Shown: positions 1-64,000 of the stretch, piece by piece | How positions within the stretch are numbered: the first letter of the stretch is position 1 | How the letters are laid out: every line of letters starts with the position of its first letter | DNA from: Nitrososphaerota archaeon | Lineage (GTDB): Archaea; Thermoproteota; Nitrososphaeria; Nitrososphaerales; Gagatemarchaeaceae | Direction of reading: 5' to 3' | NCBI GenBank assembly: GCA_027887045.1 | Contig: JAPCJH010000002.1 | Coordinates: 134,723-198,722, forward strand | Length of the DNA stretch: 64,000 nt | Position numbers and translations under genes: made by a program | Notes under the pieces: generated by a model | Database searches by the model: none | Seen by the model: only the letters and a program-made list of their open reading frames with translations | What the model was told of the DNA's origin: nothing

Positions 1-300
1 AGTGAACCTCTTGATTTCCTGACCCACCCACTTCTGGGCTCTTTTGGTCGCGGTCAATACGAGCGTTCGTACACCTTTTTCTGAAAGCTCGGCCACCACA
101 GGGGAGTATATGACGGTCTTACCGGTGCCGGTTGGAAGGTCGATTAGGACATCGTTGCCTTGACGAAGGCCCTCTGCCGTATCGCGGATACAATCAACTT
201 GATAGTCACGCCTGTCCGCTAGGGCATACCGTTTGAGAATAGAATCCACGTCAATGTCGAACGAATTGGGTTCTCCGGACACTTCGGTGAAAAGGGGCAT
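1..300 (-). CDS. Superfamily-2 DNA/RNA helicase, N-terminal fragment (gene continues past window start)
   Basis: Minus-strand translation from ATG at 300 gives MPLFTEVSGEPNSFDIDV...NDVLIDLPTGTGKTVIYSPVV... The GTGKT Walker A motif in this context is typical of the DEAD/DEAH/Rad3-like helicase domain 1. The ORF runs off the window edge. Confidence 0.55.
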   Translation of the reverse strand, partial: MPLFTEVSGEPNSFDIDVDSILKRYALADRRDYQVDCIRDTAEGLRQGNDVLIDLPTGTGKTVIYSPVVAELSEKGVRTLVLTATKRAQKWVGQEIKRFT

Positions 301-1165
301 CCCGAGCTAATAATGTCTTCCGGGTCGCCTTTAGAAGGGTACTGAAGTTTCCAACCAAAGGTCGCCAGCCCTTCGGTCTCGCATGACGTGGAATGAATGC
401 ATCATCGAAGAAGACCAGACATTGTGCCTCAGGAAGACAACTTGTCCGACAGCGACGAACAGTTGCAATCCCCAGGCTTTCGATTGCATCCTACACAGTA
501 AGATATGCCTCTGAAGATACGCAGTTCACGCGTGCAAGCCGGACAGGACTTCGCCAAGGCAGAAGGCCATATTCTGCCTCCAAATAATCCAATGCCCTTA
601 CCTTATGCCCATTCGTGGTGAAAAGGCCCAGAATAGACTATATGAGGGGTTCCGGCCCCTTTCTTGACTTGGCGAGACAACTGCCGACCCTTGAATATGA
701 AGGCAAGCTTTGGACCGCAGACTTTCGCCTCAGGGAGTTCAGGTTCATAGTCTTTGGAGAAATGCCGGAGTTCATACCGTTTGAAAGCGACTTGGGTATC
801 GAACTTCTCAGAGCGCTAGCGGTGCAATCGAGTTAGTAGTGTTCTCGTATGTAGGCGTATGCCTTGTCGAACAAATCCTGCTCCTTATGCAGTTGATACT
901 TCAGCAGAGTCTTTCTTAGAGCTCTTTGGATTTCCCTTTCTCCCGCGACGGTCCATTGCGAACCATCAAATCTCGTTACCTTGACGACCTCAACCTCCGT
1001 AATTGACCGCGAAAAAACAGAAGGGGAGCGGGCCTGTCTCTTTACGCAGCCTTGTCGCGCGCCCGGGGGGGCTCGTGATAAGCCCTGGAATCTCGTAGGA
1101 GACTCGTGGCTTCCTGCCTTGGTCCGAGGAATGTGGAATAATAATGCTAAATGGAGTCGTAAGAG

Positions 1166-1993
1166 GTGAATCGAAGTTCAAAGCTATTGACTTCAGAAGA
1201 GCCAGCTCTATTGACTTTGGTAGATGAAGCAAGGAACATATTTCTGAACAACAAGGCGACATCAGTCCTTCCAAAGTCGATTCCTGTCCTTTTCTTTGGC
1301 GACCTAAGTAACTATTGGAACCCCTATCCGAGAATCATAACTGTCGGGAGAAACCCCTCCTTCCAAGAGTTCCCTCTAAATCAGTGGAATTGTAGGTTCG
1401 AACGGTCTGAGGTAATCCTTCGGAAACTAACGGGCAATTCTGAGAACTGGGACGATGAAGCCCGAGGACTCTACTTGACGTCCCTCAAGAAGTACTTCGC
1501 GACGAAAAGACACAAATGGTTTCAGCTGGGATTTGGTGGATTCTTGGAAGGGATGGGCAAGAGCTACTTGCCTCTATCCCCGTCGAATGTCGTTCACACC
1601 GACTTTTGTTCTCCGCTTGCCACCCGGCCGAGCTGGTCTTCATTAGGTGATGGCGAAAAGAAAGTGCTAATGAGGGACGGGGTGCATTTGTGGTACAATT
1701 TGGAAACTTATCTTGACCCTGACATAATTGTTATCTCAATTGGGAACGAGTACTCGGAATGGTTGATGGGCCGCTTCACTGTAGTCCAAATGGATAGTTA
1801 CCCGTATGAGGCGACAATCGGTCGAAAGAAGGTAACAGTAGAAGCGAAACTCTTCCAATGCGAGCGAGGCAACAAGACAAAATGGTTTGTGGAAATCCCT
1901 CTGCTACAAAATCCCTTTGGCGTTGGAGTCACGAATGAGGCAAAGAAAACAATCGCGAAGTCAATCCGAAGTCGAATATCTTCCGCTCGTTGA
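1166..1993 (+). CDS. UDG-superfamily DNA glycosylase-like protein (MUG/TDG-like family-2 motifs), putative
   Basis: 275 aa. LFFGDLSNYWNPYPRIITVGRNPS resembles UDG motif 1 (G-x-N-P-G/S as in GINPG of MUG/TDG). HTDFCSPLATRPSWSS resembles motif 2 (NPSGLS/HPSPLS). It sits 43 nt upstream of vsr and is co-oriented with it. The assignment is from motif memory only. Confidence 0.4.
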   Translation: MNRSSKLLTSEEPALLTLVDEARNIFLNNKATSVLPKSIPVLFFGDLSNYWNPYPRIITVGRNPSFQEFPLNQWNCRFERSEVILRKLTGNSENWDDEARGLYLTSLKKYFATKRHKWFQLGFGGFLEGMGKSYLPLSPSNVVHTDFCSPLATRPSWSSLGDGEKKVLMRDGVHLWYNLETYLDPDIIVISIGNEYSEWLMGRFTVVQMDSYPYEATIGRKKVTVEAKLFQCERGNKTKWFVEIPLLQNPFGVGVTNEAKKTIAKSIRSRISSAR

Positions 1994-2035
1994 ACCTAAA
2001 ATGCGCAGGAACCATTTCAAATCCATGGAGCTGTT

Positions 2036-2593
2036 TTGTTTAATAATTCGAGCGGGCTCCTCGACGATGGTGCGATGTTGCAAGAGAGGAGATATCGGAC
2101 CAAAGCTGTTGGGCGCTCACCAAGTCCAACTTCTAAAGCGGTCTCCGCTTCCATGACATCTAACAAAGCAAGAGGAACGGGGCCTGAACTCGTTCTGGCT
2201 AAGCTGCTTCGGAAGAAGATAGTCGACAATAGCCTACCGGGGCGCCCTGATTTCGTCTATTCCAAAGCCAGGGTTGCAGTTTTCATCCACGGCTGCTGGT
2301 GGCACGGCTGCTCTGAACATTACAGGTCGCCAAAGACCCATCCTGCGTTCTGGAGGAGAAAACTCGAGAGGAACCGAGAGCGAGACAGACTTGACAGAAC
2401 GGCGCTCGAGTCGATGGGGTGGAAGGTGCTGGAGGTCTGGGAGCACGAGGTGAAGCGCGACCCAAGGGCGGTCGCCGCCAGTATTCAACTTCTTTCTGCA
2501 TCTCGCTCCGCCTCCCTCCAGGTGCGACGGACGGCCAGCCCGAATGAGCAGGAAGTATCTACGCGTTCAAAATTAGCTCGGCTGGAACCTTGA
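2036..2593 (+). CDS. vsr: Very-short-patch-repair endonuclease (T/G mismatch-specific)
   Basis: FVYSKARVAVFIHGCWWHGCSEHYRSPKTHPAFWRRKLERNRERDRLDRTALESMGWKVLEVWEHEV matches the conserved Vsr core (FVDGCFWHGC...W..K...N..RD). The 3' end converges on and overlaps dcm. Confidence 0.85.
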   Translation: MFNNSSGLLDDGAMLQERRYRTKAVGRSPSPTSKAVSASMTSNKARGTGPELVLAKLLRKKIVDNSLPGRPDFVYSKARVAVFIHGCWWHGCSEHYRSPKTHPAFWRRKLERNRERDRLDRTALESMGWKVLEVWEHEVKRDPRAVAASIQLLSASRSASLQVRRTASPNEQEVSTRSKLARLEP

Positions 2594-3668
2594 TATCTTC
2601 TTCCACGAGGATGGCTCTGGCAACAGCGGCCGACAAAATCACAGGGACTGAATTGCCGACCAGCTTGTACTTCGTTGTGAGCGTCTTGGCTGGGAACCTG
2701 TAGGTCACGGGGTAGCACTGCAGTGAGGCACACTCTCTCACGGTGGGCTTCCTGTACCGCGTCCTGCCCCTGTAGATGGTCTCGATTACCATCGTCTCCC
2801 TCGACGCGTTGAACTGCGTCGCCATGACGGTCCTCGCAGGCCTGTCGAGGTAGTCGGGGAATAGCATCTTGCCATAATATGCGTGGGCCACCTTTTGTTG
2901 CTTGTTCCTCGCGGCCTCCCTCGTCGTCATCAGGCCGTCTTCAGGTCTCTTGTACAGCGGCGGAGCAAAGAAGTGGTCTTCAAGCTGCTTTTCCTTGATG
3001 GTAATCGGGTAGTTGGGGTCGCTCACAGTCTCTCGTTCGTTCATCCTGCCCAACGGGTCCGGGAACGCTCCGATGACCTTCCTCATCGGAACCCACGGCT
3101 GGTAGAGGACATTGTCCAGCGTGAGCATCGACTCCTCGAAGTGCGTTTGGACGGGACTAGGGTATCTTCCCGAAAGTAGCCTGAGCCGCTTTTGCGGCGC
3201 GCCGAAGTTAGCCGAATTGAAGACCTCCTGCCTCGGGACGTCGAAAAAGCCGTCCTCCGGAACTCCCATGTCCTGCAACCTGACCCTATGGGGCAGAGTC
3301 TGCAACAGCCTTGGGACGTTCTCCATTATCCAGTACTTGGGTCTCAGGACGTGGACGAACCTGAAGAAGGCCAAGACGAGCCTCATACCTTTCTGGAAGT
3401 CGCCGCCGCCTCCCCTCTTTGAGCCGGAGAACTCCGTGCAGGGAGGGCCCCCTATCAGCACGTCGGGCCTAGAGTCCAGGAAAAGCTTGGGGTCGAGAGT
3501 CTCTATGTCGGCCTTCATCGTTTGGGCCTCCGGCTGGTTGAGCTTGTGGGCCTCGATGGCGGGGTTCCAGTTGTCTATCGCGTACGTCACGTCGAACCCC
3601 ACCTGCCTGAAGCCTTCCGAGAACCCGCCCGCGCCGCAGAAGAGGTCGATTACTGTTAGTCGTCTCAA
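2559..3668 (-). CDS. dcm: DNA (cytosine-5)-methyltransferase
   Basis: Motif I VIDLFCGAGGFSEGF. PC motif GGPPCTEFSGS. ENV motif MENVPRL. A C-terminal target-recognition region follows. 369 aa. Confidence 0.9.
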   Translation of the reverse strand: MRRLTVIDLFCGAGGFSEGFRQVGFDVTYAIDNWNPAIEAHKLNQPEAQTMKADIETLDPKLFLDSRPDVLIGGPPCTEFSGSKRGGGGDFQKGMRLVLAFFRFVHVLRPKYWIMENVPRLLQTLPHRVRLQDMGVPEDGFFDVPRQEVFNSANFGAPQKRLRLLSGRYPSPVQTHFEESMLTLDNVLYQPWVPMRKVIGAFPDPLGRMNERETVSDPNYPITIKEKQLEDHFFAPPLYKRPEDGLMTTREAARNKQQKVAHAYYGKMLFPDYLDRPARTVMATQFNASRETMVIETIYRGRTRYRKPTVRECASLQCYPVTYRFPAKTLTTKYKLVGNSVPVILSAAVARAILVEEDIKVPAELILNA

Positions 3669-3766
3669 CGGTGACTCGAGCCCCCTTCCTCGATATTTAA
3701 GTGCCTACGAAAACCCCCGCTGTATGCGGCCGATTCTGAGGACCTCACAAAGAAATCCTGCGGGCT

Positions 3767-4654
3767 CTAGCTCATTCCGTCGAGCCACGGTCTGCAGATT
3801 AGCTTAGCCTCGGTCACTGTGGCAGGTGAGACCCCAATCTTCGAAAGCGGGTATAGTACTTTCGAGAACCGGACATCTCCAGTCAACACTCCTAGCACCC
3901 TCAGGTGGGTCAGAAGGTTGTTCGACCCGCGGCGGAAATGTTTGGGTGACGCGTCTCCTAGAGGGCCGAGGTACTTGCAGTCCTCGTTCCAGGCCAGTAT
4001 CTGGTTATAGTAGAGGAACGCCTCCAACGTAGCGCCGCTGATGACCTTGTAGATTCGCCCTAATGCCGCCAGCGCTTCGGCCGGCGGATTGTACCTCCAG
4101 AACGGATGAAGAGTCTCGGTCGCGCGTAAAGCCGGGTGCGAAGCAAGACCGAATCCCTCCGTCTCGGTCTGGAGCATGATGTCCTCGTCGTCTCTGTGGA
4201 AGTCGATGAAATGGGCCATCCTGAATATGAGCGTGCCGAGGGCTCGCGGCGCCCACGGCCCATACACGCCTGCCGCGCACTCCTGGAGAGCATCCCAGAC
4301 GTCGGCGAAGCTCTGGTCCTCAAGCCAGCTGCCGTTGGCGTCCATGAGCTTAGGCCTGAAGTCGAGTTCCTTCTTTTTTGCTTCGGGTAACTCTGACTCC
4401 TTTCCAGGGTATTGGAGGAAGACGCGCTCGCCGCCCTTCGTCTCTCGCAGGAGGATTCGCTTCTCCTCGACCCCGTTACGCAGCCCATCTCGCCTAAGTC
4501 CTCGAATCCATTCCACGTTCTCCAGCCGCCGCCGAAACACGGACTCGTTTTCAGGAGCCTGAACTACTCTGAGCACGTCGAGGGATGAAGGTGCTCCCCC
4601 CTCGGTCAGGCTCATCACTTCGGAGCAGGTGCCTGAGCGTATTAAGCTCTGCAC
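3767..4654 (-). CDS. Hypothetical protein immediately upstream of dcm in the same orientation; candidate restriction endonuclease or specificity partner
   Basis: 295-aa ORF that ends 98 nt before the dcm start on the same strand. I recognise no motif in it. The role is inferred only from operon context with the C5-MTase. Confidence 0.35.
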   Translation of the reverse strand: MQSLIRSGTCSEVMSLTEGGAPSSLDVLRVVQAPENESVFRRRLENVEWIRGLRRDGLRNGVEEKRILLRETKGGERVFLQYPGKESELPEAKKKELDFRPKLMDANGSWLEDQSFADVWDALQECAAGVYGPWAPRALGTLIFRMAHFIDFHRDDEDIMLQTETEGFGLASHPALRATETLHPFWRYNPPAEALAALGRIYKVISGATLEAFLYYNQILAWNEDCKYLGPLGDASPKHFRRGSNNLLTHLRVLGVLTGDVRFSKVLYPLSKIGVSPATVTEAKLICRPWLDGMS

Positions 4655-4681
4655 CCGCTTTGATTAAGAGAAGGTAGGTGG

Positions 4682-4900
4682 CTACGGCGCTGGTCCGACG
4701 ACTACTAACTTGCGTCTAACGTCAATCTTAACTTCGACAACCTCCCCGGCGCTGAAGGGGAACTGCGAGTCCTTCGCAACCTCGGTAGGGACGTAGACGA
4801 AAAACTTGTCGTACTTCTTGCCTCCAGTTGTGGTAGGTCTATTGACGAACTTGCCTCGTCCCTTAGTAGCCAAATTTGGTGTCACAGGCTTATAACACAT
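4682..4900 (-). CDS. AbrB/MazE-like (swapped-hairpin) small DNA-binding protein, putative
   Basis: Internal Met start MCYKPVTPNLATKGRGKFVNRPTTTGGKKYDKFFVYVPTEVAKDSQFPFSAGEVVEVKIDVRRKLVVVGPAP. A basic N-tail is followed by a V-x-V-P...GE-V-V-x-I-D pattern typical of AbrB/MazE/SpoVT domains. The longer 107-aa form would run antisense through the neighbouring gene. Confidence 0.4.
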   Translation of the reverse strand: MCYKPVTPNLATKGRGKFVNRPTTTGGKKYDKFFVYVPTEVAKDSQFPFSAGEVVEVKIDVRRKLVVVGPAP

Positions 4901-5831
4901 GGTAAGGCTATTTCCGAGCACCAAATTGGTGTCACAGGAGACTGCGGTCAGCCACGCAATTATTGCCTTGGTCGTCCTTGTTCTCGTCGCAGGTACGGCG
5001 GGCATAGTCTACTACTTCAACGGAGGAAGCTTTCTGAACCTGAACCCAGGAGTAGCAAACAACGGCATCGCTGTCGAATCTGCGCAACTTCAGGATTATG
5101 GTCGCCTGGTCGTGAGCTTGAGCAACAACGGGCATAGCACAACGAAGACTATTCAACCCCTACAGGCTTGTTCACCTGACTACTCTTACTGTGAGAGTCT
5201 TAACGCAATCCCTAGCACATTCGTTCTTCCTCCCGGGAGTATGGTTGTCGTGAATCTAACGATATCACAATGTGCCTTCCTTTCCAACACCTTTCCTTGT
5301 TGGGGAGCCCCAGTCAATGGGTACACTTACTACTTCAAAATCGAATTGACCTTCGCCGGCGGCAACTCGGTTGACTTGCCCATCGCGGCCCACGCGTCCG
5401 GCGGGTTCCCCCTATGCAGCACCTGCTTGGGTTTTTCGCTTCCTACACAGTACAGCAGAACCATTTCCATAATGAAGGTCAGCACGTCGACTATTGGCCT
5501 CTTTTCGAATCTCACCGGACGGATGACTGTTGGACTGACGTTTGACCACTCGATTCCTGATTCCGTTACAGCCGCCTTGTTTGACGAGACGAGTGGCAAT
5601 CAGGCTAACCAAAGCCCTCTGGTATCCTCCACCAAGGGCTCTTCCACCTGTGGAACGAGCGCTGCGGGGCTCCCGTTAAATTGCGATTGCATAAACTGCT
5701 CGCCTTCCGCAACCTTCCTAGCAACTTTCTCTACTGTAACGACCGGCATTTCGTCTGGGCATTACTACATGCTGCGTGTTAGCATTCCAAGTTACGGCAA
5801 TTACTTCCTCTGGCTACAGACTCAGGGATAA
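4899..5831 (+). CDS. Secreted/cell-surface protein with N-terminal hydrophobic pilin-like segment, Ser/Thr/Cys-rich
   Basis: 310 aa. N-terminus ...AVSHAIIALVVLVLVAGTAGIVYYF is a TM/class-III-signal-like helix. The rest is Ser/Thr/Gly/Cys-rich with no recognised enzyme motif. The start is uncertain because its ATG overlaps the CAT of the divergent gene as CATG. Confidence 0.4.
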   Translation: MVRLFPSTKLVSQETAVSHAIIALVVLVLVAGTAGIVYYFNGGSFLNLNPGVANNGIAVESAQLQDYGRLVVSLSNNGHSTTKTIQPLQACSPDYSYCESLNAIPSTFVLPPGSMVVVNLTISQCAFLSNTFPCWGAPVNGYTYYFKIELTFAGGNSVDLPIAAHASGGFPLCSTCLGFSLPTQYSRTISIMKVSTSTIGLFSNLTGRMTVGLTFDHSIPDSVTAALFDETSGNQANQSPLVSSTKGSSTCGTSAAGLPLNCDCINCSPSATFLATFSTVTTGISSGHYYMLRVSIPSYGNYFLWLQTQG

Positions 5832-5910
5832 ATTATCAGGGCTTACCTTAGGCCTATGGCGAAAAGCCTGCGACCGTCCTAAATGTTCCCAGCCCGCGCC
5901 TTCACTTGCA

Positions 5911-6111
5911 ATGGCAGAAAAGAGCGAAGCCAACAAAAAGACCAAGCCACCGACACCAAAGCTGGTCGAGGCTGTGTTCACATGGAATGGCCTCGTCAAT
6001 CCAGGAAAGAGAAAGAGAGAGAATCCCGAGTTCCCCTTCAAGACAGGGGACAAGCTGCTAGTGAAGCTGGTCGGCGACACTCTGATAGTCTCGAAGGCTG
6101 ATTCCAAGTAA
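5911..6111 (+). CDS. AbrB/MazE-like small protein, paralog of 4682..4900
   Basis: MAEKSEANKKTKPPTPKLVEAVFTWNGLVNPGKRKRENPEFPFKTGDKLLVKLVGDTLIVSKADSK. It shares the FPF-x-x-G-(D/E)...V-K-(L/I) core with the 4682..4900 product. It is read from an internal ATG of the 5776 ORF. Confidence 0.4.
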   Translation: MAEKSEANKKTKPPTPKLVEAVFTWNGLVNPGKRKRENPEFPFKTGDKLLVKLVGDTLIVSKADSK

Positions 6112-6120
6112 GACGAGAAG

Positions 6121-6148
6121 GAGGAAAACGCCTCCTCCCCCCTTTTTT
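6121..6148. terminator. Bidirectional hairpin + T-tract terminator between convergent genes
   Basis: GGAGGaaaacgCCTCC stem-loop followed by cccccTTTTTT. It lies between the stops of 5911..6111(+) and 6152..6538(-). Confidence 0.5.
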
Positions 6149-6151
6149 GAC

Positions 6152-6538
6152 TTATTTTACATGAGCAACACAGGCCAGTTCAAATCGATTGTGCGCCTTG
6201 CATTGAATGAACCTGATTTTCTTCAGCCTCTTTAGTTCCGCAAGGTCCTCCAACTCCTTACCACAGCGACAACACTCAACAGCGTCATCTTCCTTCTGGA
6301 GTCCTAACCATTCATGTTCATTGCAAGATATGCAAAACGATCCAACAGGCAGGAGAATCTGGTCATCCCAGTCGGGGTATTCTTTGATGATTTTGGGAGA
6401 ATTGGTCTCATCCAAATGGACCCACCGCTTGGTAGGAAAGCCGATTTGGGCACCTCTCAGCCTGATGTATAACGTATTTGCTGGGCCTCCCAAGTTCTTA
6501 CATTTAGGATTCCCACATCGGTACCTGACGCGACCCAC
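6152..6538 (-). CDS. Hypothetical Cys-rich (multi zinc-ribbon) protein
   Basis: 128 aa with CxxC pairs (CGNPKC, CISC, CCRC, C..C..H). No enzymatic motif. Confidence 0.45.
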   Translation of the reverse strand: MGRVRYRCGNPKCKNLGGPANTLYIRLRGAQIGFPTKRWVHLDETNSPKIIKEYPDWDDQILLPVGSFCISCNEHEWLGLQKEDDAVECCRCGKELEDLAELKRLKKIRFIQCKAHNRFELACVAHVK

Positions 6539-6615
6539 AAATGGCCTTCGAAATTAGGTACTAAAAAACAGTGTAGTCACCATCACGTAATCATGGAAAA
6601 GTATCAGGTCCGGGC

Positions 6616-6954
6616 GTGCCTGCAAAGATGGAAAAACGCCGAACAAACAAACCTGCGGCTGTAGGCACAGCCGACACGGGCAGCATTGAGGCTACGCTCA
6701 GAGAGGCTGAGAGATTCCCGATTGACGAGGAATACCGGCACCTCCATAACAATCATGTCGGACACGAGGTCTGGCATTTCACCGGAAAGCGGCATGACCC
6801 TGATGGAACGGTAGTCAGGGATGGAATTCTAGTTCAAAGCTGCCTGACTTGCCGAACCGTCATCGCGATGATTCCTCTTGGTATGAGGGAATGGATGGCC
6901 CTAGATGCGGTCTTGGCAGAGGAAGAACTGGAGAGGATGGGGTATCAGCCATGA
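6616..6954 (+). CDS. Hypothetical protein
   Basis: 112-aa ORF with a CxxC (CLTC). No recognised family. Confidence 0.35.
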   Translation: MPAKMEKRRTNKPAAVGTADTGSIEATLREAERFPIDEEYRHLHNNHVGHEVWHFTGKRHDPDGTVVRDGILVQSCLTCRTVIAMIPLGMREWMALDAVLAEEELERMGYQP

Positions 6955-7238
6955 GAAAACCATGCGACCACCCCGACGTAGCAAACCATCGTGATTGGAA
7001 GCCAATGGACCCGGATTATTGGCCCCAATGGACTCTCACTGAATGGGTCAGGTGGTACGTCACTCAAGCAATCAAAGACATAGGGAGGAAGGATCTAGGT
7101 CAGGCACGACGCCAGCTGAAGGAGCTCCTCCTGCGTATGGAGTTCCGTCGTTTCGACTCGCAATGGGAGCCAGATTGGGACTCGCTGATGAAAGCTGGCC
7201 GGGTTGATTGGGAGCCTGAGTGGGATGGACACTTTTGA
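6951..7238 (+). CDS. Hypothetical Trp/Asp-rich protein
   Basis: ATG overlaps the upstream stop (ATGA). MRKPCDHPDVANHRDWKPMDPDYWPQW...WEPDWDSLMKAGRVDWEPEWDGHF. Confidence 0.3.
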   Translation: MRKPCDHPDVANHRDWKPMDPDYWPQWTLTEWVRWYVTQAIKDIGRKDLGQARRQLKELLLRMEFRRFDSQWEPDWDSLMKAGRVDWEPEWDGHF

Positions 7239-7433
7239 TAGAAAAAAAGGCCGGACCTGAGAATCTCCCTACAGGAGCAGAAACCCATCGGATTCTGAAC
7301 CTCTTCGTCCTACAAGGTGCATTGGAAACGGATGGCAAGAACAGATTCCGTTTATCGAGGCTGGCTCAAGAGACATTACTTGCAAAGGTAGAGAAACTAG
7401 CCTAACATCCCTTCCCACTCCAAGGAGGGCCAA

Positions 7434-7586
7434 TCGATGATGGAAAGAGCCGTCATCGAAACTGTCCTAGATTTTGTTTCTCCCGGCGAGGAGTTTACCG
7501 TGGAGGAGATTCAGAAGAGATGCCGAGTCTTTGGTGCAGGTGTCGAGATGATGCTCGATGACCTTTGGAAGGACATCCTACGGTGA
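7434..7586 (+). CDS. Small unlisted ORF (50 aa), possible winged-helix-like protein
   Basis: aggaggg sits 7 nt upstream of ATGATG. MMERAVIETVLDFVSPGEEFTVEEIQKRCRVFGAGVEMMLDDLWKDILR. It falls below the 60-aa cutoff of the ORF track. Confidence 0.2.
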   Translation, partial: SMMERAVIETVLDFVSPGEEFTVEEIQKRCRVFGAGVEMMLDDLWKDILR

Positions 7587-7919
7587 CAGCTTTGAATGAG
7601 GATGAGCTGGGACGACCGCGAGTCACACGCATTCCTCTTGGGCGAATGACGAATGCAGGCACGTGACATCCAAGACTGCAGCGACAATACCCAAAGGTGA
7701 ATATGGTGGTGTGAGGTTAAGAAAGTAGACGACGAGAAACACCCCGAAATAACCTAGCATGCCGAGTCCGAATCCGACGTTGTAACGTCGCTCGAACCTT
7801 CTTCTTTGTTTACTCAGGCGAAGGAATTCCTTGTCAAAGGGGTCTTCAGACCCAGGCAAACCCCGCGGAACATAGAACGCCAACGATGGCGATATTGGCA
7901 GAAGTCTCTTAAGAACCCT

Positions 7920-8150
7920 CTAGGAGAAGAGTCTCTTCAGCCCGACGTACAACACGCGCAAGATGGTCGTAGCCATCGCAGCCACCAGCAGACTTCCAAT
8001 CAATCCCCACTCGGCAAGGAACGCAAAACTCCCCGCTGTCGGTGTGTAAGGAAAGCCAGTGAAAGAATTGGGGTAGGAGGCATCGTAGAGCACAGCGGCA
8101 TAAAAGAGGACAAACAGAACGATGAAGAGCGCCAGCCACTTGTGCCTCAT
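7920..8150 (-). CDS. Small membrane protein (two TM helices), hypothetical
   Basis: MRHKWLALFIVLFVLFYAAVLYDASYPNSFTGFPYTPTAGSFAFLAEWGLIGSLLVAAMATTILRVLYVGLKRLFS is strongly hydrophobic. Confidence 0.25.
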   Translation of the reverse strand: MRHKWLALFIVLFVLFYAAVLYDASYPNSFTGFPYTPTAGSFAFLAEWGLIGSLLVAAMATTILRVLYVGLKRLFS

Positions 8151-8210
8151 GCCTTTGTTGTCTGACGCCTGTTATTTATCGTCGAACCCTCACCCTCTTT
8201 TTCAGTCAGG

Positions 8211-8510
8211 TCAAACTTTCGTGCCACTCTCGTAGCCATCTCGCCCATACTTACGTTGTCTCTCTTTCCAAGGAACTAATTGGTGAGAGAGCCAATGAGA
8301 GACCTTTGTTCTATCAGCTGAACTGACCCGATGGTATTTCAGATAATCTCTCGCATCATTGACCTTGCCGAATTGTTTCTCCACGCCGCCCCTTGGGTCA
8401 GACACATAGATGCGAACTTTGTCTCCATATTCATTTGGCGCGACCCAGACTTGGAACTCGTCATTTCCATGCGTTACCATCAAGCTGTCGTCCAATTTGC
8501 GAACACCCAC
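8211..8510 (-). CDS. Hypothetical protein
   Basis: 99-aa ORF with no recognised motif, inside the putative mobile element. Confidence 0.3.
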   Translation of the reverse strand: MGVRKLDDSLMVTHGNDEFQVWVAPNEYGDKVRIYVSDPRGGVEKQFGKVNDARDYLKYHRVSSADRTKVSHWLSHQLVPWKERQRKYGRDGYESGTKV

Positions 8511-8555
8511 CCTCCCCGATAAGCCTAGAACCTAGATATCCTTTGACCTCCTAGC

Positions 8556-8894
8556 TTGAACCTGAATAAATCGCAGACACATACTTCTTTATATGGTTGT
8601 AGCATGCTAGCTAGAAAGCGTATGAAGAGATTCGTGACGCAAAAGTTCTCGGATGAGGAATGGAAGAAATTGAAGGCAGCTATGGGTACGAGAACATGGC
8701 CTGAGTTTGTACTGGGAAGGAAGCCTAGCAGTGAACGTCCGCGCCCTGTCCATTCAAACGCTCTTGGGAAGACCAAGGTGAGGAGAACGATGATTACGCT
8801 GGAGCAGGAAGAGTTCGACATTGTTCTGAAGCGGAAAAGGACTATGACGTGGCATGAGTACATCATGTCACTCGCGGAGAGGAAGAAGAGATGA
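8556..8894 (+). CDS. Hypothetical basic protein
   Basis: 112 aa, Lys/Arg-rich. No motif recognised. Confidence 0.3.
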   Translation: MNLNKSQTHTSLYGCSMLARKRMKRFVTQKFSDEEWKKLKAAMGTRTWPEFVLGRKPSSERPRPVHSNALGKTKVRRTMITLEQEEFDIVLKRKRTMTWHEYIMSLAERKKR

Positions 8895-9006
8895 GATTGG
8901 TCGCAACCCGCCACGAACACCGCCCAGCTGATGGAGCTAGAACGTTACACGCTGCTACGGACGTTGCGACCCGTGACGCTCCCAGAATGATTCAAGGAGT
9001 TCGTCA

Positions 9007-9432
9007 TTGACTACGCCGCCAACAACAAATAAGTCTAACGGACATGTGCATGGTTGGATTCCTGTTGCCGCGTGGGGCACCCAGGATAAGTCGTACAAGA
9101 CCTTCAATTGCGAATGCAGCACAGAGAAGGTTGAGGTCTGGAGTAATGGCAAGCTCAAGAGAACAAACGTCAGTATCGGACATCGTGCTGTTCTTCCAGT
9201 AAGAGATTCACGAGGTCACAAACTGACGTGGGAGAACCTAGTTGTCAGGAAGTTCTACTTGAACAAGCCCGTGTTGCATCGGTATGAGCTCTATGAGGAC
9301 TTTGAGCCTGCACGCCTAGATACCATGATTGACGAGTTCTGGTGCCCGCGTTGTTCAGTTGCTGTTGAAAGAAAAATGAAGGTTCCTCACGAAGACGACC
9401 GAAAGTTTGAGGGTGAGGCGAGACTTCCATGA
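9007..9432 (+). CDS. Zinc-ribbon hypothetical protein, translationally coupled to downstream rep-like gene
   Basis: CECSTEK...CPRCS Cys pairs. Its stop overlaps the ATG of 9429 (ATGA). Confidence 0.4.
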   Translation: MTTPPTTNKSNGHVHGWIPVAAWGTQDKSYKTFNCECSTEKVEVWSNGKLKRTNVSIGHRAVLPVRDSRGHKLTWENLVVRKFYLNKPVLHRYELYEDFEPARLDTMIDEFWCPRCSVAVERKMKVPHEDDRKFEGEARLP

Positions 9433-10877
9433 AGCAAGCGAAGAAAGAGAAGGCCAAAACGCTCAAGATTCCAAAGGTGAAAGTTGTTCCTTCTACAAAA
9501 GTTCACAGTCTGACATTTCCAGACCAGAGAATCTATCTTGAGTCGGTCAAGCTAGACGGGCAACCAGCCTTCCTTCACAAAGACGGTCTAACTGGTAGGC
9601 TCGATTTCATGAAAGAGTTCGTGTATGATGGCATCACATATGCTCCAGCGGAGCCGTTGGGATACCTGCCGTGCGAATTCGATTCAAAGAAAGATGAGGT
9701 CAACAAACCAATCAAACTCGACGTGGTGACAAAGTTGATTTTGAACGAGTGGAAGACCTTTGTTGCCTGCGACGATACTTGGAGAATCCTAAACACGGCC
9801 TACACCGTTCTGACGTACTTGGTTTCCAAATCAATGACGACACCTTACTTGGCATACTTTGGTGACACAGAAACTGGGAAAGGTCAGAGAAAGACTTTAC
9901 ACAGGCAGATGTCATATCGAGCAAATGCTGGCGTTCTAGCAACTGCCGCCAACATATTCATCTACTCAGAGAACGTCAAAGGCACACTCATTCAAGATGA
10001 GTTCGAATCGGTAGAGAGAGATAGGGACCTTCAAGCTCTTTTCAAAGAAGGATACAAGCAGGGCGCTTCAGTGATGAGAATTCGAACCAACAGAGATGGG
10101 GTTCCGATTCAGCATGACTATCAGGTGTTCTCATGCAAGATTGTAGTCAGCAACTACGCGATTCGCAACAAAGCCGTACTAGAACGATTCATTGTCGAAC
10201 TTACGACCAAGGAGAAGCCGAAGAAAGATGAGTTTGACAGGTCCTCAGATCTAAAGAGATTTGCTGAAATTAGAAAGCAATTGATGACTTGGAGACTTCA
10301 GACTATTTGGAACAGTCTGCCTGACTTAGACATATCGTTCACGGGGCGAGCCAAAGAACTCTACAAGCCTCTCTTGCAAGCCGTGCATGGTACCAGTCTG
10401 TACGAGCCACTGTTGGAGTTTCTAACAACGCTAGAGGCCAAAGCGATAGAGGAGGCGAAGAGCAGTTTGACTGCTCTTGTCACGAAGGCCTGCGTGAAAC
10501 TTCGCGAGAAACAGTGTCCGACAGAAGAACTCAGAACAGTGCTGGCAGATTACATGAATGGAACAATTGTCATGAAGTCGGACGTTCCTTATGGCATACG
10601 CAGTAGTGAGTATGGAACGATTACTGACATGCAGATTGTCAATGAGATAAAATTGAACTTGGGAGGGAAGAAGGCGAGGCCATATGTGCATACATCTGAA
10701 GTGCTCCCGACATCAGGAGAAGTCAGGCAAGTTAGAGGATGGGACACTGATGCAACGCGCCTTCTCAACATGGTCAAGAAGTACCACTTGGAAGGAGACG
10801 CTGACATCGGCGAAGAACTGAAAGAACTTGAGTACTCCGTTGCTGTGAACCAAGAGGCTGTCAAAGGGTTCGGTTAG
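9429..10877 (+). CDS. Putative replication initiation protein (primase/helicase-like) of integrated element
   Basis: 482 aa. It has a degenerate P-loop-like YFGDTETGKGQRKT. It is the largest ORF of the element and is immediately followed by an iteron array, so the call rests on context. No confident family match. Confidence 0.4.
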   Translation: MKQAKKEKAKTLKIPKVKVVPSTKVHSLTFPDQRIYLESVKLDGQPAFLHKDGLTGRLDFMKEFVYDGITYAPAEPLGYLPCEFDSKKDEVNKPIKLDVVTKLILNEWKTFVACDDTWRILNTAYTVLTYLVSKSMTTPYLAYFGDTETGKGQRKTLHRQMSYRANAGVLATAANIFIYSENVKGTLIQDEFESVERDRDLQALFKEGYKQGASVMRIRTNRDGVPIQHDYQVFSCKIVVSNYAIRNKAVLERFIVELTTKEKPKKDEFDRSSDLKRFAEIRKQLMTWRLQTIWNSLPDLDISFTGRAKELYKPLLQAVHGTSLYEPLLEFLTTLEAKAIEEAKSSLTALVTKACVKLREKQCPTEELRTVLADYMNGTIVMKSDVPYGIRSSEYGTITDMQIVNEIKLNLGGKKARPYVHTSEVLPTSGEVRQVRGWDTDATRLLNMVKKYHLEGDADIGEELKELEYSVAVNQEAVKGFG

Positions 10878-11090
10878 GACGAGTACGGGTTCGGCTTTAG
10901 ACCGAGTACTGGTTCGTGGTGGAAGTACGACGAGTACGGGTCAAATCTTGGTACTCCCCTACTTTCACCATAAAGATGTGGGGGAATCATCTAGAAATGT
11001 CTTTCACTAATAGTCGTCTAAGGTATACTTCTCGTACTCCTCGTACTTAGGTAAGTACGGGTACAAGTACGGGTTCTAATTACTGTCAGT
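10878..11090. repeat. Iteron-like array of GAGTACGGGT/AAGTACGGGT repeats (direct and inverted)
   Basis: gacGAGTACGGGTtc (10878), accGAGTACtGGTtc, gaAGTACGacGAGTACGGGTca, the inverted ctcGTACTCctcGTACTta, and gtAAGTACGGGTacAAGTACGGGTtc (11050-11082). The array sits directly 3' of the rep-like gene. Confidence 0.5.
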
Positions 11091-11349
11091 CTCCGTTCCG
11101 AGGAAGGAGGGAGCCGAAACCTCTCGGACAACTCCGACTCTCTACTCTATAGAACGCCCCGTGCCTAAGTCACCGCAAGACCGTGAATCTGAGAGAAGAA
11201 ATCCAAAAATGTTCGGCCATGTAGCCTAAGTCATGGAATGGAATTGCGAAGACGAGCTTGGCGAGGATGTCAGCAACCTCTGGCACTACCACCGTGGTAC
11301 GTCTCGTAGAACTGAATTTGCCGCGCCTCTCAATGAACTTGGCGAAGAA

Positions 11350-11937
11350 CTAGCTGATGCGCTGTACGGGTACTGAGTCTGAGGTTTCCACCACGGATTT
11401 AGGCACCAGTTTCCTGATTAGAACCGCACCACCTTCGATGGTGAATGAAAGGGGCTCTTTCCTGGCAAAGGGCAGCTTGTCTCTTAGCTCGTACGGTGTG
11501 TGAATCAACCAAGAGCTGTCAATAATGTATTCTGAGGACCCCTTCTTGATTTCTAGCGTGTGGTCGTTGACGGTGAAGTCCAGCTTGTCACCTGGAGAGA
11601 AGGGCAGACGGTTTTGATACCTGTTGTAAACACGAACGCAGAAGTCGTGGGTGAGGATGGGATGGACGTTTGACACTCCTTTTCTGACGCACCTCATCAA
11701 CTCTGACTTAGCGGCAGAAACAGCTGCTGCTTCGACTGTTCTCATCCCTTTGCACGAATGACAAGGGAGGAGACCTGTGCCTCCAAAGTACACGCTCCCT
11801 GAGTCCTTGCAAGTGCCGCACTTTGCATGTATGTTGCGAAGTGGGTCCTTCCACTTGGGTACGTTGGAACCGTGCCAGAAGGGAGACGGCCGAGGGGCTT
11901 GACGCTCGAGTGCTGGCTTCGTGATTGATGCCCGCAA
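11350..11937 (-). CDS. Hypothetical Cys-rich protein
   Basis: 195 aa. CGTCKDSG...CHSCKG zinc-ribbon-like motifs. Unassigned C-terminal beta-rich region. Confidence 0.4.
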   Translation of the reverse strand: MRASITKPALERQAPRPSPFWHGSNVPKWKDPLRNIHAKCGTCKDSGSVYFGGTGLLPCHSCKGMRTVEAAAVSAAKSELMRCVRKGVSNVHPILTHDFCVRVYNRYQNRLPFSPGDKLDFTVNDHTLEIKKGSSEYIIDSSWLIHTPYELRDKLPFARKEPLSFTIEGGAVLIRKLVPKSVVETSDSVPVQRIS

Positions 11938-12340
11938 ACGCTTCCTTCAAAGTGACTAGGCAACTTAAGCTAGAGGGGCGCATATTGAAGTGGCAAGCCG
12001 AAGAGCGCGTGACGCGTAAGGCTGTCAGAGGAAGGAAGGTGGGTGGAGGCTCTAAGAGTGTCAAGCTGCCCTATTGACAGACCAAAGGCTATTTCGTGGT
12101 GCAAAAACACAAAATCTCACTACCGTATTTTCTTAAGCGACACCCGCCTCCTACTAAGGGTGCCGAGTAAAATCTCTGCGAGGGCTTGGGAGCACTCTCC
12201 ACAAGATAGTCTACGGGTGTATGATACTTCAAATACAAATGTGTAGTTTGTATGGTACCGTAGTTTTGTATTGCGTTTGCAAGCGCCCTACATTTCCCCC
12301 ACAATGTAGGGTATGTAAGGTGGTGAGAACGCTGAGTGAC

Positions 12341-13147
12341 TTAGCTGAACTTCATGTTGCGCAGTTGGGCTCTGGCCTCATCACCCGCTGACTCCTCCAT
12401 GTATCCTTCGATCTCTTTGGTAGAGGCATGGTGAGTGATGGTTCTGATTTGCGACGAGGTGTAGCCAAGCTTGCCTAGATACGTAATGGATGAGAACCTG
12501 AGAGAGTGAGTGTTGGTTCCAAGTTTCTCCCTAGAGAAGTTGATGTACCTAGAGGGTGACAGCTTTCCTCTCTTGAAGGCTTCCTGAAGATATGGCACGT
12601 CAGATTCTGGCAGGTCAGCGGGGATGTCTATGTCCCGCATCTCAACGTCAGCAGGGTCAGGGTCATAGTGCTGGCATGGGCAGTCCTTCACTAGGCAACG
12701 TCCTCGAGCACCAACGCCTACAACCTCGTGTCCTGACTTGACCCCAGTCTTAACGTGGTGACAATGAGCACAAACAGGCCTGTACTTTCTGACACGTACT
12801 TGATTCACGAAGTTCCTCTTGGGCGCGTATCCAACCCAGAGACGTAGACCGTCCAACGCCTCCTGAGCGCGGCAGAGATTCTGAAGCTGAATGAGAAGGG
12901 TCGAGGCCAAAGCCAGCATGGTAGGAGCGAAGGGAGACTTCCAATCGAACTCGTCAGGTGGAGCTTGACACTCCGTTCTGTACTTTGCCATTAGAGCAAC
13001 AATATTCTTTGCGGTCTCAACAAAGTCGAGCTTCTTGCCCCACCTGATTTTGCGGTGTTCTTTGATTCGTCTGAACTCTTTGCGTCTGTGGTCAATCTTT
13101 GGAGGCCTGTGATGAACTGTCAGTGCTGGCGCGGCAAGTTCACTCAT
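12341..13147 (-). CDS. Divergent tyrosine-recombinase-like protein with Cys/His-rich insertion
   Basis: C-terminus NTHSLRFSSITYLGKLGYTSSQIRTITHHASTKEIEGYMEE matches tyrosine recombinase box II (H-x-L-R ... H-x-x-x-x-x-Y). The middle carries CAHCHH...CLVKDCPCQH. Only 268 aa, which is short for an integrase. Confidence 0.5.
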   Translation of the reverse strand: MSELAAPALTVHHRPPKIDHRRKEFRRIKEHRKIRWGKKLDFVETAKNIVALMAKYRTECQAPPDEFDWKSPFAPTMLALASTLLIQLQNLCRAQEALDGLRLWVGYAPKRNFVNQVRVRKYRPVCAHCHHVKTGVKSGHEVVGVGARGRCLVKDCPCQHYDPDPADVEMRDIDIPADLPESDVPYLQEAFKRGKLSPSRYINFSREKLGTNTHSLRFSSITYLGKLGYTSSQIRTITHHASTKEIEGYMEESAGDEARAQLRNMKFS

Positions 13148-13341
13148 CTCGGCACCTTTGGAACGCGAACGATGTATGTGGGGTAGAATCTGTAGGTGTA
13201 GTATCTGTCAAGATTCGACTTCATGAACTCCAAGAGGTCTGACGGAACAAGAGCCTTTTGGATTCTGTGTCGTCTGCCAGTTTTGGTGACCCTCTCTTTC
13301 CACGGCAGGTGAAAGATTGCCTGCGGAGTCTCTTCGGACAA
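13144..13341 (-). CDS. Small hypothetical protein overlapping recombinase-like gene start (possible excision/DNA-binding accessory)
   Basis: 65-aa basic ORF whose stop overlaps the ATG of 12341..13147 by 4 nt. Confidence 0.3.
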   Translation of the reverse strand: MSEETPQAIFHLPWKERVTKTGRRHRIQKALVPSDLLEFMKSNLDRYYTYRFYPTYIVRVPKVPR

Positions 13342-13461
13342 ACTATCTTCGCTTAGTCAGGTTCCAAATATTCGTATGTAACAAAAAGGGTTCGTGGTAC
13401 GGTGCGGCCACGAAGAGCACTTTCCTGTCTGTAGCGGCCTACCTTTTCACTCAAGAACCCT

Positions 13462-13809
13462 CTAACTGTCCCAGTCGAATTGGACGCTTAGCTGTTCTGT
13501 CGTAAGGTCTGAACCTGCCGTACCCTTGGGCGGGTCTTCAATCTCGATTGGAGGCGACGCGAACTTCAGAATCTCAGCTTCTATCTCGTCTGGCTCGCCG
13601 AGGTGAATCAGGACATGCGGCTCGCGTTTGTCGACGTAATCGTCGCACAGAGTGGTCAACCTGACGACAGTCCAGTGCTTCAAACAGACTGGAATCCCTC
13701 CCTGAATCACGCGTTCGTGGTCGCATTCATCACAACGCGCGCCTGCAGCAATCGAGTCGGTGGGCTCTCTGTACCAGCGGTAATTTGGAGGCCTCCTTGG
13801 CTCACTCAC
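13462..13809 (-). CDS. Zinc-ribbon hypothetical protein
   Basis: CDECDH...CLKHW motif. 115 aa. Confidence 0.35.
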   Translation of the reverse strand: MSEPRRPPNYRWYREPTDSIAAGARCDECDHERVIQGGIPVCLKHWTVVRLTTLCDDYVDKREPHVLIHLGEPDEIEAEILKFASPPIEIEDPPKGTAGSDLTTEQLSVQFDWDS

Positions 13810-14142
13810 TCTCTCCCCACTTTATTCAACAAGTCGCCCGACCGTTTCCTAGTAGTCGCAGTTCTTGCATCTTCTCGGAGGAAGGAAGCTGCTTATGGCG
13901 ACGCTGTCACGGGCTGCCTCTAGGTCTACGAGCGAATCATCTTCCCGGCTTTCATCTTTGCTCATACACAACGAAGAGGAATCCCGACATATTAGCCCCA
14001 CCTACAAAGACAGCAGTAGGACAGGGAGAGAGTCAAGTGAATCTATGAACACTTCCTCACATTCACCCGCGACTCCCTCCGTCCCAAAAGGATGCCCAAA
14101 AAGACCGCTCCTCCTTTAGGCGAATTCTAACTAATTTGCCCG

Positions 14143-14510
14143 ATGAAGAAGACCTGCCCCCACTGCGGCCACATGGTCAGCGACGAATGGCACACGCGGT
14201 TCGGAATCGAGAGGCTCGACAGGGGCTGGGTGGAGGCCGGGATTCCGGTGGTCGGCAGAGTGAAGGTACATAGAGAGGCGCTGGCGATGGTGTACGTCTG
14301 CGAGTTGACGAACCTGCCTTTCCTCGTTGTGCTGCCTGGTGCGAAGTAACCCTCGCGGGAACGTCTCTCGAGGTCATCATCCCTAAGAGCTTCGCAGAGG
14401 CTTTAGGCATTCGGGACGGGGATGCTGTCAACTGGGACATAAAGACCTCAAAGGGAGCGAAAGTCTTGGTTCTGTCAAAGATAGCTGAGGAGCTCGGAAC
14501 AGCAATCTAG
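14143..14510 (+). pseudogene. Zinc-ribbon + AbrB-like domain ORF apparently split by a frameshift
   Basis: Frame 1 is MKKTCPHCGHMV...(68 aa, stop at 14349). The adjacent frame continues without ATG as ...TLAGTSLEVIIPKSFAEALGIRDGDAVNWDIKTSKGAKVLVLSKIAEELGTAI*. That is a clear AbrB/MazE-type swapped-hairpin sequence ending at 14510. Confidence 0.3.
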
Positions 14511-14515
14511 TGCCT

Positions 14516-15109
14516 TCAATTTGGTAGCTTGGCTTGACCACAACAGGGTTTGCCAGCGTCTTTGCTTTTCTTGTAAACCTCGTAGATGCCCCATAGTAAC
14601 AAAACTGCACCAATGGCGGCGAGGAGTTCACCCAAAAGGAAACCACGAAGTGTAGCTGCAAATGTTGCTGGAGACGCGCGCTTGAGAACTATGCACAAGT
14701 CAATGACACCTCCGAGTATCAGCGACCCAGCAACAGGTACCAAGAATGTGCCTCGCTCGGATGACAAAAGCTTCTTGTGGGGCCACCCACTTTTCTTGAC
14801 CTCTTCCTCGACCTTTTCGTCGAAGAAGCAGTGCAGCTTTGGAACTGTTTTATCCGCAGGCGAGACCTCATAGCGCAGCGCGGCACTTGATAGCCGCGCC
14901 CAAGCAATTGCCCGAAGCAAAGCGTAGACGGAAACCCCAATGGTGAGGCTCAACAAGGGATAAAGAATCAAAGGGTGTCCTCGAAAAGCAGAGAACTCAG
15001 GAATAGTGGCCGCAGCTAGTGCTAGGGAGGCTGTTGCAAGTTGATTCACGCTTGAACGGTAGGTCTCAAGAAGAGTCTTGCGAGAATCCTCTGTTGACCC
15101 GTTACTCAT
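14516..15109 (-). CDS. Hypothetical integral membrane protein
   Basis: 197 aa with 4-5 hydrophobic helices (ATIPEFSAFRGHPLILYPLLSLTIGVSVYALL...). Confidence 0.4.
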   Translation of the reverse strand: MSNGSTEDSRKTLLETYRSSVNQLATASLALAAATIPEFSAFRGHPLILYPLLSLTIGVSVYALLRAIAWARLSSAALRYEVSPADKTVPKLHCFFDEKVEEEVKKSGWPHKKLLSSERGTFLVPVAGSLILGGVIDLCIVLKRASPATFAATLRGFLLGELLAAIGAVLLLWGIYEVYKKSKDAGKPCCGQAKLPN

Positions 15110-15176
15110 TCAAGATTCTTCAGGGAGACCTTTACTTTAACGCTCTTGGGAAAACAAAAAGTGGAGAGGGCCGCGT

Positions 15177-16451
15177 TCAGGCCCTCTTCTTTGACTTAAG
15201 TGCTACGAGTTTGTCGAACTCGGCCAAGTCCTGTTCCGCTTGCACCTCAGCGCTTTGCTGTGCCAATTTCTCGGCAACGAGTTCATGCGCCAGTTCGTCC
15301 GCGACCTTTTCGGTGGGCTTTCCGAACTTCTCAGTGAAGTAGGCATCCCACTTTGTGATTGTGGCCTGTAGGTTCTTGTTCTCGGCCAGTACAGACTGGG
15401 TGTAGGTAGAGACCCGTGTCAACTCATTTTTCGTCTCACCTAGTTTCGCTGTTGCCGCCTCAAGCTTGGTCGTGTCTTGAAGGACTAGGAGTTGTGGCTC
15501 GCCTTTGTGGTACGCCTCAACATAGTCCTGTTGGGTGTACTGGTTATTGTAGACCCCGCCCATGTAGCCACGGTGCCCCGTCATCACCTCTACCATCTCA
15601 GGTGGGACGCGGAGCTTCATCTTCGAGGTGAAGTATTTTCTGAGAAGGTGAAGGTGGTAGGCTGACCTGCCTGTCCTCTTGTCCTTAACGTACAGACCAG
15701 CCTCGCGGATTACCTGTCCGAAGGCTTTGTTCGCCGAGTCATACGTGAAGGGGAAGACTTGGTCAGCGGTTGGAGGTCTTCTTGGTGTTGTCTGCTGCCG
15801 CTCCTTCCTCACCATGTTCTTGCCGCGCCTGAAGAGCCCGCTTGCGAGGTAGTGGTCTCTTACTTTCAGCCACTCGTTGAGCGCCTCAACAGCTTCAGAG
15901 CTCAGGAAGCTGAAGTACGAGTGGCCCTCCTTTGCGGTCTCTGCCCTTACCGACACCATAGGGGCGAACGGCTCCGAACTGCCTGACTCTGGCACCAGCT
16001 TCACGTCACTCAGCGTGAGTTGTAGGGCCTCGCCGACGCGGATACCTGAACTCTCTAGGAAGAGTATCAGTGCTTTCAGCTTGATGTCCCTTGAGTGCAG
16101 GAGGATTGCGCGGAGCTTTTCCCTAGTCAGTAGGCCGTCTTCGGTTTGAGCCTCGCCCATACCCTTCGGCATCATGCCACGGAGCGCTCGCCTGTCTTTG
16201 GTTCCTAGTTCGACGTCGCAGCAGTAGAGTAGGAACTCCTTAGCGGCAGTGAGATAGGCGTGTAGGGTCCACGGAGGCTTGGTGCCCCAGCTCTGGACGA
16301 ATTTGGCTAGGTCATCGAAGCCGTCACGCTTGCCAGCTTTGAAGTCGGCAATGTACCGAGCAGCCAGTTGTTCAAGTTGGGTGAGACCAGTCTTGCCACG
16401 CCCCAAGGTGATTCCGAAGACGCAGGCCAGGAACGCCTTCACACCGCACAT
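15177..16451 (-). CDS. Tyrosine-type site-specific integrase/recombinase (phage integrase family)
   Basis: Box I ...LESSGIRVGEALQLTLSDV. HxLR motif SAYHLHLLRKYFTS. Catalytic Tyr region MTGHRGYMGGVYNNQYTQQDY. The true start may be internal to the 424-aa ORF. Confidence 0.8.
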   Translation of the reverse strand: MCGVKAFLACVFGITLGRGKTGLTQLEQLAARYIADFKAGKRDGFDDLAKFVQSWGTKPPWTLHAYLTAAKEFLLYCCDVELGTKDRRALRGMMPKGMGEAQTEDGLLTREKLRAILLHSRDIKLKALILFLESSGIRVGEALQLTLSDVKLVPESGSSEPFAPMVSVRAETAKEGHSYFSFLSSEAVEALNEWLKVRDHYLASGLFRRGKNMVRKERQQTTPRRPPTADQVFPFTYDSANKAFGQVIREAGLYVKDKRTGRSAYHLHLLRKYFTSKMKLRVPPEMVEVMTGHRGYMGGVYNNQYTQQDYVEAYHKGEPQLLVLQDTTKLEAATAKLGETKNELTRVSTYTQSVLAENKNLQATITKWDAYFTEKFGKPTEKVADELAHELVAEKLAQQSAEVQAEQDLAEFDKLVALKSKKRA

Positions 16452-16841
16452 GTACGTATCCTGAGTGCTCGGTCTGGTCTTGTAGAGAGCGCGCCACTTA
16501 GCGAAGTCGTAGACGCGCTTGTCTCCCGTTATTCTCCCACCACCCTCACGTCAAGCGAGGCACTTAGGTCTTGCCGCTGTTGCTGGCGCGCCTGTTTGCT
16601 CTTTCCTGCCTCATCAGCGAACTTGATGACCCCGCCAGAACATGTCAGCCAAGGGATTCGTTCTTCTCGCACTGCATCCCACGGTGTTACTAAATTGCCG
16701 CAGGACCAGCGCATTTTTCTCGCAGTCGTCATACTTTCCGATTCTTGCATGATTCTGTAGGGAATTTGCAACATTTAATGAATTCTAAGCCAAATTAGCG
16801 GGCTTACCAAAGATTAAATCGGAAATCCCTGAGGGGAGAAC

Positions 16842-17648
16842 GTGAAGCCCAAGGCGGAGTTCGGCGTCTTCGGCGGATCGGGCTTTTACAGTTTCTTCAA
16901 GAAGGGAGAGGAGATATATCCGGAGACCCCTTACGGATTTCCGAGCGGCAAAATCAGAATCGCAAGAGTCCGGGGAAGGAGGGTCGCTTTTCTGCCCCGC
17001 CACGGAGCGCACCACGAATTCCCTCCCCACATGGTTCCCTATCGGGCGAACCTGACCGCATTCGCGGGGCTCGGGGTCACGAGGGTCCTCGGTCCCAACG
17101 CCGTCGGGAGCCTGAAGGCCGAAGTCAAGCCGGGGGACATGGTTCTGTGCGACCAGTTCGTGAACTTCACGACGGGACGCCGGGACACATTCTTCGACGG
17201 CCCTGAAACGACGCACGTCAGCGTCGCCGACCCTTACTGTCCTGAGCTGCGGAGGATCGCAATCGGCGCCGCATCGAATTTGGGGATCAGCGTCCATCCC
17301 ACGGGGACGGTTGTCGTGATTCAGGGGCCAAGATTTTCCACCCGTTCCGAGAGCAAATTCTTTCGAGGACAGGGATGGGACGTGATCAACATGACGCAGT
17401 ACCCCGAGGTCGCACTGGCTCGAGAACTGGAGATGTGCTATCTGAACATCTCACTGGTGACGGATTACGACGTCGGACTCGAGGGGGACCCGGGGACGAA
17501 GCCGGTTTCACACGAAGAGGTGGTCAAGGTCTTCAACAAGAACATCGCAAGCCTCAGGTCTCTCTTGGCTGAAATTATCAAAGCTGTCCCTTTGAGGAGG
17601 GGATGCGATTGCGGGAAAGCACTCGAACACGCAAGGCTGAGCGCGTAG
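16842..17648 (+). CDS. mtnP: 5'-methylthioadenosine phosphorylase
   Basis: FGVFGGSGFYSF...GRRVAFLPRHGAHHEFPPHMVPYRANL...ITMTQYPEVALARELEMCY matches the MTAP/PNP family-2 signature. 268 aa. Confidence 0.85.
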   Translation: MKPKAEFGVFGGSGFYSFFKKGEEIYPETPYGFPSGKIRIARVRGRRVAFLPRHGAHHEFPPHMVPYRANLTAFAGLGVTRVLGPNAVGSLKAEVKPGDMVLCDQFVNFTTGRRDTFFDGPETTHVSVADPYCPELRRIAIGAASNLGISVHPTGTVVVIQGPRFSTRSESKFFRGQGWDVINMTQYPEVALARELEMCYLNISLVTDYDVGLEGDPGTKPVSHEEVVKVFNKNIASLRSLLAEIIKAVPLRRGCDCGKALEHARLSA

Positions 17649-17649
17649 A

Positions 17650-18183
17650 ATGAACTTCGCGGACGAACTGAAGGCCGCGATCAGGAACGTTCCAGACTAT
17701 CCGAAGAAGGGAATCGTCTTCAGGGACCTGACGACGCTCTGGAAGGACGGGCCACTATTCAAGAGAACGACCGATGCCCTATTCGAACACTACAAGCGAA
17801 AAAAGGTCGAGAAGGTCGTTGGGATCGAGGCGAGAGGGTTCATAGTCGGAGCTCCTCTTTCAGAGCGCCTGGGCGTTGGATTTGTTCCGGCGCGTAAGTC
17901 GGGGAAGTTGCCGTCGAGGAAACTAGAAGCGAACTACGAGCTCGAGTACGGAAAGCAGGGGCTTGAGATTCACGAGGATGCAATTTCGAGGGGAGAAAGA
18001 GTGCTCATCGTGGATGACCTTTTAGCGACCGGGGGGACGTCGCTCGCGGCGACCAGGCTAGTGGAGCAACTTGGGGGCTCTGTCATCGGATTCGCTTTTG
18101 TCGTCGAACTGGCTTTCCTCCGAGGGAGGGAAAAGCTCTCAAAGTATGAGGTATACTCCCTCGTCAGATATGACACAGAATAG
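17650..18183 (+). CDS. apt: Adenine phosphoribosyltransferase
   Basis: KVVGIEARGFIVGAPLSERLGVGFVPARKSGKLP...VLIVDDLLATGGTSLAA is the PRPP-binding motif. Confidence 0.85.
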   Translation: MNFADELKAAIRNVPDYPKKGIVFRDLTTLWKDGPLFKRTTDALFEHYKRKKVEKVVGIEARGFIVGAPLSERLGVGFVPARKSGKLPSRKLEANYELEYGKQGLEIHEDAISRGERVLIVDDLLATGGTSLAATRLVEQLGGSVIGFAFVVELAFLRGREKLSKYEVYSLVRYDTE

Positions 18184-18241
18184 CACCCTGTCCATACGCC
18201 CGCTCTGGCCTGCAGCCGTGGATCTTTCCTAGTGTAGGACC

Positions 18242-18958
18242 ATGGTTATCGCAGTAATTGCTGGAAGCGGCATGGGAGGGAGGTTCGCCCTTCAAGAGAA
18301 GAGGATTGTGAAGACCGAATATGGGCAGGTTCTAACATACCACGCCATAATCGGAGCAAGGAAATTCTGGGTACTGCCGCGACACGGATTAGATCATGTC
18401 GTCCCCCCGCACAGAATCAACTACAGAGCCAACATCGCGGCGCTCCGGAAGCTTGGCGTGAAGAATGTCATTGCAACGAGCGCCGTGGGCTCTCTGAACC
18501 CCAAGTTCAGAGTGGGGGACCTCGGACTCGTTGAACAGTTTTTAGACTTCACCAAGAGCAGGGCATCGACATTTTTCGACGACAGAGTGGTCCACACCGA
18601 CATGACTCACCCTTACAATGCTCGGCTGAATCGGGAGATTCAAAAAACGGGTTCTGCCCTCGGGTTAGTGGTGCGTCCTGGACTGGTCTACGCTTGCGCC
18701 GAGGGCCCGCGGTTTGAGACCGCGGCAGAAATCAAGATGTACCGCTCGTTGGGAGCGGATGTCGTGGGTATGACCGGCGTGCCGGAGGTAGTGCTCGCAA
18801 ATGAGATCGGCTTGCGGTACTCCTCACTGGTCGTCGCCACCAACTCTGCCGCTGGAATCCAGGAAAGAGTAAAGCATGAGGAGGTCCTCACTGTGATGGA
18901 CAGAGCGGGCCCTAAGGTGAAACGACTGATCGAGAACACAATCACCAGAATCGATTGA
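18242..18958 (+). CDS. MTAP/purine-nucleoside phosphorylase family protein (second paralog)
   Basis: MVIAVIAGSGMGGRF...WVLPRHGLDHVVPPHRINYRANIAALRKLGVKNVIATSAVGSL...GMTGVPEVVLANEIGLRY. Confidence 0.8.
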   Translation: MVIAVIAGSGMGGRFALQEKRIVKTEYGQVLTYHAIIGARKFWVLPRHGLDHVVPPHRINYRANIAALRKLGVKNVIATSAVGSLNPKFRVGDLGLVEQFLDFTKSRASTFFDDRVVHTDMTHPYNARLNREIQKTGSALGLVVRPGLVYACAEGPRFETAAEIKMYRSLGADVVGMTGVPEVVLANEIGLRYSSLVVATNSAAGIQERVKHEEVLTVMDRAGPKVKRLIENTITRID

Positions 18959-18997
18959 GCTTAATTAGCTCCTGAGATGCACGCTTGACAAGCGCAG

Positions 18998-20227
18998 ATG
19001 TCAAAAATCGCAGACGCCAAACTCGCGAGTGAAGGCGAGAAGAACTTCAGGTGGGCGAGGGAGCACATGAATGCCCTCAATGCACTATCTGAGAAATACG
19101 GGAGAAAGAAACCTTTGCAAGGCGTTGTCCTCGGCGTGTGCCTGCACGTAACAAAGGAGACGTCGGTCCTCATAGACACGCTCCTGAAGGCCGGAGCGGA
19201 TGTTCGGCTAGCCGGAGCGAACCCGCTTTCGACGCAGGATGACATCGCCGCCTATCTCGCGACTCGGACAGAAGTGTGGGCGTGGAGGGGGCAATCCGCA
19301 GAAGAGTACAACTGGTGCATCAAGAAGGTGCTAGAAGGCAAACCGTCCCAACTCATCGATGATGGCGCCGACCTCCACGTTGCAGCGACTAGAGCGAGAA
19401 CGCGGATAGTGGGTGGCTCCGAAGAGACCACCACGGGTGTCGTAAGAGTTCGTGCGTTGGAGAAGGAAGGGAAGCTCAGGTATCCCATCATCGCGGTCAA
19501 TGACGCCCAGACGAAGTTCCTCTTTGACAACAGATACGGGACGGGGCAAAGCACGATCGATGGGATTCTCAGATCCACCGCGTTGCTCCTGGCCGGAAAA
19601 AGAATCGTGGTGGTCGGCTATGGATGGGTTGGGAAGGGAGTGGCCAAGAGGGCTAGGGGAATGGACGCCAAGGTCACGGTCGTCGAAGTGGATCCCATCA
19701 AGGCAATAGAAGCCCATCTCGACGGTTTTGAGGTTACGAATATACTGGACGCGGCGCGGAGAGGGGAGATCTTCATCACGTGCACTGGGCAGAAGAACGT
19801 CGTGCCCTACTCAGCGATCGAGAAGATGAACGACGGAGCGATTCTCGCTAACGCGGGGCACTTCGACGTCGAGATCGACGTGAAGACCCTGCTTTCAAAG
19901 TCAAAGGCCGTACGCCAGGCAAGACCTCACGTGGATGAAGTCATTCTCCAAAACGGGAAGAAGGTGTTCCTAGTCGGGAAGGGGAGGATCGCGAACCTCG
20001 TCGCCGCGGAAGGGCACCCTCCGGAAGTGATGCAGATGTCCTTCGCAAACCAGTTCCTGGCCGCCCTCTATCTGAGGAAAAACCACACGAAGATGGAAAA
20101 CCACGTCTACGGCGTCCCGGAGGAGATAGAGAAAGAAATCGCTTACTCAACCCTCGATTCGCTCGGGATAGTCATAAGTGAACCCACAGAAGAACAGACC
20201 GCGTACGCCCAGAGCTGGGCTCTCTGA
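18998..20227 (+). CDS. ahcY: S-adenosyl-L-homocysteine hydrolase
   Basis: NAD-binding VVVGYGWVGKGVAKRARGMDAKVTVVEVDPIKA. Further motifs DDGADLH, TGVVRV and GHFDVEIDV. 409 aa. Confidence 0.9.
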   Translation: MSKIADAKLASEGEKNFRWAREHMNALNALSEKYGRKKPLQGVVLGVCLHVTKETSVLIDTLLKAGADVRLAGANPLSTQDDIAAYLATRTEVWAWRGQSAEEYNWCIKKVLEGKPSQLIDDGADLHVAATRARTRIVGGSEETTTGVVRVRALEKEGKLRYPIIAVNDAQTKFLFDNRYGTGQSTIDGILRSTALLLAGKRIVVVGYGWVGKGVAKRARGMDAKVTVVEVDPIKAIEAHLDGFEVTNILDAARRGEIFITCTGQKNVVPYSAIEKMNDGAILANAGHFDVEIDVKTLLSKSKAVRQARPHVDEVILQNGKKVFLVGKGRIANLVAAEGHPPEVMQMSFANQFLAALYLRKNHTKMENHVYGVPEEIEKEIAYSTLDSLGIVISEPTEEQTAYAQSWAL

Positions 20228-20265
20228 AAGAAAACTTCAACTAGAGAGAGGCCATCTGATCACGT

Positions 20266-22020
20266 GTGGCTGAAAAGGCTAAGAAAAAACGCATTTTAGT
20301 ATTGTGCGCGCTCCCTTACACGAACGCGATTCCCCACGTAGGGAACATGGCGGGTTCCCACCTCCCCGCGGATATCTTTGCCAGATATTGTAGGCTAAGA
20401 GGATACGAGACGCTGTTCGTCGGCGGGACCGACGAAAACGGGACCCCCACGGAGGTGGCGGCGCTCGAGCTTAAAGCGACTCCGCGGGAACTCACAGACG
20501 CGCTATACGCCGTCCAAAAGCGAATCTACGATTGGTTTGAGATTTCGTACGACAACTTTTCTCGCACCTCTAGGCCCATTCACCACAGGACCACCCAAGA
20601 ATTCTTTCTGAGGATCTACGGGAAAGGGTTCGTCTCTAAAGGCGTATTGAGGATGCCCTACTGCGAAAAGGATAGACTCTTCCTTCCGGACAGGTACGTC
20701 GAGGGGACCTGCCCCGTGTGTGGTTACGAACACGCGCGGGGAGACCAGTGCGAACACTGCTCTAGCCTCCTAGATTCCGACCAATTGATCAACCCGCGCT
20801 GCAAGATAGACGGGAGCGTCCCCGTGTTCAGGGACACCAAGCATCTCTTCCTCGAACTCGGGAAGCTCCAGAGCAAACTCGAAAAGTGGATCAAGAGCGA
20901 GAAGAGGTGGAGGCGTCAGGTCTCATCGCTGGCTCTTGGGTGGATCAAAGAAGGCCTGAAGAAGAGGAGCATCACCCGTGACCTGAAATGGGGAGTCCCG
21001 GTTCCCTTGGACGGGTATCGAGACAAGGTCTTCTATGTGTGGTTCGATGCGCCTATCGGATACATTTCTTCGACCAGAGAGTGGGCCGCAAAAAAGGGAA
21101 GGCCGCAGGCCTGGAAGAGGTTTTGGCTCGATGACAAGGCCAAGATTTACAATTTTCTGGGGAAGGACAACATCCCGTTCCACACGATTTTCTGGCCGGG
21201 AATGCTGATAGCCCACGGAGATTACAACCTACCGTACGACGTCGTGGGATATCAGTTTGTGAACTATGAAGGGGACAAGTTCTCAAAGAGCAGGAATTGG
21301 GGGATCTTCTGTGAACGCGTCGTAGAATCCGAACTCAGACCCGACGTCTGGAGGTACTACCTGACCTACCTGATCCCCGAGACGAAGGATAGCGAGTTCA
21401 AGTGGGAGGACTTCGAGAGCAGGGTGAACAACGAGCTGGTCGCTAACCTTGGGAACTTCGTCCACAGGACTCTGACCTTCGCGTGGAATAATTTCGGGGG
21501 GGTTGTCAGGACCCCTAAGTACGGGGAGCGCGAAAAGAACCTGGAAGGAAGGGTCGATGAGCAACTAAATCGGGTGGAGAGATGTCTCGACGAAGTAAAA
21601 CTTCGCGACGCTTTGACCGGAGTGCTGGCAATCGCAGGTCTGGGAAACGAGTATTTCCAGAGTAGCGAGCCGTGGGTACTCATCAAGAAGGACAGGGAAA
21701 GCTGCGAGAAGGTCATTTCCTTCTGCCTTCACCTCTGCAGGAAGCTTTCTGTGGTCCTTGCACCCTACACTCCGGAAGCAGCCGGTAGGATTGCATCGAT
21801 GCTAGGTCTGAGGGAAATACCCAGCTGGGACGAGATTTCGACCCGGAAAGACGAATTTCACGTTTTGAAGCCGGAGATACTGTTCAAAAAACTGGACGAG
21901 ACAGAGCTGGAGAGGGTGAGGTCGGTCGTGACGAAGAGCTACGACCTGAAAGAAATCTTCGCCGGTAGGAGGACTCAGTCGCACGGGACGAGCATTTCGA
22001 GCCCCCCCGGAAGCGAGTAG
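20266..22020 (+). CDS. metG: Methionyl-tRNA synthetase
   Basis: HIGH-region PYTNAIPHVGNMAGS. Zinc knuckle CPVCGYEH...CEHC. KMSKS variant KFSKSRNWGI. An anticodon-binding region follows. The 3' end overlaps the ftsZ-like gene by about 45 nt. Confidence 0.9.
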   Translation: MAEKAKKKRILVLCALPYTNAIPHVGNMAGSHLPADIFARYCRLRGYETLFVGGTDENGTPTEVAALELKATPRELTDALYAVQKRIYDWFEISYDNFSRTSRPIHHRTTQEFFLRIYGKGFVSKGVLRMPYCEKDRLFLPDRYVEGTCPVCGYEHARGDQCEHCSSLLDSDQLINPRCKIDGSVPVFRDTKHLFLELGKLQSKLEKWIKSEKRWRRQVSSLALGWIKEGLKKRSITRDLKWGVPVPLDGYRDKVFYVWFDAPIGYISSTREWAAKKGRPQAWKRFWLDDKAKIYNFLGKDNIPFHTIFWPGMLIAHGDYNLPYDVVGYQFVNYEGDKFSKSRNWGIFCERVVESELRPDVWRYYLTYLIPETKDSEFKWEDFESRVNNELVANLGNFVHRTLTFAWNNFGGVVRTPKYGEREKNLEGRVDEQLNRVERCLDEVKLRDALTGVLAIAGLGNEYFQSSEPWVLIKKDRESCEKVISFCLHLCRKLSVVLAPYTPEAAGRIASMLGLREIPSWDEISTRKDEFHVLKPEILFKKLDETELERVRSVVTKSYDLKEIFAGRRTQSHGTSISSPPGSE

Positions 22021-23051
22021 TCCATCTCGTCGTCGATTACGTTCTTTCCGAACACCTTTGCGAGAGGGTCATAATCGTCGTACTTCGTAGTCTTGAAGCC
22101 AGATGCGAGCAGACTGACCTGCAGCTGAGAGGTTCCGGCATAATTGACCCCATACTCCACGTCCACAGCCTGGTTGTTCATCATGGGGCCGAGGCGTCTT
22201 ACAGCGAGACCGACTTCGGTTCCTGATAGCGAGGCGTCGCCCGTCAGCAGCACGACGGCATGATTCGCTTCTCTCGCCTCGGCGATCTTGCTTATCGAAA
22301 TTACCGCGCCCGCTAGCGCCTCTTCGGTCTTGTCTGTGGAGCTAGAACGTGCCAACCCCAGAAGGGTGTACCCGTCCTGGAGGACCGATCCCAGCACCTT
22401 GTTCAGGGCTACCGGGACGTCGGATTCGGCTGGTTTCGCGAAGATCGACGTGAGGGCCCTTACGGCCTCGCCGTTCGCCATCTTGTAGATGTCCGTGAGC
22501 GAGTCTTCCGGGGAAGACTTCAGGAGGATATCGTTATCGATCACTATCACGCCCTCCGCTGCTGCCCTGAACCGTTTCAGGGAGACTCCAGCATAGAACT
22601 TCAGCTTCTTCTCGAATTCGAAGGGCATAACGGCGACCCCGATCGTCGTGGCGCCCTCGTCCTGGGCGAGTTTTGCGACAACCGGGGCTAGACCCGTCCC
22701 CGTCGCGCCGCCGAGACCAGCGATAACAAAAACGACGCGGGAACCCCGAAGAATCTTTCTAATTCGTCCCTGGGCCGCGATCGAGAGGCCTCTCACCATA
22801 GAGGGGGTAAGCTTCTGGTCGACGGGAGACTCGAGGAGGATTTTCTCACCCTCTCCTACGAATTCGAAGTCGTTCTCGTCGCAGGACAGATAGGCGTACC
22901 TGGAAACCGGCAGGGATTCTCTACTCAAGAGCGAGACGATTCTGCTCCCGGCGCTTCCGATTCCTACCGCGACGGAGTCGCGTGTTGAAGATTTTTGAGT
23001 CAAACTTTGGGTCGGTGCCCTTATGGTGTCGTGGATATACAAGGCCATCAA
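21975..23051 (-). CDS. FtsZ/tubulin-family GTPase (FtsZ-like)
   Basis: GIGSAGSRIV (G-box). FVIAGLGGATGTGLAPVVAKLA (tubulin signature GGGTGTG). IGVAVMPFEFEKKLK (T5/T6 region). VIVIDNDILL (T7 NDxLL). Confidence 0.75.
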   Translation of the reverse strand: MMALYIHDTIRAPTQSLTQKSSTRDSVAVGIGSAGSRIVSLLSRESLPVSRYAYLSCDENDFEFVGEGEKILLESPVDQKLTPSMVRGLSIAAQGRIRKILRGSRVVFVIAGLGGATGTGLAPVVAKLAQDEGATTIGVAVMPFEFEKKLKFYAGVSLKRFRAAAEGVIVIDNDILLKSSPEDSLTDIYKMANGEAVRALTSIFAKPAESDVPVALNKVLGSVLQDGYTLLGLARSSSTDKTEEALAGAVISISKIAEAREANHAVVLLTGDASLSGTEVGLAVRRLGPMMNNQAVDVEYGVNYAGTSQLQVSLLASGFKTTKYDDYDPLAKVFGKNVIDDEMDYSLPGGLEMLVPCD

Positions 23052-23116
23052 CTAAAACAGTAAACACTCTGTCAAATTTTTGTTCACCTGACGAGGTTAC
23101 GAAGGTCTCGAACGCC

Positions 23117-23440
23117 TTACGTCGGTGACTTTTCCCTGTTTACCAGCTTGTTGACAAGTTCGTCTTGCATGTGACCGCTGCACTCGACCGTGACGTGCTT
23201 TACTCCATCGACCGACATGCCTGCGTCCCTGATGCCCCGTCCCATGTTGACGGCCAGAGGGCTGCACGGAGAGAGCGGAGAAAACTGGATCCGAAAATTG
23301 CCGTCGGGGGTTTCTGAGACCTCCGTTATGACGTTCAGTTCCCCGAGCTTTCTCGACGTCTCTTCTTCTATGACCTCGTTGATCTTTACCGTCACTTTCT
23401 GGGTGAGCTCGCTCGGCAACGATTTCATGAATGTGTCCAA
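23117..23440 (-). CDS. DUF59/MIP18-family protein (Fe-S assembly-associated), putative
   Basis: ...NFRIQFSPLSPCSPLAVNMGRGIRDAGMSVDGVKHVTVECSGHMQ resembles the DUF59 pattern (TLTSPGCP...V.V.L). Confidence 0.45.
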   Translation of the reverse strand: MDTFMKSLPSELTQKVTVKINEVIEEETSRKLGELNVITEVSETPDGNFRIQFSPLSPCSPLAVNMGRGIRDAGMSVDGVKHVTVECSGHMQDELVNKLVNREKSPT

Positions 23441-23467
23441 TTCGGTATAAGACCTTTTGCCGAGGGT

Positions 23468-24946
23468 TCACCACTTGACCTTCAGCGTGGTGGGGTGGGA
23501 AGCCTTCACTTCGTCAATCTTACCTACGCTCGTGTTTGTTGGCACGTCCCCAAGGGAACCGTCGCGCACTCGCAGGGCAATCTCGTTCATAGCCGACGCG
23601 TATTCTTCCAGGACTTCTACGGGTTCTGACTCGGTCGGTTCAATCATCAGTGCCTCGTTCACTATCAGCGGGAAGTACACGGTCGGAGAGTGCATCCCGT
23701 AATCGAGGATCGCTTTCGCGACCTTCATCGCGGTCCCGGGGAGTTCTCCCTTGGCCGAGACGACCGCCTCGTGCTTCCGCCGAAGGTCCTTGCCGTGCGT
23801 GACCGGGTACGCGCCTGGGTCGAGCAGCTTCCAGAGGTAGTTCGCGGCAAGGACTGCGAGCGTGGATACGTTGTTTAGCCCCTCTGCCCCGAGAAGCTGA
23901 GTATAGGCATACGCCCTCACCAACACAGCTGAATTTCCCACGTGTCCTTTCAGCCTCCCTATCGAGTGCGGGAGCTTGGAGTCCAAGTAGTACCCGCGCG
24001 AGTTCCTGGATACGACCGGGACGGGTAGATAGTCCCGGAGCTTCTTGACGACCCCGACCGGCCCCGCGCCCGGACCACCTCCGCCATGAGGGGTCGCGAA
24101 GGTCTTGTGCAGATTGAGGTGCACAACGTCGAAGCCCATGTCTCCCGGCCTCGCCTTCCCCAGTAGCGCATTCATGTTCGCACCGTCATAATACATGAGA
24201 CCCCCTCCTTCGTGCACCGCTCTGCAAACCTCTGCGACCTCGCTTTCGAAGAGGCCGAGCGTATTTGGGACCGTAAACATCATCCCGGCGGTTCTCCTGG
24301 TGACGAGCCTCTCCACCGTCTTCGCGCGTACCAACCCCGATTCGTCCGAGGGAACCTTGACGACCTTGAACCCCGCCATCACAGCGCTCGCGGGGTTGCT
24401 TCCATGTGCGGAATCAGGAACCAGGATCTCGTCCTTGTCGGAGAAACCCGCGTCCCTGAGGAATTTCCTGATCATGAGCACCCCGGCGAATTCCCCCTGA
24501 GCGCCCGCGGCGGTAGAGAGCGAGAATCGATTCATCCCCGTCACTTCGCTCAGCGTTTCTGAGAGCTCGTAGAAGATCGACAGGAGGCCTTGTACCGTCT
24601 CCTCGGGTTGGAGTGGGTGCGCTTGCCTCAACCCATCGGCTGACGAGATCATTTCGGAGACTTTTGGATTATACTTCATCGTACAGCTACCCAGAGGGTA
24701 CATGCCGAGCTCGACCGAGAAGTTCATTTGCGAGAGGCGGTTGAAGTGCCTGAGGACCTGCAATTCCGAAAGCTCAGGGAGCTTAAGCCCCTTTGTTTTC
24801 AACGAGTCGGGGACAAACCGTCCCGGATCGCGCACGGACTTCCCTATCTTTGGGTCCAGGGGTGGAAGAAAACCGACGCGCCCTCTGCGACTCATCTCCT
24901 TTAGAAGCGGCTCGTCCCATCGCGCTTGTCTGAACTTTGGTGGCAA
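23468..24946 (-). CDS. gcvPB: Glycine dehydrogenase (decarboxylating) subunit 2 (P-protein C-terminal half)
   Basis: LGSCTMKYNPKV. PLP-binding region HLNLHKTFATPHGGGGPG. 492 aa. Confidence 0.9.
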   Translation of the reverse strand: MPPKFRQARWDEPLLKEMSRRGRVGFLPPLDPKIGKSVRDPGRFVPDSLKTKGLKLPELSELQVLRHFNRLSQMNFSVELGMYPLGSCTMKYNPKVSEMISSADGLRQAHPLQPEETVQGLLSIFYELSETLSEVTGMNRFSLSTAAGAQGEFAGVLMIRKFLRDAGFSDKDEILVPDSAHGSNPASAVMAGFKVVKVPSDESGLVRAKTVERLVTRRTAGMMFTVPNTLGLFESEVAEVCRAVHEGGGLMYYDGANMNALLGKARPGDMGFDVVHLNLHKTFATPHGGGGPGAGPVGVVKKLRDYLPVPVVSRNSRGYYLDSKLPHSIGRLKGHVGNSAVLVRAYAYTQLLGAEGLNNVSTLAVLAANYLWKLLDPGAYPVTHGKDLRRKHEAVVSAKGELPGTAMKVAKAILDYGMHSPTVYFPLIVNEALMIEPTESEPVEVLEEYASAMNEIALRVRDGSLGDVPTNTSVGKIDEVKASHPTTLKVKW

Positions 24947-24949
24947 AAT

Positions 24950-26331
24950 TCAGAGGACCTCCTCTATGGCCTCTGCCAGGCTTTCGATGTCTTCAGCCGT
25001 GTGGACTTCGGTGACGCAGTAGAGCCCCGCCTGCCCCGCCCCGAACTTCGCGTCGAGGGGATAACCGGCCAGGAACCCAATCTTTGCGAGCTTGCGATAG
25101 ACAGAGGTGGCGTTCGTTCCCCTCGGATATCCGACCACGAATTCTTTGAAGAACGAACCCCCGTAAGCGGGAACTGATAACCCCTTGATTTTTGCTAAGC
25201 GTTTCACAGCGTAGTGAGAATTGGATATTATGACCTCACCCAGCTTCCTGAATCCGCTCTTCCCCAAGAGTGCCAGATACGCCGAGGCAGCGATAGCCAT
25301 TAGCGACTGGTTCGTGCAGATGTTAGAGGTTGCGGACTCCCGCCTGATGTGTTGCTCGCGGGTCTGGAGAACCATCGAAAAGGCCCTCTTAGAAGAGTCC
25401 TTCGTCGTCGTGGCGCCTATCAGCCTACCTGGCATGCTCCTGGCGAGCTTCAGGTCGCGGACGGCGAATATCCCGAGGTGGGGGCCCCCATAGTTCATCG
25501 GGATCCCCAGAGGTTGCCCCTCCCCTACAACGATATCCACGCCGAAGTCTCCCGGGGCGCGAAGAAGTGACATAGAAACGGGGTCGACCCCGACAACCGC
25601 GAGACCCTTTTTCCGATGGATTTCTTCTACGACCTCTCCAATCTCCTCTTCCAGAACTCCGAGATAGTTCGGGTTCTCAAGGTAGATTCCTGCCACGTCC
25701 TGGTCGATAAGTGACAAGGCCCTGTCAACATCCACCCTTCCAGTCGAATGGTCGAAGGGAACGCTCTCGAGCTCCAAATTCAGAGGTTCGACGTAGCTTC
25801 TGATCACTTCCAGCGTGTGAGGAGCGATGTTTTCTGCGACGAGGAACTTGCGTCTCCCCGTGACGCGGACAGCCATCCTGGCCGCCTCCGCAGCGGCCGA
25901 TGCCCAGTCGTACATCGAGCTGTTGCATGCTTCCATCCCCAGCAGGTCTGACATCAAGCTCTGATACTCGAAGAGCCCTTGGAGCATGCCTTGGCTAATC
26001 TCTGGTTGGTAGGGCGTGTAGCTGGTGTAAAATTCCTGGCGCGAAACTATCGATTCCACGACCGCCGGAATGTAGTGCGGCCATACACCTCCACCCAGGA
26101 AGCACAGTGAGGACGGAGGAGTTCTTCCCGTCGCGAGCCTCGACGACAAGTCTCGACGTACGGTAGATTCGGGTTGACCTGGAGGGATCCTCAGGCCCCG
26201 GTTCAGGCGCACGTTCTCCGGAATGTCGGAGAAGAGTTCGTCAATCGACCTAGCGCCGATTCGTTCCAGCATCATGGAGACGATTTCGTCGTCGAGGTTG
26301 GGAAGAAGGGGATGAGACCCGGGCAATTTTG
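24950..26331 (-). CDS. gcvPA: Glycine dehydrogenase (decarboxylating) subunit 1 (P-protein N-terminal half)
   Basis: HPLLPNLDDEIVSMMLERIGARSIDELFSDIP matches the typical GcvPA N-terminus. I propose a GTG start at 26331 (MSTTKLPGSHPLLPN) rather than the GTG at 26452 used by the track. The track start would overlap the divergent gene. Confidence 0.8.
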
Positions 26332-26369
26332 TTGTGCTCACCGACCAACAAGAAACGGTTAAAATAAGT

Positions 26370-28064
26370 ATGGATTCTGGTTCGCCTCGTAAAGACTTGA
26401 AGAAGTCGTTAATCTTAGCCGTAGCTCTTTTGCTCTTCCTCTTCTCAACCACAGGGGGGACGTCAGCTCAGACTCCGGGTGCACCTACGATAAACGTGTC
26501 GAGCCAGTTTTTCGTGTCGAGCTACGGTTTCGCCGTGATGAACGAGACGGTTACTTTCAACAATACTGGAACCACCGCGGTGCAGATCCCGTCGTTACAG
26601 TTGGGCTTCCCGGCTTCGGTCGCTTCCAGGCTCGTGGGTAACTACACCCTGACCGGGACAGGATACACCGTGTCCGCCTCCACTTCTAACGGCTCGATCA
26701 GCTACGCGGTCTCTAGTTCGCTCGGCCAGCTTCAGGCCGGGGCTTCGAGTGCCTTCTCCCTGAAGGCGGTAATGCAGAACCTCGTCAGTTTGGTGAACGG
26801 CAGCACTGTTGGCGTCCTCCTTGTCGGATATCCTTCCGTGAACGTGAAGGTAGACTCCCTGAAATCCACCATTCAGATGCCTTCTTTGGCCTCGTTGGCT
26901 ACCCCGCCCGCGGGTTATACCCCGGTCAGCGGCTCGGGGGTACCCGTCTACAGGATCTCCTTGACGGAATTCGGTCCGGGGCCAGCCCTCGTGACGACGG
27001 CGGCCCTGCAGGCGAGCGGCGCTTCGGCACTGACGCCCGTGCACGTCTTCGTCGCTTCGAGGACGATAACAGCGACAGGGAACGGGAAACCGCAAATTCA
27101 GGATTACGTCAATTTGAAGAATACGGGGACATCCGCCATAAGCAGCCTCAAGCTGGCGCTACTACTGGGCAACACGGGACAGGTCACAGTCGTATCCAAT
27201 GGATACCCCCCTCTTTTGAACCCGAAGATAGTCGGCCTGTCGAACGGCGCGATAGATCTGACCGCGGCCCCCTTCAGTTCGAGCCTGAAGGCGGGCTCGA
27301 ACCTCACTGTGACCATGGTGTACGACCTCCCGTCCACGTACTTCTCGGTCTCGGGCGGACAGATATCCGTGAACATACCCACTAAGCCGCCGATAGCCGC
27401 GCCCGTGGACACCTACACCATTTCCATGTCCCTCCCCACCGGTATCCGCTCGGGCCAAGGACAGCCCCAAGTCTTCCAGCCCGCGTTACCCCTTGCTCAG
27501 GGAACGGCGAGCCTCTCCTACAGCATTACCCTCGGGTTTGCGGCCGATAGGGCGATACCTGCGGCGTCGGTCGTCTTCCTCATTGTGCTGATCGGGCTGT
27601 ACGTGAGCAGGGCCAAGACCGGGGGGGCCGAAGAAGAGGGGACTATCTCCGAGCAGGCTGCGGACATGATCAAGGCGTTCGAGGAGAAGACCGACCTGGT
27701 CAACTCCATGTTCGACCAGATACGGGCGGAGGAAGCGAGCAACCTCAACAAGGCGTACTTCGACGAGATTCGACAGAGGATAGGCACTTTCAGGGGCAGG
27801 GCCCTGCAGCGCCTGAATGAGGCGAAACAGAAGTCCTCGAGCAAACCCTTCCTGGACCTCCTCGTCCATATCAACGAGGTCGAGAAGGAGGTCGACAGGG
27901 CGACGAAGGATCTGCTGAACCTCTACGAGCAGTATTACACGAAGCGGATGAGGCAGGAGACGTTCGAGAACCTTCTGCCGAACTACAGGAAGAGGTATGA
28001 CGCCTCACTGAATCACCTCTCCGATCAGTTGAACCTCGCGCAGAAAGAAGCGAAGCTCCAGTAA
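26370..28064 (+). CDS. Surface-anchored secreted protein (signal peptide, Thr/Ser/Val-rich ectodomain, C-terminal TM + charged coiled-coil tail)
   Basis: MDSGSPRKDLKKSLILAVALLLFLFSTTGGTSAQ signal peptide. Long beta-rich T/S/V region. ...AASVVFLIVLIGLYVSRAK TM helix, then a K/E/R-rich tail. No enzymatic motif. Confidence 0.45.
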   Translation: MDSGSPRKDLKKSLILAVALLLFLFSTTGGTSAQTPGAPTINVSSQFFVSSYGFAVMNETVTFNNTGTTAVQIPSLQLGFPASVASRLVGNYTLTGTGYTVSASTSNGSISYAVSSSLGQLQAGASSAFSLKAVMQNLVSLVNGSTVGVLLVGYPSVNVKVDSLKSTIQMPSLASLATPPAGYTPVSGSGVPVYRISLTEFGPGPALVTTAALQASGASALTPVHVFVASRTITATGNGKPQIQDYVNLKNTGTSAISSLKLALLLGNTGQVTVVSNGYPPLLNPKIVGLSNGAIDLTAAPFSSSLKAGSNLTVTMVYDLPSTYFSVSGGQISVNIPTKPPIAAPVDTYTISMSLPTGIRSGQGQPQVFQPALPLAQGTASLSYSITLGFAADRAIPAASVVFLIVLIGLYVSRAKTGGAEEEGTISEQAADMIKAFEEKTDLVNSMFDQIRAEEASNLNKAYFDEIRQRIGTFRGRALQRLNEAKQKSSSKPFLDLLVHINEVEKEVDRATKDLLNLYEQYYTKRMRQETFENLLPNYRKRYDASLNHLSDQLNLAQKEAKLQ

Positions 28065-28070
28065 GCACGC

Positions 28071-30386
28071 CTAGTTGATCACGGAGACGAACCGGTCGTC
28101 CTTCGAGGCCTTGCTCAGCGGGCCGATTATCGGCGTTTTCTGCCCGCAGACCTTGCAGCGGTTGTGTTTGTCCAAGTTGTAGGCAGTAATGTCGTAGCCG
28201 TTCCTCCCGATTAAGACCCTGCCGCATCCTGGGCAATAAGTACTTTCCAACGGGTGCCCAGGGACGTTACCGATGTAGACGTAGTTCAGCCCCGCCTTCT
28301 TGGCGATCTCGTAGTGTTTCTCGAGCGTTTCAACAGGCGTCCACGGCAAATCCATCATCTTGTAGTCGGGATGGAACCTCAGAAAATGGATCGGGGTGTC
28401 GGGGCCCATGTTGTCGTAGACCCAACGGGAGAGCTTCCCCGCGGTCTCGATGTTGTCTCCCACCTGAGGGACGATTAGGTCTGTTATCTCCACATGGACA
28501 TTCGTCTTGGATTTCGTTTCGAGGAGCGTCTGGTATATCGGGTCAGCGCTGGGAATCCCGATGTACCTCCTGACGAACCCGGTCTCTCCGCTCCCCTTGA
28601 AGTCCACGGTGATGCAATCCAAGAAGCTCTTCATCATGTCCACTGTCTCGGGGGTGTCGAAGCCGTTTGAGACGAATATGTTAAAGATCCCGTTCTCCCT
28701 TGCGATGTTCCCGATGTCCCTCGCGTACTCCATGAAGATTGTCGGTTGGTTGTACGTGTAAGCCAGTCCTTCGCAGCCGTAGGATTTTGCTAGTGCCACC
28801 ACCGCGGGGGGGTCCATGTCGACTCCTTCGACTTTCCTCCGCTGACTGATGTCACTGTTTTGGCAGTTACTCACGGCGAGGAAACTTGCCGTGTAGGAAT
28901 GGTCTCCTTCGACCTCCAAGTTGTAAACATAACCTGAGTAATCCTCGGAATCGATCACCCGAATCGGGACGAGCGTGAAGTCTTCCTCGACGACAAATTT
29001 TGTGGCCGCGACCGTGGAGCTTACATCTTCGGAAACAAGCATTACCCTGGTCATATAGTCGTAGTTCCTTCCTACAATTCTCCCCTCTATCTCGTATTGC
29101 GGCGCATTCTTCGATACATAGAATCTGGGGAGGAGACCAAGACGCGACATTATGTACCATACTCCTAGAGTCAGTTCCTTCGATACCGAAGTCGTTCCAA
29201 ACCATCTCTGGCCCTTTGAGCCGGTGAAGAACCCATCTCCTCGGATGCATGCTCGAAGGAAACTTTCGAGCAAGCTTTTGTCCTGCGCATGAAGGATAGT
29301 CAACGGGACTTTCTTAACATATTTGTTCTCGCCTGCTAGGTTCCTGAGGAACAGCGCAAGCGGTCCGTTCGTAAGCTCCAATCTGATGACGGAACCTTGC
29401 TGGACGCGTCTAGGTGTGAGTCCGAAAATCTTGTTGAGGAGCTTTTCAGTTCTTGCGATGAAATCAGAATCGTGATTGCCAAACGAAAATGCGACGGTCC
29501 AGCTGTTCGGTCGATTCGGTGCCCTTGTCAGGCTCCCCTCCGCACAATAAGTACCTAGGAGCTCGGCAAATTCCTCGTTCAAGTCCAAACTCGCCGGAAT
29601 CCCTTCGCTCCGGGACATACCGAACCTGACCCTACCATCTACGACGGAAACTTTCCAGACTGACTTGCGCTTCGATGGGCGAGCCACCCTCTTGACTTCT
29701 TCCTCGATTATCTGACTTGCAAAAATGTTCGTCGAGACAATCGCATCCTTTGCCCTTGGAATTGCGAGCAGATCGTTTTGCTTCAGTTCGTCCGCCCTTT
29801 TCTTTTTGAGGGTTTTGGTTTGTCCATCGAAAACAAATAATCCGTGATTCGGCGTGCATCTTACCTCCGGAAGATAGTACGGACGGATTCTCAAGAGCTT
29901 ACCAGAATATTCGTGTCTGAACACTTTCAGAACTTTGCCAAAGGCCCCATCCTTACTGAGGACGCGCAAATCGTTCGTTGGGAAGGCGACCTCGTTCGAT
30001 TGTCCTGTTTCTTCGTAGATCTGAGACATCGTTTTGATGCCCTGATCGGTGATTACGGCTGATTCTGGAGCTATACAATAAGAACATAGCCAATTGCAAC
30101 CATTTGTGGCAATTGAGAAGATTTTTGAACCGGGTTTGTAATGCACGACCGGCTTCTTCTCGATCGGGTCGATGTGCCCCGCGATTATCTTCCCGTACAC
30201 GAGTAGGTACAATTTCCCACCAACGACGCCTCTGACCCCGCAGAGCCCCACCTGCCCCTCCCCTATCTGGCACAACCTCGCGCACGCCGTGCACTGGACC
30301 TTCCCGCTCGGCAGGTTCCTGAAGAGCTCCGCCTCCTTCCCGCTCGGCTCGGTGAGACGCGTCGGAACGGAGGACATAGTTGTCAA
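28071..30386 (-). CDS. amrS: AmmeMemoRadiSam-system radical SAM enzyme (AmrS, COG1180-like) interrupted by an in-frame intein
   Basis: N-extein VQCTACARLCQIGEGQVGLCGVR...LVYGKIIAGHIDPIEKKPVVHYKPGSKIFSIATNGCNWLCSY. C-extein CQNSDISQRRK...YVYIGNVPGHPLESTYCPGCGRVLIGRNGYD...CKVCGQKTPIIG. Splicing restores CNWLCSYCQN, the radical-SAM CxxxCxxC motif. Confidence 0.8.
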   Translation of the reverse strand: MTTMSSVPTRLTEPSGKEAELFRNLPSGKVQCTACARLCQIGEGQVGLCGVRGVVGGKLYLLVYGKIIAGHIDPIEKKPVVHYKPGSKIFSIATNGCNWLCSYCIAPESAVITDQGIKTMSQIYEETGQSNEVAFPTNDLRVLSKDGAFGKVLKVFRHEYSGKLLRIRPYYLPEVRCTPNHGLFVFDGQTKTLKKKRADELKQNDLLAIPRAKDAIVSTNIFASQIIEEEVKRVARPSKRKSVWKVSVVDGRVRFGMSRSEGIPASLDLNEEFAELLGTYCAEGSLTRAPNRPNSWTVAFSFGNHDSDFIARTEKLLNKIFGLTPRRVQQGSVIRLELTNGPLALFLRNLAGENKYVKKVPLTILHAQDKSLLESFLRACIRGDGFFTGSKGQRWFGTTSVSKELTLGVWYIMSRLGLLPRFYVSKNAPQYEIEGRIVGRNYDYMTRVMLVSEDVSSTVAATKFVVEEDFTLVPIRVIDSEDYSGYVYNLEVEGDHSYTASFLAVSNCQNSDISQRRKVEGVDMDPPAVVALAKSYGCEGLAYTYNQPTIFMEYARDIGNIARENGIFNIFVSNGFDTPETVDMMKSFLDCITVDFKGSGETGFVRRYIGIPSADPIYQTLLETKSKTNVHVEITDLIVPQVGDNIETAGKLSRWVYDNMGPDTPIHFLRFHPDYKMMDLPWTPVETLEKHYEIAKKAGLNYVYIGNVPGHPLESTYCPGCGRVLIGRNGYDITAYNLDKHNRCKVCGQKTPIIGPLSKASKDDRFVSVIN
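28866..30077 (-). other. Intein (404 aa) with LAGLIDADG homing-endonuclease domain, inserted at the third Cys of the CxxxCxxC motif
   Basis: Block A CIAPESAVITDQG. Block B TPNHGLFVF (TxxH). LAGLIDADG-like ELLGTYCAEGS and FLRACIRGDGFF. Blocks F/G YVYNLEVEGDHSYTASFLAVSN followed by the +1 Cys. Boundaries were computed codon by codon. Confidence 0.75.
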
Positions 30387-30441
30387 AGGAGTTCGCGTGC
30401 TCTTTATTCTTTTCAGCTGCAGGGAGTCGTTGGAAATGCGG

Positions 30442-31443
30442 CTATAGTCCCACGCTGTTCACGGGTCTGCCGGAGTTGCCGTCCAGAACCAGAACGATCT
30501 TCTTCCCCTTGTGGTCGAACCTGGCGAACCAAATCGGGGCGTGCAGCAGCTCGGCATCCCCCACGTCCACCTCCGTGCTTATCTGTTGGATCATATGATA
30601 TTGCTGATGGGCCCTTTGCGTCTGTAACTGGTCGACGAAAGTCTTGGTCTGGTACTTCGCGACCTCCTCGCTGACGTCACCGTTAAGGACCTTTACCCCC
30701 TTCGGAACCTTCGACACGTCGAAGAGGACCCTCTCGTCGAGCGTGAATTCGTATTCGTGAGGCTGGTAAAGGGTGAGCGCCTTCAGGGCGACGACGGGAT
30801 AGTTGTAGTTGTTGTCGAGAGTTGCGGCCTTGTTGTAGCCGCCTCTGCCCATCCCCCCGCCCCACATTGTCCCGAGCACCATACCGCCGAGTGCTCCCCC
30901 TCCGAACCCGCCACCCATTCGACCCCCGCCCATGCTCGCGCCGAGGACGCCTGCGAGGACTGCCGTGGTTGCGAGCGTGCCCGCGGTCGCGGCCGTATCC
31001 GAGGCGACGATATTTGTCCTGGCCGAAGCGGGGACGACCCAGTACGGGGTCAAGGCCAGGGTGAGCTCTTCCTGGGTCGAGTCTTCGTGGAGGTGTCTGT
31101 GCAGGAGACCCTTGTCCATCAGGCTCGTGATATTTTGGGCAATCTGGTCCGGAGTCTGAAAGCGTAGAGGAAGCATCGTGTGCCTCTGGATGTTCTTCCA
31201 GCCGTCGGTCGCAAGTGATACGCCGTTGCCGCAATATTCGCATGTGATTATCATTTCACCGAATTTCGGAGCGAGGGGCGCTCCACAACTCGGGCACTTT
31301 AGCGAAGTCACTCCGGAAGGGGCCAGGATGGGTTCTCTCGACACCGGCGCTGCTGCGGGTGCCCCGGCTCCCTGCTTCGTCCCGCACTTGAAGCAGTACT
31401 GTGCCTCGTCCGGTAATTGGGCGCCGCACTTGACGCAGAACAT
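30442..31443 (-). CDS. Zinc-ribbon / Gly-rich protein (YdjG-like?), third gene of SPFH operon
   Basis: Real start MFCVKCGAQLPDEAQYCFKCG, plus CPSCGAP and CEYCGN ribbons. GGGRMGGGFGGGALGG Gly-rich segment. An unassigned C-terminal domain follows. The 566-aa track ORF is an Arg-rich artefactual extension. Confidence 0.45.
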   Translation of the reverse strand: MFCVKCGAQLPDEAQYCFKCGTKQGAGAPAAAPVSREPILAPSGVTSLKCPSCGAPLAPKFGEMIITCEYCGNGVSLATDGWKNIQRHTMLPLRFQTPDQIAQNITSLMDKGLLHRHLHEDSTQEELTLALTPYWVVPASARTNIVASDTAATAGTLATTAVLAGVLGASMGGGRMGGGFGGGALGGMVLGTMWGGGMGRGGYNKAATLDNNYNYPVVALKALTLYQPHEYEFTLDERVLFDVSKVPKGVKVLNGDVSEEVAKYQTKTFVDQLQTQRAHQQYHMIQQISTEVDVGDAELLHAPIWFARFDHKGKKIVLVLDGNSGRPVNSVGL

Positions 31444-31454
31444 GATCCAAGCCC

Positions 31455-32555
31455 CTAAAACTTGTTGCCGCAGTTGGCGCAGAACTTCGCCCCGGCAGCG
31501 ACGGGCGAGCCACAGTTCGAACAGAACGCCTGCTTCCCCTGAGCACTCTGCCCCCCCGCCGCGGGTTGCGCTTGGTTTTGTTTCGCCCCACAGCTCGGGC
31601 AGAACGTGCTGCTCACGGGGATCAGGGTTGCACAGCTCGGGCAGCTCTTCATCTGTCCCGTGCCCATACCTTGGGCCATCTGCCCTCCTAAGACCGAGCC
31701 AACGCCTATCCCGGCCCCCAGACCAACCCCGAGCCCTGCTCCGGCGCCGGCGGTCCCGCTTGGGTTGTTCGCGGCGCCTTCGATCGCCTTCCCCGTCTGG
31801 TACTGCATGTAGTTCACCCCTAGGACGGACATTTCCGATCTGGTGTCGACCGCCTTCTGCACTTCGTCTGGCAGGCTGATGTTCAGCCCGGAGAGTTTGT
31901 TGATCTCGACGCCGTACTGACCGAAGTGATCGGCGGTGGTCGCCAGGACGGCCTGTTCGATGTTCGTTAGGCTCGCGGCAAGGTCGGTGACCTTCATGCC
32001 CTGTTGCTTCATCTTCCCGAGCGCGTTGTAGACCAAGATGATGATCTGTTCCTTCAGCCTCGAATCTACATCGTCGGAAGTCTCTGCCCCGAAAGTCCCC
32101 ACGAACTGGTTGATGAAGTTCTCCGGAGATGAAACCTTCCACCTGTATTCTCCGAACACTCGGAGATTGACGATCCCGAAGGTCGGGTCAGTGAACGCGT
32201 ACGGCGAACTACTCCCGTATTTCCCGTCCATGTAGCGAGTCTGTAGGTAGTAGACCTCCGCCATCTGCTGGACTCCCGTGAAGAACTTGAGGAGGTTCCG
32301 TACGATGGGGGCGTTGATGTCGGTGAGGGCGTATCTGTTGGGCTGGTCGAAGTAGGTCAGGACCTTTCCGTCCCTGAAGAAGACGGCGGTCTCGTCTTCT
32401 CGGACGACTATGTTGTCGTTGAGCCTAATGTTCCGGGGTACTTTCCACATGACGTTGTCCTGCTTGTTCTCGGGCTCCCAGATGATCGTCGCAGACCCGC
32501 CCAATCCGCCGGTGTTGACGCTCTTCTCGTCCTTTTTCCCGAACAAGCTGATCAC
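31455..32555 (-). CDS. SPFH (band-7)-like protein with C-terminal zinc ribbons (COG4260 / B. subtilis YdjI-like)
   Basis: GTG start overlaps the upstream stop (GTGA). VISLFGKKDEKSVNTGGLGGSATIIWEPENKQDNVMWKVPRNIRLNDNIVVREDETAVFFRDGK resembles the YdjI N-terminus. C-terminus has CPSCA...CPSCGAK, CSNCGSP and CANCGNKF ribbons. Confidence 0.55.
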   Translation of the reverse strand: MISLFGKKDEKSVNTGGLGGSATIIWEPENKQDNVMWKVPRNIRLNDNIVVREDETAVFFRDGKVLTYFDQPNRYALTDINAPIVRNLLKFFTGVQQMAEVYYLQTRYMDGKYGSSSPYAFTDPTFGIVNLRVFGEYRWKVSSPENFINQFVGTFGAETSDDVDSRLKEQIIILVYNALGKMKQQGMKVTDLAASLTNIEQAVLATTADHFGQYGVEINKLSGLNISLPDEVQKAVDTRSEMSVLGVNYMQYQTGKAIEGAANNPSGTAGAGAGLGVGLGAGIGVGSVLGGQMAQGMGTGQMKSCPSCATLIPVSSTFCPSCGAKQNQAQPAAGGQSAQGKQAFCSNCGSPVAAGAKFCANCGNKF

Positions 32556-33106
32556 TTTACTCCGATGTCCTCGACGACCTGCATTCGCGCCCCCCACTTT
32601 TGCTTGAAGTCGGATAAGAGACCCGTGACGTTTGAGATGGCGGCCTGCAGATTTCCCGGCGACGTGGGATCGTAGACCAAGTTGCCGGGCGCTGTCGCGT
32701 CGGCGAGCTGGAATGCTGCGCTTACAAATGCATAGTCGTAGTCGTAGAGCTTGTTCAGTTTGTCATCATCGATCTTGATGGGAGGCGCGAAGCCGGCGTA
32801 TCCCTGCTGAGCGTGTCTCACGGTCCCGCTCACCTGCTGAACCTGGGAGATCAGGGACCCGACGCTCGCTAGATTCGTGTAGTCACTCGCCGCCGCCAGC
32901 GCCTTTCTCAGCTGTTCAAGATTGACCTTGGCTCCGTCGAGTTTGTCTGAAACCTGGTTGCGAAGCAATTCGTCGGCCACCCTCAGGTCTTCTCTTTCCC
33001 TGTACCCGCGGAGCCCCGGGATCAGTAGCTCGAGCTTCTTCTGGCTGTCCTGATTCGCCTCGACCTGTTTTCTGATGTCTGGACTATCTGAGATTCTCTC
33101 AATCAC
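32552..33106 (-). CDS. Hypothetical coiled-coil protein, first gene of SPFH operon
   Basis: 184 aa, helical (EANQDSQKKLELLIPGLRGYREREDLRVADELLRNQVSDKLDGAKVNLEQLRKALAAA). Translationally coupled to the SPFH gene. Confidence 0.45.
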   Translation of the reverse strand: MIERISDSPDIRKQVEANQDSQKKLELLIPGLRGYREREDLRVADELLRNQVSDKLDGAKVNLEQLRKALAAASDYTNLASVGSLISQVQQVSGTVRHAQQGYAGFAPPIKIDDDKLNKLYDYDYAFVSAAFQLADATAPGNLVYDPTSPGNLQAAISNVTGLLSDFKQKWGARMQVVEDIGVK

Positions 33107-33220
33107 TCCGTGAGTGCTTCTTTTTTTCGCTGCGTCCCCGTTCTATTTACGTGTTCGGGCGAGGTAATCGTCCCGCGGATCGGTCGCTCCTGTTCCCGCT
33201 AAGATCGTCGACGCACGATC

Positions 33221-33751
33221 TTGATTCGAGCTCTCGGGGAAGACGTCCTCCAAAGAGTTTCTGGAAATCCCGTTTCACGGTGCATACTTTATGCGCCCCC
33301 GAAGCCAGCCTTGGTCTGGGTGTTCAATCACTCGGTCTGGGTGTTCAATCACTCGTCGAATGTCGGACCCAGCCCTTCTAAGCGCGGCTATCTCTATGCC
33401 TTGGGTGCTGCAATTTTCGGGGGGACAATCCCGGCGCTTAGCAAGCTTCTTGTGGCCACCACAGGGCCGCTAGTGATCTCTTCGCTCGTTTTCCTGATAG
33501 GTGGGCTCGTTTTGCTACCGTACAAACCCAGGAAACTCCCCACGGGCAGGGGGATCCTTCTGATTCCTGCGATAGGGATAATGGGTGCGCTGGCAGCGCC
33601 GGTTCTGTACCTCTATGGAATACAGCACAGCACTGCGGTGAACGCCTCCCTCCTTACGAACAGTGAGGTTTTCTTCACAGCCCTTATCGCGTTTGTTGTC
33701 TTTCACGAGAAACTCAAGCGGAAACAAATCGTTTCATCGCAGGGTTCGTAG
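33221..33751 (+). CDS. EamA/DMT-family transporter, single-domain (probably truncated) with internal 21-bp tandem duplication
   Basis: ...RGYLYALGAAIFGGTIPALSKLL...LVFLIGGLVLLPY...GIMGALAAPVLYLYGIQHSTAVNASLL...ALIAFVVFHEKL is one EamA domain (about 4 TM) of the usual two. The N-terminal VWVFNHSVWVFNHS comes from an exact 21-bp duplication. Confidence 0.4.
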   Translation: MIRALGEDVLQRVSGNPVSRCILYAPPKPALVWVFNHSVWVFNHSSNVGPSPSKRGYLYALGAAIFGGTIPALSKLLVATTGPLVISSLVFLIGGLVLLPYKPRKLPTGRGILLIPAIGIMGALAAPVLYLYGIQHSTAVNASLLTNSEVFFTALIAFVVFHEKLKRKQIVSSQGS

Positions 33752-34198
33752 AGGGGGAGTCAGGGAACTGGACGAGCTTCCCACCACACAAACACGACGG
33801 CAAGCCTGAGGCTTACGTCTACTATGGCATGGGCCCTAGGTTTGGCGTGCAGGTCGTTGCGGGAGAAGAGGAAAAGGCGTTCGTCGTTAGAGACGGTGAT
33901 GCGGTCGCTTTTGAAGGGGGATACCATCCCAACGTTGCGACCCCGACTGTGGGGATGAATTTCATCTGGATAATTAGTGCGGATCCAAGAGCCAGGAACT
34001 TAGCAGTAGATATGCACCCGGACTACAAGGATGTCCCTACGGGCCAGACCCACCTCAAAGTGAAGTAATCTTCTATCAAGCAAGGCTGCTCGCTCCTACT
34101 CAGGCATCGATGACGTGATCAGAGCAGGGCGAAGATTCCTCATGAAATACAAACGGACTTTCAGAACCTAAATAGGAAAGCGCTCCCCCTCGTCCGCA

Positions 34199-35158
34199 AT
34201 GAAGAGCGCGATGGAATGGCTGACCGAGGAAAGCCAACCCGCGGTCCGCTACCTAGCTATGCGGGACCTCCTCGAGACGAGCGAAGGCGACCTCCGCGAG
34301 GCCCGGCGAGCAATACCATCTCGGGGCTGGGTCAGAGACATACTCCGGAACCGCCTTCCAGGCGGCTACTGGGTTGACGGCGAGAACCTCTACAGGCCGA
34401 AGTACTACTCGACCAACTGGATGCTCCTCATCCTCTCAGACCTCGGGGTCACGAGAGAGCTCCCCTGGCTGGCCGAGTCGGCGGAGATGTGGAGGGACAG
34501 GTTCGCCAGGCCCGACGGTGGCTTCGACACGGGCAACCCCAAGACGAGCGAGCTCTGCCTCACGGGGAACACCGCGCGGGCGCTGGTCAAGTTCGGGTAC
34601 GCCGACGACCGACTCGTCAGGCGCGCCTTCGAATGGCTGGTGCGGAACCAGAAGCCGAACGGCGGCTGGCACTGCTGGGGGAGGAACGGTGTCATAGACG
34701 GATGGGAGGGGATGAGCGCCTTCGCGGTCTATCCGCGCCAGGAGTGGACGCGGAGCGTAAAGGCGGCGGTAGACAGGGGCTGCGAGTTCTACCTCGAGCG
34801 CGGCCTTCTCCGTCAAGGGGCGCGGTATGACCCCTGGTACAGGCTTCACTTCCCCTATCACTACTACTACGACCTCCTTGTTGGGCTGGAGTTCAACACC
34901 GAGCTCGGGAGAGGAGACGACCCACGGGCAGCGCCCGCCCTGGCGCTGCTGAAGAAGAAGCGGCGAAGGGACGGCCGCTGGCTGATGGACGCCGTACACC
35001 CGGACTATCTGAACGCGGGCAAGCTGCCGAATTGGTTCCCGAAGTACAAAGACAGGCTGAGGCCCTTCTCCCTGGAGGCCGCGGGCGAGCCGAGCAAGAT
35101 GATAACGCTGAGGGCGCTGCGCGTCCTGAAGCTCATGGGCGAGCCAGTGCCCGCCTGA
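34199..35158 (+). CDS. Prenyltransferase/squalene-oxidase-repeat (alpha/alpha-toroid) protein
   Basis: Repeats of the QxxDGGW type: WLVRNQKPNGGWHCWG, RFARPDGGFDTG, KKRRRDGRW. GC content is visibly about 65%, above the window average. Confidence 0.5.
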   Translation: MKSAMEWLTEESQPAVRYLAMRDLLETSEGDLREARRAIPSRGWVRDILRNRLPGGYWVDGENLYRPKYYSTNWMLLILSDLGVTRELPWLAESAEMWRDRFARPDGGFDTGNPKTSELCLTGNTARALVKFGYADDRLVRRAFEWLVRNQKPNGGWHCWGRNGVIDGWEGMSAFAVYPRQEWTRSVKAAVDRGCEFYLERGLLRQGARYDPWYRLHFPYHYYYDLLVGLEFNTELGRGDDPRAAPALALLKKKRRRDGRWLMDAVHPDYLNAGKLPNWFPKYKDRLRPFSLEAAGEPSKMITLRALRVLKLMGEPVPA

Positions 35159-35310
35159 GGACGGTCTTCCTGCTTGGACCATCGCGAAAGCCCCTCAGGA
35201 AGGTGCCAACCGTCCTTCTCCCCGTAAGCGCATCAAGGTCGTCGTAGATCCTGTGTCGGCCCCCGTGTTGCATCCTGCCATGTAAAAGCGCGGATACTCC
35301 CATAACAAGT

Positions 35311-35404
35311 GGTAGCCCGGCCTGGAATCGAACCAGGGTCACCGGCTCCAAAGGCCAGTATGCTTGGCCGCTACAATCGGCAGAGTGATCTTCCACCGGG
35401 CTGC
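35311..35404 (-). tRNA. tRNA-Gln(UUG)-like gene with about 18 extra nt in the 5' half (possible non-canonical intron) or tRNA-derived att remnant
   Basis: Minus strand reads AGCCCGG-TG-[GAAGATCACTCTGCCGATTGTAGCGGCCAAGCATA]-CTGGC-CTTTGGA-GCCGG-TGAC-CCTGG-TTCGATT-CCAGG-CCGGGCT-A-CCA. The acceptor is perfect 7 bp. The anticodon arm has U33, UUG and R37. The T-arm and encoded CCA are canonical. The D-region is 18 nt too long to fold canonically. Confidence 0.4.
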
Positions 35405-35507
35405 TTCCGGGCCGAGTGTCCGCGGCTGTATGAGGTTAAAAGATTACTGAGCGTCCGTCTGATTGCACCAAAAGCACACTCGTTCAACCGAAACAGCTGT
35501 TGACATT

Positions 35508-36572
35508 TTAGGTGTGTCCATGCTCAGTGTTCAGAAATCTTGCGATAATTTCAATTGGGTCCTCCATTGAAGTAAGGACCCTCGAAGCCCTTCGCGCGAA
35601 CACTTTGCCAACTCCCGGCTTCAAGAAAGATCTCGCGAGTTTGGCCATGGCATTTTCTGTTCGTGCCTTTTTCAGAAGACCAACCGAGATCAGGTATTTT
35701 TCGGTGTACAGGTTTCCTTGAAATGCGGAGATTGTCGGGACGCCCATGAGCGCCGCTTCAGCGGTCATCGTTCCGCCGAGTCCAATGAAGACGCTTGCAC
35801 GCCCCAGTAATGATGTGCCATCGACAGCCTCCTCCGGGACTTCGAACGAGGCGCCGAACATATCTTTGACGTGTTGGAGCTGGTCGTCATATCTGCATAG
35901 CGCGATGCGCTTTGAATCGGGGAAATCCTTTGCAATCCTTCGAAGAATGCTGTCGACCCATCCCAGATCTTTCCCCTTCATATATGGCGCATAACTTTCC
36001 TCAAGTCTGACGATAATCGTCTTTTCCCGAGAAGACGGTTGCGACGACATCTTGATTCTCTTCAGCCATGCCGCGGGGTCGAGCGCACGGTAACGCGTGA
36101 TCTGTTTCCTTTTGATTGCGAAAGGAGCCCACGCGCGGTGGGGAATGACCCACGGTGTAAAGAGATGACGAGTCAGTGGGAGGGAGAGCTTCCCGGCGAT
36201 CGCAGAGTGGGGCGAATCATTCACTGCGTAGTGTGGGACGGACAACCCGAATGAAATCCTGGCGCAGTCTGCGGAAGCGACCGAGACAGAAAAATCCGGA
36301 GCGAATTCCTCGATGATAGGCAGAAGTTGGCGCTCGCGTTCGATACTGGCCGCCAGCTGATCCTTGGGATCCTTCCCACCTCTCTCCCCGACGTAGGTCA
36401 GATCGACTCCATGCATCTTCGAGAGTTGCTCGACTTCGCGATATCGCCTAGAAGTCGCGAGAATCTCAAAGCCTCCGGCACGCAGGGTCTCGATGAGAGG
36501 GCGGAAGAAGAGGACTTGTTTTGGCGTCAGTATTTCGATCCACCCTCTATGCGAAGACACGACTGGATTCAC
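35508..36572 (-). CDS. DUF354-family protein (GT-B-fold, glycosyltransferase/epimerase-like)
   Basis: N-terminus WIEILTPKQVLFFRPLIETLRAGGFEILATSR matches the DUF354 consensus (KIWIDI.n.pHV.FFKPII.EL.krGHEV.IT.R). 354 aa. Confidence 0.65.
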   Translation of the reverse strand: MNPVVSSHRGWIEILTPKQVLFFRPLIETLRAGGFEILATSRRYREVEQLSKMHGVDLTYVGERGGKDPKDQLAASIERERQLLPIIEEFAPDFSVSVASADCARISFGLSVPHYAVNDSPHSAIAGKLSLPLTRHLFTPWVIPHRAWAPFAIKRKQITRYRALDPAAWLKRIKMSSQPSSREKTIIVRLEESYAPYMKGKDLGWVDSILRRIAKDFPDSKRIALCRYDDQLQHVKDMFGASFEVPEEAVDGTSLLGRASVFIGLGGTMTAEAALMGVPTISAFQGNLYTEKYLISVGLLKKARTENAMAKLARSFLKPGVGKVFARRASRVLTSMEDPIEIIARFLNTEHGHT

Positions 36573-36615
36573 GGTTTGTGGGCTGGGGCGTCGACGTTTC
36601 GGACTTTATTTAACC

Positions 36616-36625
36616 AATTTTGTCG
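36616..36625 (+). promoter_or_regulatory. TATA-box-like element upstream of 36672 GTG start
   Basis: ggactTTATTTAAcc lies about 50 nt upstream of the proposed start of the dehydrogenase-like gene, in the 100-nt divergent intergenic region. Confidence 0.3.
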
Positions 36626-36671
36626 CCGAGATAATCAAAGTATAATTAGACTTCAAAGAAACGGACGCTCA

Positions 36672-37817
36672 GTGCCCAAGAACTCTGCGAGACCCAAGGT
36701 CGCCATGTACGGTTTGACGACCGAAGGCTACGCGCTGGCCGCGAAATTCGTCGAGAGGGCGGACGTAACGGTCGTTGATGAGACGCTTCAAATGGCCCTT
36801 GAGCTCAATTCTGCGTTTCTAAAGAAGAACCAGAATCTGGAGGAACTCATGGGGAGCGAACCGCTGATGAGTTTCAAACCCATCGAGCAGGTCCTCAGCG
36901 ATTCACAGATCATCTTCTTCACGCCGAAGCTCCGGAGACCTTCTGATGAATCTCTCATCGAAGCGAGCTCTAAACTCCGGGACCTCTCCAAGTACATTGT
37001 GAAGGGGTCAGTCTTGGTGAACACGCTGCCGACGGGTCCCGGTGGGAACGCTGAGAACATCATGGTCATCGAGAAACAGACCGGGCTCGGGATCGGGGAT
37101 ACGCTCGCGTATGCCTATGTCCCCCTGCGGGCAGGGAGCACAGACGCCCAGACGGTCGCTTACGCGGGAGCCGGCGAAGAGAACCCCCTTGAGATTCTGG
37201 GTTTCAAGCCCAACGCCCAAAACATCTTCGCAGCAGAGCTCGCCTACGCGTCGTCCGTGCTGATTCAGGCCGTGGGGATGGCGACGGAAGTGGAGTTGAT
37301 GAAGAGGGCACGGGAAGCGAGAGTCAAGTTCTTGGGGAGAGGGGAGGCGTTCTATTTCGATGAACTGGCCCAACACGTACACGAGCTGAGGGCGGTGCAA
37401 TCCAGTGAAGAAGCGGGTGAATCAATAACGTACCTCGCAGGTGCGGCACTGAAAAGCGTGGAGAACTATGTAAGATATGTGGTTGACGAAACTCGAGAGA
37501 TGTTGAAGGAGATGGAGCTCAAAGCGAGCAGGACAAAAGTACTGATTCTTTGGACTCTCGATCGATACGAGATGAGGGGAGACAGGCTTCAGCTCGCCGA
37601 AAGCATAAGCACCAGGCTGAAGGATTACGTAACGGACGTCGTCGTTCACAGCGGTGCCAAACTTGCTGGTGGGTCAGACATCTTCGATTCCCAAAAGCAT
37701 AACGTCGCTGTAGTGTGTTCAAAGAGAGACTATGAGGGCGTCAGGGAGGCCCGCAAAGGTCAACGTGGTTTCGAGCTCTCGCTCCTCCAAGCGACGGCGG
37801 ACCTCAGAAGGGAGTAG
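36672..37817 (+). CDS. Nucleotide-sugar dehydrogenase family paralog with degenerate NAD-binding and catalytic motifs (probable pseudoenzyme)
   Basis: KVAMYGLTTEGYALAAKF stands where the Rossmann IAVIGLGYVGLPLA belongs; GxGxxG is lost. The catalytic PEF region reads AYVPLRAGS. The C-terminal UDPG_MGDP_dh_C-like KVLILWTLDRYEMRGDRLQLAESISTRLKDYVTDVVVHSGAKLAG is retained. The first 115 codons of the track ORF overlap DUF354 and are rejected. Confidence 0.45.
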   Translation: MPKNSARPKVAMYGLTTEGYALAAKFVERADVTVVDETLQMALELNSAFLKKNQNLEELMGSEPLMSFKPIEQVLSDSQIIFFTPKLRRPSDESLIEASSKLRDLSKYIVKGSVLVNTLPTGPGGNAENIMVIEKQTGLGIGDTLAYAYVPLRAGSTDAQTVAYAGAGEENPLEILGFKPNAQNIFAAELAYASSVLIQAVGMATEVELMKRAREARVKFLGRGEAFYFDELAQHVHELRAVQSSEEAGESITYLAGAALKSVENYVRYVVDETREMLKEMELKASRTKVLILWTLDRYEMRGDRLQLAESISTRLKDYVTDVVVHSGAKLAGGSDIFDSQKHNVAVVCSKRDYEGVREARKGQRGFELSLLQATADLRRE

Positions 37818-37832
37818 TCGAATAACCCTAAA

Positions 37833-38798
37833 TTGCCGTCAGGAGCCCGCGAGAAACAGAACATGCCCAAGGTCGCTGTCATTGGCACGGGCGGGTGGGG
37901 GAAGAACCACGTCAGGGTTCTGAACGAACTTGGGTCACTAGCAGCAGTTTGCGACGCCGACAAGGATCGGTTGAAGGAGTATTCGGAAAAATATCGAGTT
38001 CCGGGTTACGCCACTGTGGACTCTCTCCTTGATGGGGAAGCGCTGGACGGGGTGGCCGTCTGCACACCCGCGTCCACCCACTTCAGCATCGCCTCCAAGA
38101 CTCTCAACGCCGGAATCAACACGTTCGTCGAAAAACCGATGACGACAACGACCGCTGACGCCGAGAAATTGATAGATATCGCGAAGAAGGCAAGAAGAAT
38201 CCTCACGGTCGGATTCATCGAGAGGTTCAACCCCGCCATTGCGGAGCTGAGGAAAAGAATCGCTTCGGGTGAATTGGGGAAGCTGATCCTTCTCGAGTTC
38301 CATCGGGAGAACAGGAGAGGGGACAACATAGTCGATGTCGGCATCGTGAAGGACGCGTCAGTTCATGACATCGACACCGCGAGGTGGCTTTTCGAAGAGG
38401 AGCCGAACATAGTCTTCGGGCGGGTCGGCCAGGTTAAGTCCCCGCACGAGGACTTCGCGACGATCCTGCTGGGCTTCAAGGAACAGAGGACCGCTTTTAT
38501 TGCGAGCAACTGGGTGACACCGAGCAGGGTGAGGACTTTGACCGCGGTTTTCACAAATGGCGTCGTAACCGTGGATTTTGTGACCCAGGAAACGCAGATT
38601 CACACGGAAGAAGGGGTTCGCGTTCCGAAGACCGTCTTTCAGGAGCCCCTTATGCTCGAGGTGAAAGAGTTTCTTGCCGCATTGCGGGAGAAGAGGCGGC
38701 CTATGGTGACGGGAGAGGACGGTCTGAAAACGATGGTCATCGCGGAGGCGGTCCTGGCTTCCAGCCAGTCTGGCATGCCGATCATAATGAGAGCGTGA
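37833..38798 (+). CDS. Gfo/Idh/MocA-family NAD-dependent sugar oxidoreductase (WbpB-like)
   Basis: KVAVIGTGGWGKNHVRVLNELGSLAAVCDADKDRLKEY...VCTPASTHFSIASKTLNAGINTFVEKPMT. Confidence 0.8.
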   Translation: MPSGAREKQNMPKVAVIGTGGWGKNHVRVLNELGSLAAVCDADKDRLKEYSEKYRVPGYATVDSLLDGEALDGVAVCTPASTHFSIASKTLNAGINTFVEKPMTTTTADAEKLIDIAKKARRILTVGFIERFNPAIAELRKRIASGELGKLILLEFHRENRRGDNIVDVGIVKDASVHDIDTARWLFEEEPNIVFGRVGQVKSPHEDFATILLGFKEQRTAFIASNWVTPSRVRTLTAVFTNGVVTVDFVTQETQIHTEEGVRVPKTVFQEPLMLEVKEFLAALREKRRPMVTGEDGLKTMVIAEAVLASSQSGMPIIMRA

Positions 38799-38805
38799 CC
38801 ACGTC

Positions 38806-39300
38806 GTGGCCAAGAAGTCGCGGAAGATCATCAACTTTGTGGCTCCCGACGCTAGGTTGGGAAAGAACGTCAGGATTTGGCACTTTTCGTACGTCGGTTC
38901 GCGCTCCGTGATAGGGGACAACGTCAAGATCGGCTCGCTTTCGCACGTGGACTATGGCGTCAGAATCGGGAGGGACACGATGATAGAGGGCAACGTCTAC
39001 ATCCCCCCTCTTTCTCGAATCGGGAAGAACGTCTTCATCGGCCCCGGAGCAGTCTTGACAAACGACCCGTACCCTCCGAGCAAAAGACTGACCGGTGTGA
39101 TCATCGAAGATCACGCCGTCCTGGGTGCTCGGTGCGTCATCAAGGCGGGCGTCCGGATCGGCAGGGGTGCCGTAGTAGCCATGGGCTCGGTCGTCACCAA
39201 GGATGTTCCACCTGGGAAGCTCGTGATGGGAGTGCCCGCAAGGGTCGTCTACGAGAGAACGCTCTACGACAAAAAACGGTCTAAGTGGGAGACGGGATGA
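38806..39300 (+). CDS. Hexapeptide-repeat (LbH) sugar N-acetyltransferase (WbpD-like)
   Basis: GTG start. Repeated hexapeptides GKNVRIWHFSYVGSRSVIGDNVKIGSLSHVDYGVRIGRDTMIEGNVYI...GPGAVLTND...GARCVIKAGVRIGRGAVVAMGSVV. Confidence 0.8.
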   Translation: MAKKSRKIINFVAPDARLGKNVRIWHFSYVGSRSVIGDNVKIGSLSHVDYGVRIGRDTMIEGNVYIPPLSRIGKNVFIGPGAVLTNDPYPPSKRLTGVIIEDHAVLGARCVIKAGVRIGRGAVVAMGSVVTKDVPPGKLVMGVPARVVYERTLYDKKRSKWETG

Positions 39301-39577
39301 TGCGCCTGCTCCTAACGTAGATCCTCCTTGCATAGACCATAACTCCGACCCAAACGAGTACGAGACCGAAGGTGAGTCCTATCTTCAGAATCGCGACGAC
39401 CGTGAAGACTCCGCTGTTGTGGATGGCCGGGAATGCTGGGACAATAACTACGAAGAAGAGGAACGAGAGGCCGATTATCAGGAACCAGGACAAGGTGATG
39501 AGTGACATGAGCGGTAGAACTCTCTTCAACATCAAAGCAACCACGTCAGCGCTGAGGTGACTGCTGAAAGGAAACAC
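39281..39577 (-). CDS. Small hydrophobic membrane protein
   Basis: 98 aa with three hydrophobic helices. Overlaps neighbouring gene ends. Confidence 0.3.
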   Translation of the reverse strand: MFPFSSHLSADVVALMLKRVLPLMSLITLSWFLIIGLSFLFFVVIVPAFPAIHNSGVFTVVAILKIGLTFGLVLVWVGVMVYARRIYVRSRRIIPSPT

Positions 39578-40572
39578 GCGTATGCGGTGAGGATAAGGAT
39601 TATGTGCACGACACCCTTCTCAGACAAAGGGCCGTCCAAGAGAATCATCCTCACGAGGGTCGTTGGAGCCGTTGGCTCTCTCCTCGCGTATAGTAGCCCG
39701 TCCTCCCCCATCTTGGTCGGCCGAGCTCCCATCATCCGGCGTTCCACCAGTCCCCTGACGCTCGAAAGGATGTAGAAGGAGTTGAGTATGGCTGGGATGA
39801 TTGCCACGACCGCGGCGAGTTCCACCCCACCGATGACCGCCAGCGCAGCGTACATGGCTCCGAGCGCCAGACTCCCGCTGTCACCGTCGAAGACCCTCGA
39901 AGGATATCTGTTGTAAAAGTAGAAGCCGAGGGACGCGCCCGCGAGTGGAAGCGCGAGGGAGAGGCGGCCCACGGAGTAATCCGACTGGTCGGAGGCACGG
40001 AGAATCATCCCGAGTATCAGCGCCAGGGAAACCAGTATGGTAAAGCCCGAGACCTCTCCGTTGAAGGAATCCACCATGTTGAATGCGTTCGACACAATCG
40101 GGAGCGCGGCAAGAACCAAAATCGAGTAGATGGTAAAGTGAGCACCAGAGAGAGTAAAGAGAGGGAAGTAGAGCCTCGGATCGAAGACGCCCTGGATCGC
40201 CGCGCCAGCAGCAACGAGCGGGATCGCGCTCAACAGAAGAAGTAGTGGTTTGATTCTCCCTCCCAAGACGAAAATGTCGTCGGCGAGCCCGACGGCCGAC
40301 GCGATCAGAACGACCGCGACTATCACGAGGGGGAGCACCGAAGGATAGAATGCGTAACTGAATCCCTCACCTATAACCAGGGCCAACACGAGCAGAGGGC
40401 CCGCGGGCGAGGGAACTTTCACCCCTCCTTGTTTGTGGACATCATCGACTACTCGGTTTCGGCGCACCAAGTACTTCATGAACGGCGGAAGAAGCAGAAA
40501 TACGAAAGCGAGTGACGAGAGGAAAATCAGGAAGAGCGGAAACGCGTCCTGCTGTCCAGGAAGCAAATACAA
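39532..40572 (-). CDS. Glycosyltransferase family 4 polyprenyl-phosphate HexNAc-1-phosphate transferase (MraY/WecA/AglH-like)
   Basis: ...NRVVDDVHKQGGVKVPSPAGPLLV..., NAFNMVDSFNGEVSG (NxxNxxDGxDGL-like) and VFDGDSGSLALG motifs. 10-11 TM helices. Confidence 0.75.
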   Translation of the reverse strand: MYLLPGQQDAFPLFLIFLSSLAFVFLLLPPFMKYLVRRNRVVDDVHKQGGVKVPSPAGPLLVLALVIGEGFSYAFYPSVLPLVIVAVVLIASAVGLADDIFVLGGRIKPLLLLLSAIPLVAAGAAIQGVFDPRLYFPLFTLSGAHFTIYSILVLAALPIVSNAFNMVDSFNGEVSGFTILVSLALILGMILRASDQSDYSVGRLSLALPLAGASLGFYFYNRYPSRVFDGDSGSLALGAMYAALAVIGGVELAAVVAIIPAILNSFYILSSVRGLVERRMMGARPTKMGEDGLLYARREPTAPTTLVRMILLDGPLSEKGVVHIILILTAYACFLSAVTSALTWLL

Positions 40573-40630
40573 TTTTCGGTCGGAGTCGGTTTCTACTTAA
40601 AGCATTTCGAAGCTTTGGAAAAACCCTTGC

Positions 40631-40990
40631 GTGAGTGCTTCAATTCGCTTCAACGTTATATATGCCCCTCGAGCGACCGAGATGCGACTGCTGAAGATGA
40701 ACATTAAAGATCTCAGAGACGGAATGCGCCGAGTTGACGCAGAAGGAGAAATCGTTGACATCTCTGATCCGCGGACCGTGAACCTGAGAACAGGCGGCGA
40801 GGCGAAGGTGGCTGATTGTACACTTCGAGACGAAACGGGGTCAATCAAGCTTTCCCTCTGGGACGATCAGATTGACGCAGTACGCCCGGGCGCCAAAGTT
40901 AGGGTGACGAACGGCTACACTAACAGCTTCAGGGGGGAAGTGAGGCTGAACGTTGGAAGGTACGGAAAGCTCGAAGTATTGGAAAGTTAA
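40631..40990 (+). CDS. Single-stranded-DNA-binding protein (single OB-fold, RPA/SSB-like)
   Basis: VDAEGEIVDISDPRTVNLRTGGEAKVADCTLRDETGSIKLSLWDDQIDAVRPGAKVRVTNGYTNSFRGEVRLNVGRYGKLEVLES is an archaeal SSB OB-fold pattern. The start may be one of the internal Met residues. Confidence 0.6.
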   Translation: MSASIRFNVIYAPRATEMRLLKMNIKDLRDGMRRVDAEGEIVDISDPRTVNLRTGGEAKVADCTLRDETGSIKLSLWDDQIDAVRPGAKVRVTNGYTNSFRGEVRLNVGRYGKLEVLES

Positions 40991-41014
40991 CAGGCCGCCT
41001 CCGTGTAAGGAATC

Positions 41015-42352
41015 TTGGATTACCTCCTCTGGTCACTGCTTTCGCTGGACGCCCTCGTTGGGATAGCTTGGCTTCTCACGCTTCTATATCAGGTGAGAGA
41101 GCTATCTAGCTATCCGCAATTCTTCCTAAGGAAGGGGGAAGGCTCGAACACCACCCTCTTGAGTGTGATTATTCCGGCTAGGAACGAGGAGAAAAGGATC
41201 GGACGTTGCCTGGAATCGGTTTCACAACAGAGGCGCGTGCGGTCGGAGATCATCGTCGTAGACGACGAATCGAACGACCGGACAACAGAAATCGTCGACG
41301 GGTTCGCTCGGAAAGACAACAGGGTGCGGTTGGTCCGAGGTGCGATGCTACCAGAAGGTTGGGTCGGGAAGAACTGGGCGTGCCATCAAGGATTTCTCGC
41401 CAGCAGCGGGGAATGGTTGCTCTTTCTCGACTCGGATTCATTTCTCCACCCTGAAACCGTGACCTCGTCCTTGGCTCGCGTGGAACAGAAGGGCTTGCAC
41501 GCGCTCTCAATATTCCCCGCCGAGGACGTCCAGGGCTTCTGGGCAAAGATGGTCTGGCCAGTGGTGGCGGCGATGATCAGGACCCTCTACCCTCTCCGCG
41601 AAGTGGCAGACCCGAAGGGAAGGAGTGCTCTGGTTTTCGGTGCCTACGTCTTGATCGAGCGGGCTTCGTACCTAGCGATCGGCGGCCATGAGAGGGTGAG
41701 GTCCGAGTTGGTGGAGGACAAACAGATCGGCGCGAATCTGAAATCGGCACGAGTGCCATACGAGGTCGTACTGGGACGCGGAATGGTCGTTTCCGGGCTC
41801 GCCAGCGGTTTTGGAAGAATCTGGAATTCAATTAGGCGAATCGCCAGCAATCCGACGAGGGGTAGCATGGGGAAGGGGCTGGGATTCGTGACCGCGGGGA
41901 TATTCATGTTCATTTTCCCTTTCGCGGTTCTCATGCTCTCCGTCGCAGAGGGAGAAGTACCCTTGGAGGCGGTGGTCGTGGCATTGATCTCGTTCTTCTC
42001 TCCCGCAGCAATCGTGACTTTCGACATCTGGAACGGCGCCAGACCTTCCTACCTCTATTCGCTACTCGCAACTCTCGGAGGGACACTAATCGTTCTCGGA
42101 GTCTTGAGAGAGATCTTGAAATCGTCCGACTTAAGTTGGCGTGGAAGAACTTATGTTCTGGGAAGTCTTCGATTGAAGACCACCCTTCAGGGCATCAGCT
42201 CCGAGGATTGGGCCCTCCGTCGCTCCGTTCCCCATCACGGCTTCACACCGCCCCGCGCTCCTGCCCGAACCATAGGCAGACATGGTATCTTCCCGCGCCT
42301 CTCGATGTTGATTGCCGCATTGAAGTCGCGGTCGAGCCGGCACCCACATTGA
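41015..42352 (+). CDS. Membrane glycosyltransferase family 2; 3' end probably altered by adjacent IS remnant
   Basis: LLSVIIPARNEEKRIGRCLESV...IIVVDDESNDRTTEIV...LFLDSDS (GT-A DxD) plus C-terminal TM helices. The last roughly 40 codons run antisense through the TnpB zinc-ribbon fragment and look non-native. Confidence 0.7.
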   Translation: MDYLLWSLLSLDALVGIAWLLTLLYQVRELSSYPQFFLRKGEGSNTTLLSVIIPARNEEKRIGRCLESVSQQRRVRSEIIVVDDESNDRTTEIVDGFARKDNRVRLVRGAMLPEGWVGKNWACHQGFLASSGEWLLFLDSDSFLHPETVTSSLARVEQKGLHALSIFPAEDVQGFWAKMVWPVVAAMIRTLYPLREVADPKGRSALVFGAYVLIERASYLAIGGHERVRSELVEDKQIGANLKSARVPYEVVLGRGMVVSGLASGFGRIWNSIRRIASNPTRGSMGKGLGFVTAGIFMFIFPFAVLMLSVAEGEVPLEAVVVALISFFSPAAIVTFDIWNGARPSYLYSLLATLGGTLIVLGVLREILKSSDLSWRGRTYVLGSLRLKTTLQGISSEDWALRRSVPHHGFTPPRAPARTIGRHGIFPRLSMLIAALKSRSSRHPH

Positions 42353-43330
42353 GGGCATAGCCAGCTCCTTTCGGTCACCTTCAGCTTCCGGTTGACTTGA
42401 TGGCACTTGGAACACTCCTTCGACGTGTTGCGAGGGTTCACGAACTCCACCTGGACTCCGGCCCAAGTGGCCTTGCACGCGATCTGCTGCTGCAGGAGTC
42501 TGAACGGCCAAAGATTAGCTCTCCCTCTTGAGTCTCTCCCCTTACCGTTTCCCCTGGCGTGTGTCTTTCGAATCCCCTTGAGTCGTTCGAGGAAGATAGA
42601 TTCCCAGTTCTCCAGGGTCTTCTAAATTATCTGCTTGGAGACGAGGTTGAGAGTTTGCTTGACGCGCTCCCTCTCCCTCCTTGAGCTAGCGAACTTCCGC
42701 TTGAGCTTTTCGTCGTGGGGATGTCTCGCGTAGAATTCGCTTCGCCTGACGCCCTACTCGGTGTGGATTCGGGCGACACTGGAAAGGTCGATTCCTATTC
42801 CGTCGCTACCCACTATTGACCTGTGGTTGAGGTCGTAGCCGACCCTTCTCAGAGGCGACATGACATCGGTTTCCTTCGAGAAGGCGATGATGATCTTGGA
42901 GTCGGTCACGGTCACGGAACCCCGCTTGAGCGTCGTGTCCATGAGGAAGGAGCGCTGCCAGTCGCCGTACTTGAGGGGTATCAGAACGCGAAGTCCCTTC
43001 TTGTTCGGAAGGCTGAGTATACCGTAGTTCAGGGAATAGTTAGCTGAGTCCATCTTGAGCTGAGCTTGGAGGCGAATGGCCTCCTATTCCATCGATGGTG
43101 CTTCTTTACTATCGACCACCCGACCTCTGCGACGGAGTACGGATAGGGCGACACTATGCCATATCTTTCTTGGAAGTCCTTCTAGATCCTGTCGCGGACC
43201 CTCAGCCGCCCTTTGATGTTCTCCGCGAAGCAGAGCTTGATCGCGTGGTTGACCATCAACCGGAACGTTTCGAGCAGTTCTCTCGTTTCGTGTGTGGGCT
43301 CGTAACTGAAGGTGACCGCCTTGAGAGAAC
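42235..43330 (-). pseudogene. tnpB: IS200/IS605-family TnpB (OrfB) pseudogene, multiply frameshifted, no tnpA
   Basis: N-terminal frame RSLKAVTFSYEPTHETRELLETFRLMVNHAIKLCF. Next frame YGIVSPYPYSVAEVGWSIVKK. Then LRRVGYDLNHRSIVGSDGIGIDLS (RuvC-I-like). Then CSKCHQVNRKLKVTERSWLCPQCGCRLDRDFNAAINI (zinc ribbon plus RuvC-III). These lie in three to four different frames. Confidence 0.6.
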
Positions 43331-43487
43331 GCACTTGGGCAAGGATAACTTCCTGAAAAATAAAGGCGGGCGAATATTTCTAATTATTAGTGGGGACCTC
43401 CATGAAACTAATCGGATCAGTCTTAACGACCGAAGACTCTCAGAACCCTTACAAGCCAGCACGACCAGTAACGACGGAGTGAAGTGA

Positions 43488-43979
43488 ATGGGCGCTACCG
43501 GGGTTCTCCTGAGGAAATTACGTGCGAAGATTTCCGATGAGCCAACAGGCTTCAGCTGGGTCGAAGAGGGGAAGCTCGCCGCATCTGGTCTCCCAGCATC
43601 ACGGTCGCAAGTTCGATGGCTAACCGAACATGGGGTAAACAGTATCCTGTCGCTCACCGAGGCGCCGCTTCCAGAGCGATGGATCGAGGGCGTAGGAATT
43701 GATTACAAGCACGTTCCGATGAAAGACCACGGACAGCCCAGCGTCGAGGAACTGCGTGAGGCAACGAGCTATGTGAACGGTGAACGTGGTCGCGGGCGCG
43801 TAGTTCTTGTCCATTGCCTCGCGGGGAAGGGAAGGACGGGCTGCGTGCTCGCCACGCTGATGATTCTGGACGGGAAACCGGCCGGAGAGGCGATCAAAAT
43901 TATTAGGACTAAACGCCCGGGTTCCATCGAGTCCGGTCAGGAAAACGCCCTCTTCGACTTCGCAGCCAGCGTAGGATAA
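43488..43979 (+). CDS. Dual-specificity/tyrosine protein phosphatase
   Basis: VLVHCLAGKGRTGCVLATLMI is the HCxxGxxR(S/T) P-loop. Confidence 0.75.
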   Translation: MGATGVLLRKLRAKISDEPTGFSWVEEGKLAASGLPASRSQVRWLTEHGVNSILSLTEAPLPERWIEGVGIDYKHVPMKDHGQPSVEELREATSYVNGERGRGRVVLVHCLAGKGRTGCVLATLMILDGKPAGEAIKIIRTKRPGSIESGQENALFDFAASVG

Positions 43980-44101
43980 GAGCAAAAGGGTGCCGACATT
44001 CTATCGGCAGAAATGCGGGGATGACTGACAGCCTTAATAGCACGAAGGCGCAAGTGTGATTCCTGCAAGATTACGTAGTTCTTCACAGGTCCGAGCCCCG
44101 A

Positions 44102-44785
44102 GTGCACGGAGGAGTGATGATCTGCGGCCTTCCTGACAGCGGAATGGTCGCGAAGATTGCCGTCGATCGAATTATAGAAGCGGTGGGCGCCAAAATCGTC
44201 GCAGACGTCTACAGCCCCAGTCTTCCTCCGCAGGTCGGAATAAACAAAGGGATTGTCGAACTAATGGGCCATCATCTTTTTGCCTCCGATAAGGGGAAAC
44301 TGCTCATCTACACAGGGGATTCTCAACCGGTCGACCCACCTGGGGCTTTCGCGCTCTCCGAACTCGTGGTAAAGTTAGCAAGAGAGTACCGCGTGCGTGA
44401 GCTGATCGTCATCGCCGCGATGATAAGAGGAACTCAAGTTGCGAAACCGGCCGTCTTCGTTTCGGGGACGAGCCGGCGTCTTATCGACGAATACGTGGCC
44501 CTGGGAGCCGGTAAGACGAGCCCTGGGATGGTCACTTGGATGCACGGGGTGATAATGGGGGAAGCGCTGAAACACGGGGTGCAGGCCGTTTGCCTTTCAG
44601 CGGAGACGCAGGGGGAAGTCCCCGATCCAACCTCTTCAGAATCGGCTCTGGCCATACTGGAGAAGCGTCTCTCCTTGAAGTTGCGGTTTCGGTCCAGGGC
44701 CTCTAAGCGGGAGAGGGTCGCCACGAAGAAAATCCCTGAGCTGAGAAAGCCGGAGAAGAGCGCGGAACCGACGTACATCCGATAG
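44102..44785 (+). CDS. PAC2-family (proteasome-assembly-chaperone-like) protein, putative
   Basis: N-terminus VMICGLPDSGMVAKIAVDRIIEAV resembles the PAC2/DUF75 hallmark (G.PG.G.VG..A...LI). 227 aa. Confidence 0.4.
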   Translation: MHGGVMICGLPDSGMVAKIAVDRIIEAVGAKIVADVYSPSLPPQVGINKGIVELMGHHLFASDKGKLLIYTGDSQPVDPPGAFALSELVVKLAREYRVRELIVIAAMIRGTQVAKPAVFVSGTSRRLIDEYVALGAGKTSPGMVTWMHGVIMGEALKHGVQAVCLSAETQGEVPDPTSSESALAILEKRLSLKLRFRSRASKRERVATKKIPELRKPEKSAEPTYIR

Positions 44786-44817
44786 TCGAGACGCCTATCG
44801 CGACTGTCGTGTCACGC

Positions 44818-45642
44818 TCATTGGGTCAGGGACAACTTCTCTTCGAGCCAGGGCAAGGTCGATTGGATGAAGCTTGGACCGTGATGCGCGAGAAAGTCGA
44901 GCGGACCCGGGGTAATGAAGCAATGGGAGTTCTTTACGCAGTTCAGGTTCTTCCAACCCCTTTCAGCAATCAGCGATTCAAAGTCGGCTTTGTCGAAATT
45001 CGAGAACATTTTGCCTTCGTAGAAGAAGATGTCAGGGTCAGCCCCCTTGACTTCTTCGAAGTTGGGAGTAAGCCATTCTGAGCGGACGTTCGCGAAGATT
45101 GATTCTGCGCCCAAGAGGTGAAGAGCGTCTGTAATGTAGCTGTACGCCCCGAACGAGACAGGCCCTCCGAGGTCGATTTCTACATAGGTGCTCGGGCGTC
45201 GGCTTGAGTGTTGGGCCTTCGGGAGAGATCGAATGAGCTTTGCGGAGAGATCACGCGCTTCTTCGGCCGCGTTGACCACGAGTCCCAACTTCACCACGAA
45301 GTCTATTATCCCACTGACTGAAACGGGGAGTTCGAAAGGATAGACTGGGAAGCTCTTTGAAAGCTTGAAGGCGAAGTCTCTTTGATATCCTGTCACCGTG
45401 AAGATAACGTCGGGTCTGAGGTCCCGCAGCAGGTCCTCTCTTGCAGTGTTGTAACTGCCTACTCGCTTCTTCAGTCTCGCTTCAGGAGGTCTGGCACAGA
45501 AGGCGCTCACGCCCACGATGTGTTCCCCGAGCCCCAGCATGAACAGGGTCTCCGTTATCGCGGGGCTGAAGCTGATCATTCGTGTCGGTGTCTCAGGAAG
45601 TTGCACGAATTCGCCGAGGAGCTCGTTGAAGATAGCGACCAA
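44818..45642 (-). CDS. Class-III periplasmic-binding-protein-fold protein (BtuF/FecB-like ABC substrate-binding domain)
   Basis: RMISFSPAITETLFMLGLGEHIVGVS...RPDVIFTVTGY resembles the cobalamin/siderophore SBP pattern. No obvious signal peptide. Confidence 0.55.
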   Translation of the reverse strand: MVAIFNELLGEFVQLPETPTRMISFSPAITETLFMLGLGEHIVGVSAFCARPPEARLKKRVGSYNTAREDLLRDLRPDVIFTVTGYQRDFAFKLSKSFPVYPFELPVSVSGIIDFVVKLGLVVNAAEEARDLSAKLIRSLPKAQHSSRRPSTYVEIDLGGPVSFGAYSYITDALHLLGAESIFANVRSEWLTPNFEEVKGADPDIFFYEGKMFSNFDKADFESLIAERGWKNLNCVKNSHCFITPGPLDFLAHHGPSFIQSTLPWLEEKLSLTQ

Positions 45643-45664
45643 AGCAGGGTTGGCCTCTATACTC

Positions 45665-46684
45665 TCACGGGATCAGGAGTATCTTCCCCTGAACTTTCCT
45701 CGATTGGAGAATTTCGTGCGCCTCTCGCGCCGACTGTAGAGGCATCTCCCGGAAAATCCTAGGCTTGAGTATTCCCTTGGACGCCAGGCTCAGGACTTGC
45801 ACGAGGTCCTCCTTGAGACATCCGAAGGAGCCGAGAATGCCCAATTCGTTTCGGTAAACTCTCCCGACATCTATTTCGGCCGTGGCGCCCGAAGTGAGCC
45901 CGAACGAGATCATTCTCCCACCCTTCCTTAGGCAAGCGAGGCTTTTCCCCCACGTCTCGCCGCCGATTTGATCGAACGCTGCCGAGACGCCGAGGCCCTC
46001 CGTAAGCACGCTGACCCTCTCCACCAGATCCTCCTCCTTGTAGTTTATCGCAAAATCGGCACCCAGCGTTTTCGCAAATTGCAGTTTCTCGTCACTGCTC
46101 GAAGTCGCAATCACTCTAGCACCGAGAAATTTCGAGATCTCGATCGCGGCGTAGCCTACTCCTGATCCTGGCGCCCAAACCAGCACGATGTCTCCAGGTC
46201 CCACTCCCGCCCTAGATGCGAGCCCGTTCCATGTCGTGCCGAAGTTGACCGGTAGCGAGGCCGCCGTCTTGAAATCTAATTCGCCAATATTTACGAGGTC
46301 GGCGGCTGGGGCTCTAATGAACTCAGCGTACCCACCGTCGCTCGCGGTGCCGAGTAGACCAACTCTGACGCATCTGTTGAACTGCTTATTCTGGCAAAAA
46401 TGACACGTTCCGTCATAGAGGACGGGATAGACGATCACCGGGTCTCCCTTTCTCACCTCGGTAACCCCCGGGTAGACGGACGCAACTTCCCCTGCCACGT
46501 CTGCCCCCAAGATGTGAGGAAGCGGTGCTGCGTATCTCCCACTTCTGGTCCAAATGTCGATCCTGTTGACGCCGCACGCTTTCACCTTGACGAGAGCCTC
46601 TCCTGGTCCGAGGGATGGGTTGGGGGCGTCCTCGTAGGAAAGAACTTCCGGTCCACCAGGGGAGTGGAAACGCACTGCTTTCAA
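45665..46684 (-). CDS. Zn-dependent alcohol dehydrogenase / NADPH:quinone oxidoreductase (MDR superfamily)
   Basis: MKAVRFHSPGGPEVLSYEDAPNPSLGPGEALVKVKACGVNRIDIWTRSGRY...GADVAGEVASV... Nucleotide-binding VLVWAPGSGVGYAAIEISKFLGARVIA. Confidence 0.8.
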   Translation of the reverse strand: MKAVRFHSPGGPEVLSYEDAPNPSLGPGEALVKVKACGVNRIDIWTRSGRYAAPLPHILGADVAGEVASVYPGVTEVRKGDPVIVYPVLYDGTCHFCQNKQFNRCVRVGLLGTASDGGYAEFIRAPAADLVNIGELDFKTAASLPVNFGTTWNGLASRAGVGPGDIVLVWAPGSGVGYAAIEISKFLGARVIATSSSDEKLQFAKTLGADFAINYKEEDLVERVSVLTEGLGVSAAFDQIGGETWGKSLACLRKGGRMISFGLTSGATAEIDVGRVYRNELGILGSFGCLKEDLVQVLSLASKGILKPRIFREMPLQSAREAHEILQSRKVQGKILLIP

Positions 46685-46711
46685 GCAAAGAGTTTTGCTC
46701 GGTGTTCAATA

Positions 46712-46717
46712 TTTAAA
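46712..46717 (+). promoter_or_regulatory. TATA-like box (TTTAAA) for leaderless 2-hydroxyacid dehydrogenase transcript
   Basis: ttcaatatTTAAAgtgagg lies 28 nt upstream of the in-frame TTG at 46745. Confidence 0.3.
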
Positions 46718-46744
46718 GTGAGGAAAATTTGTGAGGAGCCGACC

Positions 46745-47740
46745 TTGAGGAATATCGTGCTGGTAACCTCTGAGGTGATAGACGATGCCAACCTAGCGCG
46801 CCTTTCCGCGGTCGCGAGTGTCTGCAGCTCTAGAAAATTGGACGAAAGGTCATTGCTGAAGATCCTCCCGAACGTCGATGCACTTGTTGTCTTCTTCTGG
46901 CCCGGATTCCTCACTAGCGAAAACCTCGCTAGGATGAAGCGGCTAAGGTTCATCCAGAGCGTGCTGGTGGGGGTCAACCACTTCCCATACCACGACCTCC
47001 GCGCAGGCATTGTTATCGCAAGCAACGCGGGGGCGTACTCGCTCGAGGTCGGGGAACACGCGTGGGCACTTCTTCTGGCAGCCGCGAAGAAAGTTGTAGC
47101 CGATAGCAAAAGATTAGCGGATGGTGCAATCTCTTTCGCAGAATTTTCAGGAGAAGCGAGGGACATCGTGGTGTTGAAGGGGAAGACCCTGGGGATCATC
47201 GGCTACGGGGGGATTGGAGCAACCGTGGCAGGATACGCCCGGGCATTCGGTATGAACGTTCTCGCGTACGGGAGGAACAAGAGGCGAATCAGGGGAGTCG
47301 AGTACCTTCGGGGAAGCAAGGGTCTGGCGTCCCTTCTCAAACAGAGCGACGCGATACTCCTCTCTGTCCCTCTGAACCGTTCAACGCAACATTTGATCGG
47401 GAAGCGACAGCTTGCAATTATGAAAAAGCATACGATTCTCGTCAATGTGGCAAGAGGCGACCTGGTCGATCAAGAAGCGCTTTACGGTCACCTGACGGCA
47501 AACCCGAGATTCACTTACGCGACCGATGTCTTTTGGGCTAAATCCGGCAGAGAATCCTTGGAAACTGACTACAAATTCCAGGCATTGCCAAATTTCATCG
47601 GAACGCCTCACATGTCGGGACCCACGGGAATCGTTTCCGGGACACCTGCGACCTCGGCGGTGGATAACGTCTTGCGGTTCTTCACTGGAAAGCGCCCCAA
47701 GAATCTCGTCGATCGATCTGATTATCTGGAAGCTGTCTAG
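46745..47740 (+). CDS. D-isomer-specific 2-hydroxyacid dehydrogenase (glyoxylate/hydroxypyruvate reductase-like)
   Basis: NAD-binding GKTLGIIGYGGIGATVAGYARAFGMNV. Catalytic VARGDLVD...TPHMSG. I propose a TTG start at 46745, 28 nt downstream of a TTTAAA box. The ATG at 46400 overlaps the convergent ADH gene. Confidence 0.75.
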   Translation: MRNIVLVTSEVIDDANLARLSAVASVCSSRKLDERSLLKILPNVDALVVFFWPGFLTSENLARMKRLRFIQSVLVGVNHFPYHDLRAGIVIASNAGAYSLEVGEHAWALLLAAAKKVVADSKRLADGAISFAEFSGEARDIVVLKGKTLGIIGYGGIGATVAGYARAFGMNVLAYGRNKRRIRGVEYLRGSKGLASLLKQSDAILLSVPLNRSTQHLIGKRQLAIMKKHTILVNVARGDLVDQEALYGHLTANPRFTYATDVFWAKSGRESLETDYKFQALPNFIGTPHMSGPTGIVSGTPATSAVDNVLRFFTGKRPKNLVDRSDYLEAV

Positions 47741-48154
47741 AGCGTTCGAAACCCGTTCGAGGTTTGAGACGTGAGATGGATTCACGCCTTCCCTCGTCTA
47801 TCTTGACGATTCTCATACTCACCTCCTTGACGGGTTGCGTGGAAGCATGACAAGGTGCAGCCTTTCCCAGTTTTTCAGAATCTTGTGGATACTGTATCCG
47901 CTGAGTTCGACTATGCCCAGGTCAGGATCAGTCGTCGGAGCGACCCTTGCACCCACGAATTGATTTGAGAGGAAAAAGAAGTATGCCCTCTTTTTCATCG
48001 TTATCGAGAACATGGCGCCCTCGCCATCGACGATTATCTTGAACATCGTCGCTTCGTTCATGATTCTCAATTTGCCCGTGGCCTCACTTCTTTCGGAGCG
48101 ACGAGCGCTGGAGTTCCCGTGGTCTAATTAAATCCAACTTTAGCCACGTTCGGA

Positions 48155-49321
48155 TTAACCAAGCCTTGAATACACCGCTAGGAAGTGGTCTCCCAATCTG
48201 TTCCAGGGAAAATGCGACTCGAGTGCCACGTCCATCCTCTTAACCAGGCCGAGCACCGGTTCCCTCGGGAGATAATTCGTTAGGTTTGATGGCGGCAAGA
48301 AAATGCCCACCCCGTAAGCTTTCTCAAATCTGAAATATGGCGCGATTATTTCGGACAATTCTCCCACAGAATACGCGTTCGATGCGACGCAGAACCTCGA
48401 TTTGCCGACAGGGACCGGGTTGTTGAAGCGCGCGGACGCCATGGAGGGGTTCAGCTTGACGGTGTAGCCGAGAATCTCGTACATGCAGTATCTGTTCCAG
48501 ACCCCAAGGATAAGCTTCCCCTTGGGGAGGAGCAATGAGTGCAGACCGCGAAAGAGGTCGCGAAGTCTTGGTTCGGTGTTGATAGCGCCGTAAGTTGAGT
48601 ACGCGCCATCGACGCTGCGATAGCCGAGTTCGGCGAGCTTCTCACGCAGCTCATACGGGCGAGAGTGGACTGGCACGACTAACTTCTCAAGGCCCGCAGC
48701 CCTTGCCTTCCTCTGGAGGACCCGCAACATTTTCGACGAAATGTCGGAGGCCAGAACTCTTACCCCTTTTCTCGCGAGAGCGAGAGTCTCGGTTCCCGTC
48801 CCGCATCCTATCTCTAAGATGGTGTCGCCGAGCCTGAAAACCTTCCCCAGCAGTTCCAAAGACCTGTTTCTGAGCCAGACGTTGACCGGGTTGCCGAATA
48901 TGTGTTTGTCGTATTCTTCCGCGACCCCGTCGAACGCAGCTTCGAGGTCCCCGTAGACGAGCTCGTCATAGCTCGACGAAATCCCGTTCGAAGTGGGTCT
49001 GATCTCCACGTAATCCATTTGCCCCCAGTAACGGCTTCTTACCACATCGTTTCCGTATTTTCTTGTGAAGGCGCCCAGCAGCGGGTCCGAGACACTCCTC
49101 ACTCGCTTGACGGACGCTTTGCCCTCTATGATCTTGCCTTCGCCGTAAACTCGGACTTCGGGATTTGCCAGAATGTTCGCCACCCAGTCCTGCCGTGAGT
49201 CGTTCACCGGGAAGACCACGATTCCTCCATCGTAAGTGAGGAAACGGAGAAGGACGCTATGCGCTTTGCCGCTTCTTCTGCCTTTCGTCTCGAGCCTGAT
49301 GTGTTCTCCTTGGGAAGACAA
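48155..49321 (-). CDS. Fusion protein: N-terminal PNPOx-like/deazaflavin-dependent-nitroreductase-like split-barrel domain + C-terminal class-I SAM-dependent methyltransferase
   Basis: N-terminus GRRSGKAHSVLLRFLTYDGGIVVFPVNDSRQDWVANILANPEVRVYGEGKIIEGKASV is DUF385/Ddn-like. C-terminus LEIGCGTGTETLALARKGVRVLASDIS is MTase motif I, followed by a post-I acidic motif. Confidence 0.55.
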   Translation of the reverse strand: MSSQGEHIRLETKGRRSGKAHSVLLRFLTYDGGIVVFPVNDSRQDWVANILANPEVRVYGEGKIIEGKASVKRVRSVSDPLLGAFTRKYGNDVVRSRYWGQMDYVEIRPTSNGISSSYDELVYGDLEAAFDGVAEEYDKHIFGNPVNVWLRNRSLELLGKVFRLGDTILEIGCGTGTETLALARKGVRVLASDISSKMLRVLQRKARAAGLEKLVVPVHSRPYELREKLAELGYRSVDGAYSTYGAINTEPRLRDLFRGLHSLLLPKGKLILGVWNRYCMYEILGYTVKLNPSMASARFNNPVPVGKSRFCVASNAYSVGELSEIIAPYFRFEKAYGVGIFLPPSNLTNYLPREPVLGLVKRMDVALESHFPWNRLGDHFLAVYSRLG

Positions 49322-49398
49322 ATTTCTTCGGAAACACTCCTCGCCGTCGAATTAAGGGTTCTCGTGGCCCGGGCCCTTTCGTTTAACTTGGTCCGCAC

Positions 49399-50757
49399 TT
49401 GCCGCTCGGTCCGCGGGAGTACGAGACAATCAGGCTCAGGAACTCGTTGCTGATCGGCCTTGGTATTCGTGAATCGCTATCTTTCTGGACGGGGCACCCC
49501 TTCGACTTTGAGATCTGGGTGCGGCTGGGCTATTATGTCTCGAAGGGTTTTGACCCATACAGGACTACGGGACCTATTGCCAGCCTCAGTATCCCCGGGA
49601 CGGGCCTGCTCCCTTCAATCGGATACCCGCCCTTGTGGGCCTTCATGCAAGCGGTCGTCTATGACTTCTATTCGGCCCTGGGTATCGATAGTCGATTCCT
49701 CTATTATTTCCTGATAAAACAAGAAACGGTAATCGGGGACGTTGCGGTCGCGTACCTAATCTTCCTCCTCGTGAAGCGCTGGGCCTCCGTATCCGACGCC
49801 CAACGCGCATGCGCGTTCTGGATGTTCTGTCCGTTCACGATAATCATCTCGTCGGTTTGGGGGATGTTCGATCAGCTTGTCTTGGTCTTCGTACTCTTTG
49901 CCCTGTTGTCTCTCAACCATTCTTCACGAAGCTCTCTCAGCGAGGGGGTAGGAATACTTCTGAAGGGTATTCCGATAATTTTCCTTCCGGCCCTAGCGTG
50001 GGGGCAGCATTCCCGCGTGAAGCGCGTAGGATACGTTCTCCTTGCGCTCGGACTCGCCGCGGTCGCGGCCCTCGTGCCGTACTTGGTCTACAGTGATTGG
50101 AAAATCTCGGCCCTCCTGGCAACCGGAACGGACGTCGTGAACAAGGTCTCGAACAGCATGAACTACTGGGTGATTCCATACGTCTTATCAGCAAATTCGT
50201 TGCTTCCGGCGGGCGCGGCGGCCGCTCTGAGCGCTGCGGGATACGTGTGGGTCGGCGCGATTCTTCTGGCTTACGCATTCTGTTTCTGGGGCGTTAAGCC
50301 CAAGGACATTACCGACCGCTATTTGATTCCCGTCCTCTCATTTGCGACGCTCGTTTTCTTTTTGACCCGCGGTAGTATCAATGAACAGTACGCAACGTAC
50401 TTTATCGCGTTCGGTCTGCTGGAGCGATATTCGCTAGGACATTTGCGCTCAAGACTATTCAACGGCGTATGGGTAAGCGCGTTGGGTTTCTTGCTGGTAA
50501 ACAACGCTTACATGACCAGGTTCTTTTCTCCACTCTCGATCGACTTTACTCATTTGAACGACATGCTCGTTTCCGGATTCCTCGGGGACATCAGGTACGG
50601 CCTGCTTATCTCTTTGGGGCTCTCGTTCACGGCTTTCTGTGCATTTTATTTGAAGTCCCTCTTCTCGGAATTGAGAACTATCAAGGCGCAGGGCTTTCCA
50701 GTGTTCGGCGAATCCCGCGGCGTCAAGGAACTAACCGAGAGTCATCGCGACTGTTGA
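49399..50757 (+). CDS. Polytopic membrane protein, GT-C-fold glycosyltransferase-like (putative)
   Basis: About 11 predicted TM helices. An early loop HPFDFEIWVRLGYY carries the acidic D/E pattern seen in GT-C mannosyl/aminoarabinosyl transferases. Lies in a glycan cluster. Confidence 0.4.
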   Translation: MPLGPREYETIRLRNSLLIGLGIRESLSFWTGHPFDFEIWVRLGYYVSKGFDPYRTTGPIASLSIPGTGLLPSIGYPPLWAFMQAVVYDFYSALGIDSRFLYYFLIKQETVIGDVAVAYLIFLLVKRWASVSDAQRACAFWMFCPFTIIISSVWGMFDQLVLVFVLFALLSLNHSSRSSLSEGVGILLKGIPIIFLPALAWGQHSRVKRVGYVLLALGLAAVAALVPYLVYSDWKISALLATGTDVVNKVSNSMNYWVIPYVLSANSLLPAGAAAALSAAGYVWVGAILLAYAFCFWGVKPKDITDRYLIPVLSFATLVFFLTRGSINEQYATYFIAFGLLERYSLGHLRSRLFNGVWVSALGFLLVNNAYMTRFFSPLSIDFTHLNDMLVSGFLGDIRYGLLISLGLSFTAFCAFYLKSLFSELRTIKAQGFPVFGESRGVKELTESHRDC

Positions 50758-50771
50758 GACTCGTGGGTCAA

Positions 50772-51980
50772 CTACTTGAAAATCGAACGGTAGACAGCTC
50801 GCGTGTTACTGATTATTGGTGCCCAGCTGAAATGCGCGACCGCGAACTCCCTGGTTCGGGGCGCCTGGGTCAAGATCCCTTCTTCAAGCTTCGACAAGAA
50901 TTCGTCCTCGTTCTGCAGTGTGAAGCAGCCGCTGATGACTTCTTCTGCGAGCGGTCCGTATTGCAGCGTGTTCGACACGACGCACCTGTTGCACGCCATC
51001 GCCTCCATTACCGAGACTCCTGTCCCACCCCATCTGGGGTCTTTGAGATACCACGCGAGAGTTTCGCAAGAATTGTAGAAGTACCGCATGCTGTCAGTCG
51101 GCTGCCATTCGAAGGACAATTTGACTTTCTCCTTTACGTGTGAATAGAGCTTCTCGCCTGGTCTACCTCCGACCGCTACCAAATCGACGTCGTATTTCTT
51201 CTGGAGCGCTCGCACAGCATCGATGATCTTCGGTAGCCCCTTGAATTCGTCGAAAGTCCCCACATAGAGTACGAGGGAAGGTGACTCCGGGAGTCCGAGG
51301 TTCGCCCGACACTCATTCTTGTTCATGGGTTTTAGGGAGTCCACGTCAATCCCCATCGTTTGGACCGCAACATGACTCGGGTCTATGCCAACTTTCTCCA
51401 CGATGTATCGACTCCTCATCTCGGTAAGAACAAAGTAGAAATCAACCCCGCGCAGCATCCTTCTGCCGGCGAAGTTCCAGAAGGGCGAGAGGGAGGTCGG
51501 CCTACCTCCGTGATCCTGTACGACGAGGGCATTCGCCCTGAGGATCGAAGCCATTCGGTAGGTCATCAGGCTCGGCATTCCGTGAATGTGGAACACGGTC
51601 TCCTTGTCTTTCGCTTCCTCCCTCAGATAATCGATCATCTGTTTTGAGTATTCGGCTCCGTACGTTATGGAAAACGTGGCGGGGAACTGCTTGCAGACAA
51701 CGCCGTCGATTTCATCTTCCCGGGGCTGGTCGATGTTTCCGAACGACAAGGCTTCCAATTCATCTTTTCCCGCCTTGGCGAGCTGTCGGGCGACCTGCTC
51801 GTGCCATCCGCCGTGCTCCAGCCCCCCTTCGGCGGTCCTCGGTTGAGCATGATGGAGGATGTGGATGATTTTTGCCAATTGGGAGGTCTCTCTGACCCCG
51901 GAAGTTATGCATTTACCGGAAGACATCAGAGTTTTAGGAACATCCTCCAAGAGCCTCGACGAGGCTAAAGTTCTGGACAC
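50772..51980 (-). CDS. Glycosyltransferase family 4 (GT-B, Glycos_transf_1)
   Basis: DLVAVGGRPGEKLYSHV..., GTGVSVMEAMACNRCVVSNTLQYGPLAEEV (E-x7-E). The N-terminal start is uncertain because it overlaps the divergent methyltransferase ORF. Confidence 0.75.
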   Translation of the reverse strand: MSRTLASSRLLEDVPKTLMSSGKCITSGVRETSQLAKIIHILHHAQPRTAEGGLEHGGWHEQVARQLAKAGKDELEALSFGNIDQPREDEIDGVVCKQFPATFSITYGAEYSKQMIDYLREEAKDKETVFHIHGMPSLMTYRMASILRANALVVQDHGGRPTSLSPFWNFAGRRMLRGVDFYFVLTEMRSRYIVEKVGIDPSHVAVQTMGIDVDSLKPMNKNECRANLGLPESPSLVLYVGTFDEFKGLPKIIDAVRALQKKYDVDLVAVGGRPGEKLYSHVKEKVKLSFEWQPTDSMRYFYNSCETLAWYLKDPRWGGTGVSVMEAMACNRCVVSNTLQYGPLAEEVISGCFTLQNEDEFLSKLEEGILTQAPRTREFAVAHFSWAPIISNTRAVYRSIFK

Positions 51981-52659
51981 GGAAAATCCTTCGAGACTCC
52001 CCGACTACGAGACGTACGACTACGCGGTCGAATGGCGAGACAAGGCAATCGAAGATTCTGCAGAGAAGGCCATAATCAGGGGCTGGCTCTCCCAAGGAGA
52101 CTCTGCGCTCGAGCTGGGAGGTGGATACGGTAGGATGACGCGGGTGCTGCGCCCTTACTTCAAGCGGCTGACAATGGTCGACGGATCCAGATTCAACCTG
52201 AACAGGGCGCGGAAGGCTGTGCCGGGTGCAGAACTTGTCAGGGCGGATCTGACCAGACTTCCTTTCAGGGACAACGAGTTCGAGGTCATTGTGACGATTC
52301 GGACTATACACCATATACAAGACTTGAGGGGCATCTTCGGTGAAATTCGAAGGGTTGCGAAGCCCCGAGCAACCTTGATCATGAGCGTACCTAACACTGC
52401 CCTTAGCCCCTTCCGGTGGGTGAAGGAAAACGAGCTCGTACAAGTGAGCGCAAAGGGCCACAGAATATTCGCCGCCCCGTTGATCAGTTACACCTCGGCA
52501 TTCGGCCTTCAATCCGCTCGAGGTACCGGAATGTTCGAGAACTTCCTGGGACGCAAATTGAACGGCCTGGGCTTTCTGCACATACTCGACGTCGTTACTG
52601 CGCCGCTCTGGAGGCTGAAGCCCAATCTTTTCTTGAAGTTTCAGATCGACAAGAATTGA
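51859..52659 (+). CDS. Class-I SAM-dependent methyltransferase
   Basis: ALELGGGYGRMTRVL (motif I), KRLTMVDGS, ELVRADLTRLPFRDNEFEVIVTIRTIHHI. Start uncertain. Confidence 0.7.
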   Translation: MWMIFANWEVSLTPEVMHLPEDIRVLGTSSKSLDEAKVLDTENPSRLPDYETYDYAVEWRDKAIEDSAEKAIIRGWLSQGDSALELGGGYGRMTRVLRPYFKRLTMVDGSRFNLNRARKAVPGAELVRADLTRLPFRDNEFEVIVTIRTIHHIQDLRGIFGEIRRVAKPRATLIMSVPNTALSPFRWVKENELVQVSAKGHRIFAAPLISYTSAFGLQSARGTGMFENFLGRKLNGLGFLHILDVVTAPLWRLKPNLFLKFQIDKN

Positions 52660-52697
52660 TCACATTATCCAAGGCAGATAGGGAACCTTCACGAGAC

Positions 52698-53681
52698 TTG
52701 AAATTGAGACTCCGTTCTGCGATCTCGGACCCTCCGGTGCTTGCATACTATGCAGCGCTTGTCATAGTTGCTTTCGCGAGTTCGCCGAATAGCTTTGCGT
52801 TGGCCTGGAACGAAGGAAGGTCCGCGATGCTCGCAATCGTTCCTTTGGTGCTGCTCGAGATGTGGAGAGATTGCACACGGCCGTTGGGATCTCGGAAGGG
52901 TTCGCTGATCGCTTACTTTGTTCTCCTTATGGCGACACTATACTACACCGCTTCTTCGCTCCCCAACGTCAGAACGACGCTAGCAAGCTTCGCTGTTGTA
53001 TTCCGAGCGTCGCCCGACGTCTCACCGTTCAGCTGGGTCGCGACGGTAGACTACGCCGTCGGATCTTTGTTCGTAGTTCTGCTTTCGGCGCTCATTTTGG
53101 TGAACAGGCCGTTGACTCCCGCGGTTTACATGCTCGGGACGACTTCTTTTCTCTTCGTCGACACGGTACTTCCATACGATGCCCTCGGTCCTTTGCAATC
53201 GTTCGTTCCGCCGATGCTCCAATTGATCGCATTTTTCGTCAACACCACGCCCTACGGACACGCCTTCGTCAACAACAACGTGCTTCTTCTTTCAAATCCG
53301 AACGTCTCGATGGATCTTGAAGTGTTCTGGCCTTCCGCGGGCCTGCACGGCGTCATAATAGCTACGCTCGCCGTCGCGGCGATCGCGGTCAAATTGCGGA
53401 CGGGGTGGTGGAGAGGGTTGGCCTACCTAATAATTGGAATCGTCGGCAGTGGGGCTGTCAACGTGGCCCGCATAACTCTCCTGGCATTCTACGCTCTTGG
53501 CGGAAGTGGACCGACAGCCTTCGAGCGCTTCCATTCGGCGGTGGGGGAAATAATCTTCTTGCCCTGGGTCGCGGGTTACCTGTATCTGATCGTCAAGCGC
53601 GAGAGAAGGCGACAACTTGGGGGCTCGCGATCACCGTCTTCATCTGACCACAGAGGCGCAATTCTTGAATCAGTTGTCTGA
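52698..53681 (+). CDS. Polytopic membrane protein (possibly exosortase/archaeosortase-like), function unknown
   Basis: Eight or more TM helices. N-x-x-R (GAVNVARITLLAF) near the C-terminus. I propose a TTG start at 52698, since the upstream part of the track ORF overlaps the methyltransferase gene. Family assignment is tentative. Confidence 0.35.
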   Translation: MKLRLRSAISDPPVLAYYAALVIVAFASSPNSFALAWNEGRSAMLAIVPLVLLEMWRDCTRPLGSRKGSLIAYFVLLMATLYYTASSLPNVRTTLASFAVVFRASPDVSPFSWVATVDYAVGSLFVVLLSALILVNRPLTPAVYMLGTTSFLFVDTVLPYDALGPLQSFVPPMLQLIAFFVNTTPYGHAFVNNNVLLLSNPNVSMDLEVFWPSAGLHGVIIATLAVAAIAVKLRTGWWRGLAYLIIGIVGSGAVNVARITLLAFYALGGSGPTAFERFHSAVGEIIFLPWVAGYLYLIVKRERRRQLGGSRSPSSSDHRGAILESVV

Positions 53682-55259
53682 ACGTCCTGCCGACGTCAAT
53701 GCCTGCTTCAAAGTAAGCGACAGGACGAGCGCGTAACCCGAGAGGTAAATCACGAGTATAGGGATTATGCCGATGTTGTTGCTCAGAAACGCATTGATTA
53801 TGGCGAGACAAGCAAGCGCGACCCCGCCCGCCTCAAACACCGAGGTCATGTTGAGCGGAAGCTGATATTTCTTCTCACGCCACGTCTCGGTCGTACTCGT
53901 GATCGCGTACTTCGGCGTGCGCATGAACGTCCCAGTGTTTTTCGAAAAGAGGCCTGAGAGAGCTTGCACCGAATTGCTGATGCTTATCCCATACCCGAGC
54001 ACGACCAGTAGAAGAATTTCCTTGGTGTTCTCAAGCAACCCGAGCTTCTGAACACGTATGGCTTCAACGCAGTAGTAGAGGACGGCCACTGTAGAGAGTG
54101 CGATCAGGACCGAAAAAACTGCCCAAGGTGCTACTTGGACCGAAACGAAGACCAGGCTCGGCAGCGTCAGGACCGCGAGAAGGCTTTGACCGGAGACCAA
54201 AGATGGAATGGAGACGTTTACAGCGTAGCGTATCACGTCAATGTCTAAGAAGGTCGTAGCAACCGCGAGCAGGAACGAGGCGACCATCAGAGGGTGCACG
54301 AGATAGTAGGTCAGGTGAACGCCCGCCTCTATTTTTTGTCCAAAGGTGAGCTTGTCTGATCGGCGGATTGGACCAAGTAGTTTCTTAGCTGTCTGGACGG
54401 AACCTCGCGCCCAGCGCCCTTGTTGCCTCTTCAGGCCCGCTATGGTAGGCGGGAGTTCCCCCGGTACCTCCAGGTCGTTCATGTAGACCCCCTTGTAGCC
54501 AGCAAGCTGCATCCGGTAACTCAAGTCCAGGTCCTCGGCAAGGGTATCAGAGTTCCATCCGCCCGCTCTGCGGATCGCCTGAGTTCGTAGAACCCCGGCA
54601 CTTCCGTTGAAGTTCATCAGGTACCCGCTCCCGTTCCTGCCCTGCTGTTCGATCAGGAAGTGTGCATCGATGCCGATCGCCATGGACTCCGTGATGAGGT
54701 TGTATCCCCTGTCGAGATATCCCCACCTGCTCTGCACGAACCCGACTGAGTTGTCTTCCTGCAAGTGCGGCAAAGCGCGGTCTAGGAAGTCGGCCGGGGG
54801 GACGAAGTCTGCATCGAGAACCGCGACGTATTCTGCTTCCGTCTGCTCCAGAGCGCTCTGAAGCGCTCCGGCCTTGAATCCGGTCCGGCTCCCCCGCCTG
54901 ATTACTCTAAACGTGAAACCAGCCGCGGTGAATTTCTCGACGAGGCCGTCGATCTTCGCGCTCGTCTCGTCCGTTGAGTCGTCGATTACGTAGATCGAAA
55001 CCAGTTCCTTGCCGTAATGGTTCGCCATTTTGACGCAGGAATCGAGAAGTCTCGGAACGACGTAGAGCTCGTTGTAGATCGGAAGGTGAACGGCGACGCT
55101 CGGACGCGTAAGCAGTTGACCACAAGCGAGGGGACTGTATCCTTTTGCTCTCATGGTGAGATGAACTGTATTGAGCCCGTAGACGACGAAGGCCATGCTG
55201 AGGGACACTGAGACAGCGAGGAAAATGTTTGCGGCCGGGAAGGTTAGGAAGTAAGACAA
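53670..55259 (-). CDS. Processive glycosyltransferase family 2 (cellulose/chitin/hyaluronan-synthase-like)
   Basis: IYVIDDSTDETS (DxD), VAVLDADFVPPADFL, TESMAIGIDAHF..., QQGRWARG (QxxRW). N- and C-terminal TM bundles. 529 aa. Confidence 0.8.
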   Translation of the reverse strand: MSYFLTFPAANIFLAVSVSLSMAFVVYGLNTVHLTMRAKGYSPLACGQLLTRPSVAVHLPIYNELYVVPRLLDSCVKMANHYGKELVSIYVIDDSTDETSAKIDGLVEKFTAAGFTFRVIRRGSRTGFKAGALQSALEQTEAEYVAVLDADFVPPADFLDRALPHLQEDNSVGFVQSRWGYLDRGYNLITESMAIGIDAHFLIEQQGRNGSGYLMNFNGSAGVLRTQAIRRAGGWNSDTLAEDLDLSYRMQLAGYKGVYMNDLEVPGELPPTIAGLKRQQGRWARGSVQTAKKLLGPIRRSDKLTFGQKIEAGVHLTYYLVHPLMVASFLLAVATTFLDIDVIRYAVNVSIPSLVSGQSLLAVLTLPSLVFVSVQVAPWAVFSVLIALSTVAVLYYCVEAIRVQKLGLLENTKEILLLVVLGYGISISNSVQALSGLFSKNTGTFMRTPKYAITSTTETWREKKYQLPLNMTSVFEAGGVALACLAIINAFLSNNIGIIPILVIYLSGYALVLSLTLKQALTSAGRSDN

Positions 55260-55311
55260 CGCACTTCACTCTAACTGGTTCGACCACACAATTTCATTGG
55301 GCGTATAAAGT

Positions 55312-56307
55312 CTACGCGACCATATTTGTCGAGCTATTATTTGCTGTCCCGTTTTTGTTTGGTGGTTTAGCGGGGCTTGAAATTGTCGCGAGCTGCGAGT
55401 ACGCTTGCCTCAACTCCGCGTACCTAACAGACTCTAAAATCAGATGATCGTCCGCTGCGAGAATGCGAAATCGCGCGGTGTTGTTCCCCTGTTCCGAGAG
55501 CCTCCTGTTCAGGAACCTTGACTTCAATGTTATGAACCTACCCACGAGAACGAACAATAGTCTATTCAGGACCTTTCTGGTCCAGTGTGCTTCCCCCTCC
55601 CAAATTCCTCCCTCCTCCGGGTTAGTCATCTTTGAGGCGTAGAGAGTGGGAAAATATGCAGACATCCAGTATGCTCTCCTCAAAAGGTCGCGGTAGACGT
55701 TTTCCCCCTCCAGAACGACAGCTTCGAGCGCGTCTCGCGCGAATAGCATGTCCTGTTTCTCCCGGAACATCGAGACAGCCAACTTCGCGTCCATCACGTA
55801 GCTCAAACATGGTCGCGGAGAACCTCGGCGGACGAGGCCTGAGATACGAGCGATCAACAACGACTTGACGAGGAATATCCAGACAGCCTGAGTCTGGGTG
55901 ACGCAGAACAGGTCGAGGTCTTCTGACTTGCCCGCTGAGCGATACGCCGTTGAGCCGCTCACAGCGAGCGCCAAGAGATTCCTGGAGCTAAGCAGACCAA
56001 CGAATCGTTGTGAGTTGACAAGGTTGGAAGTCGCCCGCCTACGATTCTTCACTTCGTTCGAAACGGTGTCGTCTTTCCCGTCACGACCAATCTTTTCGGT
56101 CAGGTACCCGGACTTTACCTCGTATCTGGAGCTCAAAGCCGTGCTCGATTCGATCGCCTCCTCGAGTTCTCGTTCGGTGCTCTGTTCCGGTAGAAGCGGG
56201 AGGACCTCGGGTAGGGTCATCAATGAACCGTTTGACTTCGCGATTTCGTAAAGGATGCTGACTCGTTGAGCGCTCTCACGCGAGAGGGTCAAGAGTATCT
56301 CCTCCAA
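55312..56307 (-). CDS. Nucleotidyltransferase-domain (Pol-beta superfamily) protein, putative
   Basis: LALAVSGSTAYRSAGKSEDLDLFCVT matches the GS-x9-13-DhD NTase signature. The rest is alpha-helical and unassigned. Confidence 0.45.
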   Translation of the reverse strand: MEEILLTLSRESAQRVSILYEIAKSNGSLMTLPEVLPLLPEQSTERELEEAIESSTALSSRYEVKSGYLTEKIGRDGKDDTVSNEVKNRRRATSNLVNSQRFVGLLSSRNLLALAVSGSTAYRSAGKSEDLDLFCVTQTQAVWIFLVKSLLIARISGLVRRGSPRPCLSYVMDAKLAVSMFREKQDMLFARDALEAVVLEGENVYRDLLRRAYWMSAYFPTLYASKMTNPEEGGIWEGEAHWTRKVLNRLLFVLVGRFITLKSRFLNRRLSEQGNNTARFRILAADDHLILESVRYAELRQAYSQLATISSPAKPPNKNGTANNSSTNMVA

Positions 56308-57263
56308 ACAATATGACGAGTCGTGGAGCTGAGGCTATCCCAAATCGCGAGAATAGCGGCAGGCGTCTCCGTGACCATCGCGAGCGGGAGCAGAGTGAGA
56401 AACCTTGGGTGTCGGGCGATGGTCTTCACGAAAAGCCTGAAACCAGTCCGGGGCGCGAGGACGAGTAGCAATTCTATCGTTTTCGGTGCCATCCCAACTT
56501 TTTGCCAAACTTGCACGTGACCGAAGAGTATCCGCCGCCTTTGTCGAATGGTATCAATGATTCTGCTCGGAGTTTGGATCTGGACTCGGGCTGGCGCGCA
56601 GAACTTGACGGAATAGCCGAGCTTTCGTGCGGTGCCCGCGAGGTACGCCCCATCATTGACGAGCCCGTTGGGGAGTCTCCGTACCGCGGAGGATCTGAAT
56701 GCGACCAGTTCGTCGCTGGTGTGGTTAGAGAGGTTCAAGTGGTTCAGCTCCAGGGAGGATTCGTTGTGTGTGGTCCACATGAGCTCTACCAGGCGCGAGG
56801 TCGAGTCTCTTCCTGCTGGGAAGACGGGCTGCGCTGAAACCGCTCCTACACACGAATCCGAACGGAGCGTTGTCAGGAGTTTGTCGATCGCTCCAGGCTC
56901 TGGGACGGCATCCCCGTTGACAAAGACGACGAATTCGCCCTGAGAGTTCTCCAGAATCTTGTTGATCGCTTCTGCCTTCCCGTGCCTGGCGCTCTCCGCG
57001 ATTATCATGAACCTGTTATCCCGGTTCGCTAGGTCTCTCAGCCTTGCTGTGAGTCGTGGAGGGCAGGCACTGGCCACTATGATTATCTTGTTGAGGCGCA
57101 ACCCCGATGCGCGGGCGCTGGAAGTAACAATGCCAAAAAGCGCTTCAAAGTTCTTGATGTCTCCCGTCGCGCAGATCCCCACGGAGAATCCACGATCAGA
57201 TGCAGCGCCGGTTCGGAACTCGTGCGTGTCCCGTTCAGTCTCTCGGGTAGCGACGTCCATCAA
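56289..57263 (-). CDS. Glycosyltransferase family 2
   Basis: FSVGICATGDIKNFEALFGIV..., FMIIAESARHGKAEAIN, FVVFVNGDAVPEPGAIDKLL (DxD-like). Confidence 0.7.
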   Translation of the reverse strand: MMDVATRETERDTHEFRTGAASDRGFSVGICATGDIKNFEALFGIVTSSARASGLRLNKIIIVASACPPRLTARLRDLANRDNRFMIIAESARHGKAEAINKILENSQGEFVVFVNGDAVPEPGAIDKLLTTLRSDSCVGAVSAQPVFPAGRDSTSRLVELMWTTHNESSLELNHLNLSNHTSDELVAFRSSAVRRLPNGLVNDGAYLAGTARKLGYSVKFCAPARVQIQTPSRIIDTIRQRRRILFGHVQVWQKVGMAPKTIELLLVLAPRTGFRLFVKTIARHPRFLTLLPLAMVTETPAAILAIWDSLSSTTRHIVWRRYS

Positions 57264-57541
57264 AGAGTTATCCTCGCAAGAACCAGTAGTCCGGCCAACT
57301 CCAGTCCAGCTACGAGAGCCATGAACGGGTAAGCCCCATCGCTGAAAAACTCGGCAAGCGTGTAGTATCCGAAAGCAGTGGAGGCGGTCTGAACGAAGAA
57401 GAGCAGAGAGAAAACAACTAGTCCAACGGAATAGGCGGCTCTTGTCCGGAGGGCAATCTTCCCATAAATGAAGAGAAGGACAAGGGCGATCCCCGCGTTT
57501 AACGCGGAGAATATTATCGCCATTTCGAGCATAGGAGACAT
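57260..57541 (-). CDS. Small membrane protein
   Basis: 93 aa with three hydrophobic helices. Stop/start overlap with the GT2 gene. Confidence 0.3.
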   Translation of the reverse strand: MSPMLEMAIIFSALNAGIALVLLFIYGKIALRTRAAYSVGLVVFSLLFFVQTASTAFGYYTLAEFFSDGAYPFMALVAGLELAGLLVLARITL

Positions 57542-57622
57542 GATGTTGCGTGACTCAGAAGCGAAAGTGCGGCTTGAGAGTTTAAGCGTTTTTCAAAATC
57601 TCTTCCAATTCATAAATACCGA

Positions 57623-57943
57623 TTGCCGTCAAAGACGAACGTGTCGGACGACCCCGAATTTCGGCGGCTCCTGTGGTACATGCTCGGAGGGTCGAGAGGT
57701 GGGTGGAACAGGGCGAGAATACTACACGCGCTTCGGAACCAGCCCACCAATATGAATCAACTCGCGGAGAAACTCGGCCTCGAGTACCGTGCGGTGAAGC
57801 ATCACGTAGACATCCTCGTAAAAAACTCACTCGTGATTTCTCGCGGCGAGCACTACGGGATGATGTACTTCCTCAGTCCGTGGCTGGACGCGCATTTCCA
57901 AATGTTCGAGGAAATCTGCGCGAAGCTGAACTTCGAACTCTAG
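57623..57943 (+). CDS. ArsR/winged-helix transcriptional regulator
   Basis: RARILHALRNQPTNMNQLAEKLGLEYRAVKHHVDILVKNSLVISRGE is HTH plus wing. Confidence 0.6.
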   Translation: MPSKTNVSDDPEFRRLLWYMLGGSRGGWNRARILHALRNQPTNMNQLAEKLGLEYRAVKHHVDILVKNSLVISRGEHYGMMYFLSPWLDAHFQMFEEICAKLNFEL

Positions 57944-58029
57944 CAAGAGATCTAGCTGGGGCTCGGGTTCCAAACATTTTGCGATCGTGCTTGAAGAAAA
58001 CATGGTTAATAGGGGAATTCGGATGAAGC

Positions 58030-58362
58030 TTGAACATGACACAGACCAATGCGATCATCCTGCGATTCCGTGAAGAACAGGCAGACAACTTCGAAGCCCT
58101 CTTCAAGAAGGAGGTCCTTCCCCTTTGGCACAAATTCAAGGCCGAAGGGATAATCGTGTCTGCATCGTTGACCCCCGCGAATGATGGAAATCAGGGGAGG
58201 AAAGGAGTTCGCGACTACATCCTTCATGTCGAAGTGCCTAGCATGGCCGAGCATTCAAAATTCGATTCTAATCCATCTTTCCTGAAGTTCCTGCCGAAGG
58301 CTCAGGCGATGCAGCCGGAAGAGCCACTAGTGTGGCTAGGGGACACCCTGTTTCAAGTTTGA
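58030..58362 (+). CDS. Hypothetical protein
   Basis: 110 aa with no recognised motif. 3' end overlaps the next ORF. Confidence 0.3.
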   Translation: MNMTQTNAIILRFREEQADNFEALFKKEVLPLWHKFKAEGIIVSASLTPANDGNQGRKGVRDYILHVEVPSMAEHSKFDSNPSFLKFLPKAQAMQPEEPLVWLGDTLFQV

Positions 58363-58949
58363 CCAGCGTCCAGAAGCTACCCGAAGTAGCTAAAGCGAAA
58401 GACACGTCGAAGCGAGAAATCAAAGTCTACAGGTTGTTCTATCCACAGATTGCAGTGATCATAGCTTCTGGAACGAAAGATCGGGTCGAGGCCGTTGCCA
58501 TCAATTCGGTAATCTCTGGCTCATCCCACCCGGCTCGGGTCGTGTTCGCCATGAAAAAGGAAGCAGCTATTCTGCCAATCGTTCGAGAGCGCAGAAGTTT
58601 CTCCGTGAATTGGATGGACTCAAGGTTCGTGAAATCGGTAGACTTCCTTGGGTTCCAACGTGAGGGGAACCCCAAAGACAAGATTAAGGCTGCCGGCCTG
58701 ACCTGGCTGCCAGGAAATACGACCGGTACGCCGATGGTGTCCGAAGCTGCGGCAACACTCGAGTGCTCACTCGATCAAGTATTCCCACTAGACGATAGCG
58801 ACCTTGTAGTGGGAAGAGTCGTATCGACCAGAGCTAGCGGGGATTTTTCAGAATACTGGCGGTTCAAGACTTACAAACCCCTAATTTATTTCGGCGCAGC
58901 CCCCGGCAAGAAAGTGGGAAGATACGTCTTGTTCCCATACCGAAGATGA
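58332..58949 (+). CDS. Flavin-reductase-like (FMN-binding split-barrel) protein
   Basis: VYRLFYPQIAVIIASGTKDRVEAVAINSVISGSSHPARVVFAMKKEAAI...GRVVSTRASGDF. The start is probably downstream of the track start. Confidence 0.55.
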   Translation: MARGHPVSSLTSVQKLPEVAKAKDTSKREIKVYRLFYPQIAVIIASGTKDRVEAVAINSVISGSSHPARVVFAMKKEAAILPIVRERRSFSVNWMDSRFVKSVDFLGFQREGNPKDKIKAAGLTWLPGNTTGTPMVSEAAATLECSLDQVFPLDDSDLVVGRVVSTRASGDFSEYWRFKTYKPLIYFGAAPGKKVGRYVLFPYRR

Positions 58950-59061
58950 GGCCATTGCTTGGCTTGAGAAGGCATTCAGTCAGCATTCCGCCGATCTACC
59001 GCATCTTGGACACGACCCAATGGTCGGCGACATATTGGGTAGCGATCAAAGGTACATCCAA

Positions 59062-59727
59062 CTAATGGGGAGAGTTGGCCTCAAACTTGCTGCTGGACGG
59101 GAGGAACGAGAACGCCATCAGAAGTAGGAATTTCGTGCCGCGGTTGACGATGTATACCTGCGTGTAAGACAGATTCAAATGAAGAAGCGCGAGATGAAAC
59201 CCGTTTAGGTTGAAGATTTGAGGAAAACCTACGGCAACCCAGAAGATCCATGCCGCTGCAAACATGAATACGAAGACCTTACTTAATTTGGAAAATGAGT
59301 ACGCCCCGTACGCGAAACCTACAAGAACCATTAGCGAGACCCCAATTTGAATTATCAAATCCCTGATTTCAGGAGGAGGGATTACGAACGGACTGACGTA
59401 GAAGGAGTATTTGTAAATGGCCTCGTAGGTGTACACGAACGAAATCGTCGTGGCCAAGGCGAGCACGAATGCCTGCAGGTCAGTGGCTTGTCTCGTTCTC
59501 GATACTACTCTCAACCAAAGCACCCCGATCATGGTAAGAGTAGTCGAATCGATATAGTTCAGAACGCCGATGTACAAGTTTCCCGTTGCGATTTCATACA
59601 CCGAATAGAGGATCGCGAGTATCGCAATCAGCGATGAAAAGCCCGTCAGAGGCTTTCCGGTCAAATCTCGCAGGAAAGTCCTCAACTTTCGAGCCATAAC
59701 TCGATCACTGCTTCGCACGAAAATCAT
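59062..59727 (-). CDS. Hypothetical integral membrane protein
   Basis: 221 aa with 6-7 hydrophobic helices. Confidence 0.4.
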   Translation of the reverse strand: MIFVRSSDRVMARKLRTFLRDLTGKPLTGFSSLIAILAILYSVYEIATGNLYIGVLNYIDSTTLTMIGVLWLRVVSRTRQATDLQAFVLALATTISFVYTYEAIYKYSFYVSPFVIPPPEIRDLIIQIGVSLMVLVGFAYGAYSFSKLSKVFVFMFAAAWIFWVAVGFPQIFNLNGFHLALLHLNLSYTQVYIVNRGTKFLLLMAFSFLPSSSKFEANSPH

Positions 59728-59766
59728 TCGACAATATTAAACCAACGAATTTTATTCGTTGTCTCG

Positions 59767-59854
59767 TGGTGCGGGGGGTGGGATTCGAACCCACGAACCC
59801 CTAAGGGATGGGAGCCTCAGTCCCACGCCGTTGACCAGGCTGGGCGACCCCCGC
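59767..59854 (-). tRNA. tRNA-Leu (anticodon GAG), class II with long variable arm, CCA encoded
   Basis: GCGGGGG-TC-GCCCAGCCTGGTCAACGGCG-TGGGA-CTGAGGC-TCCCA-TCCCTTAGGGGTTC-GTGGG-TTCGAAT-CCCAC-CCCCCGC-A-CCA. Confidence 0.85.
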
Positions 59855-59940
59855 GCAAAGCTGGCCGAGCTTTTCAATTCTAAAAACTCTTCCGAAAAGG
59901 AACAAGGATTTAACAGCGGGGTCATTCGGGTCTCAATTGT

Positions 59941-60014
59941 GCCGGCGTAGCTCAGCCTGGCAGAGCACACGCCTCGTAAGCGTGGGGTCCCGTGTTCAAC
60001 TCACGGCGCCGGCT
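59941..60014 (+). tRNA. tRNA-Thr (anticodon CGU)
   Basis: GCCGGCG-TA-GCTCAGCCTGGCAGAGC-A-CACGC-CTCGTAA-GCGTG-GGGTC-CCGTG-TTCAACT-CACGG-CGCCGGC-T. Confidence 0.85.
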
Positions 60015-60016
60015 GT

Positions 60017-61046
60017 TTATGCCCTCTCCAGAAACTTGTAGCGTATCGTTTTGAGTTTTACATAAGTATCGTCTTCTGAAAGTATTCTGTCTCTTATCGT
60101 TCTCTCGTCTAATCCTTCTTTGATCATTCGGCGGACTTTCGTTTCGAGCCATTCCGGCCACCTTCTTTGATAGACCCTCGCATTTGCGAGCTTTGTCAAC
60201 AAGCGACCTCGGTGTGTTTGCAATTCAGGGTTGAAAATTTGCAATCCCAAGGCATCTCTGATTGTGATACTGACATATCCAACCCCTCCTGACCGATAAG
60301 CAAGGGCATGAATCCCCAAGGAATTGTAGGTCCGAGATTAGCGCGCTATTTGGACTGGTAGTAATAACAACAGCTCCGTTTCTGATATTGACGCCCCCGT
60401 CTGAATCTGCAATGCCACGAAGGAACCAGATACGGGACTGAGGATTGGCTGTAAGGAGCCAGCTCATCCTAACTGGGTGGTATGACGTCAGTTCTTCCTA
60501 GCGGAGTCCTAGACATGTCGAATGGAACCAAGCAAACACAGGCGAATAGTAGGACAGCCATCTGTATAGCCCGTGGAAATCACGTTTTCTGATGGGCCCG
60601 TCCGCGATTCTCCGGCATGGGACGCCGAGCATCAGCACACAACCCTTGACGAAATTGCCGAGAGCCAAGTTCTCCTTATACTTGCGGCTAAGGTCAAGTT
60701 GAAACCGCGCCCATAGTTGCCTCGGATGGAAATTCCTCCCAGCATCACCCACCAGCCAGCCCATGAGATAGTACATCATGTACGAGAACTTCTCATTATC
60801 ATTTTCGAGGCCAGAAAGGCTCTTGCGAATTTGGATTACTGACCCTTCAAATTCGAGGGGAGAACTGATTTCCTTGGGGAGAGCCAGATCAGACATAGCT
60901 TCCGCAGTTGAAGCCGAACCGGGTCTTTTCACCTGATCCCTGCCTACAGTTGAGTTCGAAGGCTGACATATGAACGTCCTTGGCCTTTGGAGTGCAGTAA
61001 ATGGGGAAGTGGTTGAAAGTAAGCGAAGCCCTCCGCCGGCTCTCAC
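60017..61046 (-). pseudogene. Free-standing LAGLIDADG homing endonuclease gene disrupted by frameshifts (three consecutive ORF fragments)
   Basis: Fragment 60498..61046 carries ...MMYYLMGWLVGDAGRNF (LAGLIDADG motif 1). Fragment 60225..60467 carries ...WFLRGIADSDGGVNIRNGAVVITTSPNSALISDLQFL (motif 2). Fragment 60017..60319 is the C-terminal tail. They lie in different frames, head to tail, starting 3 nt after tRNA-Thr. Confidence 0.5.
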
Positions 61047-61126
61047 AACCTAATTCCAGAAAATTGGCTTCCATTGCGAAATTGGGAAGTCGCACCAGGA
61101 CGAGCGCGAATCATCGCTTTAGCTGC

Positions 61127-62242
61127 TCAGATGGTAATCGTAAGACCCAACAATTGTGATACCGGCTTGGATAGATCTCCCAGAATTCTCAGCCTCTCCT
61201 GAATGAATCTGAGATTCAGCTCACCCGTTGGCGTGCTGGATTCTTGGCTGGCAGAAAGACCCTTGACGAGAGTCCTGTAATCGGGTCCAATTATTTTGAA
61301 GACGCTTTGCAGTAGGTCGTAACAGTGGAGCGTTTGAAGAAGATCCTCGTCGCCTGACGTGAGCTTCAAAAGAGAGATCTTGTTGTTCTTGAGCTCAGCA
61401 ATTTCTGACATCAACTCATTCATGACCAGCTTTATCGTTTCAATGTCCACGAAAGCGCTCAGGTTGGGGTCGTTCATCACATTCACCGTTTGAGTCTTGT
61501 CGCGGTATTCGATCCCCACGAATCCCTGTCCCCCCGAACCCGCGTAAACTATCCTGAACTCGGTGTCGCCATCTGGTTTTCGGAAAGTTGTCAATATTTT
61601 CCCGTTGGACCATTCCGCGTCGGTGAGAACATACTGGTCCAATCTCTCAAAACCCGGAACCCGTTCCTTCTTCAGAAGAGTCCTCCCCAACCTGACGGGT
61701 ATCTTCACCTCGTGGCCGAGCTGAGAGACGTTGAGCCCCTCATGAAAGAGCTTTGAGTTCTGAAGGGCCAGGGCGAATTCGTATTTCACGCCGCCTTCAC
61801 ACTCGTAACTCATTTGAGCCACGTACGAGCCCTCAACTAGCTTGACCCTTACAACGTTATCGAGAACGGGTAGAGGGTCTGATGCTAGGTACGCCTCGAG
61901 GCTCATGACTGCCTTCGCCCTCTCGCTGGACGCAGTTTCGACGTACTCCGCGATTTGGGTCTTCGCCTTTTTCTCTAGCTTCGATTTGGCCTGGTCGACC
62001 GCGGCCGAAGCGAAATCCGTGAGTTTCCTCGCGAGATCTCTGAGGGGTTCCTCAGCTTCGTCCTTCATCGGCAAGAGAATCCTTGAGATTTCGTCTATCT
62101 TGCTTTGGAGTTCTTCCCGGTCCTTCTCGAGTTGGCGGTCGGTGTTCTTCGCGTCTTCTTCGAGGTCTTGGGCATGCTTGCTATACCAAACTGCGTCAAA
62201 TAGGTGTGTGACCGTCTGCTTGAGGGAAACGAGTTCCGTCAT
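61127..62242 (-). CDS. Hypothetical protein with N-terminal coiled coil
   Basis: 371 aa. N-terminal 130 aa is heptad-like (DLEEDAKNTDRQLEKDREELQSKIDEISRILL...). No enzyme motif. Confidence 0.4.
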   Translation of the reverse strand: MTELVSLKQTVTHLFDAVWYSKHAQDLEEDAKNTDRQLEKDREELQSKIDEISRILLPMKDEAEEPLRDLARKLTDFASAAVDQAKSKLEKKAKTQIAEYVETASSERAKAVMSLEAYLASDPLPVLDNVVRVKLVEGSYVAQMSYECEGGVKYEFALALQNSKLFHEGLNVSQLGHEVKIPVRLGRTLLKKERVPGFERLDQYVLTDAEWSNGKILTTFRKPDGDTEFRIVYAGSGGQGFVGIEYRDKTQTVNVMNDPNLSAFVDIETIKLVMNELMSEIAELKNNKISLLKLTSGDEDLLQTLHCYDLLQSVFKIIGPDYRTLVKGLSASQESSTPTGELNLRFIQERLRILGDLSKPVSQLLGLTITI

Positions 62243-62347
62243 GTGGGAATCGGATAAAACCTCCCTGCGCCTTTAACTCTTTTCCCGCATTTTGAGACGG
62301 CAAGCGAACCGAGAAATAGGCGGTCACCGCAGCGGAATCCCGCACCC

Positions 62348-62830
62348 TTGAGTGCGAATGAAACGCGTAGGGACGAGCTACTGGAGGAGCTGGGCCTCGA
62401 CATGAAAGCGTTGGTCCTGCTTCACCAAGCTGAGACCGACCTTCGCCTCAGAATCCAGGACAAACTTCTTGATTCCCATGACGAGCAGATTAGAAGGTTT
62501 GTTGATCTGCTTCAGCGGCGAAAGAAGCCCCCTGCTGCAAGGTCGTTCGCGATGGCCATCGGCGAGCTGATACTCGCTTCGTTTCTGCTGCTCGCAGGCA
62601 CGGTCGCTATTATGCCGACTCTTATCGGGGTGAATACCCCGCAGGCTCTTGTTGACTATTTTGCTCAGACGGTTTATTCCTCTCTCGGCCGATCACCATT
62701 CGCTCAGTATACGTCTCTCATAGAATTCGCTTTTTCGTTGCTCTTACTGTTGGCGGCGTTCTACACTCTCCGCCAGGCAGCAAAAGACCTCAAGGAGATG
62801 GGTCTGGCTGTGGAAACTCGTGAGGGCTAG
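62348..62830 (+). CDS. Small membrane protein
   Basis: 160 aa with three hydrophobic helices after a charged N-terminal region. Confidence 0.35.
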   Translation: MSANETRRDELLEELGLDMKALVLLHQAETDLRLRIQDKLLDSHDEQIRRFVDLLQRRKKPPAARSFAMAIGELILASFLLLAGTVAIMPTLIGVNTPQALVDYFAQTVYSSLGRSPFAQYTSLIEFAFSLLLLLAAFYTLRQAAKDLKEMGLAVETREG

Positions 62831-64000
62831 CATGCTTCGGGCACCGTCGCGTAACCGCTTTGCCGCTCTCACCGTGAAGCTTCTGGGTCTGGGGGTAGGG
62901 GTGGTGAGCGTTTCGTTGGCGCTGGCATATTTGTTCGATGACGCTACGTTTCTGGTGGGAACTGGGCGGACTCAGCTCGGTGATGTTATTGCGGTCCTGG
63001 CTTCGGCGTCCCTTGCGTTCACGGGTGCGGCACTAATCGCCCAACTTCCCGAATCCTTCAGGGTCAGATTCAGAAGGATTCCGACAGCCATACAGAGGAA
63101 GCCGGTTTATGGACTAGGCACAATGCTCGCGGTCGGGATAGGCGCGACCCTTGGATCACCTCTCTTCATCCTGATCCCCGAGAACATCGTACAGTACACA
63201 ATCGTTTCGTTGGGGTCCCTGGTTCTAGCCGCAATCCTCTCCGTTGGGATGGCCAAGGTCTATTCGGACATGTACGTCGAATCGAAGGCGCTCGGTCTGG
63301 GGAGCGTGGGAGGACCGTCCTTCACCAAGCTAGCCGCGGGGACCAAGAGCGCGAGGTACTTCATCTCCCGGCTTTCGATGTGGGTGGCAAACACAGCCCT
63401 CGCAGCGTACACAAAGATAGTGTTCCTGGTATTCGACTTCGTCTTCATGCCCCAGATCTTACAGGGATATGGGTTCAGCCCGGTACTGTCTCAGCTCACA
63501 ATCTATCTGATCGCTGCGGCCTTCATCGCCTGGACCCTGCTCAACATAGCTTTTGAACAACGCTTTCTTCGTGTGATAGGGGCAGCCCAGATTCTCCTTA
63601 CAGCGCTCTTGCTCGTGATCCTACTTTATCACAGTCTCCTCTTGGGCAATAAGGGGAGCTGGAATCTCGCAGGCCTGTTCAGTCTTCCGCCGGGGCTTGG
63701 GTGGGTACCTGCGCTCATCATAAACACGGGATATCTCTACTTACTCTTCTTCGGGTTCCAGGAGATTCAATCGCTCGAGAGGGACGCGGTTGAGCGCTCC
63801 TCCGTTCCGATTGTGTCATGGATCAGGAAGGGGTATCAGCTCGAAAGGACCACTTACTTCGGCATAGCGATGGTCGCGAGCGTCGTGGTGGCTTCGGCGG
63901 TGAACATCTTTTACGCACTGGCTGTCTTCTCCGTGCACCCAAGCTCGAGTGCGCTGCTTAGCTCGCAGATTCCAGCCCTCTACCTCGCCCAGAATCTCCT
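62831..64000 (+). CDS. Polytopic membrane transporter-like protein (APC-superfamily-like), 3' partial at window end
   Basis: ATG at 62831 opens a frame to the window edge. At least nine hydrophobic helices (…GLGTMLAVGIGATLGSPLFILIPENIV…YGFSPVLSQLTIYLIAAAFIAWTLLNIAF…). Not in the ORF track because it is unterminated. Confidence 0.4.

Follow-up and report, generated by a model that had tools for sequence, protein, structure and literature searches.

Type II restriction-modification (R-M) systems that carry a Vsr or Mig repair add-on include EcoRII/Dcm/Vsr, HpaII-Vsr, and MthTI with Mig.MthI on pFV1. A different kind of DNA defence is provided by the UDG-like enzymes Brig1, Brig2, and Brig3, which have diverged to target alpha-glucosyl-5hmC, modified thymidines, and 5-hydroxymethylcytosine (5hmC), respectively. 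Brig3, found with BapA, forms a 5hmC DNA glycosylase defence system: the enzyme is specific for 5hmC and does not cut T or 5mC, keeps a residual uracil excision activity, suffices on its own for defence against 5hmC phage, and shows only a minor effect of the Y97A substitution (Mejia-Pitta et al., bioRxiv 10.64898/2026.02.25.707755). We analyzed a four-gene locus at positions 1166–4654 of the window, by which we mean the whole 64,000-nucleotide stretch of thaumarchaeal DNA that was examined. We consider it likely, with a probability of roughly 70%, that this locus consists of two independent nucleic-acid defence modules that abut one another in a mobile/defence region of the genome.

The four open reading frames described in an earlier interpretation made without database searches (the sequence-only reading) were all recovered. 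A 275-aa ORF on the plus strand (1166–1993) is followed, after a gap that we measured as 42 nt, by vsr in the same orientation (185 aa, 2036–2593; translation might instead start at an in-frame ATG at 2075). The vsr gene is convergent with a minus-strand gene for a Dcm-type C5 cytosine DNA methyltransferase (369 aa, 2559–3668), which it overlaps by 35 nt, and upstream of dcm, in the same orientation and separated from it by 98 nt, is a 295-aa ORF (3767–4654). The public annotation of this Thaumarchaeota MAG places slightly later starts on both flanking genes, at ~1187 for the 275-aa gene (OK422_04355, 268 aa) and at M14 for the 295-aa gene (OK422_04370, 282 aa, 3767–4615). Six-frame translation confirmed that the N-terminal part of an SF2 helicase (Rad3/DinG-like, with the motif LPTGTGKT) occupies the minus strand at 1–300, running leftwards from ~300 and out of the window. 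The proposal that the locus borders a mobile element also held, as integrase-like genes were present on the minus strand at 12341–13147 (PHROG integrase, 1.6e-8) and 15177–16451 (PF00589, 6e-10). Both mark the right part of a probable integrated element that includes a stretch of lower GC visible at 6–13 kb in the GC profile of the window. A search of the surroundings of the island for direct repeats that might serve as attachment sites returned none that was convincing, and tblastn searches of plasmids gave no matches to either the 275-aa or the 295-aa protein.

Dcm and Vsr are genuine, as had been claimed, since both scored above curated HMM cut-offs and the active-site residues of Vsr could be aligned to those of a known structure. 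Vsr matched PF03852 (62.6 bits, cut-off 27; 3.2e-17) and TIGR00632 (106.7 bits, cut-off 97.85; 8.3e-31), and alignment with E. coli Vsr (1CW0) showed conservation of the aspartate in SLPGRPDFV and of the histidines in HGCWWH. The methyltransferase matched PF00145 (151.6 bits, 4.6e-44), TIGR00675 (128.5 bits, 4.2e-37), and the PADLOC MTase_II model (5e-54); its translation contains FCGAGG, GGPPC, MENV, and GNSVPV, as expected for motifs I (FxGxG), IV (PC), VI (ENV), and X, and its relatives in the PDB include M.HaeIII, M.HhaI, and DNMT1. When palindrome depletion across the 64-kb window was used to guess the recognition site, the C-containing palindromes showed no clear depletion (ratios of 0.71 for GATC [z −5.1], ~0.80 for CCWGG, and ~0.74 for GGWCC). 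The locus shares with Type II R-M systems carrying Vsr or Mig a C5 methyltransferase, an adjoining Vsr with a conserved active site, and a methylase-dependent third gene.

That third gene encodes the 295-aa protein, in which the sequence-only reading had seen no recognisable motif, and our searches bore this out. The protein had no Pfam, NCBIfam, PADLOC, or PHROG match, its confident structure model matched no fold in the PDB, and neither the libraries nor the structure search revealed a recognisable nuclease fold or motif (PD-(D/E)XK, HNH, GIY-YIG, PLD, or half-pipe). In contrast to known Type II R-M systems, the presumed endonuclease of the window falls into no described restriction-enzyme family or fold. 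Conserved motifs were nonetheless evident at residues 81–86 (QYPGKE), 98–101 (DFRP), and 222–227 (WNEDCK). A methyltransferase gene lay within 2.5 kb of the 295-aa family (R) gene in 75 of 83 loci, and in all 31 of the loci with at least 1.5 kb of flanking sequence on both sides (25 with a C5 methyltransferase and six with an N6_N4-type enzyme, PF01555 at ~1e-33). This linkage supports the earlier suggestion that the gene could be the cognate restriction enzyme. Members of the family occur in the arrangements R-Vsr-M or R-(extra gene)-M, and some relatives of the window locus have a Mig-like HhH-GPD gene in place of Vsr, sometimes as an HhH-GPD::MTase fusion. Vsr or HhH-GPD was found in 29 of 51 C5 loci versus none of the 24 loci with only N6_N4-type methylases, so that, unlike known Type II R-M systems, the R family also pairs with N6_N4-type enzymes and then does so without a T:G repair gene. 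The methylase partners of R in the relatives were all 21–34% identical to the Dcm of the window. Divergence of R and of M relative to the window pair was weakly correlated (Spearman 0.40, from non-independent points). Some relatives carry a further conserved gene (232–259 aa) that likewise drew no match in these four family libraries; a GHKL ATPase gene is at times present as well. A second gene found beside the family in Chloroflexota was considered as a diverged copy of the 275-aa gene and rejected (BLASTP E 6.4).

We conclude that the 295-aa gene most likely encodes the cognate restriction endonuclease; since no nuclease motif or known nuclease fold was found, we infer the nuclease activity of its product from genomic context alone. 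The same negative searches would also fit a regulator, a DNA-binding specificity factor, or a methylation reader, with Dcm and Vsr then acting as an orphan methylase and a repair enzyme, and the extra 232–259-aa gene or the GHKL ATPase of some relatives could in that case be the real effector. We regard such a role as unlikely, because in many loci (those of the window and L003/L004 among them) the R family gene and a methylase, with or without Vsr, stand by themselves, with no other candidate nuclease. Moreover, a gene that in all 31 loci goes together with a methylase, whether C5 or N6_N4-type, shows the pattern that classically marks a toxic restriction gene, and restriction enzymes are notoriously hard to recognise from sequence.

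The 275-aa protein carries the two motifs on which the sequence-only reading had based a MUG/TDG-like assignment, VGRNPS at residues 60–65 and ATRPSWSS at 152–159. It had no Pfam, NCBIfam, PADLOC, or PHROGs match. The suggested comparison with the Pfam UDG family gave no PF03167 match at E ≤ 1, and PF03167 was detected weakly in four of 47 relatives (best 4e-4); PDB sequence searches with the 275-aa and 295-aa proteins singly, and with profiles, yielded chance matches only. The protein has the alpha/beta UDG fold, and the superfamily part of the assignment therefore stands, but MUG/TDG (UDG family 2) enzymes, with their GINPG and NPSGLS motifs, were not its nearest relatives in structure and sequence, and MUG/TDG identity was rejected. 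What the protein shares with MUG/TDG is the superfamily fold and the asparagine of motif A, which lies in G-x-N-P-S rather than G-I-N-P-G. The predicted pocket and catalytic residues are F44, N63-P64-S65, E68, W118-F119, H144, and D146, and the loop Q248-N249-P250-F251-G252 is likely a DNA-inserting wedge.

These predicted residues correspond to F31, N50-P51-S52, E55, W100-F101, H125, and D127 of Brig3. All nine of these 5hmC-pocket and catalytic residues are conserved in the 275-aa protein, and the same nine are conserved in at least 157 of 165 family members. In one member, P0172, 14 of 18 named Brig3 residues were matched with identical numbering. The assignment of the 275-aa protein to the Brig3 family rests on this residue identity, on numbering, and on synteny; its identity to other family members is ~30–43%, and only ~30–35% to those number-matched to Brig3. 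Because its best non-self homologue is only 43% identical, we regard the gene as accessory and not as a housekeeping gene of the lineage. Brig3 and the 275-aa protein are further alike in the UDG-superfamily fold, in length (~250–275 aa), in a wedge loop followed by a PFG motif, and in being encoded in a defence/mobile island. They differ in that Y97 of Brig3 is replaced by H116, the host is an archaeon (Thaumarchaeota), and bapA was not found in the window by tblastn. An overlapping downstream BapA-like gene (~290 aa) accompanies 49 of 80 relatives, or ~60% of the sampled Brig3-family loci, but bapA is not obligatory for the family, since Brig3 alone suffices against 5hmC phage. The BapA-like partner matched nothing in Pfam, NCBIfam, PADLOC, or PHROGs, and a relationship to the 295-aa family was rejected (hhalign probability 3%).

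Judged from its residues, the 275-aa protein looks like a solitary relative of the 5hmC-excising enzyme Brig3, and we infer both 5hmC specificity and an antiviral role for it. A Brig-type defence glycosylase directed at another modified base, such as a different 5-substituted pyrimidine of archaeal viruses, would be in keeping with the divergence of Brig1, Brig2, and Brig3 to different targets, and with a protein at most 43% identical to its relatives that has the Y97-to-H116 change and no BapA. This seems to us rather improbable, given that the residues that contact or select 5hmC (E55, the S52 backbone, W100, F101, H125, and F31) are all conserved, as are both catalytic residues (N50 and D127), and that Y97A has little effect in Brig3.

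The close spacing of the 275-aa gene and vsr on one strand had suggested a dedicated T:G/U:G repair module at methylated sites, in which the UDG-like protein would take U (or T) opposite G, Vsr would take T:G, and the 295-aa protein would be a restriction enzyme or a new effector. The uracil excision retained by Brig3 would suit such a module, as would the capacity of C5 methyltransferases to promote C-to-U deamination. The comparison of loci did not bear out this idea. The R family was near the glycosylase family in none of 80 genomes and the glycosylase was present at none of 83 R-family loci; the four-gene arrangement, whose conservation the sequence-only reading had proposed to check in homologous loci, was thus kept by none. 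Dcm and Vsr occurred near the glycosylase family in one of the 80 genomes, L045, in which the C5-MTase/Vsr system is an unrelated R-M system of EcoRII type with a Brig3-like gene immediately upstream; as a single independent case, it is sufficiently explained by chance co-location in defence islands. The 275-aa gene also has a GC content of 46.9%, versus 55.7–58.8% for the genes of the cassette. With the arrangement not conserved, MUG/TDG more distant in structure than other relatives, pocket residues that match an enzyme cutting neither T nor 5mC, and T:G repair in the relatives already supplied by Vsr, or by an HhH-GPD protein fused or adjacent to the methylase, we give a shared role in deamination damage very little credence. 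The difference in GC, the lack of co-occurrence with the R family, and the single occurrence with Dcm and Vsr together indicate that the two modules are independent, although the 42-nt adjacency and L045 may reflect a loose functional preference of the Brig3-like gene for C5-MTase/Vsr systems.

Under the two-module interpretation, the first module (2036–4654) would be a Type II R-M system with a repair add-on, in which the 295-aa protein would serve as the restriction endonuclease, the C5 methyltransferase would protect host sites, and Vsr would act where 5mC deamination at these sites has produced T:G mismatches, nicking on the 5′ side of the T. The second module (1166–1993), a lone glycosylase of the Brig3 family, would take up into an aromatic pocket the 5hmC (and, weakly, uracil) that it flips out of the DNA of invading viruses, with E68 reading the hydroxymethyl group and N63 and D146 carrying out catalysis; excision of the base would halt viral replication by leaving abasic sites, and host 5mC would remain untouched. 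If the modules cooperate at all, they would do so only in a complementary way, with the Brig3-like activity acting, for example, against hmC-modified viruses that escape restriction. To our knowledge, no thaumarchaeal virus containing 5hmC has been described.

These results correct an attractive functional story, in that a UDG-like gene beside dcm and vsr need not be a partner in the repair of 5mC damage. Quite tentatively, and with more doubt than confidence, we suggest that the 295-aa protein is the founding member of a family of restriction endonucleases whose fold is absent from the PDB and which swaps C5 and N4/N6 methylase partners, and that the solitary archaeal Brig3 homologue indicates 5hmC-type DNA modification in thaumarchaeal viruses. 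The Brig3 class of defence glycosylases is extended to several hundred uncharacterised proteins in bacteria and archaea. The 295-aa family, widespread, unannotated, and methylase-linked, is a good candidate for a new restriction-enzyme architecture, and its split by methylase type indicates that recruitment of a T:G repair gene is specific to R-M systems that produce 5mC and never occurs with N6_N4-type methylases.

The four ORFs reported in the sequence-only reading were all found at exactly the coordinates claimed: a 275-aa ORF for the glycosylase (1166-1993, +), a 185-aa ORF for vsr (2036-2593, +), a 369-aa ORF for a C5 cytosine methyltransferase (2559-3668, -), and a 295-aa ORF (3767-4654, -). 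The Vsr and Dcm identities proposed there also held. The 185-aa protein matched PF03852 (3.2e-17) and TIGR00632 (106.7 bits versus a cut-off of 97.85) and, aligned with E. coli Vsr (1CW0), kept the GRPDF aspartate and the HGC..WH histidines, while the 369-aa protein matched PF00145 (4.6e-44) and, above cut-off, TIGR00675, with the methyltransferase motifs FCGAGG, GPPC, ENV, and GNSVPV readable in its translation. The claimed helicase fragment at the left end of the window is real, as the minus strand there encodes LPTGTGKT. The ~860 bp separating the helicase start from the glycosylase gene (300-1165) held no ORF above 94 aa and may have a regulatory role or be the remains of a decayed gene. 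Public annotation (a Thaumarchaeota MAG, 580-kb contig) lists both the 275-aa and the 295-aa genes as "hypothetical protein."

The UDG fold suggested for the 275-aa protein was upheld, but MUG/TDG was not its nearest branch. A defence island from soil encodes Brig3, an enzyme of the UDG superfamily that blocks T-even phages and excises 5hmC and, more weakly, U; C, 5mC, and T are not excised (10.64898/2026.02.25.707755). In its crystal structure the flipped base is stacked on by F31, W100, F101, and H125, and the hydroxymethyl group is read by E55 and the S52 backbone; catalysis requires N50 and D127, N225 acts as the wedge, DNA is contacted by R197, G229, and T230, and Y97A has a minor effect (10.64898/2026.02.25.707755). 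The invariant columns of our broad alignment of relatives of the 275-aa protein were the residues named for Brig3, at the same spacings. Two relatives, P0172 and P0198, carry the named residues at identical residue numbers, and 14 of 18 named positions match in P0172, including R197, N225, G229, and T230. The equivalents in the 275-aa protein are F44, N63-P64-S65, E68, W118-F119, H144, and D146, with Q248-N249 preceding P250-F251-G252; only Y97 differs from Brig3, being H116 here. The pocket is Brig3-like (E, D), unlike that of Brig1 (Q, Q). From these residues and from synteny, rather than a direct Brig3 alignment, we infer that the 275-aa protein is a Brig3-family member.

The synteny comes from a context survey of 80 genome loci of the glycosylase family. 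At 49 of them, the glycosylase gene is overlapped at its downstream end by a ~290-aa gene whose product conserves an NTDPFVF aspartate around position 99-112. The original bapA likewise overlaps brig3, and BapA strips glucose from glucosyl-5hmC (10.64898/2026.02.25.707755). Given this shared layout, the ~290-aa partner is presumably BapA. These BapA-like proteins (e.g., L006:2087-2989, L008:2202-3077, and L170:4326-5192) bear FPHPGGEH and NTDPFVF motifs, had no model in Pfam, NCBIfam, PADLOC, or PHROG, and accompany ~60% of the Brig3-family genes (L009-L088) in Chloroflexota, Acidobacteriota, Dehalococcoidia, Alphaproteobacteria, and others. No BapA homologue was found in the window. Another relative, P0050, adjoins DUF4007 and cysteine-desulfurase genes, the same Ssp-like neighbours as in the original Brig3 island.

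The guess that the 295-aa gene encodes a restriction enzyme was supported by methylase linkage. Across 83 loci of this family, a methyltransferase lay within 2.5 kb in 75, and where the flanks reached 1.5 kb or more on each side, it was there in 31 of 31 loci (25 C5 and 6 N6_N4; PF01555 ~1e-33). Obligatory association with a protective methylase, whichever its chemical class, is a restriction-endonuclease signature. At individual loci the gene order was R-Vsr-M, R-x-M-Vsr, or R-x-(HhH-GPD::MTase fusion). Of the C5 loci, 29/51 carried Vsr or an HhH-GPD glycosylase, against 0/24 of the N6_N4-only loci; the T:G-repair add-on follows 5mC chemistry, not the 295-aa protein. The fusion, seen in Chloroflexota (L001:7611-9533, -; L002:7577-9499, -; L112-L114; L123), is a 640-aa C5 methyltransferase with an N-terminal, EndoIII/Mig-like HhH-GPD domain containing an Fe-S motif, and it combines methylase and T:G-repair enzyme in one polypeptide in place of Vsr. 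At 13/83 loci, an additional conserved gene of 232-259 aa lies directly downstream of the 295-aa family gene (L001:6859-7575, L002:6847-7545), in some cases with a GHKL (HATPase_c_3) ATPase upstream (e.g., L002:4458-5942). This gene, which has no known domain and is not present in the window, could encode a second subunit or accessory factor. Over the whole window, GATC is depleted (227 observed versus 318 expected, z -5.1), more strongly than any C-containing 4-mer palindrome; CCWGG (ratio ~0.80) and GGWCC (~0.74) are mildly low. These counts did not yield a recognition sequence for the R-M system.

The proposal that glycosylase, Vsr, and Dcm form a single 5mC-damage module was not borne out. 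The two gene families never co-occurred: the 80 glycosylase loci held no 295-aa family member, and the 83 loci of the 295-aa family held no Brig3-like or BapA-like gene. A C5 methylase and Vsr stood near the glycosylase gene at 1/80 loci, L045 (5521-9876, a Thermodesulfobacteriota MAG), where a Brig3-like 411-aa ORF with an N-terminal extension is followed directly on the same strand by C5 methyltransferase, Vsr, and an EcoRII-C endonuclease, an R-M system unrelated to that of the window. Base composition divides the locus as well. The glycosylase gene (GC 46.9%, GC3 52.9%) is similar in composition to a stretch of reduced GC at 6-13 kb; vsr, dcm, and the 295-aa gene (55.7, 58.0, and 58.8%; GC3 60-79%) are similar to most of the window (54-60% between 16 and 56 kb).

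The 6-13 kb stretch (49-51% GC) is packed with small orphan ORFs, and to its right lie integrase-like genes at 12341-13147 (-) and 15177-16451 (-) (PHROG integrase, 1.6e-8; PF00589, 6e-10). Together these are probably an integrated element or defence island; flanking direct repeats were not found. Next to the cassette, a 310-aa ORF (4899-5831, +), whose product has a hydrophobic segment at its N-terminus and is rich in Cys, Ser, and Thr, had no family match, and a 107-aa ORF (4682-5005, -) overlaps it on the opposite strand, making the gene calls there uncertain. Divergent tRNA-Leu(GAG) and tRNA-Thr(CGU) genes at 59767-60014 fall in a 58-62 kb patch of ~50% GC, a possible integration hotspot.

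The simplest reading is that the glycosylase and the R-M cassette are two separately acquired neighbouring defence genes. Complementary roles are plausible: the glycosylase could catch hmC-modified viruses that escape the restriction enzyme and, since Brig3 does not cut 5mC, would be compatible with a Dcm-methylated host. The locus sets a known R-M-Vsr architecture beside a probable new addition to the recently described Brig3 family of defence glycosylases. The most interesting part left over is the 295-aa family, which is widespread, always methylase-linked, and confidently modelled, matches no known fold or motif, and offers E76, E86, D98, D151, E224, D225, and K227 as candidate acidic/basic residues.

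Follow-up and report, generated by a model that had tools for sequence, protein, structure and literature searches.

We put the probability at roughly 0.7 that the DNA from about position 430 or lower to position 16806 of the window (the entire 64,000-nucleotide stretch analysed here) is a single mobile element of plasmid type, 16.4 kb or longer, integrated immediately upstream of the MTAP promoter. The host is a soil thaumarchaeon, represented by a metagenome-assembled genome (MAG) of the Nitrososphaerales (Thaumarchaeota). The element is real and of a fairly ordinary kind, but larger than originally proposed. Its features are collected in Table 1.

Table 1. Features of the inserted DNA and its left neighbourhood, in window coordinates.
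Feature	Position	Strand	Remarks
ResIII/DEAD (DinG/XPD-like) helicase, N-terminal 100 codons	1..300	-	runs off left end; PF04851 2.6e-9, PF00270 8.4e-7
42-aa zinc-ribbon ORF	429..557	-	CPAC...CVGC; homologs in related elements
73-aa ORF	615..836	+	common to L001-type element
275-aa orphan ORF	1166..1993	+	treated as cargo; absent from relatives; no match in Pfam, NCBIfam, PADLOC, PHROGs
Restriction-modification cargo block	2036..4654		Vsr, Dcm, 295-aa orphan
Vsr	2036-2593	+	TIGR00632 106.7 bits (cut-off 97.85)
Dcm	2559-3668	-	TIGR00675 128.5 bits (cut-off 100.65); PADLOC MTase_II 5e-54
295-aa orphan, putative restriction endonuclease	3767-4654	-	read from position alone; no match in Pfam, PHROGs, NCBIfam, PADLOC
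107-aa orphan ORF	4682-5005	-	no family match; absent from relatives
310-aa Cys-rich orphan ORF	4899-5831	+	no family match; absent from relatives
111-aa small backbone protein	5776..6111	+	C-terminal motif resembling AbrB/SpoVT
GC-rich hairpin with T-runs	6115..6142		between two convergent genes
128-aa zinc-ribbon backbone protein	6152..6538	-	9 Cys
Eight small orphan ORFs, 49-129 aa	6616..8894		no family matches
141-aa zinc-ribbon protein	9007..9432	+	directly upstream of Rep gene, start/stop overlap
Rep-like P-loop NTPase, 482 aa	9429..10877	+	conserved
Iteron array, putative origin	10875..11080		AGTACGRG-type units in both orientations around a spacer of about 75 nt
195-aa protein	11350..11937	-	DnaJ-type CxxCxxxG zinc motif; weak AbrB/MazE-like repeats
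Small tyrosine recombinase (rec268), 268 aa	12341..13147	-	zinc ribbon inserted after catalytic lysine
65-aa ORF	13144-13341	-	
115-aa zinc-ribbon ORF	13462-13809	-	
68-aa zinc-ribbon ORF	14143-14349	+	
197-aa hydrophobic orphan ORF, putative membrane protein	14516..15109	-	from sequence alone; no match in Pfam, PHROGs, PADLOC
Large tyrosine integrase (int424 family)	15177..16532	-	PF00589 39.6 bits (cut-off 27.1)
Orphan ORF, 73-81 codons	16529..16774	-	between integrase-family promoter and integrase
Right end of inserted DNA and junction	16775..16806		integrase-family promoter motif CATTAAATGTT on minus strand

The insertion upstream of MTAP

None of the 27 window ORFs tested between 1166 and 16451 is present at 80 MTAP loci of other genomes. 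These genomes share a conserved series of genes ahead of MTAP, each gene being found in 55 to 61 of the 80 fetched loci, and none of the conserved genes occurs anywhere in the 64-kb window. In the closest Nitrososphaerales relatives, a VOC gene lies directly upstream of MTAP. DNA homology to the relatives begins at 16807-16809, at the MTAP promoter motif AAAGATTAAAT, while at the point corresponding to the junction (16775-16806) they carry the stop of the VOC gene followed by CAAAAGATTAAATC. Because homology starts only at 16807, the window DNA upstream of it is an insertion relative to the other genomes, and one of mobile-element type. This agrees with the original prediction of an integrated element, and the gene order that a core region would share with distant relatives is not seen at the 80 loci. 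Neither the displaced VOC gene nor a left junction occurs in the window, which leaves a one-piece insertion probable rather than proven.

The composition of the region also changes as had been predicted, with a GC content of 0.47-0.52 over about 4.5-13.5 kb and of 0.55-0.60 from 17 kb onward. No tRNA lies closer than 35 kb, again as originally described. The direct att repeats anticipated near the ends of the element were not found in the window, where the best matches of 16440-16835 to the rest are 11 nt or shorter, which is the chance level, and so the empty site is documented through the relatives alone. Searches of Pfam, PHROGs and NCBIfam matched almost no ORF, and most ORFs are orphans; about 8 of about 25 carry the CxxC/CxxH pairs that had been described for the short hypothetical ORFs.

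The missing att repeats and the origin of the sequence in a metagenome-assembled contig would both fit a region that is not mobile, either a lineage-specific core or an assembly chimera. We regard this as very improbable, as the break in synteny falls exactly at the MTAP promoter, the integrase at the junction has the orientation seen in six other elements, modules of Rep, iterons and recombinases recur beside unrelated host genes, and the source contig is reported to be 580 kb long.

Backbone genes, cargo and the left end

Nine loci from metagenomes or MAGs carry parts of the same backbone; they stand for about six distinct elements and combine the Rep gene and its co-varying iterons, the edge integrase or the small zinc-ribbon recombinase. 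The Rep-like protein has a Walker A motif (GDTETGKG), a Walker B motif (LIQDE) and a C-terminal winged-helix domain. It is 58-60% identical to its homologs in loci L001-L005, 40% in L092 and 29% in L086. Profile searches, proposed earlier against known replication families, did not connect Rep at the sequence level with any known replication protein, and the structural model is of moderate quality, with a pLDDT below 50 in the ATPase core. Six copies of AGTACGRG lie within 10882-11073 in both orientations, so that the predicted order of a large rep-like gene followed by iterons holds. The whole window has 12 copies against 2.7 expected, a number reached in none of 100 shuffled sequences. Arrays directly 3' of Rep are also found in L001/L003, L005 and L092. 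Their core sequences all differ, and the iteron core co-varies with the Rep sequence across related elements. The 141-aa protein encoded upstream resembles the ORF preceding Rep in L001-L004 (24% identity, E = 2.5e-5). On the other side of the array, the 195-aa protein is 29% identical to a protein at the corresponding position in L001 and 24% to that in L005, and matches PHROG 4681 (4.7e-4) and, weakly, PF04014 (0.12) and Anti-TRAP (0.13). The 68-aa ORF is 56% identical to L005 12181-12297 and has a weak PF13248 match.

The Rep protein also bears on whether the element is an integrated provirus, a virus genome with an integrase. One distant Rep homolog occurs in an IMG/VR contig (L086), the Rep model has proteins of the archaeal viruses TSPV1 and SSV7 among its structural neighbours in BFVD, and the many orphan ORFs could hide capsid proteins. 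Yet no ORF matches a capsid, portal, terminase or packaging ATPase, or any other hallmark of viruses or of conjugation, in Pfam or PHROGs. A tblastn search of 50,697 phage records with Rep gave no match, and the 14 kb of L086 that were examined show only a helicase-nuclease, Rep and an integrase. A provirus is therefore highly unlikely, and of the plasmid- or provirus-like element originally proposed, it is the mobile-element insertion that stands.

To the left, backbone genes continue beyond the hairpin that had been taken as the border. The hairpin and its T-run exist, but the convergent gene pair around it is intact and adjacent in the related element L087, which means that it is not an element boundary but an internal terminator. 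Of this pair, the 111-aa protein is 48-52% identical to L087 1967-2173; it has no Pfam match, and its likeness to AbrB/SpoVT is an unconfirmed resemblance of motif. The 128-aa zinc-ribbon protein has its homolog at the matching relative position, L087 2214-2528(-) (27% identity, E = 6e-5). Further left, the 73-aa ORF is 65-67% identical to L001 20765-20971, which likewise adjoins a restriction-modification gene, and the 42-aa zinc ORF is 65% identical to L087 1735-1854(-) and 36% to its counterpart in L088/L089. By homology, the 42-aa ORF is the leftmost gene of element type, and element genes extend left to at least position 429. The left end of the element lies either near 300-430 or outside the window. 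The truncated helicase at the window edge, which PADLOC matches as DinG type, may be part of the element, of a neighbouring island or of the host; neither the MTAP loci nor the related elements contain a homolog.

Several of these observations would suit an integration hot spot upstream of MTAP that holds a composite or tandem island, built from at least two independently acquired pieces and in part decayed and immobile. From left to right, it could consist of a helicase (and perhaps pAgo) defence island, the restriction-modification block and the Rep/integrase element. The GC profile is heterogeneous and stepwise, at 0.48-0.51 over 1-2.5 kb, 0.56-0.59 over the restriction-modification block (about 2-4.5 kb) and low again thereafter. 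The only metagenome relatives of the helicase (L093/L094, 62% identity) adjoin a pAgo-like PAZ+Piwi gene in unrelated low-GC contigs. Arrays in tandem at a single att site have been described for Thaumarchaeota (PMC6563490), and the lack of att repeats and of a canonical integrase start codon (below) points the same way. The position of the 42-aa zinc ORF is also to be weighed here. Its homologs in L087 and L088/L089 lie directly beside the integrase, and circularisation of the window element, with a left end at about 300-430, would bring the ORF and the integrase close across the att junction. However, homologs of the genes that flank the restriction-modification block on either side (429-836 and 5776-6538) occur in the same related elements, and in L087 they are adjacent with order and orientation kept. 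The block thus looks like cargo inside one backbone, not a border between elements. The two recombinases, moreover, occur together in four other distinct elements. We therefore judge a composite island unlikely, if less so than a provirus, and prefer a single element.

Two recombinases and a family of related elements

The C-terminus of the large integrase is extended by about 110 aa that resemble a coiled coil. In its family, R138, K174, H268, R271, H293 and Y314 are invariant and Y301 is nearly so. The original prediction of an intact integrase at the right edge holds only conditionally. The protein matches PF00589 and homologs align over 16532-15186 without stop codons, but the ancestral start position (16532-16530) reads ATA, not ATG, GTG or TTG. 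There is no canonical start codon upstream of 16451, and the ORF from the canonical ATG spans 15177-16451(-). With no canonical start at the conserved N-terminus, the element may be immobilised. The TAA stop of the orphan ORF at 16529-16774, which has a homolog in no locus, overlaps the ATA codon (ATAA). The promoter motif at the junction is common to L005, L087, L088, L090 and L092. The attR site should lie within 16775-16806 or overlap the MTAP TATA box (16807-16822).

The 268-aa protein, described from the start as recombinase-like with a Cys/His insertion, is a relative of tyrosine recombinases. It matches an integrase family, PHROG 9208 (1.6e-8), and the top PDB matches found by Foldseek for its AF2 model (pLDDT 86.8) are all tyrosine recombinases. 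Among its relatives, R93, E96, K121, C129, R217 and Y249 are invariant and C126 and H214 nearly so, while 3 of 20 match PF00589. Only 54 representatives of the family were found among 1.84 billion clusters.

The large integrase is paired with the small zinc-ribbon recombinase in the window, L005, L087, L088/L089 and L090. Two tandem elements had been considered, but the two recombinases are no evidence for them, because the pairing recurs in four other elements; it belongs to the design of an element family that had not been described before. The integrase stands at a contig or element edge in L005, L087, L089, L090, L092 and L086. The window shares with L087 the order of the 42-aa zinc ORF, AbrB-like ORF, zinc-ribbon ORF and small recombinase, and the orientation of the first three. 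Relative to the backbone, the integrase points the opposite way from that of L087. The small recombinase is likewise inverted in comparison with L001, L005 and L087, so that the family is a mosaic.

The Rep-like gene, iterons and both recombinases recur in elements that adjoin different host genes. L001 adjoins IMPDH in a 63-kb contig, and in other samples three contigs of 17 kb end at most about 200 nt from the L001-IMPDH junction, their lengths putting the far ends near one common point. L088 is an element of about 10 kb between host genes in a 76-kb contig, and L092 has the order Rep, iterons, integrase, host genes. These elements form a small, previously unnamed family with a shared set of parts. 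The Rep-like P-loop NTPase ends in a winged helix, and its gene is followed by iterons. At the element edge stands a tyrosine integrase of some 450 aa, whose conserved promoter faces the junction, and a small tyrosine recombinase bearing a zinc ribbon lies in the interior. The remaining parts are further small proteins, some with zinc ribbons and some with a weak and unconfirmed likeness to AbrB, and variable cargo, here the Dcm/Vsr restriction-modification module.

Proposed mechanism and known cryptic elements

In the mechanism that we propose, the edge integrase would recombine an attP close to its promoter with an attB that lies at the MTAP TATA region or overlaps it. It would also excise the element. 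After excision, Rep would bind the AGTACGRG iterons through its winged helix and open or unwind the origin, allowing the circle to replicate. The small zinc-ribbon recombinase may have a second, separate job, most probably resolution of episome multimers, as for Xer and Cre, or, with lower likelihood, inversion or alternative integration. The restriction-modification module could stabilise or defend the element.

Thaumarchaeal cryptic integrated elements have a median size of 17 kb, carry restriction-modification, Zn-ribbon and RHH genes, and use att sites down to 8 bp, with 15 of 68 in intergenic sites (PMC6563490). The window element fits the term "cryptic integrated element" as used by Krupovic et al. 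2019, and its family appears to be new within this known class. In size, cargo and small-protein content, it is like the published thaumarchaeal elements (PMC6563490).

Insertion site and borders of the element

Comparison with related genomes shows, at the level of sequence, that the element DNA upstream of MTAP is an insertion. In the species-representative collection, the closest genomes are those of Nitrososphaerales MAGs with at most 76% identity in MTAP, and because these relatives are distant, the empty site holds at the order level and not at the strain level. A syntenic core region, the reading set against the original prediction of an integrated plasmid- or provirus-like element at 6150-16500, does not fit the 80 MTAP loci fetched from other genomes, none of which contains the window ORFs from 1166 to 16451; in the window, the usual upstream genes have been replaced. 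The same set of genes precedes MTAP in 55 to 61 of these loci. The gene nearest to MTAP in the closest relatives is VOC/glyoxalase-like, encodes about 115 aa, and stops a few bases short of the motif CAAAAGATTAAATC, after which comes MTAP. None of the conserved genes that lie upstream of MTAP in relatives is found anywhere in the 64-kb window. DNA homology to the relatives starts at 16807-16809, exactly at CCAAAGATTAAATC, and this start at 16807, together with the absence of synteny upstream, delimits the right border to 16775-16807. The two MTAP-family paralogs to its right are about 35% identical, and the order of genes in the 16842-18958 region is kept in relatives.

The expected AT-richer composition is also seen, with a GC content of 0.47-0.52 across about 4.5-13.5 kb vs 0.55-0.60 from 17 kb on. 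Further low-GC stretches (0.50-0.52) occur at 28500-30000 and 57000-62000, the latter of which holds divergent tRNA-Leu(GAG) and tRNA-Thr(CGT) genes at 59767-60014; both stretches could be other islands. As had been supposed, no tRNA flanks the element, the nearest being at 35.3 kb (a borderline match) and 59.8 kb. The borderline match is partial, covering model positions 9-63 with an Rfam score of 29.2 bits, just over the gathering score of 29. ARAGORN called no tRNA at this position, which could hold a fragment of a tRNA or a tRNA with an intron.

The left border had been placed at a terminator at 6.1 kb. The hairpin is real, but it is an internal terminator because it is flanked by convergent backbone genes with homologs in L087, a metagenomic locus carrying a related element, and the backbone genes continue to 429. 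The order in L087 is integrase, 42-aa zinc ORF, AbrB-like ORF, 104-aa zinc ORF, further genes, and small recombinase. By this comparison, the element extends to at least position 429, and the stretch of 5.2 kb from 557 to 5776 is read as cargo inside the backbone.

Positions of features in the window and in related loci
Feature	Locus	Position	Strand	Remarks
DinG/XPD-like ResIII/DEAD helicase start	window	1-300	(-)	runs off left window end
42-aa zinc ORF	window	429-557	(-)	65% identity to L087 homolog
Putative cargo	window	557-5776		73-aa ORF, 275-aa orphan, Vsr, Dcm, 295-aa orphan, 107-aa and 310-aa orphans
73-aa ORF	window	615-836		65% identity to L001 20765-20971
295-aa ORF	window	3767-4654		beside Dcm
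AbrB-like ORF	window	5776-6111	(+)	about 50% identity to L087 homolog
Hairpin	window	6115-6142
128-aa zinc ORF	window	6152-6538	(-)	27% identity to 104-aa L087 homolog, E = 6e-5
Rep	window	9429-10877	(+)	482 aa
Iteron array	window	10875-11080		directly 3' of rep, inverted layout
Iteron array	L001	11477-11663		directly 3' of rep, inverted layout
Iteron array	L005	4748-4935		directly 3' of rep, inverted layout
Iteron array	L092	~1790-2010		directly 3' of rep, inverted layout
Small recombinase	window	12341-13147	(-)	268 aa; homolog in L087
Small recombinase	L001	13124-13915		same strand as rep
Small recombinase	L005	7668-8504		same strand as rep
Small recombinase	L087	5138-5929		same strand as rep
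MTAP	window	16842-17648		start of housekeeping genes right of element
177-aa ORF	window			between both MTAP paralogs; read as APRT by eye
Second MTAP-like gene	window	18242-18958		identified by similarity to MTAP
409-aa ORF	window			after second MTAP paralog; read as SAH hydrolase by eye
Partial tRNA match	window	35321-35377	(-)
63-kb contig	L001			element begins just past IMPDH
Three ~17-kb contigs, other samples	L002-L004			100% identical to L001 over shared stretch; start 32-194 nt past IMPDH
Related element	L005			integrase, Rep, and small recombinase together
IMG/VR contig	L086			Rep, then integrase at contig end; no visible virion genes
Related element	L087			found via integrase, 62% identity
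~10-kb element between host genes, 76-kb contig	L088			found via integrase
Shorter contig beginning at L088 junction	L089			found via integrase
Related element	L090			found via small-recombinase homolog; integrase 88 nt from contig end
Related element	L092			Rep, iterons, integrase, host hydantoinase genes in that order

The flanking direct repeats that the original prediction had proposed to look for near both ends were not recovered. A direct-repeat scan (seed 11) and a comparison of exact 9-mers in 16440-16835 with those of the whole window revealed none longer than 11 nt linking this region to the rest of the window, and searches of the window with junction sequences and TATA motifs returned chance-level matches only. 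The only repeat at plausible element ends is the 7-nt ACCAAAG, found at 354-360, between the helicase and the 42-aa zinc ORF, and at 16805-16811, where host homology begins; it is at chance level and not significant. No convincing att repeat was seen in L088, a relative with both flanks present. Over its last 70 nt, the L087 contig is similar to window 16768-16825, including TTAGCAAACGTTAAAT vs TTACCAAAGATTAAAT, and this hints at the same kind of integration target. We consider it probable that the element's left end lies outside the window.

The truncated helicase at the left end of the window is absent from every fetched MTAP locus and related element. Its only metagenome relatives (62% identity) lie in two loci, L093 and L094 (10001-15395), directly upstream of a 765-aa PAZ and Piwi (Argonaute-like) gene and a second helicase, on contigs with a much lower GC content of 0.35-0.45. 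The helicase is probably part of horizontally mobile defence DNA and not a core gene and, by analogy with these loci, the DNA immediately left of the window may hold a pAgo-type defence module. Alternatively, the element may end at about 300-430. The 42-aa ORF adjoins the integrase in L087 and L088, and with a left end at this position the two would likewise be near each other across the circular att junction; the DNA further left could, by analogy with L087 and L088, be a separate island.

Gene content and the replication module

Curated-family matches in 1-16.8 kb comprise the integrase (PF00589), Vsr, Dcm, the truncated helicase, and the 268-aa ORF (PHROG integrase), and all other ORFs in this stretch are without a match in the Pfam, PHROGs, NCBIfam, or PADLOC libraries. 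The description of the region as filled with short hypothetical ORFs carrying Cys/His pairs is accurate, as about 8 ORFs contain CxxC or CxxH pairs and most ORFs are orphans. For the small proteins, the AbrB/SpoVT assignment is kept only as a lead because the best match, PF04014, has an E-value of 0.12. Virus or conjugation hallmark genes were sought among the element ORFs with Pfam and PHROGs and none was found; a provirus, one of the two natures that had been suggested for the element, was rejected for lack of any such gene.

Within the cargo, Dcm matches TIGR00675 with 128.5 bits (cut-off 100.65) and Vsr matches TIGR00632 with 106.7 bits (cut-off 97.85). The neighbouring 295-aa ORF, unmatched in the same four libraries, is by its position a putative cognate restriction endonuclease. 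The 73-aa ORF adjoins a restriction-modification gene in both the window and L001, a related metagenomic element, these being Vsr/Dcm in the former and, in the latter, an N6_N4 methyltransferase that has an Mrr_cat domain. It may be a controller protein or the marker of a cargo-insertion spot.

The Rep is a P-loop protein whose Walker A (GDxExGK) and Walker B (DE) motifs are invariant in 13 sequences, with a motif-C-like 'KIVVSN' in the closest homologs only. The suggested comparison of this ORF with replication families gave no SF3/D5 or other family match by sequence, and there was likewise no match in Pfam, PHROGs, NCBIfam, PADLOC, PDB sequences, PLSDB plasmids, or INPHARED phages. An hhalign comparison of the Rep alignment with P4 alpha reached a probability of 2.4%, and this on a zinc motif only. 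The AF2 model of Rep is moderate, with a pLDDT of 69 that falls below 50 in the ATPase core. Foldseek matches of this model among viral models are mainly D5-like helicase-primases, VirE, and DNA helicases (E = 5e-4 to 1e-2), and the model ends in a winged helix.

Directly after the Rep stop codon lie AGTACGRG units in both orientations with a spacer of about 75 nt. Six of these fall within 190 nt, and the window holds 12 in total vs 2.7 expected, a count that 0 of 100 shuffles reached. A P-loop Rep gene followed by enriched repeats is in keeping with the large rep-like gene and iteron array of the original prediction. The core of the iterons is AGTACGRG in the window, AGTAC[TC]GG in L001/L003, AGTACTAG in L005, and AGTCGGAT in L092. 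The site of the array is kept while its core shifts with Rep divergence, as would be the case for an initiator and its cognate iterons, and the comparison of these elements thus shows the iterons to co-vary with Rep.

The Rep homologs number 13 among 5.8 billion proteins, all of them from metagenomes or MAGs. An NCBI protein of a 'Thaumarchaeota archaeon' MAG, encoded on a contig of 580 kb, is identical to the window Rep. Alignment of the related loci shows the modules to be conserved across elements. By length, the far ends of two of the three contigs L002-L004 would fall about 17.0 kb downstream and no more than 4 nt apart, and the break points of these contigs follow the pattern expected from assemblies breaking at the ends of a polymorphic element.

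Two tyrosine recombinases

The large integrase scores 39.6 bits with PF00589, above the cut-off of 27.1 (E = 6e-10), and matches PHROG integrase families at 1e-13. Among 12 members of its family, R138, K174, H268, R271, H293, and Y314 are invariant and Y301 is nearly so, and a C-terminal extension of about 110 aa past the catalytic region is conserved. Of the intact phage-type integrase that had been predicted at the right edge, the family, catalytic residues, and position stand, but the conserved N-terminus has no canonical start. Integrase homology runs from 16532 to 15186 without stop codons, and no ATG, GTG, or TTG is found upstream of the conserved N-terminal YxFxxW motif. The ancestral start position is an ATA at 16532-16530, which overlaps the TAA stop (ATAA) of an upstream 73-codon orphan ORF. 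A promoter-like motif, CATTAAAT(G/A)TT, is common to the family about 25 nt before the start codon; the window copy, at about 16778-16790, opens the orphan ORF, with the integrase in another frame. This points to one of two readings: translation of the integrase from a weak start by coupling, or recent mutation of its ATG to ATA, with the element freshly immobilised. An SSV-type split integrase was considered in light of the missing start codon and rejected, as the promoter, leader ORF, and full integrase homology all lie at one end. No integrase fragments occur elsewhere in the window.

A word-indexed homolog search with the small recombinase returned only itself, and an exhaustive HMMER search was used instead. 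The family is rare, with 54 representatives among 1.84 billion clusters, and its members are 220-310 aa in length. The small recombinase itself has no Pfam match, PF00589 is matched by 3 of 20 relatives, and the PHROG 9208 integrase matches the C-terminal 50 residues at 1.6e-8. A PDB profile search gave weak matches (E ~0.1) to Tn1549 Int, XerA, and Cre. In 20 sequences R93, K121, R217, and Y249 are invariant and H214 is nearly so, and a zinc ribbon (CxxC...CxxxxCxC) is inserted after the catalytic lysine. The AF2 model has a pLDDT of 86.8, and all named top Foldseek matches in the PDB are tyrosine recombinases, with a best E of 1.3e-3 and a probability of up to 1.0, but with low TM-scores of 0.3-0.4. 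The catalytic set, fold, and zinc ribbon agree with the divergent recombinase-like protein with a Cys/His insertion that had been predicted. Judged by their alignments, both recombinases are shown to keep intact catalytic sets.

It had also been considered possible that the region is two elements in tandem. The small recombinase and an integrase of the large family co-occur in the window and recur as a pair in L005, L087, L088/L089, and L090, and this co-occurrence points to one design and not to two elements. In the window, rep and the small-recombinase gene lie on opposite strands; in L001, L005, and L087 they share a strand. No inverted repeats that would account for an inversion flank the gene, and a search for ones that could be the recombinase's site gave chance-level pairs only. 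The word 'zinc' is absent from a review of archaeal tyrosine recombinases (PMC8371274); the zinc-ribbon recombinase is not among the published types and is the most interesting piece of the element.

It is possible, with a probability that we put at roughly 0.3, that the zinc-ribbon proteins of 220-310 aa represent a distinct, undescribed class of minimal tyrosine recombinases. In this tentative joint reading, they would be fixed as the second recombinase in a new Nitrososphaerales integrative-plasmid family, with a task separate from integration such as episomal multimer resolution or an orientation switch of a gene block, and the edge integrase would target the TATA region of a housekeeping promoter (MTAP), not a tRNA, and be expressed from an atypical ATA start through coupling with a leader ORF.

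Proposed mechanism and comparison with known systems

In the mechanism that we propose, the edge integrase would both insert and excise the element, using a site that coincides with or overlaps the MTAP TATA region. Episomal replication would start upon binding of Rep to the iterons, the small recombinase would resolve multimers or invert a segment, and the restriction-modification module would stabilise the element. Thaumarchaeota abound in soil and peat; genetic tools for them are lacking, and very few of their plasmids or viruses are known. The element family could become a scaffold for shuttle vectors or integration tools in these archaea, as it offers Rep with Rep-specific iterons, an integrase at the edge whose target is not a tRNA, and a second recombinase of compact size. 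Zinc-ribbon recombinases also widen the range of structures known for tyrosine recombinases. For annotation, about 17 kb of the MAG is to be regarded as mobile DNA, including a restriction-modification system and possibly more defence genes leftward.

The alpha protein of the satellite phage/plasmid P4 of E. coli binds crr repeats through its C-terminal winged-helix domain, and the Rep of the element is likewise predicted by its model to end in a winged helix. The P4 parts compared here are the alpha protein, the crr/ori octamer repeats, attP, and int. The element resembles the annotated P4 layout (NC_001609), in which a helicase gene is followed by 8-bp repeats in both orientations, attP, and a tyrosine integrase. 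Unlike P4, the element has an archaeal host, a Rep with no detectable sequence homology, and no recognisable primase domain in that 482-aa protein, whereas P4 itself is without a second recombinase.

The large integrase is likened by its layout to the non-suicidal (pNOB8-type) integrases, with a gene that is whole when integrated and located at the element edge (PMC8371274). It differs from these in a target that is not a tRNA gene and in the C-terminal extension, and from SSV-type 'suicidal' integrases in that it is not split into N and C parts by an internal att. The small recombinase has the same catalytic set as XerA, XerH, and Cre (R, K, HxxR, H, Y), and its model best matches these proteins, Tn1549 Int, and an S. 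aureus integrase. Like Xer/Cre recombinases that resolve multimers, it has an internal position in the element, close to the replication module and not at the edge. Unlike them, it is much shorter, is almost without an N-terminal core-binding domain, and carries the zinc ribbon, and no dif- or lox-like site was found for it.

The closest known systems are the thaumarchaeal cryptic integrated elements, within which we rate this element as a new family. These have a median size of about 17 kb and share widely only a tyrosine integrase (Krupovic et al. 2019, PMC6563490). Their replication proteins are diverse and mobile-element-specific, and they carry restriction-modification cargo, Zn-ribbon and other small DNA-binding proteins, and mostly orphan genes. 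An att has been identified for 68 of the 74 published elements and can be as short as 8 bp, with 15 of the 68 in intergenic sites (PMC6563490). The present element is like them in its size of about 17 kb, cargo, small-protein content, and non-tRNA target, and unlike most of them in that the search of the window found no att. The published Rep types are MCM, Cdc6/Orc1, primpol-S3H, Cch, SF2 helicase, and RCR Rep (PMC6563490), and the Rep family described here is absent from these. A further difference from the published elements is that a second recombinase with a zinc ribbon belongs to the conserved design.

Follow-up and report, generated by a model that had tools for sequence, protein, structure and literature searches.

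SPFH proteins are universal membrane scaffolds whose roles are largely set by their partners. Which partners accompany the SPFH protein encoded by a non-ammonia-oxidising-type Nitrososphaerota (Thaumarchaeota) MAG, and what might they do together? In the 64-kb stretch of this genome that we analysed (hereafter the window), three closely coupled minus-strand genes, g1, g2 and g3, together span positions 30442-33106 (Table 1), exactly where an earlier note on this DNA had placed three ORFs. That note compared them with the B. subtilis pspA-ydjGHI operon and suggested a module for membrane stress or defence. We favour, with a probability of about 0.6, the reading that these genes specify a YdjG/YdjI-type (SamG/SamI-type) SPFH scaffold complex beneath the membrane, with g1 as a dedicated SPFH partner, a function deduced from homology and genomic context.

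Homologues of each gene number in the hundreds to thousands in related archaea, at 55-77% identity, and the g1-g2-g3 order is kept in related genomes, indicating genuine genes as opposed to chance ORFs. g1 begins with GTG, its sole in-frame start, and agrees exactly with the protein model at NCBI; GGAG can be read directly 5' of this start, and a candidate archaeal TATA box lies 43 nt upstream of it. The GTG of g2, at position 32555 within ...AAGTGATC..., forms with the TGA stop of g1 the GTGA overlap that had been described before, while the spacer separating g2 from g3, previously given as 12 nt, counts 11 nt (TAG-GGGCTTGGATC-ATG). No Rfam families were found within the operon. Its flanks are of a housekeeping nature (glycine cleavage, radical SAM, EamA, oxidoreductases), and the radical-SAM/intein gene that follows g3 after 55 nt was rejected as an operon member because all other genomes have different genes 3' of the module.

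Table 1. Coordinates of the three genes and their features, numbered along the window.
Feature	Position	Strand	Description
TAAATA	33144..33149	-	candidate archaeal TATA box, read from the sequence
g1	32552..33106	-	184 aa, soluble, all-helical; distant LIMLP_15305-like superfamily member
g2	31455..32555	-	366 aa, YdjI/SamI-type SPFH protein by homology; GTG start overlapping the g1 stop
g2 SPFH (Band_7_1) domain	31827..32435	-	residues 41-243, PF13421
g2 Gly/Ala-rich linker	31656..31772	-	residues ~262-300, weakly hydrophobic (AGAGAGLGVGLGAGIGVGSVLGG...)
g2 C-terminal zinc ribbons	31461..31649	-	two, CxxC...CxxC; Pfam Zn_ribbon_3, Zn_Ribbon_1, DZR
g3	30442..31443	-	333 aa, YdjG/SamG-type protein by sequence; ATG start
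g3 N-terminal zinc ribbons	31225..31443	-	two; Pfam Zn_Ribbon_1, DZR
g3 Gly-rich segment	30829..30996	-	residues ~150-205, weakly hydrophobic; putative membrane-anchoring hairpin

The central protein had been described as SPFH- and YdjI-like with CxxC ribbons, and all of these elements were detected. g2 matched the Pfam Band_7_1 model over profile positions 9-210 of 211 with 127 bits (cutoff 24; E 1.1e-36), and its ribbons are formed by Cys 305/308/319/322 and 345/348/359/362. The BLASTP alignment with B. subtilis YdjI was full-length (E 2e-12, 20% identity) and collinear through the ribbon. In position, the g2 linker, with 15 Gly and 6 Ala in 39 residues and a maximum KD19 hydropathy of 1.57, matches a Met/Gly/Asn-rich low-complexity stretch of YdjI in the alignment. 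Hydropathy analysis revealed no N-terminal hydrophobic segment in g2, and a PDB sequence search with this protein returned nothing. By homology, g2 is a soluble YdjI/SamI-type Band_7_1 SPFH protein.

The third gene had been taken for another zinc-ribbon protein, with tandem ribbons followed by a Gly-rich linker. The two N-terminal ribbons are present (Cys 3/6/17/20 and 50/53/68/71), but the Gly-rich part does not follow them directly; a segment of ~75 residues with alpha/beta character lies between. The architecture of g3 is that of YdjG, in which two N-terminal ribbons precede PepSY/NTF2-like (YpeB-like) domains. Judged from its sequence, g3 is homologous to YdjG, and the parallel with Bacillus is thereby closer than the earlier note had it. 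The Gly-rich segment contains 21 Gly in 61 residues (maximum KD19 1.49), comprises two short hydrophobic stretches with a conserved R/RR between them, and is kept across 46 homologues; the AF2 model of g3 is of low confidence, with a pLDDT of 54.6 overall and below 40 in this segment. In YdjG this segment corresponds to a Gly-rich TM at the C-terminus (PMC11237479). Since the hydrophobic segments of both g3 and g2 are weak (KD19 1.5-1.6), membrane anchoring by g3 is regarded as putative.

The comparison with B. subtilis proved apt when made against the B. subtilis locus itself (L084), from which the PspA, YdjH and YdjI sequences were taken, with YdjG confirmed by exact look-up. In Bacillus, YdjG/H anchor soluble YdjI, and with YdjI also PspA, at the membrane (PMC8581546; bioRxiv 10.64898/2026.02.06.704340), and YdjH/TPM has been reported as the direct anchor of YdjI/PspA. 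The envelope-stress system PspA-YdjGHI (renamed PspA-SamGHI) resembles the archaeal operon in 3 respects. YdjI and g2 are both soluble Band_7_1 proteins with a low-complexity linker and C-terminal ribbons, of which g2 has two and YdjI one; YdjG and g3 share two N-terminal ribbons, a YpeB/PepSY-like domain and a hydrophobic Gly-rich element, which is C-terminal in YdjG but lies mid-protein in g3, where it is a putative anchor; and a helical protein heads a single operon in both. In contrast, the leading proteins, PspA and g1, belong to unrelated families, the gene orders differ (pspA-ydjG-ydjH-ydjI versus g1-SPFH-YdjG-like), the host here is an archaeon whose proteins share ~20% identity with their B. 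subtilis counterparts, and the archaeal operon contains neither PspA nor the TPM-domain protein YdjH. The absence of PspA, which the earlier note had remarked on, extends to the whole window: no PspA_IM30 Pfam match was found in the operon, and tblastn with three PspA queries returned nothing at E <0.1 in the 64 kb. Similarly, there was no TPM_phosphatase match in g1-g3 and no tblastn match to YdjH in the window. By analogy with Bacillus, g3 would hold g2 oligomers at the membrane on its cytoplasmic side, and the assembly may survey or stabilise stressed membrane.

The leading gene does encode 184 aa, as had been stated, but an extended coiled coil was not recovered; the predicted fold of g1 is instead a compact five-helix bundle (pLDDT 81, pTM 0.77). 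Two motifs are conserved, PG-x-x-GY-x3-E-x2-R-x2-D-x2-LR at residues 30-49 and H-x2-QGY-x-G ... L-x3-Y-x2-D at residues 98-124, and the N-terminal PGxxGY...R..D..LR segment combines high conservation with low model confidence. g1 matched no Pfam family. Against NCBIfam NF047596 (LIMLP_15305) it scored 39.3 bits (E 5.9e-10), and, like g1 itself, all 75 sampled representatives of the g1 family matched almost the whole of this model (36-172 of 175), the best of them with E 3.7e-20. As these scores fall far under the equivalog cutoff of 210 bits, g1 is a distant relative of LIMLP_15305 at the superfamily level and not a member. LIMLP_15305 is a Leptospira hypothetical protein, and the g1 family is likewise ~175 aa; the sole paper found lists LIMLP_15305 next to a small RNA that responds to peroxide (PMC7567364). 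Several other identities were rejected, namely PspA (probability <1% by hhalign of g1 profiles against two PspA sequences), YdjH (0.1% in a profile comparison), TelA and the 175-aa neighbour gene in locus L086 (both comparisons negative), as well as PspAA, which is an alpha/beta domain and thus differs in fold class from the all-alpha g1.

Neighbourhood analysis confirmed that the three genes are conserved together. The g1 family comprises 1084 clusters at 50% identity, and g1 is adjacent to the Band_7_1 gene (g2) in all 80 archaeal genome loci (Nitrososphaerota/Thermoplasmata). g3 was found in about 54 of the 76 informative archaeal loci, directly downstream in 50 and displaced or partial in 5, and was absent in 21. 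With g3 missing from roughly one in four of these loci, the g1-g2 dyad works either in its absence or with a partner encoded elsewhere. The pattern extends to bacteria. Chloroflexota loci were retrieved with a clade-level alignment of the g1 family, and a Band_7_1 gene was downstream in 68/68 informative metagenome loci, directly so in 67; at locus L115 it comes after a small inserted gene. Among the remaining sampled representatives an SPFH gene was present in 7 of 8 informative contexts, and a g1 homologue at locus L173 had no SPFH neighbour. Proteins resembling g3 also occur downstream of Band_7_1 in bacteria, as a g3-like zinc-ribbon protein in Paracoccus (hhalign 94.6%) and as a weak match in Vibrio (hhalign 40.7%). 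The g1 family is thus large and uncharacterised, and in archaea as in bacteria its genes are near-obligate neighbours of Band_7_1.

Translational coupling to g2, together with the near-invariant Band_7_1 gene downstream in archaea and bacteria, argues that g1 is a dedicated SPFH partner. It would bind g2, probably via the conserved N-terminal PGxxGY...R..D..LR segment, a contact we infer from gene order only, and would then act as an adaptor, regulator or client that g2 carries to the membrane. SPFH-NfeD pairs (YqiK/YqiJ, FloA/YqeZ, stomatin/NfeD) are conserved two-gene units of bacteria and archaea in which an SPFH gene and a small gene for its dedicated partner are likewise closely coupled. 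They differ from the present pair in that g1 is soluble and all-helical, lies 5' of the SPFH gene and gave no NfeD/OB-fold match in Pfam, and in that g2 belongs to the TM-less Band_7_1 subfamily.

The relation of g1 to PspA is informed by loci elsewhere. Fusions of g1 with DUF4178, of a zinc ribbon with g1 and of the N-terminal part of g1 with Band_7_1 were seen, and loci L169 and L168 have the order [g1-DUF4178]-PspA-[Band_7_1+ZnR]. The earlier note had described g1 as a coiled-coil protein leading an operon without PspA. One alternative holds that, in an archaeon lacking PspA, g1 replaces it as a membrane-binding or remodelling effector that the SPFH protein recruits to damaged membrane. We consider it unlikely, as g1 and PspA occur together in some loci, where no replacement has taken place, and g1 forms a large family of its own adjoining Band_7_1 genes. 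Rather, fusion of the same domain to DUF4178 directly upstream of PspA assigns g1 to the PSP/SPFH membrane-stress network without making it a PspA substitute. Such [g1-DUF4178]-PspA-(Band_7_1) loci follow the logic of the CesT/Tir-PspA and DUF4178-containing PSP operons of Ravi et al. 2024 (PMC11237479), which also feature DUF4178 and a small non-enzymatic partner just upstream of PspA; the archaeal operon differs from those operons in lacking both PspA and DUF4178. Where g1 is fused to DUF4178 just 5' of pspA, the arrangement suggests that g1 could serve as an adaptor to PspA. Tentatively, and at somewhat less than even odds, the g1 family may thus be an undescribed, near-universal dedicated partner of Band_7_1 SPFH proteins in archaea and bacteria, the missing adaptor that links TM-less scaffolds to effectors such as PspA, and itself the output of the system in archaea whose operon lacks PspA.

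The zinc ribbons bear on another alternative, in which the module would serve signalling linked to nucleic acids or transcription, with the ribbons (in relatives also the HTH) binding DNA or RNA and the SPFH protein and g1 sequestering or releasing a regulator according to membrane state. There are four ribbons over g2 and g3, a ribbon is also found at the N-terminus of some g1 homologues, and HTH_17 replaces the ribbons in the Chloroflexota SPFH orthologues of g2. DNA binding by the ribbon of YdjG has been suggested in one paper (PMC9239133), and loss of SamI in Bacillus leads to global transcriptional changes (bioRxiv 10.64898/2026.02.06.704340). However, these Bacillus effects have been attributed to unbalanced SamG/H stress signalling, and the operon contains no DNA-binding domain beyond ribbons of a generic kind, which serve in contacts between proteins as well. 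Moreover, Band_7_1 proteins carry interchangeable modules at the C-terminus (ZnR, HTH_17 or GYF_2), which suggests an adaptor handle and not a fixed DNA-binding role. We therefore judge this alternative improbable as well.

Very improbable is an anti-virus defence system, for instance one acting by abortive infection via membrane disruption: SPFH and zinc-ribbon proteins are present in some candidate defence loci, and a Vibrio plasmid has a TIR-domain gene ~3 kb upstream of its SPFH/g3-like pair, but PADLOC-DB 2.0 gave no match for g1 or g2 and only a spurious ribbon match for g3 (Cas12f, E 0.012), PHROG matches were limited to the ribbons, the flanking genes are housekeeping, no effector domain (nuclease, protease, NADase) was found, and conservation at 55-77% identity over many Nitrososphaerota species looks like vertical inheritance. 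Of the two roles first suggested for the module, membrane stress is thus the one that parallels Bacillus SamGI, while defence finds no counterpart in PADLOC, in the flanks or in the pattern of conservation.

Taken together, these findings favour the sub-membrane SPFH scaffold complex with g1 as its dedicated partner. The result is incremental, extending a known YdjGI/SamGI-type system and not revealing one of a new kind. In the literature searched, experiments on TM-less Band_7_1 proteins are confined to B. subtilis YdjI/SamI, which links PspA to the membrane (PMC8581546). A full-text literature search by family identifiers turned up neither functional work on the g1 family nor a mention of its domain, and the domain is not mentioned in the searched passages of PMC11237479. 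The locus extends the YdjI+YdjG pair to Nitrososphaerota and Thermoplasmata archaea. It also brings to light a large helical family, ~175 aa in size and encoded nearly always just upstream of Band_7_1 genes, which offers a concrete, testable candidate for the regulation of soluble SPFH proteins or for their connection to effectors, and the locus provides a handle on the envelope-stress biology of uncultured soil archaea.

The three consecutive genes of the operon, encoding a predicted helical-bundle protein (g1), an SPFH protein (g2) and a YdjG-type protein (g3), lie in that order on the minus strand of the window between 30442 and 33106. Translational coupling joins g1 and g2, whose TGA stop and GTG start overlap (GTGA); the spacer between the g2 stop and the g3 start measured 11 nt, correcting the 12 nt of the earlier note. 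The window belongs to a Nitrososphaerota/Thaumarchaeota MAG, its g1 and g3 proteins being 100% identical to NCBI proteins encoded on a 580-kb contig. The operon is flanked by housekeeping genes (glycine-cleavage P protein, a radical-SAM gene with an intein, an EamA fragment and oxidoreductases); adjacency of the radical-SAM gene to the module was not conserved in other genomes.

Features of the window and of loci retrieved from genomes and metagenomes (L-numbers)
Feature	Position	Strand	Details
g1	32552-33106	-	184 aa; GTG start, sole in-frame start codon available; GGAG ahead
g2	32555-31455	-	366 aa; GTG start at 32555
g3	31443-30442	-	333 aa; ATG start at 31443
Candidate TAAATA box	43 nt upstream of g1		putative
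Radical-SAM enzyme gene	28071-30386	-	split by intein with LAGLIDADG homing-endonuclease domain; begins 55 nt downstream of g3
Perfect 21-bp x 2 tandem duplication	33313-33355		GGTCTGGGTGTTCAATCACTC
EamA-family ORF	33221-33751	divergent	176 aa; one EamA domain
Marginal partial tRNA match (Rfam)	35321-35377	-	29.2 bits, cutoff 29; model positions 9-63/71
Tubulin/FtsZ-family GTPase domain protein	21975-23051	-	358 aa; Nitrososphaerota genome
Long ORF without Pfam match	26334-28064	+	576 aa
Long ORF without Pfam match	36327-37817	+	496 aa
Band_7_1 genes, Chloroflexota metagenome loci	L158:5559-6680, L092:5549-6595		examples of C-terminal module swap
Band_7_1 gene, Paracoccus	L082:4983-6131		C-terminal GYF_2
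Cluster on Paracoccus ferrooxidans plasmid pFER4	L082:2701-7419	same for all genes	TelA, DUF2927, Band_7_1 SPFH, YdjG-like zinc-ribbon protein
DUF2207 / ~172-175-aa protein	L101:4458-4976, L108:2431-4976, L086:236-2692		examples
g1-family gene without SPFH neighbour	L173:1848-2393		adjoins IS605 OrfB/TnpB-type gene

Elsewhere in the window, the tandem duplication falls in the 5' part of the EamA-family ORF, which may be truncated or disrupted because it is so short and holds a single domain. The partial tRNA match, for which ARAGORN made no call, may be what is left of a tRNA, or may belong to an archaeal tRNA that is split or contains an intron. The product of the 576-aa ORF resembles a secreted, Ser/Thr-rich surface protein whose C-terminus holds a TM segment and a charged helical tail.

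Residues 41-243 of g2 matched Band_7_1 (PF13421; 1.1e-36), the SPFH subfamily lacking a TM segment whose experimentally studied member, in the literature searched, is B. subtilis YdjI (SamI), and a weakly hydrophobic Gly/Ala-rich linker separates this domain from two C-terminal zinc ribbons (Pfam). Using YdjI from the B. subtilis pspA-ydjG-ydjH-ydjI locus (L084; PspA_IM30, Zn_Ribbon_TF, TPM_phosphatase and Band_7_1+Zn_ribbon), the two proteins aligned end to end, terminal ribbon included (E 2e-12, 20% identity). At the sequence level g2 is thus homologous to YdjI, bearing out the earlier description of a YdjI-like SPFH protein with ribbons. Band_7_1 proteins have an exchangeable C-terminal module: archaea and many Chloroflexota have two zinc ribbons there, other Chloroflexota an excisionase-type HTH_17 domain, and Paracoccus GYF_2.

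Pfam matches in g3 were limited to two N-terminal ribbons. A g3 family profile (46 sequences) nevertheless matched B. subtilis YdjG, its sequence verified by exact look-up, at 96.8% probability (E 2e-10) over residues 1-149, spanning both ribbons, a helix and a P-[YF]-W strand, and BLASTP placed a C-terminal motif, P-[IV]-W-x-x-x-[YF]-D...NG-x-[ST]-G, collinearly in both proteins. By profile and motif, g3 is homologous to YdjG. It agrees with the published YdjG description, in which a YpeB-related NTF2-like domain and a TM segment come after two zinc ribbons (PMC11237479), although its conserved Gly-rich hydrophobic element (residues ~150-205; maximum of the hydropathy measure KD19, 1.49) is internal, whereas that of YdjG is C-terminal. 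In Paracoccus, a g3-like protein is encoded downstream of Band_7_1 in the order TelA-DUF2927-SPFH-zinc ribbon protein (hhalign 94.6%); TelA (toxic anion resistance) is another helical stress protein tied to an SPFH/YdjG-like pair. The Vibrio gene downstream of an SPFH gene matched g3 only weakly (40.7%, hhalign).

When genomes were scanned with the g1 profile, 80 archaeal loci were recovered, nearly all from Nitrososphaerota MAGs plus one Thermoplasmata. Every one (80/80) had g2 directly after g1, with a median estimated spacer of ~6 nt; g3 came directly next in 50, was displaced or partial in 5, and was absent from 21 despite enough sequence, 4 loci being truncated. A metagenome scan with a distant g1-family clade gave 80 bacterial loci, with named members from Chloroflexota/Anaerolineae and bacterial EF-P and L9 in the flanks. 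Band_7_1, ending in two ribbons or HTH_17, immediately followed the g1 homologue in 67 of the 68 with >400 nt of downstream sequence; the 68th (L115) carries a small inserted gene between them. YdjG-like queries (tblastn) found nothing convincing in these 80 loci, with no match in 78 and only short zinc-ribbon-level matches in L116 and L155. The dyad also occurred in L085, L086, L171, L174 and L175, and L170 reads [zinc ribbon-g1]-SPFH-g3-like; L173 was the only clear exception among the sampled contexts. Taken together, these findings demonstrate that g1-Band_7_1 linkage is near-obligate across two domains of life. Upstream of the dyad, several Chloroflexota loci encode a membrane protein with DUF2207 together with a protein of ~172-175 aa; the two may be lineage-specific membrane partners replacing the YdjG-like protein. 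In L101 the ~172-175-aa protein matched zinc-ribbon models only, near its C-terminus and below cutoffs.

No Pfam family was found for g1, its sole family match being the Leptospira hypothetical-protein family LIMLP_15305 (NCBIfam NF047596; 39 bits, cutoff 210). LIMLP_15305 was matched by 75/75 sampled family representatives, among which no Pfam family recurred consistently. In a 1.84-billion-protein representative library clustered at 50% identity, the family comprised 1084 clusters at E <= 1e-3 and 518 at E <= 1e-10, nearly all of 165-185 aa. AF2 predicted a compact five-helix bundle (pLDDT 81, pTM 0.77), with the most conserved segment, N-terminal K23-R49 (PGLRGYR-x2-ED-x-R-x2-D-x2-LR), modelled at only 50-60 pLDDT. 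Comparison of the g1 profile with PDB sequences gave nothing significant, and kinship with PspA, TelA or YdjH was rejected on negative profile comparisons.

Domain fusions occur within the g1 family. DUF4178 is attached in some proteins (P0336, P0405), a zinc ribbon stands at the N-terminus of others, and in one the N-terminal part is joined to a partial Band_7_1 domain, a join that might stem from faulty assembly or gene calling. Since the DUF4178 fusions sit directly upstream of PspA_IM30 genes, as in L169 ([g1-DUF4178]-PspA-[Band_7_1+zinc ribbon]), and DUF4178 is an already noted PspA-operon component (PMC11237479), the g1 domain belongs to the PSP/SPFH neighbourhood network. Its co-occurrence with PspA counts against simple replacement, and we consider it unlikely that g1 is itself a PspA-like effector.

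In Bacillus, YdjI is a soluble protein that YdjG/YdjH bring to the membrane and that in turn brings PspA; stress signalling is deregulated without YdjI (PMC8581546; bioRxiv 2026.02.06.704340). By analogy, g3 would tether g2 oligomers beneath the membrane, g1 would bind g2 as a dedicated adaptor, regulator or client, and the complex would act in membrane-stress surveillance. Weak points of this mechanism are that the hydrophobic segments resemble TM segments only marginally, that the operon, unlike pspA-ydjGHI, lacks YdjH/TPM, and that g3 is missing next to the dyad in a quarter of related archaea. Coupling to nucleic acids or transcription through the zinc ribbons or HTH domains seems just as improbable as a PspA-like g1. 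Anti-virus defence is very improbable, given a PADLOC search without matches, the housekeeping context and an operon devoid of effector domains. B. subtilis already provides a module of the YdjI/YdjG type, and the operon is therefore not a new kind of system. New, relative to the literature searched, are an archaeal YdjI/YdjG module without PspA or TPM, the assignment of g3 as homologous to YdjG and, most importantly, the identification of the g1 family as a conserved Band_7_1 partner.

Follow-up and report, generated by a model that had tools for sequence, protein, structure and literature searches.

The question raised by this locus is whether an element that has the parts of a tRNA-Gln gene, with too many nucleotides in its D-region, is a working gene interrupted by an intron, the remains of a gene, or an RNA that keeps its additional bases. 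It lies in a 64,000-nucleotide stretch of archaeal DNA, analyzed as a whole and hereafter called the window, and had been described in a first-pass annotation as a tRNA-Gln-like element at 35311-35404 with a canonical 3' two-thirds and an 18-nt expansion of the D-arm. The element is real, but its true span is the 93 nt on the minus strand from A1 (35402) to the last A of the CCA (35310); the earlier limits took in two surplus 5' bases and missed that last A. The expansion is likewise real but measures 17 nt, and positions 10 to 25 occupy 34 nt instead of 17, not the 35 nt first counted. As to the host, the MetRS gene at 20266-22020 encodes a protein with 100% identity to MDA4128691.1, which comes from a Thaumarchaeota/Nitrososphaerota MAG; the next best matches, at 69%, are from Nitrososphaerales. 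The locus is, with high probability, a functional tRNA-Gln(UUG) gene of a Nitrososphaerota archaeon, carrying a 17-nt protein-spliced intron between nucleotides 10 and 11. Noncanonical thaumarchaeal tRNA introns are an already known kind of element, and this intron is ordinary for the Thaumarchaeota; what may be new is confined to the leader, where a copy of the tRNA 5' end is conserved.

Read 5' to 3', the minus strand from 35402 to 35310 is AGCCCGGUGG AAGAUCACUCUGCCGAU UGUAGCGGCCAAGCAUA CUGGC CUUUGGA GCCGG UGAC, continuing directly with CCUGG UUCGAUU CCAGG CCGGGCU A CCA. The acceptor stem AGCCCGG/CCGGGCU with its encoded CCA, the T-arm CCUGG-UUCGAUU-CCAGG and the anticodon arm CUGGC-CUUUGGA-GCCGG with anticodon UUG are present as first described, together with a discriminator A. 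The canonical part does include the 3' two-thirds but reaches further 5', since the Rfam match takes in the D-arm, and UGUAGCGGCCAAGCAUA is an ordinary archaeal tRNA-Gln D-arm. That match, made by the Rfam tRNA model (RF00005) on unspliced DNA, covers 35321-35377(-), scores 29.2 bits where the gathering score is 29, and spans model positions 9-63, which comprise the complete D-arm, anticodon arm and T-arm. ARAGORN, which had been suggested as a check, rejects the unspliced tRNA-Gln gene and reports only tRNA-Leu(GAG) and tRNA-Thr(CGU) in the window. Once 35392-35376 is removed in silico, it calls tRNA-Gln(ttg), 75 nt, with a canonical cloverleaf whose D-stem consists of G10-U25, U11-A24, G12-C23 and U13-G22. 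The expected tRNA landmarks are in place too: G18G19 in the D-arm, U33 and a purine at 37 in the anticodon loop, and a T-loop of the form UUCRAnY. The tRNA-Leu(GAG) (-) and tRNA-Thr(CGU) (+) genes form a divergent, intronless pair at 59767-60014, and CCA is encoded in neither. Across the full 64-kb window, an Rfam scan with permissive settings revealed no further tRNA-like or other credible RNA.

Table 1. Parts of the tRNA-Gln gene and the genes upstream of it, in window coordinates
Feature	Position	Strand	Basis or remark
TATA-like box TTTTAA, presumed archaeal promoter	35436..35441	-	sequence; centre ~36-37 nt 5' of A1
Leader copy GGCCCGG of the 5' acceptor strand	35407..35413	-	complement of 3' acceptor strand CCGGGCU
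Spacer AAGC between leader copy and A1	35403-35406	-	sequence
Exon 1, tRNA positions 1-10, AGCCCGGUGG	35393..35402	-	same as 5' end of intronless orthologues
C5-U8, 5' strand of BHB central helix	35398-35395	-	pair counts
G9 and G10, bases 1-2 of 5' bulge (exon 1)		-	pair counts
17-nt intron AAGAUCACUCUGCCGAU	35376..35392	-	deletion gives canonical tRNA-Gln
A35392, base 3 of 5' bulge (intron)	35392	-	
Inner hairpin AGA-UCAC-UCU (intron)	35391-35382	-	covariation in orthologues
GCCG, 3' strand of central helix (intron)	35381-35378	-	
A35377 and U35376, bases 1-2 of 3' bulge (intron)	35377-35376	-	
Exon 2, tRNA positions 11-73: rest of D-arm, anticodon arm, 4-nt variable loop, T-arm, 3' acceptor strand, discriminator A	35313..35375	-	Rfam tRNA match; ARAGORN cloverleaf of spliced sequence
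Anticodon UUG	35351-35349	-	
3' CCA, encoded in genome	35310..35312	-	sequence
DUF354 gene	35508-36572		upstream of tRNA-Gln
Unknown 496-aa ORF	36327-37817		upstream of tRNA-Gln
GFO/IDH/MocA oxidoreductase	37833-38798		upstream of tRNA-Gln
Small ORF	38791-39297		upstream of tRNA-Gln

The position of the insert was fixed by comparison. A scan of one genome per GTDB species with a pattern of the tRNA-Gln D-arm and anticodon loop returned at least 120 loci. In at least 50 other tRNA-Gln(UUG) loci, 16-31 additional nucleotides are inserted at exactly position 10/11. Among the matches listed, about 49 of the intron-bearing loci are of the Nitrososphaeraceae type (mostly Nitrososphaeraceae, Nitrososphaera, Nitrosocosmicus and Nitrosopolaris) and one belongs to a Methanomethylicia MAG. 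The orthologous gene is present in Nitrososphaera viennensis and N. gargensis. At least 70 listed loci have no insert; these come from Bathyarchaeia, Thermoplasmata, DPANN, some Nitrososphaeria and others. The intronless genes read AGCCCGGTGG|TGTAG with identical exons, which fixes the exon junction of the window gene at 10/11. A cut at 9/10, leaving U10, is implied by the Rfam alignment; it was rejected on account of G10 in the intronless orthologues and of the symmetry of the splice motif, both of which give 10/11.

The Methanomethylicia gene (L070:3700-3850, JAWBQF010000001.1) has a 10/11 intron of 16 nt, AAGUUUACCUGCCGAU, close to that of the window, and has the leader copy as well. Its presence implies that the 10/11 intron is either older than Nitrososphaeria or has been transferred. 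The same tRNA-Gln(UUG) gene contains a second insert of about 14 nt in or beside the anticodon loop. Five further loci from DPANN and other archaea (L035, L059, L088, L097 and L114) have long inserts directly after the anticodon loop; these are canonical-position introns, so the pattern scan sampled several intron types.

The insert lies between G10 and U11 and splits the D-stem there. A motif of the bulge-helix-bulge (BHB) type, defined as two 3-nt bulges flanking a 4-bp helix (PMC5829648), can be modeled around it. C5-G6-G7-U8 of exon 1 pairs with G-C-C-G of the intron to give a 4-bp central helix, the 5' cut falls after G9-G10 and the 3' cut after A-U, each 2 nt 3' of its strand of the central helix. 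The 4-bp helix of canonical introns contains the first two anticodon bases (PMC4090602), which likewise puts each cut 2 nt 3' of a helix strand; the symmetry of the splice sites therefore fits the BHB geometry of PMC4090602 and PMC5829648. In the model, the intron hairpin AGA-UCAC-UCU closes off the 5' bulge G-G-A. On the other side, the 3' bulge A-U-U is followed by an outer helix of at most 1-2 bp (C4-G12, or C3-G12 with G2-U13), which makes the motif a relaxed HBh' rather than a strict hBHBh'. In many orthologues the CC of the inner helix is a possible partner for G9 and G10; the helix then runs on without a 5' bulge, a form sometimes favored in minimum-free-energy folds. The two hairpins first proposed for the region (GGCCA...UGGCC and GCCG...CGGC) proved to be alternative pairings that borrow bases of the D-loop and anticodon stem, and they have no comparative support.

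The pairs of the modeled motif are conserved across the related genes. Pair statistics were taken over 49 distinct intron-bearing sequences among the matches listed, the window included, which amount to few independent observations, namely one family, the window and one Methanomethylicia locus, or roughly three lineages. The partner of the exon strand is GCCG in 32 of the listed sequences, GCUG in 12, GUCG in three, and ACUG and GCCA in one each. All 4 bp of the central helix can form in 48 of the 49, with one-sided changes (C to U, G to A) that preserve the pairs. At least three consecutive closing pairs of the inner hairpin occur in 45 of the 49 listed sequences, as against 7% of shuffled cores. 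When the sequences were aligned by reference to the splice sites and the variable loops were cut out, 97.7% of pair cells held standard pairs, compared with 23-67% when the partners are slid. For the inner helix, 95.6% of cells are paired and compensatory double changes are seen in all three pairs; the covariation score observed in this alignment was reached by none of 500 shuffles. The loops of the insert are free in both sequence and length, as expected of an intron, and what is constrained is GCCG, the bulge A and the closure of the helix. The first suggestion of a noncanonical intron in the D-region is thus supported by a modeled BHB-type motif, a splice point at 10/11, covariation in about 50 of the related genes listed and a Nitrososphaerota host.

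The same data bear on whether the insert might be retained, either in a mature tRNA with an enlarged D-region or in a tRNA-like RNA of another role. On thermodynamic grounds, a cloverleaf-like fold that accommodates the insert as one more hairpin is reasonable. Nevertheless, the length of the insert (16-31 nt) and its loop vary freely and only the parts needed for BHB geometry are constrained, which is typical of archaeal introns; moreover, the D-stem is broken between G10 and U11, and there are intronless orthologues with identical exons. Retention is highly unlikely.

Still less likely is that the element is a pseudo-tRNA, or an att-site fragment of a mobile element targeting tRNA-Gln, with the 17 nt as decay or a junction scar. 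Such a reading could draw on the lack of an ARAGORN call and an Rfam score barely at threshold, and also on two neighbors. One is the ORF at 34199-35158 (+), which had been singled out as anomalously GC-rich; it does exceed the window mean, but only modestly (62% versus about 55% G+C), it has a weak match to the prenyltransferase/squalene-hopene-cyclase (SQHop) C-terminal repeat, and it bears no mobile-element signature. It has no counterpart in related tRNA-Gln loci, and nothing ties it to the tRNA. The other is a tyrosine recombinase of the Phage_integrase family (15177-16451, -), the only integrase-like ORF of the window. It is about 19 kb away from the tRNA-Gln gene, beyond the core genes for MetRS, AdoHcy hydrolase and glycine cleavage, with no tRNA or att repeat identified beside it. 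Against decay or a scar stand the interrupted architecture and promoter, conserved in about 50 of the species listed with compensatory changes in the insert, and exons that are intact and splice to a perfect tRNA. No second copy of the tRNA-Gln 3' 28-mer occurs in the window when 3 mismatches are allowed, and no relevant direct repeats were found in the window. The earlier ideas of a split-tRNA leftover or an integrase target remnant are accordingly not supported, given the lack of a repeated tRNA 3' end in the window and the distance of its only integrase-like ORF.

The upstream flank also speaks against the proposal that foreign DNA was inserted at this tRNA. The string of four genes from 35508 to 39297, beginning with DUF354 (Table 1), is found beside tRNA-Gln in loci of Nitrososphaeraceae as well, with 33-64% amino-acid identity, which indicates that the tRNA-Gln locus is ancestral. 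The four genes may form a sugar-modification cluster. When metagenomes were scanned with the DUF354 protein, three distant loci (37-38% identity) came up, and the two examined, L121 and L122, have no downstream tRNA-Gln. With no att repeat found in the window, no adjacent integrase and intact exons, the locus is neither a pseudogene nor an integration scar. Elsewhere in the window, the radical-SAM ORF at 28071-30386 (-) is split by an intein that includes a homing-endonuclease domain of the LAGLIDADG type (Pfam Intein_splicing, LAGLIDADG_3 and Radical_SAM), and a perfect-register tandem duplication of a 21-nt unit (33310-33351, +; 95% identical), which would specify a 7-aa repeat, lies inside an EamA-like transporter ORF (33221-33751).

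A spliced tRNA-Gln gene of this design poses a conflict of its own: C5-G7 of the one 5' strand are needed both for the BHB helix and for the acceptor stem. Consensus folding of 21 sequences with RNAalifold prefers the ordinary acceptor stem and pairs the intron GCCG with YGGC of the D-loop. This GCCG:YGGC pairing is a real competitor in the consensus fold, but it was rejected as the splicing structure, the 3' splice site then lying in a hairpin loop with no BHB.

The region just upstream of the gene contains a second copy of the contested strand. G[C/U]CCGG, a copy of acceptor positions 2-7, is found 1-4 nt 5' of A1 in all 51 listed intron-bearing genes, the window included, where the leader reads GGCCCGG-AAGC-A1 (35413-35403, -). 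In one locus (L089) the copy has one inserted T. Only 1 of the 70 listed intronless genes has the copy, as a partial chance match, and it is missing from intronless Nitrososphaeria with the same acceptor stem (L029, L074 and L106). As depicted by information content, leader positions -7 to -2 are invariant (2 bits each) between poorly conserved flanks, and the rare C-to-U variant retains a G-U pair.

The promoter, too, is conserved: Nitrososphaeraceae orthologues have a conserved TATA box of the type (A/T)AACATTATAAAG at -37 to -32. The distance from TATA box to start is usually about 26 nt in archaea. This spacing predicts a transcription start of the orthologues at about -8/-7, the first base of the leader copy; the TTTTAA box of the window likewise predicts a start near -11, again at the copy. 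In the intronless tRNA-Thr gene of the window, the TATA-like box is about 7 nt nearer to the tRNA than is that of tRNA-Gln.

Predicted folding changes sharply with the leader. For the central helix, the median predicted probability is 0.58 when the native 14-nt leader is present (0.98 for the window), 0.001 with the leader removed and 0.06 with a shuffled leader. That of the acceptor stem is the reverse, with a median of 0.007 with the native leader and 0.98 without it, and pairing between the leader copy and the 3' acceptor strand has a predicted median of 0.99 across orthologues. For the window, a fixed-register measure of this leader pairing is 0.02, yet its minimum-free-energy structure still pairs the leader with the 3' acceptor strand. 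Predicted BHB probabilities range from 0.00 to 1.00 among orthologues and are bimodal. Taken with the preference of RNAalifold, this spread implies that the leader makes the BHB conformer accessible, not dominant.

These models point to the leader as a putative folding aid for splicing. The copy may be a selected decoy of the 5' acceptor strand, which would pair with the 3' strand, free the true 5' strand for the splice motif, and be displaced and cut off after splicing; we put the chance of this somewhat short of even. A substantial minority of the probability falls to the case in which the intron is real and the leader GCCCGG is no folding aid, being instead an initiator or promoter-proximal element, a determinant for RNase P or another protein, or a relic of the intron's origin. 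The copy is located at the predicted transcription start, so that a role in transcription is possible. The acceptor stem is invariant in the whole set, which puts pairing of the leader with the 3' strand outside the reach of covariation and leaves no such signal to draw on; consensus folding does not favor the leader-paired conformer, and the association comes from few independent lineages. Arguing for a folding role, on the other hand, the related intronless Nitrososphaeria with the same acceptor sequence have no copy, the copy is the exact complement of the 3' acceptor strand with a sole variant that retains a wobble pair, and it persists where the spacer differs, as it does in the window (4 nt) and the Methanomethylicia gene. 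The rise in BHB-helix probability with native leaders, far greater than with shuffled ones, points in the same direction.

Two other origins of the copy were considered and rejected. A target-site duplication does not apply, as the repeats do not flank the intron. Nor is the copy an alternative 5' exon: the base before it is variable, so that A1:U72 would be lost. A scan of all 121 sequences for T-arm plus acceptor, meant to reveal duplication of the 5' acceptor strand in further tRNA genes, yielded no informative cases, the 8-kb loci holding too few other tRNAs. No description of such a leader element was found in the searchable literature, which does not in itself prove it new.

Under the decoy reading, the transcript is predicted to start with GGCCCGG, which would pair with the 3' acceptor strand and free the 5' strand for the BHB; the copy is proposed to resolve in this way the conflict that arises in the precursor from the 5' strand being shared by BHB helix and acceptor stem. 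In the proposed splicing pathway itself, C5-U8 would pair with the GCCG near the intron's 3' end as the 4-bp central helix, with G9-G10-A as the 3-nt bulge under the short intron hairpin and A-U-U11 as the matching 3' bulge or junction, an HBh' form. Judging from what is known of the enzyme families, an (alpha-beta)2 splicing endonuclease would cleave both strands 2 nt 3' of the central helix, a ligase would connect G10 and U11, and RNase P would then trim the leader to give a standard 76-nt tRNA. On the decoy reading, once the intron is out, the leader copy would give way to the full 7-bp acceptor stem, and cleavage by RNase P would follow.

The gene is very likely the tRNA-Gln(UUG) of the organism. 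Standard finders such as ARAGORN miss it, and if it were left unannotated the genome would seem to have no decoder of CAA. It shows how a D-arm intron can use the acceptor strand for its splice motif, and the co-occurrence of leader copy and intron provides a simple case of a precursor RNA bearing its own folding aid, should that role hold. If the copy is a decoy, the precursor has a built-in conformational switch that licenses an intron where BHB and tRNA fold are mutually exclusive, and the order of splicing first and RNase P second may be enforced. Confirmation of the leader's role would help to explain how noncanonical introns can spread to fold-disrupting positions, and would offer an extra signal for tRNA-gene finders.

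The intron has close parallels among the noncanonical (non-37/38) BHB introns that tRNAscan-SE 2.0 and SPLITS detect in Thaumarchaeota/Nitrososphaerales and Crenarchaeota. Such introns, along with a broad-specificity (alpha-beta)2 endonuclease, are documented for Thaumarchaeota (PMC8450103, PMC4090602, PMC5829648), to which the (alpha-beta)2 EndA is assigned (PMC4090602, PMC5829648). tRNAscan-SE 2.0 includes a dedicated thaumarchaeal BHB model (PMC8450103), and three Nitrososphaerales genomes have 53 noncanonical introns in 141 tRNA genes, about 18 per genome (PMC8450103 supplement). Like them, the window gene has a short intron, probably protein-spliced, that lies outside the anticodon loop and is modeled with a 4-bp central helix, a 3-nt bulge and a relaxed HBh' form; its host clade, too, has (alpha-beta)2 EndA. 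It differs in position, 10/11 being absent from those given in PMC4090602 (3/4, 20/21, 22/23, 25/26, 29/30, 30/31, 45/46, 53/54, 56/57 and 59/60), a list left open-ended by an 'etc.'. It differs also in that its BHB helix uses the 5' acceptor strand, which makes BHB and acceptor stem mutually exclusive, and in the conserved leader copy that accompanies the intron.

With the canonical 37/38 intron (strict hBHBh') the window intron has in common the modeled cleavage geometry, the presumed enzymes and a length within the usual range, archaeal tRNA introns having a median length of 12-25 nt (PMC4090602). In the canonical case, however, the tRNA body keeps its fold and uses its anticodon stem as the outer helix, whereas in the window gene hardly any outer helix exists and the mature fold would have to be partly undone to present the motif. 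A third comparison is with the split and permuted tRNA genes of Nanoarchaeum, Caldivirga and Thermofilum, in which sequence outside the mature tRNA likewise builds a splicing-competent structure. In those genes leader and trailer pair as the BHB itself and are removed by EndA, whereas the window gene is contiguous, and all that is proposed for its leader is sequestration of the 3' acceptor strand before removal, presumably by RNase P.
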